DNA of 60,179 nucleotides, the filler included, from Jimgerdemannia flammicorona (Eukaryota): NCBI GenBank assembly GCA_003990765.1. It is 3 parts of 3 records of this genome, joined end to end, with 100 filler letters (N's around TTAATTAATTAA, not from the genome) between each part and the next. Parts side by side here need not be neighbours in the genome. Positions count along the whole stretch, not along the records: positions 40,189 to 60,179 come from RBNJ01001785.1; 2 more parts are not named here. One strand, written 5' to 3'. The first letter of the stretch is position 1; each line of letters starts with the position of its first letter. Made by a program: the position numbers and the translations under genes. Of this stretch, positions 1-60,179 are shown piece by piece. The notes below the pieces were generated by a model that had not been told where the DNA came from, ran no database searches, and saw only the letters and a program-made list of their open reading frames with translations.

Positions 1-143
1 CCCCCCTTCTCCGACTTCCAAATCCGTTCTCTCCCTTCCCTTCTCTCACCCACACCACGAGTATACCGGACAGCATCCTTCTTCACAGCAACCGTTGTTG
101 TTAGGGTGTCTTGCCAGCTCCTCCTCTTCGACGCACAACGTTC

Positions 144-2759
144 ATGCAAACGAAACGAGCAACCCACTTCACAACGCACGCAGCTCTGAACAGCATGTCC
201 TCTATACATAGCAAAGTACCGCCCACTATCACCACTACAATGGCATCAACGCTATCCGTGGGCCCCTCACTCTCCTCCCCCACCTCCTTTCCCTCGGCCG
301 ACCCCGCCGGTCTGCAGACGCCGTTCCCGTCCCTTACGACGTCGACTCCGAACCCTTCCACATCCTTCGCCGCCTCCCGCAAGATCCGCAACATGAAGAA
401 CCTCTCCCTGGTCGTTGCCCCCGCTCGTGGTGCCATCTCCGCCCCGGCCTCCCCCGCCCTGAACCACACCAACAACGGCACCGCCCCGCAGGGCACCGCC
501 GCGGCCGGCGCTGGCGCGGGCCCCAGCTCGCTCCAGTCCATGACATCGTTCCGTGAGCAGCGTCGCACATCTACCCCGAGTTCTTTTTACTACCACGGCG
601 GAAAGGTCGCATCCAGTCCCACTCTGAGCTCCGTCCCTTCCACACCGCTGACCTCGGTTCCTATCTTCACACGGCGAGAGAATAACGCGAGCAACGGTCT
701 GCCCACCGCAGACCCCTATAAGTACGAGCCCGTCTGCATCCTGCCTATGCTCTATCTGGGCACCGAGCACAACGCCGCCAACCGTGAAGTCATGTCCCGG
801 CTTCGTGTCGACTATATCCTTAACGTCGCCAAAGAGGTCCAGAACCCGCATGAGGAGAGCGATTACTACCCGGACCGCGAGGAGCCCGAACCCATGGAGA
901 CCGAAGCCGAAGCCAGTTCGCCCACCCTCTCCATCTCCTCGTCTGCAAGCTCTTCTAGCAGCCTCTCGTCCTTCCACTCCAACATGTCCTCTAGTTCCTC
1001 CTACGAGCGCCCAGCAGAGCAGGATCGCATGGATGTCACTACAACTCGCGACGACGACGATGACGACCTCGATGACCCCTCCAAGTTCGTCTTCAACGTC
1101 CTTCCCCCCTCCAACCGCAACTCGCTTAATCTCCCTTTCGACGGCCTCGCCCCGCCCTCCACTCCAGGACCGTCCTCCACCTTCTTCCCAGAGGTACCCT
1201 CGACTCCGATCTCGGCCTACCACCCCATGTCGCCCTCGGCCTCCTCGGCCCCCTCGCTGCTCATCAGTCCACAGTCCCCGACGACCGATACGCCGCCGCC
1301 GCCGCCGCCACTGGCCCGCATCCACTACAAGAAGCTCCCGTGGACGCACAACCAGGAAAACCTCATGACAGACTTCGCCCGCGCCTTTGCCTTCATCGAC
1401 GAGGCTCGTGACGCCGGCCGCTCCGTCCTCGTCCATTGCCAGTGCGGCGTCTCCCGCTCCGCCTCCCTCGTCATTGCCTACGTCATGCGCGCACGCCGTA
1501 TGACACTCGACCAGGCATACGCATTCGTTAAGGAGCGCTCTCCATGGATCTCACCTAACATGGGCCTTGTCTACCAGCTCAAGGACTTTGAAAAGGCCAT
1601 TGGCGTTGGCGAGTGGGGCCGCAGGGCGTCTGTGAGTGGGTTCGGCGCGCGTTTAGCTGTCCGTCAAGGCGTGCCCGGCGCAGTGGCAAGGAAGGAGATG
1701 GAGCAGGCGAGACGAGAGGCTATGGAGAAGGCGGAGGTTGGAAATGGGAAGGAGAGCGAGGCAGTAGCGGAGCTGAAGAGGGAAGTGTTGGCGCATGCGG
1801 AAGGATTGCAGGAGAGCACAGGGAGGAAGAGGTCATTGCACATGCGCGGCGCTGAGAACGCGTTGGTGGCCGCTGGGACCGCGAGAGGAACGCTGATGCC
1901 CGTGGAGGAGAGCGAAGGTGAGGAGGCGACGAATGCAAGTGGTGGGGATGCGAAGAAGCGGGGGAATCTGAAGAAGAAGACAAGTACGGGGAGCCTGCTG
2001 GGGATTTTCTCGTCGTTGAGCTCGAAGGGACTATCGAAGAGTAGTAGCACCAAAGAGAAGGGAAAGGACAAGGATGCAATCGTTCCATCGCCTTCATCGT
2101 CGTCGTCCATCCTCAAGGCCTTGTCTGTGCCCCCGCTCTTCTCCTTGGGCCAGTCGTCAAGCTCGGCGCCAAGTCTCCCAACTCCGGGCCTACTCTCTCC
2201 ATCCTCCTCGCTCACGACCACGACCTCCACGGCCCCGTCCACCCCTATCAACCGCGACTTCTTCACGGGCTCCGCACCCACGACCCCGACCTCGACAACT
2301 TCCTCCCGGAAACGCCACCAGCGCCGCCCGCCCTCCATAGGCGGCTCCTCCCCGCGCCTCTCCTCCTCCTCTTCCGCTTCTCTCGCCTCGGCCATCACAT
2401 CCATCGCCTCGTCCCCGGCACGAACCCCGCTCTTCGCATCCGCGTCCTTCCTTGCTGGCAAGGCGGCCGCGGTCGGTATCGTCGCCGTTTCCGCTCCCTC
2501 TGGATCACACGACCCCATGGATATGGTCATCGACCCTCACGACGGTTTCCCGTACACAGAAAGTAGTGTCTTCTCCCCGACACGAATCACCACCCCGCCC
2601 GTCAACATGACCTCGTTCTCAGAGGTGCTCTCGTCAATCCTCGGTTCTGCTTCCGTCGCTTCAGGTGTAGCAGCTGCGACGTCCGTCGCTGTAGGCGTCT
2701 CGGGCGCCGCTGTCGTGTCTGCGATGGCGGGGAGGGAGGCGAGAGTAGTGGAGCTGTGA
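144..2759 (+). CDS. Dual-specificity (MAPK) protein phosphatase, Msg5/Pmp1-like
   Basis: Single long ORF. Catalytic HCQCGVSRS (HCxxGxxRS) loop plus AYVM and ISPNMGLVYQL motifs. N-terminal RNMKNLSL resembles the Msg5 MAPK-docking motif. Start could be ATG 144, 195 or 240. Confidence 0.88.
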   Translation: MQTKRATHFTTHAALNSMSSIHSKVPPTITTTMASTLSVGPSLSSPTSFPSADPAGLQTPFPSLTTSTPNPSTSFAASRKIRNMKNLSLVVAPARGAISAPASPALNHTNNGTAPQGTAAAGAGAGPSSLQSMTSFREQRRTSTPSSFYYHGGKVASSPTLSSVPSTPLTSVPIFTRRENNASNGLPTADPYKYEPVCILPMLYLGTEHNAANREVMSRLRVDYILNVAKEVQNPHEESDYYPDREEPEPMETEAEASSPTLSISSSASSSSSLSSFHSNMSSSSSYERPAEQDRMDVTTTRDDDDDDLDDPSKFVFNVLPPSNRNSLNLPFDGLAPPSTPGPSSTFFPEVPSTPISAYHPMSPSASSAPSLLISPQSPTTDTPPPPPPLARIHYKKLPWTHNQENLMTDFARAFAFIDEARDAGRSVLVHCQCGVSRSASLVIAYVMRARRMTLDQAYAFVKERSPWISPNMGLVYQLKDFEKAIGVGEWGRRASVSGFGARLAVRQGVPGAVARKEMEQARREAMEKAEVGNGKESEAVAELKREVLAHAEGLQESTGRKRSLHMRGAENALVAAGTARGTLMPVEESEGEEATNASGGDAKKRGNLKKKTSTGSLLGIFSSLSSKGLSKSSSTKEKGKDKDAIVPSPSSSSSILKALSVPPLFSLGQSSSSAPSLPTPGLLSPSSSLTTTTSTAPSTPINRDFFTGSAPTTPTSTTSSRKRHQRRPPSIGGSSPRLSSSSSASLASAITSIASSPARTPLFASASFLAGKAAAVGIVAVSAPSGSHDPMDMVIDPHDGFPYTESSVFSPTRITTPPVNMTSFSEVLSSILGSASVASGVAAATSVAVGVSGAAVVSAMAGREARVVEL

Positions 2760-3760
2760 GCTGCCCCTTCTCTTGGCCCTCTCCACTACCTGGTTTGGTT
2801 ATGTGTATTTTAACCCCTAGTCTTCAAGTCGCATATCTCTTCCTCCTCCGCTTTTGTGGGCTGGCGTCCTCGTAAGGCGTGTTCCGTTCACTTCCTCCTC
2901 CCTCCTCCCTAATCTTCCGACATACGCATCCCTCCACATCCACACGGCCCGTCTTCTTCCGAGGCGATGGCGCGCCCGCGTTGACGCGATCGCACCATTG
3001 GTCTCTTCATCCATCATCTTGAGAATTCCTTTCTGTCTAGGCAATATCAATGCTTGTCCCCGTCTTGTTTTTCTTTTTCTTTTTTCTTTTTTTGGTTTAT
3101 TTATCTGCATTTTACTTCCATCTGTGCATTTTATTTTCTTTTTCTTTCACTCATGGAGCTCTGTCCAGCACCACGCGCACATCATGCGGTTCGATTTGGT
3201 CTGTCTTCTTTGGTTGTCGTTTTTATGTTATCTTCATGTATCATATTTTTTTTGTATCTTTCTATGTTTTTTCCTCACCCGTCCCCTCACCCAAAATCGT
3301 CATGTCCTTCCGCCCATTCCCTTGCCTTCCATACTCCCTTGCTCCCGTCTTCCCCCAAACTTCAACAAACAAACTCCCTTCACTCTCCTTTCTTCTCCTC
3401 ACGTGTAATCACCAGCCCCCTCCATACCTTCACTTATGAATGCGTCACGCGCGGGAACACACGTCTCCCCCTTGGGTCGTTGGTCGTTTATTTCTTACAT
3501 CATGTTTGTTTACACATTGCTTCCGCACGGGTGCCACCATTTTCTTCCTTCTCGTTGTTTTTGTGGCCCCGTCGCGTTGTTGTCTTTGGGTGTCGATCGG
3601 GGTGCCGTGGACGGCCACCCTTCTCTTTCTTCTCATCATCAACCTTGTTTTCGGAAAAAACCTATTTTGTAATTCTTTGTTACCGCTGTGTCGTTGGTTA
3701 CGGATCGACAATTGTACAGATGATGCTAGTGAATGACAATCGAAGGGTGTTACCTTCGAA

Positions 3761-3808
<48 letters not shown>
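3761..3808. repeat. T19 run directly followed by A29 run
   Basis: Seen directly, downstream of the pyrimidine-rich phosphatase 3' region. Confidence 0.9.
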
Positions 3809-3811
<3 letters not shown>

Positions 3812-6800
3812 CCCAAAAAAAAAGACATACTGGTTAGGATGCTGTGTGCGATGAACGCATGGAGATTGTACTGGATTGGACTTAATTGCTTGGCGTAGCC
3901 GGTTTTCGGGTCAGGCCCCACGTCCAATCCAGAGCCGGCTATTATTGTACCTTCCACTGTTCGGTACGTGTCAGGTTGCGACAAGATATGGCCTGCATGC
4001 GCATGGTCCCAGCCCCCCAGGTTGCCCGCACGTCGCCCGCCTACATAAACCGCCCTGCCGCTCGTGTCGTCGTCGTGCCACAGAACCCCGGAGAGCCCCG
4101 TTCCATCTTGCGTCCACTGCCCGATCGTGATCATACACGTTTTCGTGCGACACCGGCTACGTTTGCCGATTGCCGCGAGGAGGACTTTGCTTTTCGTGAC
4201 GCCCGAGACTTTTTTTTTTTCTTGCGGGCGGAATAAAAGGAAGGCGATATTGCACTAATTTACGACATGGATACCAAGCTGTTGATGTTCGGGTGTTCAA
4301 TCAGCTTCATCCGTAGTAGTCAACCCCACCCGTAGCAAGTAAGGATGCTGGGACCCCCGCGCGACACCATCGTTTTATTTTTTCGGGAAATCCTTTTGTT
4401 TTTCCCTATTTCCTATCTCGACCGGGTTAAATTGTTTCTTTCGAAATCCACTAATATCATTTTGAAGACAGTTGCACAAATATGATTGACACACGCAGAT
4501 CCTTTTGGGGCTGGACTAGCATTGTTTGGAATGGTAAAAACGCCCGAAAGAATTTTTTTTGCCGGAACAAAGTCGGCGCTCTTTTTAATTATTCTCCGTG
4601 TTGCGTGAGTACGATTGGCACATGGGAATGCTTTGGCATTTGATGCGGAAGTGTTTTTCTTTTTCGATATATTGATTGATACACAGATAATTTATGTCGC
4701 TTCTGGAATTCTCGTCGAAAATTGTATACATATTATAAGGCGTCATCGAGCTGAAATGTCTGGCCTCATGCATCATAATTTGACAACATATATAGCAAGA
4801 AGTGGAGAAAAAACACTATATAAGGCAAGAATATGTATGTGTCATTGTGTCATCGAAGTGAACCGTGACAGCGAGCAGCGAGCCAAGCAATGGAACTATG
4901 ACTCCCGCGTTGTTGACTCATCATGGAGTTAATACATCTTCACATCCTAAATGATCTGCCGACGTCGTCATGGCGACTACGTATAACAAACGCTCAGCAG
5001 AAAAAAAACTCCCATTCGCCACGGCCTTGTCTCCCCCGGTGGCACTTTTTACGAGATCGTTGCGGGCCGCAAATCCATGTGTATTGTGGCGCAGCCTGTG
5101 CGGCCAGGGTGTGCAACAGTAACGTCAATAGTAATAATATGCTGTGGCAAACGAGGAAGGTCGGCGACGACGAATGTACATGAATGGGTCGCTTATCACC
5201 AGCAAATTTAACTATTGACGATCCTATGTTTCTAGGAATGCCCAAAAACGGGTGCCGGTATCCCCACGAAAGCTAGCATGATATTTGGCCTCGAGATTTG
5301 GCTCTTGCCTCCTCCCACGCTCGCGTAGTACGTTCCATGTATCTTGGTTGCTCAAGAAATTTTACGAAGAAGAGAGTTTTTTTTTTTTTTTTTTTTTATA
5401 TTTATTTATGACATACCGTGGCTATAACCCTCGTTTGAATTGGGCTTCCGTTCGTCGTAGAGCGTGGGAATAAAATCAACGAGCCTATCACATTTGAAAA
5501 ATAAAAATAAATAAGAAGATTGGTATCATGGCAGCCAGCAGCACATTTGAATCTAATAATATCAAATGACAGCCTCGTGGGACGAAATGAATTACAATTC
5601 AACAATTAGCAATCGGCTAGACATTAATTGGGGGTTTTCCTAACGTTAGGCATATGAGCATCAAGGCAGGGTGTGTATCGCATGCGCAATAATTAATATC
5701 GAATGATCTGGTCATCATGCCCATCAAGTGATTCATAAGTCCATATATGTTATATCAGTTCGTTAAGTTTTATTGCTAATGAAACAGGTCAACTCACGAG
5801 ATCATGTCGTCGAACACGTTTTTCGGGTTCGATTTATAAGCCTGTCCAGGTATCGGGTCAGCCGGCCGACAAATTTGTTCCTGGATGGTTGCTTTTGATT
5901 TTAAGACCATCTATCTCCTGCAGCATGTACTTGTGTAATCGGACAGTGTCGAACCTCAAAGCGCTTGTATTTTAGATACACTGTACTTTTGCTTGGACCA
6001 AGGGATCTGCTCGATTGTTGAAGGGTTGAGCTCTCGAGAAGCCATGGGCAATAAAAACGGTAACCTCATTGAAAAGTGATGTCACAGTCGCATATTGGGT
6101 CCCGATCCCCTTTTCGCGCTCGTACCAACTGGCTCCATCGTCTGACACAAGCTTGTCATCAAACTAGCTCGCTCATGATTTCTTGTCGATCCCATGCTAT
6201 TTTTACTTCCAATGCAGTTAAAAATGTTAACCAATTCGGAGACATCGACTGGGGTAAAGGAATACAATCAAAACTATTCAATTTATGCAATTTGTTAAAT
6301 TGGCACAGGGTAATAGAGGATCTGAGCATCAGACTTCCCTCGTGATTATTGTGTCGTGAAGTATGTGCTTCAAACGAAATACACGGTGCCTTAAGCTATA
6401 CAATTGTCTTGTTTTGTTGTGCAACTCTATTAATAATTGCGATCCACCGACTCCTTCCGATATTCAAATATTGTCACGCGCATTTATCCCCGTTCCATTT
6501 CTTTCTTAAAGTCGGTTGCTACTGTGAATAATTAATTGTAGCTCGAATTCATAAGCTCCTTAATATTTGATTGGCAGCTAGGACTGTAGTCAACGTGTAA
6601 TGCTGTGACAGAAATCCAAATACTTGTCTAAATGATAGCAGACGCATATTTACCTTTTTCTTTGCACGTATCGACGTTGTCAGAAACAGCGTGATTATCA
6701 TCGGATATGGTTTGAAGGCTTAATCTTTGAGAATGGGGAGGGTAACCGCCGTGTGATAGATATGCTTAATGTGTAGTATGTTTAAGCAAACCTAGCCCCA

Positions 6801-9800
6801 GTATCTGAAACGCACAAGTCGAAATACGGACCCAATGTCACACACGGAACTCAAAGAATTGGAGATATTGGCACAAAACGCTTACTGCCTCATTGAATAT
6901 GTGTAAAAGGTCAAGTATTTCGGCGACCGATTGTAATTTATTTTTATTTTTGCAAGACGAAGCCTCGCCACAGTTTGTCGTACCAGCACTCCATGAAGGC
7001 ACGGTCGCCAGGATATCAAGGCAATGGACACACAGCATCGTACAACAAATGCAGAACGCCCATGCCATCACACAGGCTTGCGGATCCCCAGCGCACGCTT
7101 TATCGCCTTCTCGCCCATACCGCCGAAGCCAACCCCACGACTACGCCTCCAGCAACTAGGGCTCTCGCATACCACCAACAAACGTCGATGTCACGGATTC
7201 ATTCGATAGGCCGACAAACCGAACCTGACGCTGTACACGAATCGAAGACCGAGGTCAACCTTGCAACCATTATATTTCGTACAACTCCATTATATGGTTA
7301 AATGTTATAAATGAATATGGCATACTACTTGTCTTTTTGCTCAATATGTTTGTTACGTTTGTATTGTAATATCATTAAACAGAAACGGTGACAGATATTG
7401 AAATAGTAATCATAGTCCAGTTAAATTGATTCAATTTGAATTATCTAATTTAAGACGCAATTCAACTTAACTAACCCGAATCAAATTAACTGATTTTAAT
7501 TAATCTCTAATTTGAACTCAGTTATTAGAACCAAAATAATTTGAACATCAGACAATTTAGTCCTCTTGAATAATTATATCTTCGAGCTTTTTATTTATTT
7601 TATTTTATTTTATTTTAAAAAAAAAGTACACCATGTCACGCGCATGAGTGCACAAATGAGTTAGCCCTCCAGATATGAATATTAAATACCCACAAAGTAG
7701 ATAATGTATGACAGGTACTCCTGCTGCCATACAGGGCTTTCAATCATCATCGCTGCAATCCTCAGGTTGGCGACGCGATAGGTTGTTCAGGTTCCATTCA
7801 GTTTTAACGGTTGCAGTTTGCATGGTGTAAAATTTAAGGCGTAGAAGAATGGTATGAGTTATATGTGTGAATGTACGAGACATCAATATGTAATTGCATA
7901 TACTTCAAAGTGGCACGTAAACATTGTGACGTAACATATTAGCAAGGGTTTGTGACCCCAACGTAAACGTACGCCTGATGGCATATCCATCTCCGAAGGC
8001 ACGAGTCTGAAAACAACATTTTATATTCTGTTGATAGAGTTGATATTATGTTTGCTGCGTTTGTCTCAAACCCACAATCGCGACACCAGATACTTGTTCT
8101 CAAGCATATACAAACCCTGTTTTCCGTGCCAAGTCGATTCCTAGAGTTTAATATTTATATTATAATACCTATATTATTATTATTATTAAGAAGAAAAAAA
8201 CCGGTTTGATGATAAAAAAATTACTCTGGTGTATGCTTTTTTGGTCTTGTCAAACAAAGATTCAAATGATAGAGACGACAGGAATTGACTACATCTCGTG
8301 AAATACCGAGATCCTTTTGGTGCTGATGGAGCATAGCCGTAGAGATCTTTCGGTTTATTCCAAGATTCCATTACAAGAAATACGCTCCATCGGATCACTG
8401 ACGTTGAGAACACATAATGGGAGACGGGGTTTAAGAGAGCCTCCTAGCGGTCCACCTGTCATCATTTTCCACCGATTGCATTAATTAGTCGACTTGAGAA
8501 TGGCACTTTTTTTTTTTTTTTTTTTTTTTGGTTGTTCATAGGGTGCTCCGTCCCATCTTTATTTCACGTTGGCGGATTGTAAAATTTATGCAAAATCGAA
8601 ATGTTCTTCAGGAGGCGCACTTCGATTCTTAACAACGACATGACCTCAAATAAGGACGACATTTCACCCGGCGAACCATCGACACACTATTTAACACAAA
8701 TTATATTACAGAGGCTGGGAAATGACAGGCTCGTGGTGTCGTTGAGCGAAGGATAGAAAATATTAAATGAATACAAAATCTATAAAAGACGCCCAACCCG
8801 AGATGAATATCGCGGACACTGATTGCGACGTGGAAATCTCTAATACCGCACCAAAGATTAAAGATTTCGACGAGCAGGCGATTCACGGTCAAGCCGGGTG
8901 CTTTCAGACATTGGTATTTCGGAAGCGCGTAGGGAGAATGTTTGATTTTCAATTTCCACAATTGTCGCTGCACGAAGAACATACGACAATGAGATGTCCG
9001 GCACGCCCAGATCTCCAGAGCATCTAGCAAGGAGAATATTGACCTCTTCCCCAACCCTATGAAAAATGTCAACGGCAAAATCCGATTCTTTAAGCCGTCA
9101 AACATCGGCATGGTAACAGTGAACTATACAGTTTCCCAACAAAGACGCACCTCTTAGACCTCATACTCTCTTTCTTCCTATATCCCAACAGAACAATTAC
9201 GTCTGCAGCAAGCCCTACCCCTTTCCGGTCTCAGGTACCACGATTACTCACGGTCCAAGCATAACAACGTACTAATTGCGTGATTTTGATCAAGCTGCCA
9301 CTGTGTTTTGAAATCTGCTTAATCGCAATTAATTCTATTCAAATTGGCATACCGCTACGAAATAATCATCGGACTATCGCAGAACAAAGACGGGCAGATT
9401 TACATACTGGCTGAGACGATCTACCCTGCCGTCTGGAACTTCATAAATGGGGTTGCACCCACAATGGCCGCGATCCAGACAGCGTCGTCTTTTCCCCCGC
9501 CGTTCGATCCAGGATTCCAGGACCTCCGTGAAGCTGGTTGCATATGGGCGGCTCAAGGACTTTGAAGAAAATAACATCAGACATTTACTACCTTGATGCA
9601 GCTGGTCACTAGGGTGCCGGCCTCGTGGGACCGCAGCGCAGCCGACCTGGCGGGATGCGAGAGGACATCAAACCGCAGAGGGCGTTGAGCGGCAGTCCGT
9701 AATGCCTATTCTTGCCAGTCACCAAAGCCTTCAGGACGACCAAAGACATCGGTTTGGCCGAGGGCAGGCTGTTGATGGAGCTGTCCGCGTGCTTGTTTAC

Positions 9801-10672
9801 CGGTTCCTCACAGGCAAACAGTTCTGCCAGATCTCGGAGATGCAGGTGGGTAAGTCTCAGTAATCCATGCATGAGGGCCGGCGAATTTAGACGTGCTAAC
9901 GCGGCCAAATTCCCTATCGAACGCCATCTGGGAATATAGGCGCGGAAAGGTTAGGCGCAGGGTATGGGGCACTGCTGGGAGTCTCCAAGTCGGACACCGT
10001 TCGAAAATAAGAAATACATCGCCCTGAACACATTCTAAAAAGAAAGAAGGTATTCAAAGTTATCATCCTTACTTTTGAATCTCGCCTTTTGATCGAAAAG
10101 AAGAATCACTACAGAGGAGAAATACACGAGTGCCTATTTCACGTATATACAATAACCGTCTTGGGCCATCACACGCGTGTTTCTCACGAATTGATGACAC
10201 AATCGGCGATTTCGGCTTATAGTATAAATAAATTTGTGGCCTCGATATCCTCGATATCAAGTAATTAATTACTCTATCACTCCCAACTTTAAGTTACTAT
10301 CTGGCCATCTCACGACGAGGGTGCCCGCTTTACATGCGGCGGACCCCGCACAACCTAATTTGCCATTCAGATCCCTTGGATACGACCTGGTTTATTTCAT
10401 GCGCAAGCTTCGCGTAAAATGCTGTAAAATACCGATCAGATGAGGAGAGCCGTTTCGCGTTGCGGTTGCTTTTTAATCGATAATAACTGCTGTATGTGTA
10501 TCAATTTTTCCGGATCTTCCGGCCTATTATACGTCATCTCTCACGTGATGGCGTTACATGATTAGGTGCTAATTAATAATAATAATATACAGAGATGACG
10601 AGAAGAAAAGAAAAAAAAATGCACCAATTTACAAGGGACAAAATACCCAACAGACCCGCTCGCACAAGGACA

Positions 10673-11960
10673 TCAATAATTCAAAGGTTTTCTCCCGTAT
10701 GCGTAGGGTGCCTTAAACCATGATCTGTTCTCTGTTAATCCGTCGATGAACATCTCGGTCAGCCGCACGTACTCGTCGTGCTTCACCCCCAACGCGGGCG
10801 CCAAAGTGGGCTCCATGGCCAAGTATAATAAAAAGATTTTGTACGCATGGAATTCGGCAATGGTTTCTCCCCATCCTATCGGAAATGACACGTAGTCTTC
10901 GATGACATCCGACATGCCGTGAGCTTTGAGAAGGTTTCCAATCTGCCAGGCGTAGGAAACGTCGATACCTCGGGACTTTGTTTCGGCGAGGGCTGGAAGA
11001 GAAATGAAAACTTACGCGTAAGCATCTGGCGATAATGAATAAGATTGCGCAAGCATCCAAAGGAGTAAGGCCCTCACCTGCATTCCACACCGTCATACTC
11101 ACAGGCGGCCTCTCTACAGTCGCCGCCTGCTCGAACAGTTCAAGCCACCCTCCCGGTTTCGTCACTCGCACCAACTCTCGTGTCACGGCATGCCAATCTT
11201 CGGGCGTGTATGACAAAACCATGAACCTTTGGAACACGTAGTCGAACTCCCCATCTTCGAACGGCAGGCTCTTCCGCACGTCGGCGTTGACAAAAGTACA
11301 GTTCACTGGTATATCTGATGTGGGATAGACCTCCGTCACGTCCACACCTGTAAAAGAGCTCCGAGGATAATCCTCAGCCATATCTCGAATCCACCGGCCG
11401 CTCCCGCAACCGAGCTCAAGGACCTTGATGCCTTCCTCGAGTTCTTCTTCTAAAGGAGCATTAAAGTTTCCGTGCAAGTGGTGTCTGCATTTGCACAGAT
11501 CGTTCAAGAAGTCAGTGGTCATGTCAAGAAGAGTATACTATGCAGATCAAATACTCTGCTATCCCGACAACCATGCTTCGGCCATCAACTCACCGCATGA
11601 TTATATGTTGCATGTCCCGTCTACTGATTTGTTCAGGCTCCTCATCAATTAACAGCATGTACCTTGACCTGACGTTGAATTTACGGTGATCAAACATCTT
11701 GAAGGAAGTTCGTTTGCGGGTTCGTTTGCGGGTTGACAAGAGCTATTGCCCTTGTTTCGAACAACGGCCCTGTACTTATTCGTGCGAAATATGATGGCGG
11801 GGTTTTATAGAGAAAGTGATTGATGAATCGATGGGAGGCTGTCACAAGCCAAAGTAACCTATCCTGTCGACTTCTTTGCGTTGTTACACCCGGAGAATCA
11901 AGAGGGAAGAACCAAACAGGGTTTAGACCGATTTCGGACCCTGCGGTATATTTTCGAATG
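10673..11960 (-). CDS. Class I SAM-dependent methyltransferase (fungal LaeA-like/TAM-type family), spliced; 5' end uncertain
   Basis: Exons 11594-11620, 11078-11484 and 10673-10992 have GT-AG boundaries. Motifs: QH..RHHLHGNFNAP, VLELGCGSGRW, LPFEDGEFDYVFQR, RVTKPGGWLE, YAYGRKP. An upstream exon (~11859-11960) is tentative. Confidence 0.85.
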
Positions 11961-14656
11961 CGAAGCGGTCGTTGCACATAAATCCGTTTCGTTCAAACGC
12001 TCACAAACCGCATCACTCCAAATAACTAAACCATTCAAATAGTAGGATGCATGTATAAAATTAGTAGGCACAGTTCTCAAGGTAACGGAAGGCGTCTGAG
12101 TACTGAATCAACAAGTGTATGCGGAGTTGGCATCATCGTTGGAATGCTGCGAGCCCCGAACCCCGAACCCCGATTATTACAATTTTGGCGACTGCACGTT
12201 AGTCATGGACTCACATCTTTTATTTGACACGCCTTCTCCTTTCTCATTTTTTTTTTTTTTCCCAGACACCGTTAAGTCGGCTGCTCAATCTCACTTCCAT
12301 CAATCAGACTAAGATGTCAACCTGGCATGCCTCTTCGACCTCGTCCAATACCATGCCACGAATTCCGGTCCAAACATGTGCGGGTAGTGAGCCCCGATCA
12401 AACCCTTGAACTTTTTTGCTGAAAGGCTGGCTGACGCCCCCCCTCACTCACTAGGTTGAATACTGGATAGGACATCTGCAACGCTCACATCATACTTGGT
12501 AAAAGCATGTGCTTAGGAGATTTATTTTCGCTGCGCCCCATGATCGTCGGGCCTACAAGTTAACTTGAACAAAGTCCCACCTCGGGAGTAGGTTCGTTTG
12601 GTTTAACCCTAAGTTGGGCGAAATTTCTTGATTCTCGGGATGATGAGAACGATAGGCGTGCTCAAGCAATGCAAGCTCCCAAGCAAGCGAGCATGCTGTT
12701 GTACTAGTGGCTTTGCACTTATAATAGATATTGTGAGCGAATCGAGACGTTTGGTCGAAAATGGCATATTACTGTACCCTCCACCAAAATTCACATGTCG
12801 GCCTCGTTCAGTTATAGATTAAATTAGATGATGAACGGTATAAACAATCGTCAGAGACCTAGCCTATAAAATTTTTAACTTCTGGAAAAAAAAAAAAAAC
12901 AACTCAATTTTGGCAAGTATTACCCCAAGAGCGCAGCTCTTTCACGAGATGGACGTGAAATCCTGAAACGGAGGGGGGTAAAAGCAAAATGGTGGGGTCA
13001 ACTCTGATGAGCTCAGCAAAATAACTAAGCCAAACATAGGCATCGCCATAATGGATTATACCTAATAAACTCGTTGGTCAACAGCTAGGTAGCTGTTTTG
13101 CGTATTCGACCCCATTGTTCCGGTAATCGATGGCCCCCTCCTCCCCCAGAGGCCTAGGCGATTGCACCATTCTTCGGTCATTGTGGAGCTTCGGGTCGAT
13201 CCTGAAATTCCGTATTAAATCTACTCCTGTGGGGTTTGCCGAGCCCTTCTTGGCGGAATGTGATAGAAAATATATTCTCGATTTGCTTCTTCATTTTTAT
13301 TTTATTTTATTTTATTTTTTTATTCTCACGGGTTTCCCAAAACACTACATACAATTTCTAGCCCTTCTCTGGACATATATATAAGAGCTTACGAATATTT
13401 AGAAATCCTTTCCCTGTTCCAAAAGAGCGCCTCAACGGTTTTGCGAATCTTTCGAGATCGATCAGTCTGGACATTTTCGCGCGTTGTTGCCGATGGAAGG
13501 CATGGAAGCATCCCTTTTCAGGCTCTTAGATTTACTGTGGGGAAACCCAAAACCTAAAAATATATAGCATCCGAGTCAGAATCATCAGCCCGTGAAAACC
13601 ATGTGTTTATCGATCTGGCTGGGCGTGGGTTGTATGGGTATAATTTGTTTCCACGCCCTCCAAGAAATCTTAAAAGGTTGTTTTATAGAAAGTACCGTCT
13701 TAAATAAAATAAAATAAAAAAGGTAATGCAACGCGAACATCTCCTCAACGACAAGAGTGCACATCCTCGTTTGCTGTAAAGAGCGGTGATGGCTGTAGGG
13801 AACGGCGATAGCTGTAAGGTATGAAGGCGTGGCGATAGATGTGGCGCGATTCGACATTGATTTAATTGATACGAGGTAGAGAGAGCGAATCGTTCCTGCG
13901 ATTTTGCTATATGGGACAACACGGAGTGGATAAGAAAGAGAAGGTGACAATGACGACGAAAATGACATCAAAGTCATATATAGCTACGAGATGGCAAAAA
14001 GTAATACATAGCAACGTTCATGCGCATGAGATGATATCATTATTGCAAAGGCAATCGGGGAAAAGGGAACCCCTCTAAATGTGGCACTGTACTTAGCTCC
14101 CGATGGCGTCACTTAGATTTGATTTACATATGACCTAATACTACAGTATTTTTTTTTTAGAAATCGGCGTCAGAGGATGGTATGCACTTGCTCCATTTAG
14201 AGAATCGAACGATAATGTATTTTGAGAAGCAAAATGTTGGAGGTTCATCCTTCAAGTAATGGCACAAGAAACGTAGATTCCATTTAGATAGGCGATAAGT
14301 TACGTCACGCAATAGCGACCAAAAACATAGTACGCGAGCCTAAGTCAAAACGAGCTCAGCAAAAACGAAGGTAAATTGGCCGCCTCTCTCCTCATATAAC
14401 AATGCTGTGAATCAGATCCTTTCATAACTCAAACAAGTCCAGCAAACTTACACGGCCTACATCCATCCTTCATTATTACATTGCCATAAAAATAAAAATT
14501 AAAAAAGGTACATCCACCGACAACTGCGCATCCTCACCCCGTCCGTTGCGCATCCCATTTGGGTGCAGTGAAGACAAGTAAAAAATGTTTTTATTTCGGC
14601 ACAGACACAACCCGGGCACATAATAGAGTACACTACGGACACACGCGTGCCTCTCC

Positions 14657-16313
14657 TCAGACGACGGCTTCCGCGATGGTCCCAGCCACGGTGACCTCGG
14701 TGGTGGTAGTACGGGGTTCCGAGGACTTCTGGAAGTCCTCCGAGGTGGGAACGGTGACGGGGATCTCGTCTTTGGGGTCCTTTTTGTATGTGTAAAGTCA
14801 AAATGGTAGCAGGGTGAGTATATGGAAGTGTGAGCGAATTTGCATTTTCCAGAGTTAGGTATATTGATCCAAATCACCCTCATTGATAACACAAACGAAC
14901 CATAAAAAGCAACACTTACAAGGATGTTAACGATATCAGGCAGAGGCATCTTGGGGCCCTGCTTACCAGATGGATCGGACTCGAGCATGATCTTGACCTT
15001 GATACCGAGCACACCCTGGCGCAGCAGGACGTGGCGAATGGCGACATCGATGAAGTCGCGCGTGGGCTGGCCGGAGTGGATCATGAAACCGTCAACGAAT
15101 TTCATCGACTTGGCGCGGGCGGCGCGGAGCTTGCCGGAGACGACAACCTCACAACCCTTGGCGCCGTTCTCCATAATGAAGCGAAGGACACCGTAGCAGG
15201 CCCTGGGAAGATATATGGGGGGTTGATTCGTTAATTGCGCTTGTAAGCCTTGGCGACATGGCTTTTTGATCGAACGTATGCCACCTATCCCAATTATGAT
15301 ACTTCACCCCGCCATCCCCGTCACCGCCTATCATTATAACCGCCAAAATTAATTGATTTCCCAGTCAATCAATTCACCGCCGAGAAGTTCCACTTCCTCA
15401 CCTGCGGACAGCCAACCCGTTCAATAGCTTGTACTTGAGCGACTCGGCCTGAGCAATGGCGGAAAGACCACGGTTGCTGACCTTCTCAGCGTACAGCTCG
15501 ACGGTGTTCTCGGGGAACTTGAAGCGCTTCTGGACGAGGGCGGTGAGCTCGCGGATGCGGCGGCCCTTCTCGCCGAGCACATCCTGGGTGTGCGTGGCGC
15601 GGATGATGATCTCAGTACGCGCCGGAGTCACGCGGACCTCGACGCCAGAGTAGCCCTCCTCCGACAGCTCGCGGGTGAAGAACTCGTTCAGTTCGGCGTA
15701 GAAGACACCGTCGGCAACCTGGTGGTGAGGGGGGTGAAGTCCATGGGTGGATTAGAGGTGTTTTGACGTGGAGTGTCTGGTAACAGGGTAGGAAAGCTCA
15801 GAGACGCCGGAACAAATACTCACAAACTATGGGTTCAGGAAGATTTGCAAAAAGGGCGGCAAAGAAGAAATATGGGAAAATAAGAATATGGTATGATTAG
15901 TCTCCACATAGCAAGCATAATATCCCTTTCGTCGTTCCCTCTAGCCCACTTCCAAGGAAATCGTCATCACGCACACATTTCCACGCCGACCCGTCCACCA
16001 AGTCCAAGCTGTCCAATCCCGATTTCAACGTTGTAACTAACCCTTTCCCGATGCGAGCGACGTTTTGGTCATGCATCAGATAGTTTCATGGGTTAAGTAC
16101 ATTATGCTGATCCACCCGAAAGTGGGGCATTCAAACAAGAGGTGCCAGAGAAATGCTCATCATAATGACCGTCGCTCTTTGGGGAAGGGTGCATGCGTTA
16201 CATTGTCGTTGGCCTCAGATTGATGGTATTGCTGCCGATGGTGTCGGTGGAAGGTCGCCAAATGGCTGATGGTGCCGCGGGTGCGGGGTGTTGTCTATGC
16301 AATGGAATGGAAT

Positions 16314-16353
<40 letters not shown>

Positions 16354-16434
16354 CCATCCATCCATCCACCCATCCAATCCGTTCACCCCTCTCTCAGGGC
16401 AGATTACCTTTCTCTTCTTGGAGATCTGAGCCAT
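14657..16434 (-). CDS. RPS3: 40S ribosomal protein S3 (uS3), 250 aa; exons 16408-16434, 15824-15826, 15402-15718, 14920-15202, 14657-14779
   Basis: Spliced translation [42 protein letters not shown]...[23 protein letters not shown]. All introns are GT-AG and the exons total 753 nt. Confidence 0.97.
16067..16170 (-). ncRNA. Intronic box C/D snoRNA, snR48/SNORD60-like guide for 25S rRNA
   Basis: Minus strand: terminal stem GGTCAT/ATGACC, box C ATGATGA (16157-16163), guide TCTGGCACCTCT complementary to conserved LSU AGAGGUGCCAGA, D' TTGA (16131-16134), internal UUCG hairpin, box D CTGA (16076-16079). Lies in RPS3 intron 1 on the sense strand. Confidence 0.85.
16311..16380. repeat. (ATCC)n imperfect microsatellite in RPS3 intron 1
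   Basis: Tandem atcc units. Confidence 0.95.
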
Positions 16435-18253
16435 GTTTGTGGAGGATATGTGCAGTCTGTAACGGGAACCGCGTTACTAACGACAATGGAAAGAGATCGT
16501 ATACGTATCCGTAAGCCACGGCTTTTCTTGGACGGATGGTGACGTAGACATTTGGTGGCTTGGCTGCACGCGTTCAGGATTTTTTACGACATGACGCGGG
16601 GACTCTACGCTTGAAAAAAAAATACAGCCTCCTATATTAGCGTTATGCTGTGGTATTTTTTTTTGATTCGTGATCCCTTCTCGAGGAAATGTAGACTTCA
16701 ATTACAACGAGCAAAATTTGGTTGATCGTGAAGCTAGGAGCAAATATCTTGTGGCGTGAATGGTATGGGTTCGGACAGGCCAAGAATTATTTGGAAGAGG
16801 TTAGAATTAGTGGCCACTCACAAGATGAATCTCGTGCATAATAAAAAATAAATAAAAATAAAAACAAAAAGGTGCTCCATTCGTGATGACGGATTGAATT
16901 TCGCCAAGGGCAAAAATGATGCCTCCCAGGACCCTATTCGAATGCATCAATCTCGACCGTAGTGTGCGCCAATCGCAGCCGCAACACCTATTGGTACGAA
17001 CTAAAGACGAGTTGCAAACCGTCAAACCCTATTGCATTATAAGTTGATACCACGAATTCTGTACAGGATGCTGGGACAGATATGAAAATAAAAATAAAAT
17101 AAAATAAAATAAAGAAAATCTTTTACGACACGAACTTGAATGTGCAGTTTGTAATCCTTACGATGATGCGGGTTTTTGTCATGGTCATCATTACTGCGAA
17201 GCCTTTATACATCTTAAACTATCAACATTTTCAACAACGGTCCCCAACTACCCAGCAAAACGACGAGTCTAAGCTGTACTGCTGGTTTTGTTTTCATGTA
17301 TGAAAATCGATTGCGGGATACCTTATGAGTATGATCAAACGGCGCTTCTGGTCCAGGCTAGTACCGGCCCTGATGTAACTGAGACCGACACGTCCTTGGA
17401 GTTCCTATCGCAGAGTGTACATATTGTCCCTCCAGAAATTATTTTACTTTTTTGAATTTTGTATAATCTGATACACGATATCCCATGACCGACATTTCAC
17501 TTAAAATTCGATTAGAGGAAATACCTATCCAAAACCTTGGCCAATTTGGGTGAGTGAATGCTCGTCTTCAACTGACGTGTTCGCCGTAACCCTTAATAAA
17601 CTACCAACCTGATAATTTCATCTGCCAAATATTATACATGGCTACATCGTTGATAAAAAGAAAAATGATATTTGCAGCAGCCAATACGAAACAGCCTGGT
17701 TTCGAGACACTACCCCATTATGATTTGATCGATCTTTCCAGATTATCCAGTAGCTCTGGCCACACGGAGGCGATGAGCGAGTAGCCGGCCACATGTACGG
17801 TCTGAGGGCATCATGGATGTAGTAATCACCAGCCTGTACGACTCGCTCATTTCTGTCCACAATCACAATGACAGACCCCAAAGGCGCCATGAAATGGTCG
17901 TCGGTCACTCTCGAAGGTAGAGGCGGAAGCGGGCCAGCGAGTTGTCGATATATTGGTTTGGTGGTAAACCTCTAGTGATGTTGAGGTGATGTCAGTTACG
18001 GAAAACTGCATCTGTCCAAAATAGAAGGTACCACAATATGCGGCGAGTGCAATCGAACAAGGTTCGTCAACGAATTTCTGTTTCCATTACACGCAACTAC
18101 CCACCTGTTCCATTACACGCAACATACCCACAAGCTGTTTTTCAACCTTCCAATGGGTCTCCTCGAACACACACCACAACCCAACCCATCAGCCATTTCA
18201 TCCTTCATCAGTAATCTTCTCCTTCCACCCTCATCCCGAAAACGCAAACCCCC

Positions 18254-19902
18254 TCAAGCTCCCTCCTCCAGCTCTTCGTCCTCGTCATCATCTGCGTCAT
18301 GTACATAGTATATTCCGGCGTCCGAGTCTGACCACTCTTTCACCGCCGTCCAGTATGCGCACTCGTACTGGTACCGCAGCATCGTGTCCGGGTTGGACGT
18401 GTACGTCGCTGCAACCATCGATTCCGTCTAGTGTGGGATCCAGGGGAGAGGGGGAGGAGGGAAATAAACAAAATTGAATGATGTTGATGTTGAAGATATT
18501 GACCAACGTCTGGGATGAAGATGGTACCAATGGAAACAAAGTAAGGCACCTCAAACACACCTCGAACCGGAATCCGAGCTTGCACGCTACATCCTTGACT
18601 TCCTCTAGACTCAGTTCGATCGAAAACTCGCCGGGGGAGTTCTCGAAGTGGTAGAGCAAGGGCCCTGAGCAAGTTGGGTGTCGATGTTATGAACATGATT
18701 ACGCCCCAAGGGAGTTCAACCAAGACCGCGTTCAAAAATACAAAGTAAGACTAAAGGCGCCATCATACCAATGTTGATCCAGACTCCACCGGGCTTCAAC
18801 GCCCGTCGGATCACCTCCATGTACTCCATTATATTCTTGGCCGTATCAATGAAGTAGCATGTCACCACCACATCCCAGCGCTCTGGAGCCGCGGATACCA
18901 GGAAGCAAGAGCGCAATAGCGCAACTATTAGCACACATTATAACACAGAAATTTCGAAAACCTCCTCTTTTCCCCATAAAAATAATGCAAAGACCGCACG
19001 CACCGAAATTCTCCTTGCCCTGTCCGTACACGTCCAGGAAATCGCCCGCGACCATCGAAAAGGCGGCGCCGGGCGGTAGGTCTCCCGGTAGCACGTCCGG
19101 GATCATCACGGGGCGGAGCTGGTCGGCCGACCGGCGGATGTTGGAGAAGGAGTGAATGAAGGGATAGATGGCGTACTGGCGGACGCGGGACATGCTGGCC
19201 ATCGCAAAAGAAAAGGGGGGGGGGGGGGGGGTGAACAATGGGCGATTTGGTGTGTGTGACGGGAAAGAGAAAGGATCAATCGTTACCGGTTCAGGATGAA
19301 GTGGGAGGATAAGAGCTGGGTTTGGCATGGGAGAAAGCGTGAATTGTCCAAAATTATATGAATTACCAATAATATGGCTCGTGCCATCCATTCATAACCG
19401 ACATTATATAGGCATACCCTACCATGTAAAACGAAAACTCATTGCCTATCAAATATAAAAGGAGAATGTGTCACGCAAAAGCCACGCGTCCAAATCAAAT
19501 GTTTTCCAGCGATAGTAGAGATTGATGATGATCTTACCTTGGCAGCTGAAGCCTATGATGGTATAATCCAGAAAACATCAGCAAAAGGATAGAAACATGA
19601 AGCCAGGAGAGGATTACATCTAAAATAACATTTTAAGAGTTCAAACACCCAGGTACTCACCCTCCTTCGCAATGTCAAACGCCAACCGCCCGAGTCCGGC
19701 TCCCGGAACCAGTACCTGAATCTCACCACTGAACAATAAATGCATTACACGAGAGACAATCGTGTCAAAACAAAAATCTTCTTCAGATAGCAGTCAGAGC
19801 TCTAGGAACATGGACGCACCGCTCTTCGATGGACAGGTGCGCGTAGCGTGACTGGAGCTCCTTCATAATAGGGCCGTAGGTCGCATCGCGCTCTACTTTG
19901 CC
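18254..19902 (-). CDS. Carnosine N-methyltransferase-like (N2227/CARNMT1/YNL092W family), multi-exon, 5' part cut by contig end
   Basis: Exonic motifs [95 protein letters not shown]. Last exon 18254-18427. Confidence 0.9.
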
Positions 19903-19995
19903 CTGTGGAGAGATCAGTTGAGGACATGACCAAGTGAGTGTCAATTGTACCTTTTTCCGCACGTAATCATTCATCTCCCCCCCCCCCCCCCCCCC

Positions 19996-20095
19996 NNNNN
20001 NNNNNNNNNNNNNNNNNNNNNNNNNNNNNNNNNNNNNNNTTAATTAATTAANNNNNNNNNNNNNNNNNNNNNNNNNNNNNNNNNNNNNNNNNNNN
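19996..20095. other. Artificial contig linker (N44-TTAATTAATTAA-N44)
   Basis: 100-nt N block with a six-frame stop linker; identical design at 40089-40188. Confidence 0.95.
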
Positions 20096-20229
20096 AGATA
20101 TTTTGCTACAGTTATTTGACTAAGATTTGAAATTTCAGTAGAGAATTTTTTGAGTCTAAAATATTAAGAAATAAGCCAAATATAAAGATCTAGCTCTAGT
20201 ATGTATGTATAAGCAGGTTTGCTATATAT

Positions 20230-21543
20230 TGTAATGTGCCTGACTTAATGGAGGCAAATTACAAGGTTTGGGGGTTGATGTAGTTTGGCTTGAGCCCCTA
20301 GTTACTTTGTCAAAAAGCAACAAAATGTTCTAAGATTCCTGAGGTCCTTGGTGTTTAGTGATATAATAGTCAAAACTGGATATCTGCAAGTAATTTGTAT
20401 GTCAATTTCCTAATTGGGACAGTTCTCTGAGTGTAGCAGTGATTTGTATGTCTTTCCTTCTTAGTTCAACTGGGAATTGGTAGAATTTCATATGTAGCAT
20501 GATGAGTTCCTTATGAGTGATGATCTGGCAATTTAGTGGTTTTTCTCCTTAGGTGACGATGATCTCCAAAAGTATGCAATTTCTGGGTGATGGTTTTGTA
20601 TAGCATGATGATCTCTATATAGTGCAGGTGGACTTCTTATATGATTTGGCAGATAACTCAATTTGGCTCTCTGGGAATCATATGGTGTGGATTCTTCTTC
20701 TGGGAATAATAACTCGAATGACATAGATAATTCAAATAACTGGAAATAATGCTAGTTGTAGGTAACTTGATAACTCGGGCTCTCTGGAAATAATGGATAA
20801 CTCAGATAGTGTAGATAACTCAGATGATGCAGAAACTCAGATGGCACAAATTGGGCTCTTCTGGAAATATAGATAACTTGAAAATGGTGGCAAAGTTCTT
20901 CCTTAAACTTGGGTGGCAAACTTCAGGCTTATCTGGCAAGTGAACCAAAAATAGACCTGTTCTTTATATTGGAAAGTAGACTGGAGTGGAAAAAGGGGAC
21001 CAATGCTCACAATCTCCTAGTAGTGGCTTTAGAGCAGACATTTCTCCTAAGTGTTACAATCCTTCCTGGATCAAGTGGTTTTTGGCAGGCATATCTCTTG
21101 AAGTGTAATAGGCAGACTTGTCTTTTGCTTTTGGATTCAATTTTGGACTCTTCTTTGTATCAGAAAGTGAACCAGAGTTGAAATGTGTTCTGAATTTTGG
21201 ACTAAGGTTTATTCAATCTTGTCTCTGGGATAATTTATACATTGTGGTTGCTATCTGGTTGCTATGTGGCTAACTATAGATTACTATCTATGGCAGATGT
21301 ACAGAGTCTGTATGGTGTACAGGACCTATATAGTGTACAGAGTCTGTATAGTGTACAGAGTCTGTATGGGTAAACAGACCCTTTCTGGTATGGCTGGCTA
21401 ATTATAAGTATGATGGGCATGAGTAATTATGATATACTAGAAGTCATGTCATGCTGAGAGCCTATGTCATCTGGTTAAGTATGCTAATTATTTATATCAT
21501 CTGGCTAAGTTATAATTCAGGTGATATATTTTGGTTTGTTACA
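20230..21543 (-). repeat. 3' LTR of element 1
   Basis: Direct repeat of 29107-30420; abuts PPT-like TAGTGAGGGCTGA (21544-21556, minus). Internal 18-bp tandem TGTACAGAGTCTGTATRG near 21298-21380. Confidence 0.93.
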
Positions 21544-21559
21544 TCAGCCCTCACTAAAG

Positions 21560-22065
21560 GATAGTCTGTCCCAGACAGTTCTTCAGTCATCATCTCAATA
21601 AGCATAAACTGCTTCTGCATCTATACCTATTCTATCATCTTCATTGTCTGTACTATGGTTACTCCATTCTATGGGCTCTTCTTCTTCTTCAGAGAATAGA
21701 ATTTCGATGGAATTGATGAGGCTCAAATAGATAATAGGGTTCATTCCTTGAATGTCATTCAGGGAGAACTGTGCCTATATCAGAGCTGTGACATTTCATT
21801 TGTAAATGGTGTATAGTCTGTCTGCAGCAGTAGTATCTCTTCTGGTCAGACTTGTGGTATTCCTGATATAGGTCTGCTCTGGGGCTGAGAGATTCTGCAA
21901 TTGTTCACCAATTGTATAATAGGCCTGCAGTTGGTGAACTTGTAGTAGGCATCTGGCCAGGGTGAGATTTTCTTGATGAACTTGGATCTTCTGAAGGGGG
22001 TTTCTATTAGCTTGACCAAATTGGGGTAAAGAAACTGGTAGGGCCTGGAAGGAGCTGAGGACCAA
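21560..22065 (-). pseudogene. Extra 3' ORF (ORF3) of element 1, with in-frame stops
   Basis: YYTIGEQL...TSLTRRDTTAADRLYTI...LNDIQGM plus an acidic tail, between integrase and PPT; resembles 47257-48066. Confidence 0.6.
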
Positions 22066-22079
22066 TGTCTAGAGGTGCT

Positions 22080-22827
22080 GATCAATTCTTTGGCTCATAG
22101 TGTAGAGGGAAGATATAGTTTGAGGTGATTGATGTGTACTGGTGTTCTCAGGGTTCATCCATCCATGCTTCTTAAATAGATGCTGGTTTCTCTGATGTTG
22201 TGTACAAGATAAGATCCTTCCCATTTGGGTTCCAATTTGGCAGCAAAATTTGTTTCAATCATGCTTCTCCAAACTAGTACTTGATCTCCAATCTTGATCT
22301 CCTGATTCTTCTGTTTCTGGTTATAATACTTCTTTTGTCTTTCTTGGGCTTTGATAATCTGACCTCAGGCTTGATTGTATAACTGTTCTGCCTTTTTGAA
22401 GAGGTCTCCAAGATTCTCATGGTCAGTAGTTCTGGTTTTCTTGGCAAACATTATTTCAAATGGCTTTTATTTAGTGGAGGCAGCAGGGGTGTTCCGAATT
22501 TCCCATAGGATCTCAGGTAAGCAAAGGTCCCAATCAGTAGGATTGACTCAAGTAAGTTCTTTCTTGATGGTCTGGTTTATTCTTTCTATCATGCCATTGG
22601 TCTGAGGGTGATAAGATGTGGTCTATTTGAGGTGGATCTTGTGAATTCAGGCATAACTTATAATTATGTTGTTGATGAATTCTGTGCCTCAGTCAGAGAT
22701 GAGTTCTTCTGAGGTCTATATCTGAGTGTGAGTCTATGGAGAAGGCCTACAATAGTTAAGGCATCTGCAATTTCCATTAGGAAAGCCTTGGGCCACTTGG
22801 TCAGATGTTCTACAAATACAAGGATGT
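22080..22827 (-). pseudogene. Element 1 integrase core/C-terminus (non-inverted part)
   Basis: ILVFVEHLTKWPKAF...YHPQTNGMIERIN...GDQVLV...KLEPKWEGSY...VHINHLK; no chromodomain. Confidence 0.85.
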
Positions 22828-25800
22828 TAAGCAGCAATGTCCTATGAGCTAAAATATGTGGCCATGGTCCACTGGCTTATTGAAAAGTATGCAGGAAACA
22901 AAACCTGCCACAAGGTTCAAGAATCCATTATAGGGATGAAGATGAATCTTGGAGAATCACCTAGAGCCTTCTTCATAAGAATTCAGAAGAGAATGCATGC
23001 TGCTGGGTTCAATGCCACCAACTAGGACATCATAGGTCTAATGATCTTCATGAATGGAATTCCCCCAAACATTGCCCAGCATGTCTGCACCCTAGGCATC
23101 AGAAGGTCTGAAGAGCAAGTAGATGTAGCCCAAGGATTCTTTGATGTCAGATAAAGAACTACCTGGAGTGATCATGACAAGAAAGAAGATAAAGAAGACA
23201 TCTTGGTCAAAGCTCTACAAGGACTCCTTCAAGGACAAGAAAGATCTGAAGAAAGAAGGCCAACAAAGAAGGAAAGAAGGACAGAAGTGAAATCCAAGAC
23301 CTCAGCTCCAAGTTGGACCGATTGGTTGGACAGATTGAAAAACTCACTATACGTGAAAATCGGAGCTACATACCAAGACAACAGAGGATACCCACCACAG
23401 AGGAGCCAAGGTTATCCACTAAGAGATAACAGGAATTATCAGCAAAAAGAAAGAAGATACTCTGTCTGAGACAGAGCCCAAGTCCAATGTTTCCACTGTA
23501 GACAATTCAGACACTATGCCACTGAATATGACAATAAAAGAAGTGATTGAAGGGACTCAGAATCATCAAACTAAAGGAATGATACTCAGTACAAAAAGAC
23601 TGAAGCTCATTCTGTTGAAGATTTCGATGAAATAAGCAACAGTGAAGACTACAGTGACCTAGACTTGTATTTTACCAAGGTTACTGCTTGGAAAACAATC
23701 TATCTAGTAGAAAAAAGAAAGAGACCTGTAGGAAGACTATCCAGGAATATCAGCAGAAGAATCATCCAAGAAGAAGATGAGAAATATGAAGAGGAACAAG
23801 TGGAAACACCCCCCTGGACTCCTTCACCTTTTGTTCCTGAAACAAATGAGCTACCACCAGAGAATAAAGAAATAGAATAAGAAGAATGGGAACCTGCTGC
23901 TTCAAAGCCCAAGAAGAAGTACACCCAGAAGACTATACCTAGAGACATCTACAATGAAGCCTGGCAGAAGATTCAGGAGACCAAGATGGAAGTTCCTCTT
24001 CTGCAGTTCCTGCAACTGACACCAGCTGGAGTCCAAAACAAACTGCTGAGAACCACCAGGTCTAGTACTGGTTGAGTTCCAATCTCACAGTAAGAACCAG
24101 TTTCCATCTCTGTCCAAGCAGCTGAAAGACATGTCAGCATCTACCTATATGGAGATATTGAAGAACAAAAGGCAAAAATCCTCATAGATACAGGAGCAGC
24201 TGTCTGTGTCATTGCCAAACGATTCCTGGATACCCTCCAATGGCCCATTGATAGACCATCCAACCTCAGCATCATAGTAGCAAATAGAGCCCAAACTCAA
24301 CCCCTTGGAGAAGTATGAAATATCACTATCTCCTTTGGACACATTTAGTTCTCTATCCCCAAAGCTGTTATCACAGAAGCTGTCATCTATGACATGATTC
24401 TTGGCACCAACTGGATGAAGGAAATGAATGCAGTTGTTGATATTGGTCAACAAGTACTCAAGTTTGACTACTGAGGCAAGAAGTATAGAGTTAAGGTGAC
24501 TAGCTATGAGCAATCAAAGAAGAAGAAGGAGGTCACTATTTAGGAGGAATATGCTAACAGTGAAGAATCTACTACAGAAGAAGAGGAAGAGTCTGAAGAT
24601 GGAAATGATCCCAGACTCAATCCCCAAATTAACCTGGTGGATAACAGACCAGAAGACAATGTGAGGGCCAAAAACACCATTCCTATCACTATTGAAGCCA
24701 TTGCAGAAGAAATCAAAGGATGCCCTACCTGCCTCAAGAGACACAAATGTCTCAAGCATTCCTCCAAGATCATGGGAATAAGGAAATCACCTGGCACAGC
24801 CTGCCCAGAGTGCAGAAAGAAGAAGAAGAAATGCAGATATATTCCAGAAACACCTGCAACCAAAGCTGTAGAAGTATAAGCAATTTGAGATCAAGAATCA
24901 TTTGAGGAAGAAGAAACTTCTGACCAAGGAGTTTCTGAACAAGAAGTATCTGAAGAAGAAGAGGTCTCTGAACTCATTCCCTGGAATGACCCTCAATAGA
25001 CACCACCTGAAGACAATGACCCTTGGAATATAGAAGAAGGACCCAGTACAATTACCATTATCTCCAAGAAAGAAACTTACCATGAAAAGACTTTTCAGCT
25101 AGGAAGATGTCCACACCAAATTATCTTCTACTCTCCTCAGGACTATTGCTACCAGTGTCATCTACTAGACCAGCAAGAAAGACAGAGACCCCAAAGACCA
25201 GAATCTCTGAATACACTTGCACAGTCAATCACCTTCCAAAAGTTACCACCAAGCTGCAAAGCCAATTCAGAGGACAAGGCCTCTTTACCCAACAGAAGTA
25301 TATTCCTTGTCTACTATTTCACCAACTTATGACCAAGATGGATACTGATTCCCAAGACAACAAGAGATCAACAACTGGGAACATCATTTCTGAGCAATGG
25401 GATATTACAAACATAGAAGACATCTAGACTGCTGAGATTGCAGATACCAGAAGATTCACCTCAGTCATGATATTGCAATTCATACCTTGAAGAGAGGAGA
25501 CAACAGAAGCCAGATCTGAAAAAGCCAGACCAAGAAGCCAGGAAGAAGGACTCTCAAGATCTATGATTTAGGAGAAGACATTCTAGCTTTTATTAGACAT
25601 ACAACCTGCCAAGGATGGGCAGCAGATGCCACCAACTTCATGGAAGCCCTAGACCCTATAGGAAGAAGAGGAATCAACTATCTCCGAGACCCCTCTATGG
25701 AGCCAGATGGCCACACCTCAACCTCAGAGCCTGGAGGCTCTCTGCTAGTGGAGCTTTAGCTCTAGGATAGTCTGAACTCAGCAAGGACATTGCCCAGTAT

Positions 25801-28347
25801 GCCCTGCTACATCCCAAGGCCAAACCTCTGACCAAAGCTCACCCAGAAGATATAGGGTATGATCTTTACAGTCTAGAGGATGAATCTATCAAGTCTGGAA
25901 AAACCTTTATATTCAGAATCAGATTAGCCATGCAGCCACCCAAAGGAGCTTACATCCAACTGACCTCAAGGTCTGGACTTGTCAGACAAGGAATAACTAT
26001 AGAAGAAGGAACCATTGACCCAGGATATACAGGCGAAATCAAGGTCATTCTACACAACAGTAGTACAGAATGGCATCAAATCATTAGAGGACAGAAGATT
26101 GCCCAAGCAGTCTTCATGAAGGTCAAGACCCCACAATTGCAAGAAGTCTCCGAACTAACTGAAGGAACAAGACAGGCCAAAGGATTTGAGAGCTCAGACA
26201 AGAAGGAAGTACATCTCCTTCAATTCAACTATCTCAAGAGGAATGTTTCTCAGCAGGTGTACTGCCAACCAGTCAGACTATACAAGAACCTTATCCTGGA
26301 GCCTGGAGAACAAACCACCTTCGAAATCTTTACACCATTTGACCCCAGAAACCTTTTCTTTGAAGGAAGATATTCCATATCTGGACATAGAAGAACACAC
26401 ATTCTCTGACAAGATGAATCCAGTACACTCCTGAGCAACCAACCAAAGTTGGGAAACCATCATCTTGTCAAAAGGAACCATCATAGGACATCTGGTGCCT
26501 TTTCTCAACTGAACTCATAGAGAAGTTTATGAACTAAACCTATTGGGAAATGGCAAAAGGTCCCAGAAGAAAGGGAAGGCCTCTCTGCGACCCAGGAGAC
26601 AGTGAAGCCTTCCACCAACATTGGAGAAGAATTGACACCCCAACAACAGCAACAACTAGTAGAACTTCTCAACAAATATCAAGATATCTTCACTACTGAT
26701 TATGGCAACCTGCCATATAATTCATCATACCACCACAACATAAATATAGGAAATGTAACACCCATCTGGCAGAAACCCTATAGAATACCCCATTACTTAA
26801 AAACATTCGAAAAGGAACACATTTAAGAACTCTTAGACAATGGAGTCATCCGACCCTCCATCAGTCCCTGGGCCAGCCCTATACTTATTGTACCAAAGAA
26901 AGGAGGATGGAGACTCTGTGTGGATTACAGGAAACTTAATTCAGTCACCAAAAAGGATGCCTATTCTTTGCCCAGAATCAATGACCTTCTGGATCAGTTA
27001 CAAGATGCCAGATACTTCAGCAGTATAAAATTTTTTGCAGGATTCCATGAAATCCCCATAGACCCCAAAGACTTTCAAAAGACAGCCTTTCTTGCTCTAG
27101 GAAAACTGTTTGAATATCTCCAAATGCTCTTTGGACTTTACAATGCACCCCCCACCTTTCAGAGAATGATGAATTCAGTCTATATCCCCTTGATCCACCA
27201 CTGCCTGATTGTATATATGGACAATTCTAACATCTATTCAGCAAATTTCAAAGAACACCTGCACCACCTAGAGGAATTCTTCAAGCTCACCTACAAGAAC
27301 CACTTGAGATTGAATGTAAAGAAATGCTACTTTGGGAAACAGAAACTTGAATTCCTTGGATTTATAGTCTTGAAAGAAGGAATCCATACAGACTCAAAGA
27401 AAACCAAAAAGATCAATAATTGGCCAGCACCCAAGACCTCAAAGGAAACATTATCATTCCTGATACTAGTATTCTACTACAGAAGGTTTATCAAGGATTT
27501 TGCCCAAATAGCTGCCCCAATCTGAATCCTTCTCAAAAAAGAAGTGCCATTCAAATGGACAGAATCACAAGAAACAGCCTTCAAAGAACTCAAGAACTAC
27601 ATGACTACAGCACCAATCCTTGTATGCTCCAATCTACAGAAGCCATTCATCTTATATACAGATGCTTCCAAAGATGGCCTAGGAGCAGTTCTAGCCCAAG
27701 AAGGACCTGACTAACAATACCATATGATAGCCTATGCAAGCTGAGCTATCAATCAGCAGTAGACGAACTATGGTAGCACCAAACTGAAATACCTTGCAGT
27801 TATATAGGTGGTCACTCTGTTCAAGCATTACCTCATCAGAAAAAGGTTCACTCTGATCACAGACCATACAGCCCTCAAATGGCTATTCAACTACAAGAAA
27901 CCCACAGGAATCCTAGCCTGCTAGATTCTTATTCTTCAGGATTACAAGATCACCATCATCTACAAAGCAGGGAAAGCTCACAACAATGTTGATGTGCTTT
28001 CCTGTCAGCCCCAATAAACCAGAAGAAGGGTGTCCTGAGGAACTACACCCTAAAGGAAGCTTCTTAGACCATCAAGACACAAGAAGATCTCATCCAAAAA
28101 GAACATCAGAAAGCCCACCAGAGACAGGCAAATATAGAAGAGAAGTTGTGAACAACACACCAACATTGGCTCAACCTCAGAATACAAGTCCAGGACATAC
28201 TCAAGAAATATGACACCTGCCAGAAGTACCAAGGAAGGAAGAACTATCAAGCACTATTGTAACCAATCGCACCACCAGACAACATCTTTCAAAGATGGGA
28301 AATAGATGTAATTGGACCTCTACTAGTCACACCAAGAAGAAACAAAT
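22828..28347 (+). pseudogene. Inverted gag(C-term)-protease-dUTPase-RT-RNaseH-integrase(N-term) segment of element 1
   Basis: KILIDTGAA protease (~24175), dUTPase GYDL/SRSGL/GTIDPGYTGEI/IAQAV/KGFESS (~25801-26200), RT DYRKLN..LPRI..YMDN (26920-27525), RH YTDASKDGLGAVL, IN DVIGPL at the right end. Confidence 0.9.
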
Positions 28348-28720
28348 TATCTGTCTTACTAGTTCTGAATCTGGGTTGTCTGCAGTTTGATGGAAAATTC
28401 CTCTGGCTGGTTCTCTGAGCTGAGCCTTGTAAATGGTGATTTTTCTTTCATCTGAAAGATTCCTCAGGGCTGCGATTCCTTTAATTCTATCAAGAAATTC
28501 TCTGGGGTCTTCCTCTGGGTATTCTGCAAAGGTTGGCAATGAGGTGGCCATTTCATCATCACTTTCTTCTGATTCTGGTTCTGGTCTGGATTCCAATTCT
28601 GATTCACTTTCTGAGCTATCACTAGAGATGGGGGTGCTTGGGTATCCTGAGGATGGTGTTCTGGACCTTAGATGAAGTGGAATAAGCCTAGGTATTCTTG
28701 TAGGAGCTGCTTCCAATTCT
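28348..28720 (-). pseudogene. Element 1 gag N-terminal part
   Basis: LPTFAEYPEEDPREFLDRI...KAQLREPARGIF capsid-like motif downstream of the PBS. Confidence 0.75.
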
Positions 28721-29088
28721 GTGAGAGGTTGCGGTAAAGGTTCTATTGGTGAGATTAATGGGACTGATATGGGGTATCTGGCTGTAAGATTCTGAGCTTG
28801 TATAATAAGATCTTCTAGTTCTTATGCAAGTTCTTCAAAATCTCCAACACTGCCTGTGTTGTCTGGTTGATCTGATTGGGGATTTCGGGCTGTACTGCCT
28901 TTTGGTTCTGGTTGGAATCCTTCTGATGCTGGGTAGTTGGCAAGTCTTGATGTGATTACTTCTCTTCCTGTCTAGATACTGGTAATAACTGGTTCTCCTA
29001 TAGTGGCAGAGATTGGTGTTGGATCAAATGTATCCAGTTTGACTGTGGGTTCTTGTGAGCTGAAAAGTCACATTGATTTTGAAATCTT

Positions 29089-29104
29089 TCCAGTTGAGCC
29101 CCCA
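29089..29104 (-). promoter_or_regulatory. Primer-binding site, tRNA-Pro type
   Basis: TGGGGGCTCAACTGGA, 2 nt after the 5' LTR; matches PBS-Pro TGGGGGCTCG after CpG decay. Confidence 0.75.
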
Positions 29105-29106
29105 AA

Positions 29107-30420
29107 TGTAATGTGCCTGGCTCAATGGAGACAAATTACAAGGTTTGAGAGTTGATGTAGTTTGGCTTGAGCCCCCAGTTACTTTGTCAAAAAGTAACAA
29201 AATGTTCTAAGATTCCTGAGATCCTTGGTGTTTAGTGGTATAATAGTCAAAACTGGATATCTATAAGTGATTTATATGTCAATTTCCTAATTGGGATGGT
29301 TCTCTGGGTGTAGCAGCAATTTGTATATCTTTTCTTCTTGGGTTAACTGGAAATTGGTAGAATTTCATATATAGTATGATGAGTTCCTTATACATGATGA
29401 TCTGGCAATTTAGCAGTTTTCCTTCTTGGGTGACAATGATCTCCAAAAGTATGCAATTTCTGGGTGACAGTTTTGTATAGTGCAATAATCTCTGTATGGC
29501 ATTGGCAGACTTCTTATGTAATTTGATAGATAACTCAATTTGGCTCTCTGGGAATCATATGGTGTGAATTCTTCTTCTGAGAATAATAACTCGGATAGTG
29601 CAGATAATTTGAATAACTAGAAATAATCCTGGCAGTGAGTAACTCAATAACTTGGGCTCTCTGAGAACAATAGATAACTCAGATAGTGTAGATAACTTAG
29701 ATGACACAGAAACTCAGATGGCATGAATCAGGCTCTTCTGGGAATATAGATAACTTGAAAACAGCGGCAAAGTTCTTTCTTAAACTTGAGTGGCAAACTT
29801 CAGGCTTATCTGGCAAGCAAACTAAAAATGGACCCATTCTTTATATTGGAAAGTGGACCAGAGTGAAAAAAGGAGACCAATGCTCACAATCTCCTAGTAG
29901 TGGCTTTAGAGCAGGTATTTCTCCTAAGTGTTGCAATCCTTCCTAGATCAAGTGGCTTTTGGTAGGCATATCCCTTGAAGTGTAATAGACAGACTTGTCT
30001 TTTGCTTTTAGATTCAATTTCAGACTCTTCTTTATATTGGAAAGCAAACCAGAGTTGAAATGTGTTCTGAATTTCAGACTGAGATTTATTCACTCTTATC
30101 TCTGGAGTAATTTATACATTGTGGTTACTATCTGGTTGCTATGTGGCTAACTATAGATTACTATCTATAGTAGGTGTACAGAGTCTATACAGTATATATG
30201 ACCTATATAGTATACAGAGTCTGTACAGTGTACAGAGTCTGTATGGGTAAACAGACTCTTTCTGGTATATCTGGCTAATTATAAGTATGATGGGTATGAG
30301 TAACTATGATATACTGGAAGTCATATCATACTGGGAGCCTATGTCATCTGGTTAAGTAAGCTAATTGTTTACATCATCTGACTAAGTTATAATTCAGGTG
30401 GTATGTTTTGGTTTGTTATA
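29107..30420 (-). repeat. 5' LTR of element 1
   Basis: Direct repeat of 20230-21543; in the stretches compared, differences are transitions. Confidence 0.93.
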
Positions 30421-32039
30421 ATATATATCAAGTGAACTCTTGATAATATTAAGAGTTAGATTGACCAGATATTCCCAAATACTTTTTTTTACTTAATAAA
30501 GTATATCAGATATAATTATTGAATTAATATTTGTAAGAGATAGTTCCCATAGTATATTTTGGAGTTTAGTTGACAGATAATGTGATTTTTAGTAAAAAAT
30601 ATTTATTTGAAAATAAGTAAAATTAATATATATAGTTAGTTTCTACAATTCACACTCTTGAAGGCTCTTCTTAGCTATTTTATATTTGCCTTTTGAATGA
30701 TAAATCTGTATATTTACAACTACTCTCTATATTCAGAAGCTGTTTATAGAGAATATATCTTATCAAGATATAAAAATTGTAAGCAAGTAGATATATATTT
30801 TGGATAAACTTAATTTATATAGATCAGGCAGATCAAATATATTTATAGATAATTGACCATAAAGGACATAATTACTAGATAGCAATTATGAAGTTTGACA
30901 TCTAGTCTGTATATAATAATACTACTACAAAATATGTTCATGATTAGCTATCAAATAAAATTTTTATCTAAACAATTTTATAATTATAAATATTATCTTT
31001 TTTCTACTACAGATAGTCTATAAAGTATCCATGATATATATCTATAATATAGAACTACTTTTGCTTTATAAAAGAAGTCTTTTTTGGTCTCTTTGAGAGT
31101 CTCTTCAATAATCAGAAAATATGCAATTACTGGGAATGTATTTCGTAATATATTTACTAAATATATTTCGAGAGATTACTAATAGAAATATATAATAGAT
31201 ATATTTTGATATATTTAAGCAAATCACAATATATTTAGTCAATCTCAAGTAATACCAGAATTACTATTACACCAAGTGGAAATTTATCCTATAGTTTAAA
31301 AAAAGAATTATAGTCTATAAATAGTGAGTATACTGACTGATCACCTGTAAACTTAAAATTAATTATTATTTTATCTGTATTTGCTATCAAAAATCACTTC
31401 AATATATCTTAGAGTACTTTTGTATATAATCTGCAGTATAGTGTTTCTCTATATAAATAGACTATATATAAATACATAATGATCTACTTATCTGATCTAG
31501 CAAAGAAGATCACTAGACAGTATATATATATGTATCAGAGACTGCTAAACAAGGTGATGTAGTATTCAGACTTACTATTACTAGATAATATAAATACTTT
31601 AATACTTATTAAAGTATTTAGACTTAAGTCAATACTTATATTGATAATAATACTATCTCTACTATTGTAATTTGCTCTATTAAGTCAGATATATTATGAT
31701 ATATATTTTGTATAGAGTTTTGAACTATAGTTTATTTATTTATTTAAGTTTACTTATTATTTATATATAATTATAAGTATTAGATAGTATTTGCTTATAG
31801 AATATATTTGATAAGATAAAGTATATTATAAAATAATACAAATAGTAAGATAAATAATATTAGAATATAGTTAATAGAATAATTATAAATAGCAGAATAA
31901 TAATACTAAACTAGTAGAAAATGAATAAATAGTACTAAGGCTAATATAGTATTAAATACAAGATAATTGATAATTAATAATATAAGTGTACTCATAACTA
32001 TTATCTTCAGCTATATCTAAATCTCTATTAAAGTTTCAC

Positions 32040-32605
32040 TATAACTTCTAATATAAAAGTATTCTTATGTCTCTGAGTATAGTTAACTTCAATTTGAGAT
32101 AATAGTATTTTCTATAATTGAGAAGAGTAACTCATAAGAAATACTTGATATTACTATTACTAGTTAGTAATACATATGCCATAGTTATAAGAGTTGGAAA
32201 TTCTTTTTATAACTTTTCTACCAGTTTAGCAACTTTATCTTTTAGTTAGTAAATAATATATTACATTAGAGTTTTATCTCTTGATTGATATAGATAGTAT
32301 CAATATTGACTGATCTAGATAATACAAAAATCTCAAACTAGTCTTCTGTTAGATTTTAGAATTCTTCAAGAGCAATCTTATACTTTTTGAAAGTTTGAAG
32401 TAGTATAGTTATTTTAGCTAACTTTGGGTTAAACTCTGCATAGACTTTGATATAACTTTTGAGAAAATTGAGAAGTACTTTTGGATTTTAATAACTTTAG
32501 TCTTATTAATATATATCTGATAGAGATTGGAATTAATCTTTAAGTGAAAATCAAAAATAGTAGCTAAGCTGAATTCTGTAAGAAGTTTATCTAATAACTG
32601 TGAAA
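32040..32605 (-). mobile_element. Highly decayed hAT transposase C-terminus (dimerization domain), interrupted by LINE A
   Basis: ATIFDFHLK (~ATILDPRxK) and LLNW*KSYKKEFPTLITMA...SSISYELLFS; continues at 38496-38900. Confidence 0.6.
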
Positions 32606-32694
32606 CTTTTTTTTTTTTTTTTTTTTTTTTTATAGTCACTTAGACTCTGCCATTTATTACCTGTCTATTAATAAGTTTACAATATACCCTCTCA

Positions 32695-35600
32695 CTACTC
32701 GATCCCCATAGGGGTGCCACTCCCTCCACCTATACGAACAAAGACCACTTTCTCACCTGCAACTCCAACCCTTCCCCCACTCTGCCTACAGATTTTCTCT
32801 ACCAAATAACACCTTCGACCATCCTGCAACCCCCAACCATGCCACCAGCCTGTCAAGGTGTCTTCCATAAGGCTATGCCACCTCAGCAGCCTGACCTCTG
32901 AGCCAAGTCTCCTCCCATCCTCAAAAACAAATAACCAGTGACTGGCCAACCCTACCCAAATAGCCAAAGCCCAGCCTAATATAAACCATTCCTTCCCCAC
33001 CCCCCCCTCCAATCTATCCCTTAAATCCTCCCATCACCCCTGCATGCCAGCTCCCCTACACCTGACCCCCAGATGATCCCCAATGGACTGCCAAAAGATA
33101 CTAAGTACCTCACACTCTCCTAGCTAATGTTCAGGCATCTGCACATATCCCTCTTCCTGCCCTTTAATATAACACTCTTCACAGTCAAAGCAACCTCCCT
33201 CAATAAGGTGACCTGAGTAGAAGTTGAGCATAACATTCTGCCTCAGCATATGCCACCAGACCACCCAGTACTTCAGTGGCAGCCACCTCCTCACCTCAGC
33301 ACTCTAGGCCCAAATGCTATGCCAGTCCCACTTCTCACTGATTCCTACTCCTTGCCAACTGCTAGGCCACAGGTCCTGGCCTGGTCCCCATTGGCATTCG
33401 ATCCCATCACCAATATCAAACTCAATTAAGGGGACACTGCCCAGTAGCACTCGGTCCCATCTCTACATCGCTGGGTCCCAAGCTGTCTCCCCTTCATTTC
33501 CTTGCCACCTAATTCCAATACAGCACACCCCCTCCACCACTCCCCACCAGAAGCCTTTGTATTACAATTGTTCAGTGTTCCGAAGGCTGACAAGTGCTAG
33601 GAGATCACTAGTCGAACCCCTTGGAGAGGACCTCACCTCCCAGACTTTCTGCATTAGGGGGACCCAACCACCCCCTCTCAACTCCACTGCTCTCTTCAGC
33701 CACCATGCTCTCAAGCAGTGCAGCCTCTTAGGAAAGTCAACCAGCCCAAGTCCCCCACTTGCCACTGGTAAGGACAAGACCTCCCAGCTGATCTGACTCT
33801 GCCTTCCAGCCCAGATCCACCCCTTGGCCAGCTTCATCAATTGCTTCACTACCTAAGCTGGGAAGTCCAGATAATATGCCAGATACCACAACTTCAGCAG
33901 CCAATAGATGTTCAGAATCGAAATGCATCCTGTCAGAGACAATTGGCAGCCCCCCCAACTCTGCAGGGCCTCCTCCCAGATGCCAGCCCACTGCTCCCAC
34001 CAAAGTCTGGGCAAAACCAACCCATATACTGACAGATAAATACCCAAGTACCATACCACCTCACCAGCAGGGACAATGGTACCAATAATCTCCCCTCCTA
34101 CCAGACCATTGCCTAACACTATTGTTTCACACTTATGCCAGTTAAGCCGAGCCCCAGAGTTTGCCTCATACCACTCCACTGTTTCCTTGAGCTTCTCAAC
34201 ATCTGCAATCGATCCCAGGCCAACTACCATATCATCTGCAAATGCCCCTACTTTCCACCCAATGCCAAAGATAGAGAGCCCCACTATCTTCTGCCTGATT
34301 CTGTCCATGAAGGGCTCCAGGGAAAGAGCATACAAAATGGGAGACAGTGGGTCCCCCTGGGGCACCCCCCTACCCAGGGGAAATGCTACCCCTCTGTGTT
34401 CATTACACATGAGTGCAGCCCTACTTCCTTCCAGTAGACTGACCATGGCTGTCCTGAATTGGCATGGGACCCCAATCCTATCCAATACTTTCACCAGCCA
34501 GACCCATCACACCCAGTCATAAGCTTTCTCCTGGTCCAGAAAGACCAGACACCCATCCAGTCCACTGGCTTGTACCCCTTCAATAATGCCATGAACCCAT
34601 GCTGTGTCATCCCTAATGAGCCAGCCTCCTACAAAGCCCCTCTGCTCATCACCCAAGACTTGCTGGGCCACCTTTTGCAGCCTTGCGACCACCACCTTGG
34701 TAACCAACTTTCTGTCCATATCCAGCAACATAATTGGCCTCCAGTTCTTTCAGTCCTCTCACCTTCCTTTGTTCTTATACAGCAATGTCACCAGCCCCAG
34801 ATCCTGTTCCCCCACCCATCTCCCCATCTGTAGAATCCAATCACACAGTGCCATCATCTCTCCCAGTACTCCTGGGACTTCCACCATCTTTTTCCAGAAG
34901 TTCCAGGGCAGACCATCCTCCCCAGGCACTATACCCAAGGTTGTCGTGGCAAGAACCTGGTGAATCTCCTCTTCTTGTACCAGCAGTACTAAGTCACCCA
35001 GTCCATCTGCTTGTGTAGGGTGCCAATCCTCCAACACTTGGTCAATGGCCTCAGTATCTGCCCCACCCTCCTCCTCACTCCACAATCCACTCCAATGCTC
35101 CTTTAATGATCCAAGAATGTCTTGTCCACTATGCACTAATATATCATCAGCATTAAGCACCCCCTCCCATCTTTGTTGCACCCTTCTTGCCTGAAGGGCT
35201 CTTGTGAGAAACTTCGAGGGCCTCTCTCCTTCCTCCAGCCCCTGCCAATGAAGCCATGCTGCTAGACCCTGGACCCTCACCTCTTTCTCATTCTGCAACA
35301 TCTGTTGTAGTTCAATCACCTCTATTCATGCCCTTATCAATCTCCAGTCCTCTTCCCCCTCCAATGTCACCAGTCTTGCCCAGTCCTCCAAGAGTCTAGA
35401 CAGTCTACTGGAAGCCCACTGCACCCATCGCCTCCTCTGTTTCCCAGCCTTCTTACCAGCCTCACTCTAGTAGGTCCTGGCCATCTCCTTCATCCTCATC
35501 TACCGAATACCGACTGGGGCACCTTTCTGCCTCCAGTACTCCACTCTTAGTTGAATGTCTTTAGCCCACTCATCCCACTGGATCTTATCATCTAGTAAGG

Positions 35601-36350
35601 AGGAATTGAGACACCAATGTCCTGGTCCATCCCCACTCCCCCCAAAATATCCCTGCCCTAAAAGCCCCCAATGATCTGACCAAGGACACCATTCCACCTC
35701 CAGTGACTTCCAAACATCCAAGCCCCAGCAGCTGGCTGTCAGAATCCAATCAATCCTCATCCCCAGGCCCCCGGCCCAGTGTGTATACACTCTCCTGTCC
35801 CCTCAACATTCTCTACCTGCATTCATCAGAGCACTCAGTCTTCCACTTCCTCCTATACTGCCAGTCCTCCACTCCAACCCTCAGCTCCTCGTCCTCCATC
35901 AGTTCTATCTCTCAATATGTCTCGGACCATATTGAAGTCCCCACTGAGCATATCGACCCTGATCTCTGTAAGAATTCCACTCTCCTATAGGCTCTTCACC
36001 CAATCCACATACTTACCCTATACTGCAGGGCAGTAACAGGAGCTCACCATGACTGGCTCCCAACCTGTTCATATCCACTCTCCTCAGACCAATCTATCCC
36101 CCCAGCTCTGCATATCCCTTATCTCCTCTCTGCCCTTTCATACCAGAATCCCAACCTTGCCCTTCTATACTGCCTCACCTCCCCACTCCTTCATCCATTC
36201 CAGTCTATCTAAATCATCCTCACACCTGACATCCTGCAAGAGGAAGAGATCGGCCTCCAATTCCTTCAGCCAAGTAAAAATGTTCTTATATCGATAAGCA
36301 CCCCATAACCCATTCACATTTAAAGAAAAAATATTGGTTGTACTATTCAT
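32695..36350 (-). pseudogene. LINE A ORF2 (APE endonuclease + reverse transcriptase)
   Basis: FSLNVNGL, LLQD, GDFN, RIDWIL, SDH; PGEDGLP, FLDQEKAYDWV, QGDPLSP, FADD; multiple stops. Confidence 0.92.
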
Positions 36351-36380
36351 AGTGAAGAATGGTGTGTTATCCAGCTTTCT

Positions 36381-38404
36381 CTACTGCTCTATGTTCATCT
36401 CCTCCTGTGCCAAGTCCAGATTATGTTCCACAGTCACCACCTCCTCTTCAGCCCTCTGAGCCTCTAGTCCAGCCAACAGCTCATTTATCTCCCCATCTGC
36501 CTTCTCCTCAAATTCCTCTCGGTATTTCAGACAGGTCTCCTGCCAGAGCTGCAATCCATGATGCTTGGTCCAGCAGTATTCAGCCCTCTCTCCCACAACT
36601 CCTGCCATCTCTGCCTCCCACTCCTTATCTACCTCATAGCCTTCCTCCTCCAGATATACTGCAAGAATTTCTGCCTTCAGTGCCATCACCACCCCCTCTC
36701 CCTGCAGGATCCTTGCCCAATGCTCATCACTCATTACCCTCAAATCTACCTCTCCCAGCTCCTCGGCCACCAGGTTATTCATCATCCTGCACATCCAAAG
36801 TAGGTTCTCCACCTTCTTTCCTCCAGGAGTCGCCGGCCTCCCACCATCCAGCATTGTGGTGTCAGCCCCAGCACTCGCAGCCTCATCCCACTCCTCTGGG
36901 ACGTCCACCAGTTCCTCCTCACTGACCACCCCCACTTGTCCCCCTTTTGCTACCTCCAGAACTCCAAATTACACTCTCTGGGCCCCCCACATTAGCACAT
37001 TCTCCACCACCCTGCTTCGGAAAGCTGGGCCCTGCCTGATAAGAGGAGTAGGGGTAGGGGAGTCCTCCCTTATCTCATTTCAAACCTCCAGCATACTATT
37101 TACATATGGGTCATTGCCAGTCACCTCCCTGTTCTTGCTGGTCCCCTTCCCAGCACTCCCACTACTCTTGCCTGCCCAGACACTCGCTTTGGCCCCCCCT
37201 GTGTCTACCATCCTGCTCATATCCTTCTGAGACCCACCCATCATCTTCACCAGCAGTTTCTTCTGTCTCTTACATCCCTGATCTTATTCCCACTGCTCCT
37301 TGCTCACTCGAATCCACCTCCCATCCACTACCTCCAAGTGTGTCACCTCCTCAAAGGCCCTCCAAGCCTTCATCCACTGCTCCACCACACTACTCAAATC
37401 TTCCAGTACTTCTAATAGGTCCTTTTCCTCCTCCTCACTCCCCTTCACCCTTGTCACCTTACATATATTCGCCCCCCAGACCATACTGGAAGGCCAGTCC
37501 CTTGCCTTCCTGGTGGCCTCTTTTCCTGTCAGCCGAATCCTTACATCCACATCCCCAGTTCTGAGCGAGGTCCTCTCCCAGACTCTGAATCCAATATCCA
37601 CCACCTCTCCATACTCCGCCATAACCTCCTCAACTCTCCTTCTTGTTTCCACCACCGTCACTGTGGGCACCCCTTTCACCAGCAATTGGACCACCCTGGG
37701 ATCCCATTTCAGACAGCATTCCATTGGAATACATACCTCCCCAACTACCAATTCAACCTTCAATGCTTCCTCCAAAGGCTCAGCCTCCTCAAAGCCCACC
37801 TCCACTCCCTCCAGTCCCTTCAAAAACTTTATAGATGCTACTCCAGCCACCTGCTTAGTAATCAGCCCCAGCACTATTTTCGCCATTACTGCTAGGCCTG
37901 GAAGTACAGTGTTACCACGAATGCCAAGATCGATTTCTTGAGTAATGGCACCACCACCAGGCCCATCACACCATCTGCCAAATCTCCTTGTCTCCCAAGC
38001 CCCAGTCACTCAGCCACACCATCTTCAGTCACATCTGGATTTTTTTCCAGATTAGCAGTCCCATCTCCATCAGCTGTCATGCTCCCCCCAGCCACTATGC
38101 CTCCAGCCCCACTGCCCCCTTTGCCAAGGGCTACTCCCCTCTGTACTGTCACCTTCTCCGTTTCCTTGCCTTTCCTCAACCAACTCTCCAGTCCTGATGT
38201 CTGCCTTCTCCCCTTCACTATCTCAGCAAAGCTTGCTCTCCCAGATCCCTGTCCTCCACTACTGCCTCCTCCCCTTCCACATCCACCTGTCAGCAGCCCT
38301 CTCATACCTCCCCCCAGACCAGGGCCTCTCCCCATATACTGCCAGTCAAACATGCTCAGGCCATCCTGCCCAGTACATACCTCAGATTGCCTGTTAGTCA
38401 CCAT
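36381..38404 (-). pseudogene. LINE A ORF1
   Basis: RRM-like region (LLVKGVP...EYGEVVDI...RTGDVDVRI) and charged C-terminus upstream of ORF2. Confidence 0.7.
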
Positions 38405-38495
38405 GTTGCTAGTCTCTTTTCTCCAAAAATGATGTTGTAGTTGCCTTTCAAAAGTTGTGTAATCTGAGAGGTACCAGAGAGAGATAACTGTGAAA

Positions 38496-38900
38496 ATTTT
38501 CTATTATGTCTTTATTATAGTCTATTGATTGAGAATCTAGCTTATTGATGAGATATATATATATCATATAAAAGATTAAGAGTAGGATAGTTCTTAGCAA
38601 CAAAAGGCTTAGAAGCTATAAAGAATATCTATAGCTAATTATAATGAGTGATAATATCCTCTCAGTCTTCATCAGTTAGAGAATTCTCTTTCAAGACTAA
38701 TCTATACTCAGCTTTAGAAATGAGCATATCAAGAGCCTTATACTGTCCAAGTGTAATATCTATCATATAGTAGATAGAGGTCTAGTAGATAACTTTATCA
38801 ATGGTTAGACTATGGAACTTTATTTTAAATATTCACAAAGCTTCCAAAGCTTATCTATGAGCTTTAAACTTCTATATATTGTAGAAGTATATAGATGAAA
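38496..38900 (-). mobile_element. hAT transposase remnant (upstream continuation of 32040-32605)
   Basis: ENSLTDED*EDII...FIASKPFVAKNYPTLN, typical of the hAT middle region. Confidence 0.5.
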
Positions 38901-38908
38901 CTTATAGT

Positions 38909-40088
38909 AGCTTCTTTCTCTGCTATCTTACCAGTTATAAGATTTGGTAGGTAATCTTCCAAGTCTCCTTTCTCCTATTATAACCCCCTCTATCTTGAGT
39001 TGGTTTGCTATGCCTGTATGAGTATAGTGGGAGGAGGGCAATGATGATGAGTTGTCCTTTTGTTAGTGTCTGATTGGTGTCTTCTCCACTTTTTCATTGT
39101 CTCTGGTACCTTCAGCTGTATCTGAGATATATTTATTTTGGTACAGTACCTTCTTTCTTTTACCATTGCCAACAAGGTCTCATCTCAGTATATCATAGAT
39201 TATGTAGAGAGTTGGCTGATCTTGGGTGTCAAGTGTCTAGTATAGGTTATCTACAGGTCCTCAGTATCTATAGTGAGGCTCTCTGGCTTTGGTGAGCTTC
39301 TTAGTGAGTACAGTTCTGATATAGATGACTGTTTTTTGGGTGATGTCAGGATGGGAGAGGAGATGGCCATTATAGATAAGAGGAAGGGTATAATAGTGAA
39401 CTAGTAGGGTACCAGACTAGGGGTAGTCATTGGGGCTGGGGCAGGTACTGCTTCAGTGAGGCCTTTTGATTGGTACAGAGTAGTTAGATAGTAGGTATCA
39501 CTCTCAGCTTCTTTTGGTGATTTGTGGGGTTGGGCCCTGGTTATTAGAGGGAGTCAGGGGGCCCAAGACTACTCATTTCAGACATTTTGGCTATACTCAA
39601 CTAGAACTGAGAGCTGATATGGCAATATAATTGAGGCCCACAGACTTGAGTAGTGGGGTATTGGGGGTCTCCTCCTGCCTCATGTATAAGTTCTCTACTC
39701 ATCTCATCTAGGAGAACCAGGCCCTATCCACTATAATATACTTTGATGAGAGTTTTTTCTTTGCTTATCATCCTCTTTGGGGTGACAGAGGCTATTTTAT
39801 TCAGCTTGGGCATGACCTTGTACATATGTTGGGGTTTTGGGCATGTGCTTTCAGTCATTGGCATATGGCTGATTTCTCCCTGGTGGTAAGAAGAGCATAG
39901 TGTACAGAATGAGGTATGGGCCACTATAGGCTCTGCTGCATCTGGTATGGTTGAGCTGCTGAACAATAGCTAGTCTAAGATTAATAAGAGAGCAGTGCTT
40001 GATGAGTGGTGGGAGAGGGTTTTGGTCTATATAGTCTAGATTCTCTTCTAATAAAAATCCACAGGACTCTGAGTCTATAAAACAAAAA
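38909..40088 (+). repeat. Unclassified dispersed repeat, copy A
   Basis: 38909-39944 is a reverse-complement homolog of 48881-49920. Confidence 0.8.
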
Positions 40089-40188
40089 NNNNNNNNNNNN
40101 NNNNNNNNNNNNNNNNNNNNNNNNNNNNNNNNTTAATTAATTAANNNNNNNNNNNNNNNNNNNNNNNNNNNNNNNNNNNNNNNNNNNN
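40089..40188. other. Artificial contig linker
   Basis: N44-TTAATTAATTAA-N44. Confidence 0.95.
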
Positions 40189-40532
40189 CTCCAGAAGCCT
40201 AGCTAACTTCTGTCAGAACTGAGACCGGTATATAAATCCCCAAAGACTTAAGTAAACCCATTGAACCTGAATTCCAAGGCGAATTCAGTCTGTGCACAGC
40301 AAAGAACAAGACCCTCAAAATAGGGCACAAGAGAAAGACCTTTGTAACAGAAGGCAAACCAGAGAAAGACCTTTGAAAGATAAGGCACTGCCACTACAAA
40401 CTACTTTAAGCGAGTGCTTCCTCAAACTGAAGGCTTCTTGGTACACATTGTGTACTAAGTCTCTAAGTAATAGTCCACTTCCCTAATTATCCAAAGGATA
40501 AGAGAGAGATAGAAGTGAGAGTTATTACAACT

Positions 40533-40544
40533 TGGTAGCAGCGG
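40533..40544 (+). promoter_or_regulatory. Primer-binding site, initiator tRNA-Met type
   Basis: TGGTAGCAGCGG 3 nt after the LTR end; identical at 58046-58057. Confidence 0.85.
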
Positions 40545-40631
40545 ATTACCAGCCAAAAAGGCACCAAAGAACACACTCCTGAAAGTTGGAACAAGACCAA
40601 CCTTGGACAGGAGTAACCCCCAGAACCAACT

Positions 40632-43600
40632 GTGGATCCTCAAACCAGAGCCAGAGAAGCCCTTGCCATTAGGACCAGGTGGTTCCAGGAAACTACAGAC
40701 ACAGAGACCCGCCAGCTTGTAATTGACCAGGCTTACAGAGATCTATACCAGGTCTTTAGGACATACCACCCAGGACTTAGGAATATTGTTAGCCGCCGTA
40801 GATTCTACGAACTCCTCCGAGGACACATTGGAACCACTAGGACTCCAGAATCTACTGCTGTAGCCACCCAGGATTTTTTAGATTATATCTCACCCTCTGC
40901 TGCAAGAGAAGTAGCTACCGAGTGGATTACCTCTGACAGATATCATCATACACCTACCAAGACCTCCCTCTACTACAGGCTAGTTGTATACTATGCCTCT
41001 GCCATAACTAGGTACGAGAACAAGCAAGCAGGCCACCCATCCCCTACTGCTGAACAAGGAGCAGGCCCATCTACTCAGCCAGAGACTGATATCCTCTTTG
41101 AAGGATCTAGCCAGTACGAGGATGTACTATCTCATCAGAAAAGGGAGTCAGACGAAGACTCTACAGGTTACCAGTCTGACGATAGCCAACAAGGAACAGC
41201 AGGCCTAGGAATTTACCAAGGAACCACAGGTCAAGAAGATCAGACCCCAGAACCAACCCAGCCACCTACACAGAGGTTTGGTTTACCCTCCCTCACAGGA
41301 CTCTTTGATTTAATATCTGGGAACCAAGTAACCCCAAGCCATACAGCACTACAACCCCACTAAGCAGTACAATCTTCAGGAGAATCTACCCCAACAGGCC
41401 CACCACCACTAGTCAATACAATGGTAGATGTCAACATTGTAGCACTGACTACCCAGCTAGCAGCACTAGCAGGAATAGTAGGACAAATTGCTAAATAGAA
41501 TAAACCAACCAAGACCTTGCGAATCCCAACATTCAGTGGAAAAAACAGCGATATCGAAAACTTCATCAATACAGTTGACACAGGCTACCGAGCAAACCAA
41601 TGGAATGACAACCGAGTACCTATAGGAATGCTCACCAACAACCAGAACAGCACCCTCCAACAGCTGTTTGCCACATCAGCAGCACAAGTAGAAACAGTAG
41701 CCACATTCTTCACTGGAACAGCAGCCGAATTCTGGCAAACCTTGAAACAATACCTAGTAACCTGGGAAGCCCACCCTCAAGTCAATGGACAAGTACCTGG
41801 CAACAATAGACCAGGATGGGATGACTACGAAGCAGGCCCAGGATTCAAGGCCTTGCTACTGACCAAATTCCAAAATGCAGCCTACATACAAGAAACTTGG
41901 AACAAACTATCCCAGATGAAGTTTCACAAGAATGGCGAAGAGGATCTAGAGACCTTTGCCACCAGAATGGATGCATACCTCAAAATGATTGGACTTACCT
42001 ACCAGGAGAACAATTTGGCCATCAATGGTACCAGAGCCAACCATCTTTTTGCAGCCCTACCAGACTGGCTCACCCAGAAGATCAAGGAATAAGGTCTTCC
42101 CCAAGGATGCCCCCACTACTTATGGTGCTTTGCTCAAGTACAAAGAAGAGCCCATGAAATCCTTGCTGCATAAGCTCTACAAAATCAAGAATACAAGAAG
42201 GATAACCAAGATAGGAGAAATCCTACCAGGAGAAATAATCAAAGGAATGACCAAAGATATGATCAAAGATATGATCAAAGGAACCAGCGAAATCCCAGAG
42301 GACCCAGACCTCCCACCGAGGATGAGAAGAAGCAGCTCCATGAAAAAGGATTGTGCTTCATCTGCAAGAAGGCAGGACACATCTCAGTCAAATGCCCCGA
42401 GAAGAGAAACAGATCAGGCAAACCCAGTAACCAGAACATCACTGTCATTGGAGAAGGTCCAGGAAAGAAGAACCCCAAGAATGTCATCAAAGTACAGAAG
42501 ATATGGTACAAGGCTACCATCCCCACTAAGGCCCACCCAACTGATGCTGGATATGATCTCTACAGCAGCCAAGACCTCACCATCCCACCAAGCACCAATG
42601 CTACAGTGCAAACAGAGATTGCAATATAAGCTCCCAAAGGAACATACATCCGCCTTGCTGAGCGAAGTAGCCTAGCCAAAGAGTTCAACATTGGGCTAGG
42701 CAGAGGAGTAGTTGACCAAGGATTTACTGGTGAAATCCATGTCATCTTGCGAAATTTTGGAGACACCTCATTTGAAGTCAAAACAGGCCAAAGGATTGCC
42801 CAAGCAATCATTGAAGAAATCCGTCAAGATCTCACCATTGAAAAAGTCCCCAAACTCTCTCAGACAGACCATGGCAAGAAAGGGTTTGGATCTACCAACA
42901 AACCTCCCAGTCAAAAGGTCACTACCATGAAGGAAGATGATGAAAACTGGTACAAGAGAATTACAGATGGTTATGCACCATGTGGACGATGCCCTCATTC
43001 TATTCAAATATACTGCATGGAACATGTTGGTGAATGCCATGCATGCCTCTCCAAAGTTTTCAAAATTCAATCTGAGAAACGCCAAGCTCAACAGACTGAG
43101 GAACCCAAACAAGACAACCCTCCTTGTGAAGGATGGGGAGAAACTGACTTCGAGGAGACTGACAGCAATTGGGACAACAATGAGGATGAAGAGCTCAATA
43201 CCATGAAGAAGGAGGACAGTTGCATCAAGTTCACAGGCCAAGTCCACAGACAGAATGTCAATGTCTTGCTTGATAGTGGTGCTACTGGAAACTACATCAG
43301 CACCAAGACTGCCAAGAGGATTGGAGCCTGAAGCAGACCCACTACTGAGAAAAGAAGTGTTACCTTTGGTGATGGAAAAACTGCACCATTGACTAAGATC
43401 TGCGAAGACCTGTTGCTCAAGATTGGCAAATATCAAGAGAAGTTGGACTTCAGCATTGTAGACCTCCCAGGACAAAACATTATCTTAGGAAAAGCCTGGC
43501 TGACCCAGCACAACCCAGACATCAACTGGAGAACCAATGAGGTTAACTGACCTACGAAGGCAGAAAGATCACCCTGACACCCCAGGAAAGTACCAACCAC

Positions 43601-46600
43601 CAAGGAATCAAAATCATCTCTGCCATTCAACTGAAGAGACTCTCTCAAAAAAAGGGAAACACCTACTTCATCTGTATAGTACAAGAAGTCACTGAAGCTA
43701 CAAGCAGCCCAATTCCAACAGAAGCTCAAGAACTGTTCAAAGAATTCCAAGATGTATTTCAAGATCCTCAAGGACTTCCACCCAAGTGCCAAATCCAACA
43801 TGGAATTGATCTTATTCCAGGATCTGAACCCCCATACAAGAGTATCTACCAACTGGCCCAACCTGAGCTCAAGACCCTCAAGGATGACTTGACCAAACTA
43901 CTGGCCCAAGGATACATTGAACCCAGCCGCTCTCCATTTGGAGCCCCCATTCTATTTGTCAAGAAGAAGGATGGCTCTCTGCGAATGTGTATTGACTACA
44001 GAGCCCTCAACAAGATCACCATCAAGAACCAGTATGCCTTGCCCAGGATTGATGAGTTGCTACACCAAATCTTCAAGGTAAAGACCTTTTCTCTACTGGA
44101 TTTATGAAATGGCTACCACCAGATTCTCATTGACAAGAAGGACATCGAAAAGACAGCTTTCTGAACATGGTTTGGACACTACCAGTTCTGAGTCATGCCT
44201 TTTGGTTTGACCAATGCACCAGCAACATTCCAGTATCTGATGAATGACATCTTTGGACCACTCCTCAACATCTGTGTCCTTGTGTATATTGATGATATAC
44301 TAATCTACAGCGAGACAGTAGAACTACACTACACCCACCTTAGACAAGTACTGACTCTTCTGTGAGAACACCAGCTCTATGCTAAGATGAGCAAGTGTAA
44401 GTTCTACCAAGACCAGATTGAATACTTAGGACACATCATCTCTGCTGAAGGTATCAATGTGGACCCCTGAAAGGTATCAGCTCTCAAGAATATTCCTATT
44501 CCTACTACCCTCAAGCTACTCCAGTGCTTTCTGGATATTGCCAGTTATTACTGAAGGTTTATCCAAGGATACTCTGCTATTGCAGCCCTATTGACCAGCC
44601 TGGCCCGTAAAGGAGTGAACATCAAAGCTGAATAGACCCCCGAATGCACCCTGGCTATAGACCATCTCAAGAGACTCCTTACCGAGGCCCCAGTGCTAAT
44701 TGCACCTGATCCTACCAGACCATTCACTCTGACCACAGATGCCTATGACATTGCTATTGGAGTAGTGCTCAGCCAAGAAGACTGCTCAGTGGCCTACCTT
44801 TCACAGAAACTCAAGCCAGCTGAGACTTGGTATACCACCCATGAGAAAGAACTCCTGGCTATTGTCACTGCACTCCAGAAATGGCGCCATTTCCTCCTAG
44901 GACAGCCATTTGTGGCCTATACTGATCACCATGCACTACGGTATATTCACACACAGCCCATGCTGACCCACAGACAAGCCCACTGGATGGAAATCATTGC
45001 CAACTTTGATATAGAAATCAAGTATATCCCAGGCAAAACCAACTGTGTGGCTGATGGTTTCTCCAGATACATAGAAGATGAACTTGTCTTCGTGGTCAAA
45101 GTAATTGGAGACCTTACCCAAATGATCAAGGATGGCTACCAACAAGACAGCCCCCTGATGAATTTCCTTCAATTCTGCCAAGACCCAGAGGCTGAGATTC
45201 CAGAACCCATGAGGCAAATGGCCAAGAGATTCACCTACCATGATGGACTTATCTACAGGGACCATGACAGAGTAGTTGTACTCAACAATGATACTCTGCG
45301 ACTCAAGATCATGCAGGAACTCCATAATACTCCTGCAGCAGGACACTTTGGTTTCGAAAAGACCTACAACCTCCTCTTAAGAGAGTTCTACTGGCCAAAG
45401 ATGACCAAGGATATCAAAGACTTTGTGGTCTCATGCGAGATGTGCCAAAGGTTCAAAAGTGGTAACAAGCTACCAGCAGGACTCCTGCAATCCTTACCTA
45501 TCCTGAGTCACAATTGGGACCAGATTGCGATGGACTTCATTGTTCAACTCCCCAAGACCAAGGCAGGATGGGATGCCATCGTGGTATTTGTGGACCGCCT
45601 AAGTAAATAAGCCCATTTTGCACCCACCAAGACCACTGCTACAGCACCAGAGATTGCTGAGATCTTTCTCAACCAAGTATTCAGACTACATGGCATGCCT
45701 AGCACCATTGTATCTGACCGAGATGCCAAGTTCACGAGCAATTTCTGGAAGGCATTTTTCTCCCTCCATGGAACCAAGCTGAAGTTCTCTACTGCCTACC
45801 ACCCTCAGACTGATGGTCAAACTGAGCGACCCAACAGAACTATCAAACAGATGCTTAGCATCTTCTGCTGTTACAAGCAAAATGATTGGGACAAGTACCT
45901 AGCCCATGCTGAGTTTGCCTACAACAACAGTCAGCAAACCTCCATAAAGAAGACTCCATTCTTCCTGAACCATGGTCAACACCCAAGGACCCCAAGTACT
46001 ACCACAAAATCAGCAGTCCCAGCAGCCCAAGATCTGGCTGAGACCATTTCTGACCTTATGCGAATGACAAGAGATGCTCTCATAGAAGCACAAGACTACC
46101 AGACCAAGTACGCGAACTTGAAGCAAAGAGAAGCCTCCTACAATATTAGTGACATGGTCATGCTTAGAACATACCACCTCCACCCAGACACTCTGGCACA
46201 ACAACCAGCCAAGAAACTCCGTGCTAGAAGAATTGGACCCTACAAGATTGTGGAAAAAATCAGCAAAGTCAACTACAAGTTGCAACTTCCCCACAATATC
46301 TGAGTACACCCAGTATTCCACATCAGCCAATTGGTGAACTACCATGAGAACCCATTCCCGAGCATACAGTTCCACCACCACCCCCAATTAGGATCAATGA
46401 TCATGAGGAATTCGAAATAGAGGAAATACTTGACCACAAGGTCTGGAAATATCCTAAAACAGTCAAGCACTTTTTCCTGATCAAGTGGAAGGGTTACCCC
46501 ACCCATGATGCTACCTGGGAAAAAGAAGAAGCCCTGAAGAATACATGCGAAGCCCTCCAGGACTACATGGAAACACTCACCCCCCAGCAAAGGAAGGAAC

Positions 46601-46611
46601 TACAGCTCTAA
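40632..46611 (+). pseudogene. Element 2 gag-dut-pro-pol polyprotein (stops and frameshifts)
   Basis: CFICKKAGHISVKC knuckle; dUTPase AGYDL/ERSSLA/GVVDQGFTGEI/IAQAI/KGFGST (~42490-42900); [19 protein letters not shown] and IAMDFI integrase; GPY; chromodomain FEIEEILDHK..FLIKWKGY..TWE (~46410-46570). Confidence 0.93.
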
Positions 46612-47184
46612 GTATATGAGTACACAGTGAGTAGAAGGATACCACATATTTTTATCTGGAAACATATAATACCAAACATCGCGAAAAAAGGAACACTATG
46701 GATAACCAACAAGAAGATACCTGAGCCAAAGAACAATCTAGTACAGTACAGCAAAATACATTTGAACAACTCCATTTCACGCCATCTGTGTCATCTCTGC
46801 TGGATGATGATGGACGCTTCATGTGAAACTTAGGAAAGCCGACAATGTCGAAACCAGTCTAAGTCCATCCATGTGACAGATATTGTTACTAGGAATTGCC
46901 TCGGATTACAAGAAAAGTCTATTTCCGAGAGGTTTGAACCCCCAGCCGCGACAATGGGAGCCCTCACCCTAGACAAGGATGGTCAGTCCTTGCAAATGCG
47001 CCAACCAGACAAAAAAAAAGTCGACCAAGACCTGTTAACCCTGTGTAACCACAACTACGAGTGATGAGAGCTTTGAAATCCGAATTTTCTCATGTGACCA
47101 GCACATGTTCTGCTTATGGCACAGGTCATGCATTTTGCCAAAAAAGTGTGACCAAGGGAAGGTCACATCAGATGGGTGAATAAG

Positions 47185-47192
47185 TATAAATA
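47185..47192 (+). promoter_or_regulatory. Putative TATA box of an internal ORF3 promoter
   Basis: TATAAATA (same as LTR TATA ~48400) starting 72 nt before ATG 47257, preceded by several CATGTGA(C)/GTGAC motifs. Confidence 0.5.
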
Positions 47193-47256
47193 CTCAAGGC
47201 AAGAATACCTCGCAACTCTCATCCCCCTTCCCTCACAAAGAAAAGACAAGACAAGA

Positions 47257-48066
47257 ATGCCTGCCACCCACTGCCAAACTGCCCACCATAGCCAGCCCCT
47301 CCCAAGCCAGGTTGACCGCCTCTTTGGACACATCCAGGTTGCTATCCAAGGAAGGAACCGCCGCTCAGAGGCCCTTAACCTCTCCAGCCCAGACCTAGGA
47401 CCGTATGTTCTTGACTGCCGTGAACTTATCGAAAGGGCCTACCTTGCTACCAGCCACCTAGAAATCTGGCATGAATACGAAATTGGTCACCAGCTTCTCC
47501 AACATACAAATGGCCTATCCATGGACCAGGTCTCTGACTGGACTCACTTAGACAGGCACGAGCAAAGACTTGCTAAGAAGGTCCATCAAATCATGTGCCA
47601 TGCACCCTTCGCAATCCCCAACCTCAACTACATACAACTAAAGGACTTCCAGAATCTCTCTTTCCCTGAGGTTGATGCCCTAGAAGTCAAGGTCGCCCAA
47701 GAAGCCAACTCCTGGATTACCCTCAAGTCTACTGACTGCAAACCCTACTGGAGCTCCCTCCTGAATGACAACCCTGACCAATGGCTCCAAGGTCTCTCTG
47801 ACCTCTTTGAAGGACCACCTATCCGAATGGATATTCCCAGGCATGAAGATCAAGAGCCCTACTTGGATGGCCCCAATCGCATCAGATGGAGAACCCCTAC
47901 ACCAGCACCTATTCCAATGCAAGAACCATTTGCAGACCTCATTGACTTCTCCATCCTGGACAGCGAGCCATCTGCAACCACCACCCCCTCTGCCTCTAAG
48001 GAAGATTCTCCACCTTTCTCTCCCCTGGTTCTCAATTTCTCAATCAATGAGGACGTTGATTTCTAA
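47257..48066 (+). CDS. Intact accessory ORF3 of element 2 (269 aa, unknown function, not env-like)
   Basis: Stop-free ORF between chromodomain and PPT with its stop abutting the PPT; no signal peptide or TM segment evident; homologous remnant in element 1. Confidence 0.75.
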   Translation: MPATHCQTAHHSQPLPSQVDRLFGHIQVAIQGRNRRSEALNLSSPDLGPYVLDCRELIERAYLATSHLEIWHEYEIGHQLLQHTNGLSMDQVSDWTHLDRHEQRLAKKVHQIMCHAPFAIPNLNYIQLKDFQNLSFPEVDALEVKVAQEANSWITLKSTDCKPYWSSLLNDNPDQWLQGLSDLFEGPPIRMDIPRHEDQEPYLDGPNRIRWRTPTPAPIPMQEPFADLIDFSILDSEPSATTTPSASKEDSPPFSPLVLNFSINEDVDF

Positions 48067-48077
48067 GGAGGGAAGGA

Positions 48078-48880
48078 TGTAACAGAATGAGCGAACAGAC
48101 GTGACGAACGACGAACGATCACATGACCCAGCAATGACATCATCATATGATCGAGCGTGGCATATGAACGAATGAACGAACGATGTGAAACGACATGGAA
48201 AAAACGATATCCAGCTTATCCCCAATAATCGGCGCCACAGCAACAGTTGCCACAGCTGCTGATCATTGCCTAGTAATTGAGGTCCTGATCACAAAGATAT
48301 TCTTTACCAAAAACCACCTGATAAAGATTGCGATCACAAACCTCATTATAGTTACCAAATTAGTCACTCATACTTAGTCAGACATCGCAGACCAACTTGT
48401 ATAAATACCCCCCAGTTTCCATCCGAAATAAAGCAGTTTTAGTTCAGTCCTTGATACAAGAATCAAGTCCCCCCTCTACACACACATTCCCCTGAGTCTT
48501 AGTAATGATATCTAAGTGACTATAGTGTTTCTGACTAAACTCCAGAAGCCTAGCTAACTTCTGCCAGAACTGAGACCGGTATATAAATCCCCAAAGACTT
48601 AAGTAAACCCATTGAACCTAAATTCCAAGGCGAATTCAGTCTGTGCACAGCAAAGAACAAGACCCTTGAAATAGGGCACAAGAGAAAGACCTTTGAAACA
48701 GAAGGCAAACCAGAGAAAGACCTTTGAAAGATAAGGCACTGTCGCTACAAACTACTTTAAGCGAGCGCTTCCTCAAACTGAAGGCTTCTTGGTACACATT
48801 GTGTACTAAGTCCCTAAGTAATAGTCCACTTCTCTAATTATCCAAAGGATAAGAGAGGGATAGAAGTAAGAGTTATTACA
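48078..48880 (+). repeat. 3' LTR of element 2
   Basis: TGTAA...TTACA, 803 bp; matches 40189-40529 and 57231-58042; TATAAATA ~48400, AATAAA 48427. Confidence 0.95.
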
Positions 48881-49920
48881 CAGGTGCAGCAGGGCCTATA
48901 TTGGCCCATACCTCATTCTGTGCACCATGCTCTCCCTATCACCAAGGGAAATCCAACCATATGCCAACGACCGAAAGTGCATGCCTGAGAACCCAACATA
49001 TGTACAAGGCCACACCCGAGCTGAATAGAATAGCCTCTGCCACCCCAAAGAGAATGACAGGCAAAGAAAAAACCCTCATCAAAGCACAACATGGTGGGTA
49101 GGGCCTGGTTCTCCCAGTCGAGGTGAGTAAAGGACTTACACATGTGGTGGGAGGAGACCCCCAATACCCCACTACTCAAGCCTGCGGGCCTCAATTACAT
49201 TGCTGTATCAGCTCTTAGTTCCAGTTAAGTGCAGCCAAGATGCCTGAAATGAGTAGCCTCGGGCCCCCTGACCCCCCCTGATGACCAGGACCTAACCCGC
49301 TAACCTGCCAAAAGAAGCCAAGAGTGATACCTACCACCTAACCACGCTGCACCAATCAAAAGGCCCCACCAAAGCAGCACCTGCCCCAGCCCCGATGACC
49401 ACCCCCAGCCTGGTACCCTACTGGTTCACTGTTATCGCCCTTCCTCCTATCTTTGATGGCCATCTCCCCTCCCATCCTGATAACACCTGAAAAGCAGTCA
49501 CCTATGCCAGAACTGTGCTTGCCAGGAAGCTTGCCAAAGCCAGAGGGCCCCACCACAGGCACCGAGGACCTGCAGGTAACCTACACTGAGCACTTGATGC
49601 CCAAGGTTGGCCGACTCCCTATATAGCCCAAGACACACCAAGACAACACCTTGTTGGTGATGGCAAAAGGAAGAAGGTGCCGCACCAAAACAGATGCACT
49701 CCAGATGCAGCCAAAGATACCAGAAACTGCGAAAAAGTGAAGAAGACACCGATCAGACACTGATAAAGGGGCAACTCATCACTATTGCCCTCCTCCCACT
49801 ATGCCCATGTAGGCACAGCAAACCAACCCAAGGTAGAGGGAGTAATAATAGGGGAAAGGGAACTCAGAAGGTTGCCTACCAAACCTTGTGACCAGTAAGG
49901 TAGTGGAGAAAGGGAGGGTG
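48881..49920 (-). repeat. Unclassified dispersed repeat, copy B (target of element 2 insertion)
   Basis: Homologous to 38909-39944; cut exactly at the LTR end. Confidence 0.8.
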
Positions 49921-51170
49921 AGAGATTTAAGCTACCAATCAAGGTCAATCCAATGACCAGTAATATCTAGAAATGAAATTATATTGGAGAATGTCCATAT
50001 GTCAATTGTAAACAAAATTTTGCCTGCCAAATTCTGCTTATTGAATGTAAGATTACATTGATAAGCTATTTATAAAATATATATATAATTCAGCTTGCAA
50101 AGGTCATGGTGCTGTCCTTATTTTACCTGAAGTATCTGGTAGAGATTGTCATGCTCCTTCCTATAGGCCTCCAGGACATCTTTGTGAATAGTATTGGCAC
50201 TTGGCAAATATAAATCTTGCTTGAGGAGGCCAAAGATACTATGCAATTGATCACTCTTGATGGTTGTGAATGGCTGGTCTGTGCACACAATCCAGCAAAT
50301 GAGCTGAATTCGAAATTCTGCTAAAGAGTATGGCTAAATATTTTGATTAAATGGGGTTGTTGGTACAGAAATGGTCAGGCAATCAAATAAACATACCCAC
50401 CACAGCTTGGATGTTAATTTTATTTATCTCTGTGTTCTTTTTGATTTTGTCAGAGTGCTTGTCTTTTATGTATTGATATATGTTCAAAGTCATACCACTA
50501 AGCATTTTGAACTTCTGGCTAGTGCAGTTTATGGGGGTGGGTGAAACAGTATCATGTGTATATCAAATAAAAAGTGTCAGTTATATCAATAGGTGTGTCT
50601 TAATTTTTTACCTATAATAATTAAAAACAACATCATCTCCTATCTTAGCATAAAGTTGCCAGATTTTGGAGTGAGGATTGTGTGTAAGGTGTGGAACTAT
50701 CAGAGATATTTGACTTGAAGTATTTGGTACTGTGAACTGTTGAAGACTGATATGTCAACATGTGTGTTTGCATGTTTGCATATGTATTTATATGTTTGTA
50801 TATGTATATTATGTATATGGATGTATCCAGTATATGTTTCATGTGGAGGATTCAGATTGAAGGATTCAAATTAGAGGATTCAAATTGGAGGATTCAAATT
50901 GGAGGATTCGAATTGGAGGATTTGGATTGAGTGATTTGGATTGAGTGATTCAGATTGAGTGATTCAGATTAAGTAATTCAGATTGAGTGGTTTGGATGGG
51001 GTAGTTCAGATGGGGTAATTCAGATGGATGATTTGGATGGAGTGATTCAGATGGGGTGATTCAGATTAATCTGAGTTGATTTGGATGGCTTCAGATTTGA
51101 GATTTGGATCAAACTATCATGTGATAAATTGAATCTGGATTTAATTCGAATTGACTCATTCAGAGTACTA
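49921..51170 (-). mobile_element. hAT DNA transposon 5' portion (intron-containing transposase remnant)
   Basis: WIVCTDQPFTTI...LPSANTI and GKILFTIDIWT...FLDITGHWIDLDW; GT-AG intron 50034-50126; probable terminus TAGTACTCTGAA at 51170 followed by subterminal repeats. Confidence 0.8.
50846..51110. repeat. 14-bp-period minisatellite (GATTCRRATTGRRK), probable hAT subterminal repeats
   Basis: About 16-18 degenerate units; gattcag/gatttgg variants are consistent with an ancestral GATTCGG. Confidence 0.85.
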
Positions 51171-53404
51171 CAAATACCAAAATACCAAACAGTACTCTCT
51201 GTGGTCACCAATTGACCAAATTGTCCATATACTCCCAGACCAGTACTAAGTTCCATCATCTTGCACTTACTCTAATTCAGCTTAGCCCCTGGCAGCCTCT
51301 CATACTGCCCAACCCCTTTCTGCAAGAGGTCCACATCCTCCATACTACCCAACCCTACCACCATGTCATCCATGAAAGCACCTAGCTTCCAGACCATTAC
51401 CCATCTATAGTCTAGAAAGCCACTCCTTCAGCTATACTAGCAATAGCTCCAGAGAGAGTTTATAAAGGAGGGGGGAGAGAGGGTCCCCCTGTGGCACACC
51501 TTGTCCAAGGCAAACTCCAGGCCACTCTATCCATTCATCATAACTGCTACTCAGTATCCCCATACTAAGCCCATCAATCACTCTGTCTCTGCTATACCAA
51601 ATTCTACCCTCCTCAGAACAGCCTCCAAATAACTCTACCATACTCTGTCATAGGTCTTCTCTTGATCCAGGAAGACCATCTGGCCATCCACCTGCCAGCT
51701 CCTACAGCCTTTCAAGACATTCTACACCCAAGCAGTACTATCTCTGATCTGCCTCCTCTTGATAAAGTCTTGCTGCTCTTCACCAACTAGTATACCAATA
51801 TACTGCTGCATTCTTCCTGCCAGAATCTTTTAGACCAGCTTTCTATTCACATTCAGCAGCATAATAGGCCACCAATTCCACTATACTTACCAATTGCCCT
51901 TTTCCTTATATAGAAGGGAAACTAATTCCAAGGAACTATTACTAATCCAGCTGCTCTCCTTCAGAACAAAGTTGGCCATCTCTACCAACCAGCCACCAAA
52001 CTCTGTCTGGAACTCCTTTTAGAATTCCCAGAGCAACCCATCCTCCCCAGGTGATGAACTAGTCTGCATCTTCCTCAATACCTCCAATACTTCATCTAAA
52101 GACACCTCACCCATTACTGCCTCTCCTATCTCAGGTAATGCTATTACTGGCCAATTGTTCACCATATTGTCATTATCCTCCCAAAGCACTGCATCCTCAG
52201 CATGCTTCCCTCCATCCTGCCAGAGAGCCTGTCATTGTCCCAAGACCTCTCCTAATATATCAGCAATCTCTAAGACCTCCACTCCATCTTCATACAATAC
52301 TGAGGCCCAGCTATGTCATATCCTTCTGGTCTTCAAAATGCCAGATAGATATTTAGTTGACCTCTCTCCTTCCTCCAACCACCTAGCCCACAATCTGGCT
52401 AGTAGGCCTCCTACTGCCCTGTCCTCAGCTACCCCTGCAACTCTGCCACCTCTACTGCTAACTGGTGGTGTACCTCTCCAGACAAGTTTCCCCCTTCTAT
52501 TAGCTTCAATTGCCCTCACAGCCCCTTCTCTACCCTCCTTTTCTTGTCCTTCTGCTCCTTCCCAGCCACCTCTCCAACATCACACCAGTAAGTATCTGTC
52601 AAATGTTTGAATTTACTCCACTATTCTGCCATCAACTACCCACCATTCTGCCATTATGCTACCTCCTGTCTCACAATGGCCACAAATTGTTCCTTCTCCT
52701 TCTTCCTCCTGAGTAAAGCGAAATTAAGCTCTACCACTGTCTGCTGCTTGGAATCTATCACATATCTCTACTCCACAATAATCTGACCAAGAGCACCAAT
52801 GTACCTCTGCAATGTCCAGCACATTACCCCAACACTCGGCTACTAGCACTCAATCAATTTATGTCTCAACCAATTCTTTACTGACAGGGTATCACTGAGT
52901 GTAAGGTTCTGACTTATCTCCCTGATGCTGATAGATACTATCCATCAGTCCCATGTCATGCTCCACCTGAAGCCATCAAGATAGTCTAGAGGATATCACA
53001 ACTCCTGCCCTACCATCTGATCTATCCAGTATTCAATCATGTACCATATTGAAGTTTCCCCTCAGAATGTTCAATACAACCACCTCCTGACCTTCCCAAG
53101 CCTGCCAGCTCTCAACCCATTGCTTTCACTCTCTGCCAACTACAGGGAGATAAACCAAGCCTACTGCCAAACCATCACCTGCCTCTCCTTTTAGTCTTCT
53201 CCACACCAATCTGTCACTATAGACCTCTACCTCCACTAGCTCACCTTTGCCTATGCCAACCAAGATGTCTACCTGCTTGTTCCAACCTACTTTACTATAC
53301 TATTCTTTACTCCATACCTCATAGTCTTGCTCCCCATAGGCCTGAACATCCTGAAGAAAAACAATATCATATCTTCTGACTTTAAGCTATCCAAATAGCT
53401 ACTG

Positions 53405-53406
<2 letters not shown>
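51171..53406 (-). mobile_element. Fragment of L1/Tx1-like LINE (LINE C) ORF2
   Basis: APE remnants, WLEEGERSTKYL, QGVPQGDPLSPLL, FMDD; interrupted by the hAT at left and LINE B at right. Confidence 0.85.
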
Positions 53407-53459
<53 letters not shown>

Positions 53460-56400
53460 GTCTCTTAGATTCCATTTTTATCAATCTTCCCCCTAGTATC
53501 TATGACAATTGAATCTTCACTAACTACTACTACTAAATTATATATAGAGAAGAACTCTTCAGCCAACTTCTTCCTTCTACCATACCCCTCAGTCATCTAG
53601 CACTAGGTTACTACAGCTCTTCTGTACAATGTCCTGCACCTTCCTCAAGACCCCCAGCTGCTGCCACTTTCCCTGATACCACCACCCTTGCACCACCTCC
53701 TGCAGGAGCCACCTCCACCTCTCTACTAACTAATCAATTCCTATTGATGGGTCCCATTTGAACACCCATTGCTAATGTATCACCATCAGGACCCAGACTC
53801 CAAGAATCTGGCCTAGCCCCCCCCAGACATCTCCAGTCACCCCCACCAATTACCACTTGATAATCAGACTGGTGGGTTCCCCTAGCTGCCTACCTTCAGA
53901 ACCCCAATATTCCTCCAATATCCTTCTAACCCTGAACATCTCATCAGAACATACTCTGGTAATTGAACCACACCCCCATTCACCTCACTGCACCATTCAC
54001 ACTCTCTACCATCTTCTACCTCCATCCATCTTGTCTGATATCCCAACATAACCATTCCTCCTCAAGAACTGCCACCACACTACCCAGTACTTAGGCAGTA
54101 CAACCTTGAGCAAGGAAGCCCCCCAGCTTCAGATCTGTTCCCAATCTCAGCCATCTCCAAATTCCACCCTCTACCACTCTATAGGCCACCTCTCAAGGGG
54201 GCCAGACCTGATCCATTTCATTGCCTTTGTCAGAGAGTACTCAGCCAACTGGTGGCCACCAATCTGTAGGCCCTCCAACTGCTACCAGCATTGCTCAAGA
54301 TCCACACCTTTGTCTATTCCTGGCCCTGTTAACCTCATACCCAGCCAGGCCTCTACAATACTCCACCAGAACCCCTTAAACTGTAGTTGACTGACCCTTT
54401 CAACCTGAAGCAGCCCTTGCATATCCTTCCAAGCCTCACCATGGAGGTAGAACCTGACCTCCCAATTATCCATAGTCAGTCTGCCCCATCCTTCCTCACC
54501 CAGTTCTACTAGCCAATGTCCCTACTAGCCCCAGAGCACCTTCAACCACCTCTGGAAGTCCACCAACCCCAAACCCCATCTACTGTCCTCAACACCACTA
54601 TCTCTCAACCAATTTGCCACCACCTACCTTGCTATAACCATCCTTCCACCACCTTCTTCAGCCACTGTACCACCTATCCAGGAAAATCCAGATAATATCT
54701 CAGATATCACAACTTTGGCAACCAGTATATATTTAAATCCACCACTCTCCCCATAAAAGAGAAGCACCTCCCTGACTACCCTGTCAGTGCTCTCTCCCAC
54801 TTCTGTATCATACTACACTACCATTCGCTTGGCAGAATCATCCTATATACTGAAAACCAGATGTCCAAATACTAAACAGTACTCCCCATAGCCACTGTAT
54901 ATCCAAATTGTCCAATCCCTCTCAAGCCCATACTAAGCTCCATTATCTCACACTTGTCTCAGTTCAATTTCACTCTAGCCAGCCTCTCATATTGTCAGAC
55001 CCCTTCCTGCAGATATTCCATATCTACTATACAGCCCAGTCCAACCACTATATCATCGGCAAAGGCCCCCAGCTTCCAGACCATTTCCCCCATTTGCAAT
55101 CTAGTAAGCCACCCCTTCAACCAAGTCAACAAGGGCTCCAAAGAGAGAATATATAGTAAGAGAGAGAGAGGGTCACCCTGTAGTACACCTCTCCCTAAGG
55201 CAAATTCTGGACCACTCCACCTATTCATCAGTACCACTGCTCTATAGCCTCACACCAGGCCCATCAATCTCCTTGCCTCTACTATACCAAATCCCATCTT
55301 CTGCAATACTGCCTTAAGATAATTCCACTGTACCCTGTTGTATGCCTTCTTCTGATCCAGGAAGACCATCTGTCCATTCACTTGCTGACTCCTGCACCCC
55401 TCTAAGACATTCTGTATCCAGGCAGTGCTGTCTTTAATCTGTCTTCCTTTGCAAAACCTCACTGGTCCTCACCCACCAGTCTACCAATCCTCTGCTGCAT
55501 CCTTCTGGCCAGAATCTTAGACACCAATTTTCTATCACATTCAGTAACATGATTGGCCACCAATTCTGCCATACCTGCCAATCTCCCCTTTTCTTATATA
55601 GCAGTGAGATCAGCCCTAAGGATCTGTTGCCAATCCAGCTACCCTCCTCCAAAACAAAGTTCATCATTTCTACAAGTCAGACTCTAAACTCAATCTGGAA
55701 CTCCTTCCAAAATTCCCAAGGCAGTCCATCCTCCCCTGGTGAAGAGTCTGCCTATACTTTTCACAGTACTTCCAATACCTCTTCAAGGGCCACTCTCCCT
55801 ATTACTGCCACACCCATCTCAGGTTGTGCTACCACTGACCAACTACCCACCAAATTGTCATTATTCTCCTATAGTACTTCTTCCACTGGCTCCCCTTCTT
55901 CCTACCAAAGGACCTGCCACTGGTCAGAGATCTCACTCAGCATTTCTACAGTATCTGTGACCTCAGTACCATCCTCTCACAATACTGAGGTCCAGCTGTA
56001 CCACACCTTTCTAGCCTTCAGGATATCTGAGAGATACTTTGTAGACCTCTCTTCTTTTTCCAGCCACCTAGCCTGCAGTCTTACCAGCAGGCCATCTACT
56101 ACTCTAGACTCAGCTGCCTTAAGATCTAGCTGCAACTCAGCCACCTCTGCTACCAATTGAGCACTCCTTTCTCCTGACAAGTTCTCCTCTTCCATTAGTC
56201 TCAACCTCCATCACAGCCCTCACTCCACTCTCCTCTCTTTATCTATCTGCTCTTTTCCAGCAACCTTCTCTACATCTCACCAATAAGCACCAGCCAGATA
56301 CTTAAATTAATCCCACTACTGTTCTATCTGCTGTTCTTCCACCTTCCACTATGTCACCTCCTACTTAGCAATCTCCACAAATTGGTCCCTCTCTGTCTTT

Positions 56401-57230
56401 CTCTGGAGGAGAGCTATATTGAGCTGCCATTGACCTTTGCCTATACCAACCACTTGAAATCTGCCACATGCCTCTACTCCCCAATGATCTGACCAAGAGC
56501 ACCACTATACCTTTACAGTATCCAGCACATTTCTCCAATTCTCAGCTGTTAGGATCCAATTAATCCTTATTTCCACCAGACTCTCACCCACCAAATACCA
56601 CTGAGTAAAGGGTCCAGGCTTTTCTCCTTGACACTGTTGGACTCCATCAACCAATCCTATATCTCTCTCTACCTAGAGCTACTGAGAAAGTCCAGCTGAA
56701 ACTGCCACTCCTACCTCACTATCTGACCTGTCCAGCTTCCTGTCATGAATCATATTAAAGTCCACCCCCAGAATATCCACCCCCAGAATGTCCAACCCCA
56801 CCTCCTCCTGACCCTCCCATGCCAACCAGTTCCTTACCCATTGCTTTTGCTCTCTACCAACTGCCAGCAGATAAATGGAGCCCACCACTAGTCTATTACC
56901 TATACCTCCTTTCAATCTGCCCTATATCAATTGATCACCATAAGTTTCTACTTCTATAAGTTCACCTCTACCAACAGTCACTAAGATGTCCACCTGCTCA
57001 TTTCAACCTGTGCTGCCATATCATTCTCTACTCCAATTCTCATAGTCTTGTTCACTATAGACTTGAACATCTTGAAGAAGCACTACATCATACCTTCTGA
57101 CTTTCAGCCAATGAAACAAATGCCACTGCTTAACTCCATCTCATAGACCATTGACATTTAGAGATATTATATATGTACTATTTATCATCATTGATAAAAA
57201 TGTTTAAAGCTCTGCTGAAATCTCCACCAC
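53407..57230 (-). mobile_element. L1/Tx1-like LINE (LINE B), poly(A) to ORF2 start, interrupted by element 3
   Basis: T50 tail 53407-53456, QGDPLSL/FADD, FLDQKKAYNRV, ORF2 start MINSTYIISLNVNGL ~57189. Confidence 0.9.
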
Positions 57231-60179
57231 TGTAATAGAGCGAACAGATGGGATGCGATGAGTGATCACGAACGATCACGTGACCCGGCGATGATGTCAT
57301 CATACAATCGAGTGTGGCATATGAATAACAAGTGACGAATGATACAAACGAATGACATGGAAAATGATATTTAGCTTATCCCTGACAACCGGCGCCACAG
57401 CAACAGTTGCCACAGTTGCTGATCATTTTCTAGTAATTGAGGTCCTGATCACAAAGATATTCTTTACCAAAAACCACCTGACAAAGGTCGCGATCACAAA
57501 CCTCATTATTGTTACCAAATTAGTCACTCATACTTAGTCAGAAATCGCGGACCAACTTGTATAAATACCCCCCAGTTTCCATCCGAAATGAAGCAGTTTT
57601 AGTTCAGTCCTTGATACAAGAATCAAGTCCCCCACATACACACACATTCCCCCTGAGTCTTAGTAATGACACCTAAGTGACTCTAGTGTTTCTGACTAAA
57701 CTCCAGAAGCCTAGCTAACTTCTGCCAGAACTGAGACCAGTATATAAATCCCCCAAGACTTAAGTAAACCCAATTGAACCTGAATTCCAAGGCGAATTCA
57801 GTCTGTGTACAACAAAGAACAAGACTCTTGAAATAGGGCACAAGAGAAAGATCTTTGAAACAGAAGGCAAACCAGAGAAAAACCTTTGAAAGATAAGGCA
57901 CTACCACTACAACTACTTATAAGTGAGTGCTTCCTCAAACTGAAGGGTTCTTGGTACACATTGTGTACTAAGTCCCTAAGTAATAGTCCACTTCCCTAAT
58001 TATCCAAAGGATAAGAGAGGGGTAGAAGTGAGAGATATTACAACTTGGTAGCAGCGGTTTACTGAGCCAAGAAGACACCAAAGAACACACTCCTGAAGTT
58101 GGAACAAGACCAACCTTGGACAGGAGTAACCCCCAGAATCCACTGTGGATCCTCAAACCAGAGCCAGAGAAGCCCTTGCCATTAGGACCAGGTGGTACCA
58201 GGAAATCACAGACACAGAGACCCGCCAGCTTGTAATTGATCAAGCTTACAGGGATCTATACTAGGCCTTTAGGACATACCACCTAGGACTTAGGAATATT
58301 GTTAGCTACCGTAGATTCTACGAACTCCTCCGAGGACACATTGGAACCACTAGGACCCCGGAATCTACTGCTGCAGCCACTCAGGATTTTTTAGATTATA
58401 TCACACCCCCTGCTGCAAGAGAAGCAGCTGCCAAGTGGATTGCCTCTGACAGATATCATCATACCCCTACCAAGACCTCCCTCTACTACAGGCTAGTTGT
58501 ATACTATGCCTCTGCTATAACTAGGTATGAGAACGAGCAAGCAGGCCACCCATCCCCTACTGCTGAACAAGGAGTAGGTCCATCTACTCAGCCAGAGACT
58601 GATATCCTCTTTGAAGGACCTAGCCAGTACGAGGATGCACTATCTCATCAGGGAAGGGAGTCAGACGAAGACTCTATAGGTTACTAGTCTGACGATAGCC
58701 AACGAGGAACAGCAGGCCTAGGAATTTACCAAGGAACCACAGGTCAAGAAGATCAGACCCCAGAACCAACCCAACCACCTATACAGAGGTTTAGTTTACC
58801 CTCTCTCACAGAACTCTTTGACTTAATATCTGGGAACCAAGTAACCCCAAGTCATACAGCACCACAACCCCACCAAGCAGAACAATCTTCAGAAGAATCT
58901 ACCCCAACAGGCCCACCACCAATAGTCAACACAATAGTAGATGCCAACATTGTAGCACTGACTACCCAGCTAGCAGCACTAGCAGGGATAGTAGGACAGA
59001 TTGTTGAACAGAACAAACCAACCAAGACCTTGCGAATTCCAACATTCAGTGGAAAAAACAGTGACATCGAAAACTTCATCAATGCAGTTGATACAGGCTA
59101 CTGAGCAAACCAATGGAATGACAACCGAGTGCCTACAGGAATGCTCACCAACAACCAGATCAATACCCTCCAACAACTGTTTGCCACATCAGCAGCACAA
59201 GTAGAGACAGTAGCTACATTCTTCACTGGAACAGCAGCCGAATTCTGGCGAACCTTGGAACAACACCCAGTAACCTGGGAAACCCACCCTCAAGTCAATG
59301 GACAAGTACCTACCAATAATAGACCAGGTTGGGATGACTATGAAACAGGCCCAGGACTCAAGGCCTTGCTACTGACCAAATTCTGAAATGTGACCTACAT
59401 ACAAGAAACTTGGAACAAACTATCCCAGATGAAGTTCCATAAGAATGGCAAAGAAGATCTAGAGACCTTTGCTATCAGAATGGATGCCTATCTCAAAACT
59501 GTTGGACTTACCTACCAGGAGAACAATTTGGCCATCAATGGTACCAGAGCCAACCATCTTTTTGCAGCCCTACCAGACTGGCTCACCCAGAAGATCAAGG
59601 AACAAGGTCTTCCCCAAGGATGCTCTCACTACTCATGGTGCTTTGCCGAAGTACAAAGAAGAGCCCATGAAATCCTTGCTACACAAGCTCCACGAAATCA
59701 AGAACACAAGAAGGATAACTAAGATAGGAGAAATCCTACCAGGAGAAATGATCAAAGGAATGACCAAAGATATGATCAAAGATATGATCAAAGGAACCAG
59801 CGAAATCCCAGAGGACCCAGACCTCCTACTGAGGATGAGAAGAAGCAGCTCCATGAAAAAGGATTGTGCTTCATCTGCAAGAAGGCAGGACACATCTCAG
59901 TCAAATGCCCCGAGAAGAGAAACAGATCAGGCGAACCCAGTAACCAGAACATTACTGTTATTGGAGAAGGCCCAGGAAAGAAGAACCCCGAGAATGTCAT
60001 CAAAGTACAGAGGATATGGTACAAGGCTACCATCCCCACTAAGGCCCACCCAACTGATGCTGGATATGATCTCTACAGCAGCCAAGACCTCACCATCCCA
60101 CCAAGCACTAATGCTACAGTGTGAACAGGGATTGCAATGCAAGCTCCCAAAGGAATATACATCTGCCTTGCTGAGCGAA
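57231..60179 (+). mobile_element. Ty3/Gypsy element 3 (same family as element 2), truncated at window end
   Basis: 5' LTR 57231-58042, PBS-Met 58046, gag, CCHC knuckle and start of dUTPase collinear with 40530-42665. Confidence 0.95.

What the first reader, a model, noticed from the sequence alone, without database searches (positions are those of the whole stretch)
47040..48077. Intact, separately promoted non-env accessory ORF3 shared by two unrelated Gypsy lineages
Seen: element 2 has a stop-free 269-aa ORF (47257-48066) between chromodomain and PPT, although its gag-pol carries many stops. A TATAAATA and clustered CATGTGA(C) motifs precede it; these are likely deaminated CACGTG E-boxes, since the LTR copies show TCACGTGAC vs TCACATGAC. 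Element 1 (different LTR, PBS-Pro, no chromodomain) has an ORF in the same position that aligns by eye: YEIGHQL..(x)..THLDRHEQRLAKKVHQI..LKDFQNL vs YTIGEQL..(x)..TSLTRRDTTAADRLYTI..LNDIQGM, both with acidic tails. Known: extra 3' ORFs in Gypsy elements are usually env-like, but these lack an evident TM segment or signal peptide. Inference: an uncharacterised soluble retroelement accessory protein family, possibly a transactivator or anti-silencing factor.
Basis: partly seen in the sequence, partly recalled or inferred. Interest (0 to 1): 0.82.

Follow-up and report, generated by a model that had tools for sequence, protein, structure and literature searches.

The report
Conserved extra gene in fungal retrotransposon
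A decaying fungal Gypsy-type retrotransposon carries, between its polymerase gene and its right-hand repeat, a real and evolutionarily conserved extra gene for a soluble acidic protein of no known family, but the claim that a second element in the window carries the same gene is not supported.

Summary
The 269-aa ORF at 47257-48066 is real and far longer than chance allows (0 of 5000 simulations). It lies between the chromodomain end of pol and the polypurine tract of a degraded, dUTPase-bearing chromovirus. It founds a small protein family: 11 database proteins plus one metagenome locus (L001). L001 again ends directly at a polypurine tract and LTR start. Against L001, dN/dS is 0.23 while the flanks cannot be aligned. 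The family has no Pfam, PDB-sequence or convincing fold match and no membrane segment, so it is a non-env accessory gene.

Its intactness in this copy is unremarkable (P about 0.11 at the decay rate of gag-pol).

Element 1, on the minus strand, also has a post-integrase ORF (22098-21583). It is broken by four stops and has intact 171-172-aa relatives elsewhere. The two ORF3 families are not demonstrably homologous: hhalign P 0.07, probability under 1%, and 10 of 150 shuffles do as well. The two elements are related, not unrelated (RT 42% identical, both carry dUTPase).

"Separately promoted" rests on motif-level hints only. Function is inferred. My best guess is a nuclear regulator resembling a transactivator, held at low confidence.

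The parts
40089..40188 (.). Two runs of N (assembly gap or masked stretch) directly before the 5' LTR remnant
   Evidence: The apparent truncation of the 5' LTR at 40189 therefore need not be biological.
40189..40529 (+). 5' LTR of element 2 (only its 3' 341 nt are readable), followed by the primer-binding region
   Evidence: 96.5% identical to 48540-48880 and 93.8% to 57701 onward. The primer-binding region is read.
40617..46608 (+). Degraded gag-pol: zf-CCHC, dUTPase, protease, RT, RNase H, integrase (H2C2, core, SH3) and chromodomain
   Evidence: Pfam hits. 14 in-frame stops and 2 frameshifts.
46612..47067 (+). Stretch between the chromodomain and ORF3. It is either a decayed C-terminal tail of pol ending at the double stop 47062-47067, or a spacer.
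   Evidence: It is in the chromodomain frame with a single stop at 46831 up to the double stop at 47062-47067, then five more in-frame stops before 47152, nine in all counting the one at 46609. Its last ~20 residues resemble a peptide read upstream of the ORF in L001. No Pfam hit.
47090..47168 (+). Cluster of TCATGTGAC / RTGTGACC boxes, including the inverted pair TGTGACC-N7-GGTCACA (47147-47167)
   Evidence: All 3 window matches to TCAYRTGAC lie in element 2: here and at the start of two LTR copies. 3 of 4 RTGTGACC matches fall in this stretch. The inverted pair is shown. No function is shown.
47184..47193 (+). GTATAAATAC, a candidate TATA box 64 nt (its last base) to 73 nt (its first base) before the ORF3 ATG
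   Evidence: The same 10-mer occurs only here and at the LTRs' own TATA (48399, 57559); 0.11 matches are expected by chance. L001 has TATAAAAG 80 nt before its ATG.
47220..47256 (+). C-rich block (CATCCCCC) and A-rich leader up to the ATG
   Evidence: The TATA-to-CATCCCCC spacing is 35 nt here and 34 nt in L001. 50 of 87 positions are identical in alignment A4, while the rest of the flank cannot be aligned.
47257..48066 (+). ORF3, 269 aa (P0002): a soluble, acidic, mainly helical protein with a disordered acidic and hydrophobic tail
48065..48077 (+). Polypurine tract, overlapping the ORF3 stop codon
   Evidence: The 19 nt TTGATTTCTAAGGAGGGA(A/G) are conserved in L001.
48078..48880 (+). 3' LTR of element 2 (starts TGTAACAG; own TATA at 48399)
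21583..22098 (-). Element 1's own post-integrase ORF (171 codons), broken by four in-frame stops. Its ATG overlaps the pol stop (ATGA).
   Evidence: Intact relatives P0015 and P0016 have 171 and 172 aa.
20230..21541 (-). 3' LTR of element 1 (minus-strand element). Its partner is at 29107-30418.
   Evidence: 88% identical over 1312 nt.

Best explanation
ORF3 is a genuine accessory gene of a lineage of dUTPase-bearing chromoviruses (Ty3/Gypsy). It sits in the slot between pol and the polypurine tract. It is kept by selection on the element while the element is active.

Shown:
- It is its own cistron. All five full-length relatives begin at the same Met-Pro. In-frame stops precede the ATG both here and in L001. 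The frame relation to the upstream coding stretch differs between the two.
- The product is a soluble, acidic (pI about 5) protein. It has a helical core of about 160 residues, a highly conserved block (FWNPILQDNPDQWLQGL..FEGPPI), and a disordered acidic tail with F-x-x-L-I-x-F and VLNF motifs.
- The copy in this window is a methylated and decaying insertion. Its ORF3 happens still to be open.

Inferred:
- It is transcribed from an internal TATA promoter that shares a TCAYRTGAC box and the 10-mer GTATAAATAC with the LTR promoter.
- The protein acts in the nucleus as a regulator of the element's own expression. The nearest working analogy is the foamy-virus Tas transactivator with its internal promoter.

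My odds: real selected gene 0.9; separate cistron 0.85; own promoter 0.4; transactivator-like role 0.2.

Element 1 carries a different, 171-codon accessory gene in the same slot.
For: - The open frame is far beyond chance: 0 of 5000 and 0 of 2000 simulations.
- The family comprises 5 proteins at E<=0.001 among 1.84 billion representatives, 9 at E<=0.01 with the profile, and locus L001. Identity to ORF3 runs from 13% to 64%.
- Window versus L001: dN/dS is 0.23 overall (0.18 in the first 205 codons, 0.50 in the tail). pS is 0.63 against pN 0.26. Differences by codon position are 83, 62 and 126. The upstream and LTR flanks cannot be aligned apart from the polypurine tract and the LTR tip.
- L001 repeats the anatomy: a TATA box about 80 nt upstream, a 291-aa ORF, then stop, polypurine tract and an LTR starting TGTAAT.
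- Stops precede the ATG in the ORF3 frame in both sequences.
- There is no membrane-like segment, and pI is 4.5-5.0 across the members examined.
- The AlphaFold model made with 13 sequences has mean pLDDT 60.3. The core is helical at 70-90 and the tail from 217 is below 50.
- No relative carries a name other than 'hypothetical protein'. All come from ENA or JGI metagenome contigs. That fits a gene that lives only in repeats.
Against: - No transcript start was shown. No listed sequencing run is on record as RNA, and only assembled contigs could be laid.
- The shared motifs are short. The 10-mer has E 0.23 in a direct comparison of the 195-nt upstream stretch with the LTR. Nothing else of U3 is shared.
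- Window-wide counts of TCAYRTGAC and RTGTGACC are no higher than in shuffles. Only their placement is striking.
- The C-rich block before the ATG could equally be the pyrimidine tract of a splice acceptor.
- The fold gave no usable match: Foldseek found 0 at E<=0.001, and the best VIA Z of 4.1 is below the tool's stated noise level for helical proteins. The regulator role therefore rests on composition and analogy.
- dS of 1.35 is near saturation, so the ratio is approximate.
- Only one DNA pair was available.
- Retroelement context could be seen for only 2 members, the window and L001.
Confidence: 0.55

Rival explanations
1. One reading: the post-pol ORFs of element 1 and element 2 are diverged members of one ancient accessory-gene family, shared by different Gypsy lineages.
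For: - Both lie in the same slot and orientation, and both are acidic with acidic C-terminal tails.
- The family profile's only other six-frame hit in the 60-kb window falls exactly on the element-1 ORF (21802-21924, minus strand). It gives the same Y-x-I-G-x-Q-L ... L-x-R ...
- Against shuffles of the element-1-type proteins, the profile score is reached by 15 of 4000 (P0017) and 59 of 4000 (P0015).
- With RT only 42% identical, a fast-evolving accessory protein could have drifted beyond recognition.
Against: - That six-frame hit has i-E-value 5.2 and score -5.
- tblastn finds nothing at E<=10.
- hhalign gives probability 0.5-0.8% and P 0.07-0.11 over 43-46 columns. 10 of 150 column shuffles score as high, and the global mode gives P 0.9.
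- For the third full-length element-1-type protein, P0016, 538 of 4000 shuffles reach the score. P0017's score adds two non-colinear pieces.
- The lengths differ (171 against 247-342 aa).
- The layouts differ: the ATG overlaps the pol stop in element 1, whereas it lies 195-650 nt downstream of pol behind a TATA box in element 2.
Confidence: 0.25
2. ORF3 is expressed from a spliced, LTR-initiated subgenomic mRNA. It acts after transcription, for example in export or stabilisation of the unspliced genomic RNA, like Rev of lentiviruses or CERV of the C. elegans element Cer1.
For: - A pyrimidine-rich tract followed by AG lies 17 nt before the ATG (47216-47240).
- A short arginine patch (R-N-R-R, residues 33-36) is conserved in kind across the family.
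- CERV is a precedent: a novel protein of a Gypsy-type element made from a spliced mRNA and needed for genomic RNA export (PMC10309623, abstract read).
Against: - No match to the 5' splice-site patterns GTRWGT or GT[AG][ACT]G[TC] occurs in the leader or gag start of either copy (40440-41100 and 57955-58615). This is a consensus test only.
- No joint into this region was seen. The leader was not part of the stretch laid, so this says little.
- A TATA box at a conserved distance is not needed under this reading.
Confidence: 0.15
3. ORF3 is a host gene or gene fragment recently captured by this element, with no role in the element's life cycle.
For: LTR retrotransposons do transduce host sequence in the sense orientation (PMC7264820, passages read). 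ORF3 is somewhat richer in G+C (0.51) than the rest of the element (0.46).
Against: - No relative among 5.8 billion clustered proteins or 1.84 billion representatives carries a name other than 'hypothetical protein'. All sit on short metagenome contigs.
- L001, at 59% protein identity, has the gene in the same place against a polypurine tract and LTR. The gene has therefore travelled with the element through long divergence.
- CpG depletion matches the element (0.29 against 0.22) and not the host gene (1.04).
Confidence: 0.06
4. ORF3 is the C-terminal part of Pol, cut off in this copy by mutations.
For: It is in the same frame as the chromodomain.
Against: - Nine stops lie between them here.
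- In L001 the upstream coding-like stretch is in another frame, and seven stops precede the ATG in the ORF3 frame.
- All five full-length relatives start at the same Met-Pro.
Confidence: 0.03
5. It is a chance open frame in C- and A-rich sequence, or an env-like gene.
For: The sense strand is poor in T and G, which lowers stop frequency. Extra 3' ORFs in Gypsy elements are often env-like (PMC7264820).
Against: - Simulations that keep the composition never reach this length.
- Conservation and dN/dS argue against chance.
- No hydrophobic segment occurs in any of the seven members examined; the maximum 19-residue mean is 1.07.
Confidence: 0.02

Closest known systems
Sense-strand additional ORFs between pol and the 3' LTR of LTR retrotransposons ('aORF-3S' in plants; 'add. 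ORF' in fungal chromoviruses)
   Same: It has the same slot and orientation, it is kept across copies, and it has no database homologue. The review PMC7264820 (passages read) says aORFs lie most often between pol and the 3' LTR. [quoted passage not shown]
   Different: Plant sense aORFs are mostly env-like, with membrane segments. This one has none. Whether the 'add. ORF' drawn by Novikova et al. is this family cannot be told. The figure is not held, and the .DOC supplements were not opened.
Foamy-virus Tas (Bel1) with the internal promoter
   Same: This is the working analogy only. Tas is an accessory gene in the 3' part of the genome. It is served by an internal promoter, and it acts on both that promoter and the LTR (abstracts of PMC8670036 and PMC4929722 in the search listing). 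Here a TATA box and a TCAYRTGAC box occur both upstream of ORF3 and in U3. The protein is of similar size and has an acidic tail. The size and layout of Tas are recalled, not from a call.
   Different: There is no sequence or fold similarity. The host is a fungus. Neither the promoter nor any DNA binding was shown.
CERV of the C. elegans Gypsy-type element Cer1
   Same: It is a novel, non-env, nuclear regulatory protein encoded by an LTR retrotransposon in addition to gag and pol (PMC10309623, abstract).
   Different: CERV comes from a spliced mRNA. No similarity to it was tested directly. No splice evidence was found here.
Element 1's own ORF3 family (P0015-P0020)
   Same: It occupies the same slot in a related dUTPase-bearing Gypsy element, has an acidic tail, and has no known family.
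   Different: It has 171 codons. Its ATG overlaps the pol stop. Similarity to ORF3 is not significant.

Membership tests
Chromovirus (Ty3/Gypsy with chromodomain): the carrier element | Domain order PR-RT-RNase H-integrase with a C-terminal chromodomain, LTRs, and a polypurine tract | tested here: met
   Pfam RVT_1, RT_RNaseH, Integrase_H2C2, rve, SH3_Tf2-1 and Chromo in that order. LTR pair. Polypurine tract.
Additional ORF of an LTR retrotransposon (pol to 3' LTR slot, sense) | Lies between pol and the polypurine tract on the sense strand, as a cistron of its own | tested here: met
   The same holds in L001.
Additional ORF of an LTR retrotransposon (pol to 3' LTR slot, sense) | Kept across diverged copies with signs of purifying selection | tested here: met
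   dN/dS 0.23 for the one DNA pair available. 11 database relatives have open frames.
env-like ORF3 (retroviral, errantiviral or Athila type) | Signal peptide and/or transmembrane segment | tested here: not met
   The maximum Kyte-Doolittle 19-residue mean is 0.58 for ORF3 and at most 1.07 in the six other members examined. No dedicated signal-peptide predictor was available.
env-like ORF3 (retroviral, errantiviral or Athila type) | Similarity to a known fusion glycoprotein | tested here: inconclusive
   No Pfam hit, no PDB sequence hit, and no Foldseek hit at E<=0.001. The model is of middling confidence.
One ORF3 family shared by element 1 and element 2 | Significant sequence or profile similarity | tested here: not met
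   hhalign probability below 1% and P 0.07-0.11. 10 of 150 shuffles score as high. tblastn finds none. HMM against shuffles: 15, 59 and 538 of 4000.
One ORF3 family shared by element 1 and element 2 | Same fold | not tested
Tas-type transactivator with internal promoter | Internal promoter giving a subgenomic transcript | tested here: inconclusive
   Motif and spacing conservation only. No raw RNA reads were on hand.
Tas-type transactivator with internal promoter | Homology to spumaviral Bel1/Tas | tested here: inconclusive
   Pfam scan at E up to 10 gave only a sub-threshold Apo-CIII match. The PDB profile search gave 0.
Tas-type transactivator with internal promoter | Sequence-specific DNA binding and transcriptional activation | not testable with these tools
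   The only lead is Z 3-4.1 to ParB, SopB and KorB helix-turn-helix domains over model residues 68-153. That is below the tool's noise level.

The most novel reading that the evidence does not exclude
These fungal chromoviruses are 'complex' retrotransposons. ORF3 would be a self-encoded transcription factor made from an internal promoter. It would bind the TCACGTGAC-type boxes present both in that promoter and at the start of U3, and switch on the LTR. That would be a Tas-like positive feedback loop evolved outside the retroviruses. The element-1 gene would be its far-diverged homologue, expressed instead by stop-start (ATGA) coupling to pol.
Probability: 0.12. Interest if true: 0.8.

Novelty: new variant of a known kind. 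Interest (0 to 1): 0.48.

Why it matters
Extra genes in LTR retrotransposons are widely noted, but almost none has a known function. The few that are understood (foamy-virus Tas, Cer1 CERV) turned out to be regulators that decide whether the element is expressed.

This window holds two compact, selectively maintained, family-less accessory genes in related fungal elements. The host gene's nearest protein cluster is mostly Mucoromycota, and that is a lead only. One of the two genes has a candidate promoter of its own.

They give a clean entry point for asking how fungal retrotransposons control their own expression or counter silencing. They also supply profiles that would improve annotation of fungal repeats. 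It is not a categorical surprise.

Tried and rejected
- **Whole genome.** None is held for this window, so copies could not be counted and dN/dS could not be taken across copies in the host.
- **RNA evidence.** No RNA holder is listed.
- **Laying contigs of four runs.**
  - Relatives of the whole 45600-48900 stretch are abundant in soil metagenome runs.
  - In run X4 (type guessed as RNA, may be DNA) one 946-nt contig spans exactly 47234-48138. It has a 21-nt insertion behind 48003.
  - X4 gave no cover at 46987-47233.
  - Contigs cannot show transcript ends and break at repeat branch points. I therefore count neither the contig's start nor the uncovered stretch as evidence.
- **Other collections.** The prokaryote genome collection and IMG/VR hold no relative of either family.
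- **Longer contigs.** Contigs carrying relatives exist (4.8 kb for P0004, 19.4 kb for P0024, 11.8 kb for P0020).
- **ESM Atlas for ORF3.** Only unnamed or unrelated clusters at 0.90-0.92.
- **Fold searches.** Foldseek gave nothing at E<=0.001. VIA-wide gave a best Z of 4.1.
- **PDB profile search with the element-1 family.** Only tissue factor at E 0.5-0.9, which is chance.
- **U3 duplication.** Is the ORF3 upstream stretch a duplicated piece of U3? No. Only the 10-mer and 8- to 9-mers are shared.
- **Intactness of ORF3 in a broken element.** This is not a sign of domestication. P(no break in 269 codons) is 0.11 at the gag-pol rate, and ORF3 is as CpG-depleted as the rest of the element.
- **The other 269-aa ORF, 10713-11522 (-).** It is an unrelated methyltransferase.
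- **Earlier notes of this scan.** Nothing on this genome, sequence or topic.
- **Timed-out script.** It was repeated in smaller form.
Full report
**1. What is there**

The window is eukaryotic and rich in repeats. A G+C-rich host gene lies at 144-2759. It is a dual-specificity phosphatase, and its nearest Atlas cluster is mostly Mucoromycota (score 0.96, a lead only). Nested and degraded LTR retrotransposons follow it.

Element 2 runs from 40189 to 48880.
- Only the last 341 nt of its 5' LTR are readable, because two runs of N (40089-40188) precede it.
- A third LTR plus gag start, 93.8% identical, begins at 57268 and runs off the window.
- Pfam finds, in order: zf-CCHC, dUTPase, protease, RT, RNase H, integrase zinc finger, integrase core, SH3 and a chromodomain at 46348-46608.
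- gag-pol carries 14 in-frame stops and two frameshifts in 1981 codons.

Its stop codon overlaps the polypurine tract (48065-48077), and the LTR starts TGTAACAG at 48078.

**2. Is it more than chance?**

Yes. The stop-free run is 304 codons. Markov simulations that keep the local dinucleotide make-up never reached that: 0 of 5000 for the 3' region, 0 of 5000 with ORF3's own composition, and 0 of 2000 for the whole internal region.

More telling, the protein has relatives.
- An exhaustive HMMER search of 1.84 billion representatives found 5 at E<=0.001, at 31-64% identity.
- The word-indexed search found 1 with the single sequence and 9 with a profile.
- That makes 11 distinct proteins. All sit on short ENA or JGI metagenome contigs, and none has a name other than 'hypothetical protein'.
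- The alignment shows strong blocks: LEIWHEYEIGH.L, LDRHEQR.AKK.HQIFRHAP, DALEA.VA.EA.S, FWNPILQDNPDQWLQGL..FEGPPI, PYF..., I.WR.P. These are followed by an acidic stretch with F-x-x-L-I-x-F and a terminal VLNF.

**3. Selection and context**

One metagenome contig with DNA, L001 (1535 nt), carries an intact 291-aa relative at 59% identity.
- Against the window, dN/dS by Nei-Gojobori is 0.23. It is 0.18 over the first 205 codons and 0.50 in the tail.
- pS is 0.63 and pN is 0.26. Differences by codon position are 83, 62 and 126.
- The 375 nt upstream and the LTR downstream cannot be aligned, except around the stop, polypurine tract and LTR tip.
- dS (1.35) is near saturation and this is a single pair, so the figure is rough. 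The direction is clear.
- L001 repeats the anatomy. The ORF ends ...DF, stop, AAGGAGGGAGGAT, then TGTAAT. So in 2 of the 2 cases where context can be seen, the gene abuts the polypurine tract of an LTR element.
- In both sequences the ORF3 frame is closed upstream of the ATG: nine stops between the chromodomain and 47152 here, and seven in L001.
- The coding-like stretch further upstream is in the same frame as ORF3 here but in another frame in L001.
- All five full-length relatives begin Met-Pro at the same place. ORF3 is therefore a cistron of its own and not a tail of Pol.

**4. What the intactness of this copy does and does not mean**

At the break rate of gag-pol, 16 breaks in 1981 codons, 2.2 breaks are expected in 269 codons. 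The chance of none is 0.11.

ORF3 is as CpG-depleted as the rest of the element (observed/expected 0.29 against 0.22; host gene 1.04). 135 of 156 differences between the two gag copies are transitions.

So this copy looks like a silenced, decaying insertion whose ORF3 has simply not been hit yet. The evidence for function comes from comparison between elements, not from this copy's state. The two LTR copies do read TCACATGAC and TCACGTGAC.

**5. The protein**

- There is no Pfam family. The only match was a sub-threshold Apo-CIII hit, E 0.006 and 16.5 bits against a cut-off of 34.
- The family profile has no PDB sequence match at E up to 10.
- No hydrophobic segment occurs in the seven members examined, and pI is 4.5-5.0. 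It is not env-like.
- AlphaFold with 6 sequences gave mean pLDDT 54.7. With 13 sequences it gave 60.3.
- The model has helices at 18-31, 47-83, 89-149 and 165-183, a small hairpin at 200-212, and a tail from 217 below pLDDT 50.
- Foldseek against the PDB found nothing at E<=0.001.
- The exhaustive VIA search gave a best Z of 4.1. Several helix-turn-helix DNA-binding domains (SopB, VirB, ParB, KorB, sigma region 4, GerE) aligned to residues about 68-153. The tool itself states that Z below 8-13 is common noise for helical models. I treat this as a lead and nothing more.

**6. Is it separately promoted?**

Hints in favour:
- The 10-mer GTATAAATAC occurs three times in the window: 73 nt before the ORF3 ATG and at the TATA box of the two LTR copies. 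0.11 matches are expected by chance, and 0 of 100 shuffles had three. The two LTR hits are copies of one another, so this amounts to two independent places.
- All 3 window matches to TCAYRTGAC lie in element 2. One is 95 nt before that TATA box and the others are at the start of U3.
- 3 of the 4 RTGTGACC matches crowd into 47092-47168, two of them as an inverted pair.
- L001 has TATAAAAG 80 nt before its ATG. The spacing from TATA to a shared CATCCCCC block is 34 nt there and 35 nt here. 50 of 87 positions are identical in a flank that otherwise cannot be aligned.

Against:
- The motifs are short.
- Window-wide counts of the two boxes are no higher than in shuffles.
- Nothing else of U3 is shared.
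- The C-rich block could be a splice-acceptor tract.

A consensus scan found no 5' splice site in the leader of either copy, which argues weakly against splicing.

No RNA evidence could be had. No run is on record as RNA, and only contigs could be laid. I put an internal promoter at about 0.4.

**7. Element 1 and the 'shared' claim**

Element 1 is a minus-strand element with 1312-nt LTRs, 88% identical, at 20230-21541 and 29107-30418.
- Its protease-dUTPase-RT-RNase H block (about 23000-28200) lies on the plus strand, apparently inverted.
- Gag-like sequence (28330-28821), integrase and the extra ORF are on the minus strand.
- The extra ORF runs 22098-21583, 171 codons. Its ATG overlaps the pol stop (ATGA).
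- It has four internal stops, at places where intact relatives carry sense codons.
- Read through with X, it finds 6 database proteins among 19 candidates. Two of them are full-length, 171 and 172 aa, at 72% identity.

So element 1 also has a real accessory gene in the same slot.

Is it the same gene? The evidence says no, or at least not demonstrably.
- tblastn with ORF3 finds nothing there at E<=10.
- The ORF3-family HMM run over the six frames of the window gives one other hit, exactly at 21802-21924 (-).
- Profile against profile, hhalign gives probability 0.5-0.8% and P 0.07-0.11 over 43-46 columns.
- 10 of 150 column-shuffled controls reach the score. The reversed control gives P 0.47 and the global mode P 0.9.
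- HMM scores against the three longest element-1-type proteins are reached by 15, 59 and 538 of 4000 shuffles. The best of these adds two non-colinear pieces.

A very distant relationship is not excluded. RT is only 42% identical, and the ORF3 family itself falls to 13-27% identity. I keep it at 0.25.

The two elements are not 'unrelated'. Both carry dUTPase (37% identical), integrase is 31% identical, and both LTRs begin TGTAACA.

**8. How it most likely works**

Shown:
- a selected, separate, sense-strand cistron between pol and the polypurine tract
- a soluble, acidic, helical protein with a disordered acidic and hydrophobic tail

Inferred:
- transcription from an internal promoter
- nuclear action on the element's own expression

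The tail's conserved F-x-x-L-I-x-F in an acidic setting is the kind of motif found in acidic activation domains. That resemblance is recalled, not tested. Together with boxes shared between the ORF3 upstream stretch and U3, it makes the foamy-virus Tas and internal-promoter circuit the closest working analogy (abstracts of PMC8670036 and PMC4929722).

A Rev- or CERV-like RNA role is the main functional rival (PMC10309623, abstract). I hold the transactivator reading at about 0.2.

**9. Comparison with what is known, and novelty**

- Additional ORFs between pol and the 3' LTR are a known kind. In plants they are mostly env-like (sense) or antisense genes of unknown role. Grande gene23 has its own promoter, and the fungal element Boty has an antisense one (PMC7264820, passages).
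- Bdelloid rotifer elements carry many ORF3 types together with dUTPase (PMC5408684, abstract).
- Novikova et al. [quoted passage not shown] I could not see their figure or their .DOC supplements, so identity with the present families is open.
- My searches for a described fungal non-env ORF3 turned up no characterisation of such a protein. That is not proof that none exists.

I class the finding as a new variant of a known kind: two new protein families in a known slot, one of them with a candidate promoter of its own.

Noticed in passing
window 22095-22098 (-): In element 1 the ATG of the extra ORF overlaps the stop codon of pol (ATGA). This stop-start arrangement would allow translation by termination and reinitiation, as recalled for some fungal viruses. 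It contrasts with element 2, where the ORF follows a spacer with a TATA box.
   Followed up: partly
window 23000-28200 versus 20230-23000 and 28200-30418: Element 1 seems to have its central protease-dUTPase-RT-RNase H block inverted relative to its LTRs, gag start, integrase and extra ORF. Strand asymmetry of composition flips at the same places. It could be a real inversion, a nested fragment or a misassembly.
   Followed up: partly
window 19996-20095 and 40089-40188: Each place holds two 44-nt runs of N separated by 12 nt. Each lies just left of the left LTR of an element. They are probably scaffold gaps at repeat edges.
   Followed up: no
window 38914-39944 and 48881-49912: The sequences flanking element 2 are inverted copies of each other (81% over 1033 nt). 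With the gap at 40089-40188, this may be a scaffolding artefact, or two oppositely oriented copies of another repeat.
   Followed up: no
window 42174-43000 and 25771-26406: Both elements encode dUTPase at different places. In element 2 it lies before the protease. In element 1 it lies after a gag-asp-protease-like domain and before RT. This echoes the variable placement reported for Postia placenta elements (PMC2864245).
   Followed up: partly
window 46940-47067; L001 2-91: Just before the double stop at 47062-47067 the chromodomain frame reads ...LDKDGQSLQMRQ.... L001 reads ...LHEDGQFPPMHQ... shortly before a stop. Pol may originally have run about 150 codons past the chromodomain. That would leave a spacer of only about 190 nt before ORF3.
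   Followed up: partly
window 48053-48071; L001 about 1235-1253: The last codons of ORF3 plus the polypurine tract (TTGATTTCTAAGGAGGGA) are nearly identical between the two elements, although the protein tail around them is poorly conserved. This suggests a cis-acting constraint near the plus-strand primer that overlaps the coding end.
   Followed up: no
window 48457 (run X4): One contig of run X4 carries sequencing-adapter letters directly before 48457, about 50 nt after the LTR's TATA box (table 7). The ORF3 contig of the same run begins about 42 nt after the ORF3 TATA box. This is only a curiosity. Contigs cannot show RNA ends, and the run's type is a guess.
   Followed up: no
window 30000-32500: A very A+T-rich stretch (G+C 0.21-0.33) holds 8 of the window's 16 TATAAATA matches.
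   Followed up: no
window 33000-38000 and 51180-57108: Two stretches have strongly negative GC skew. The first holds a minus-strand RT (33853-34443). The second is a diverged tandem duplication, 51180-53387 against 54867-57108 at 70% identity. They are probably further retroelement remains.
   Followed up: no
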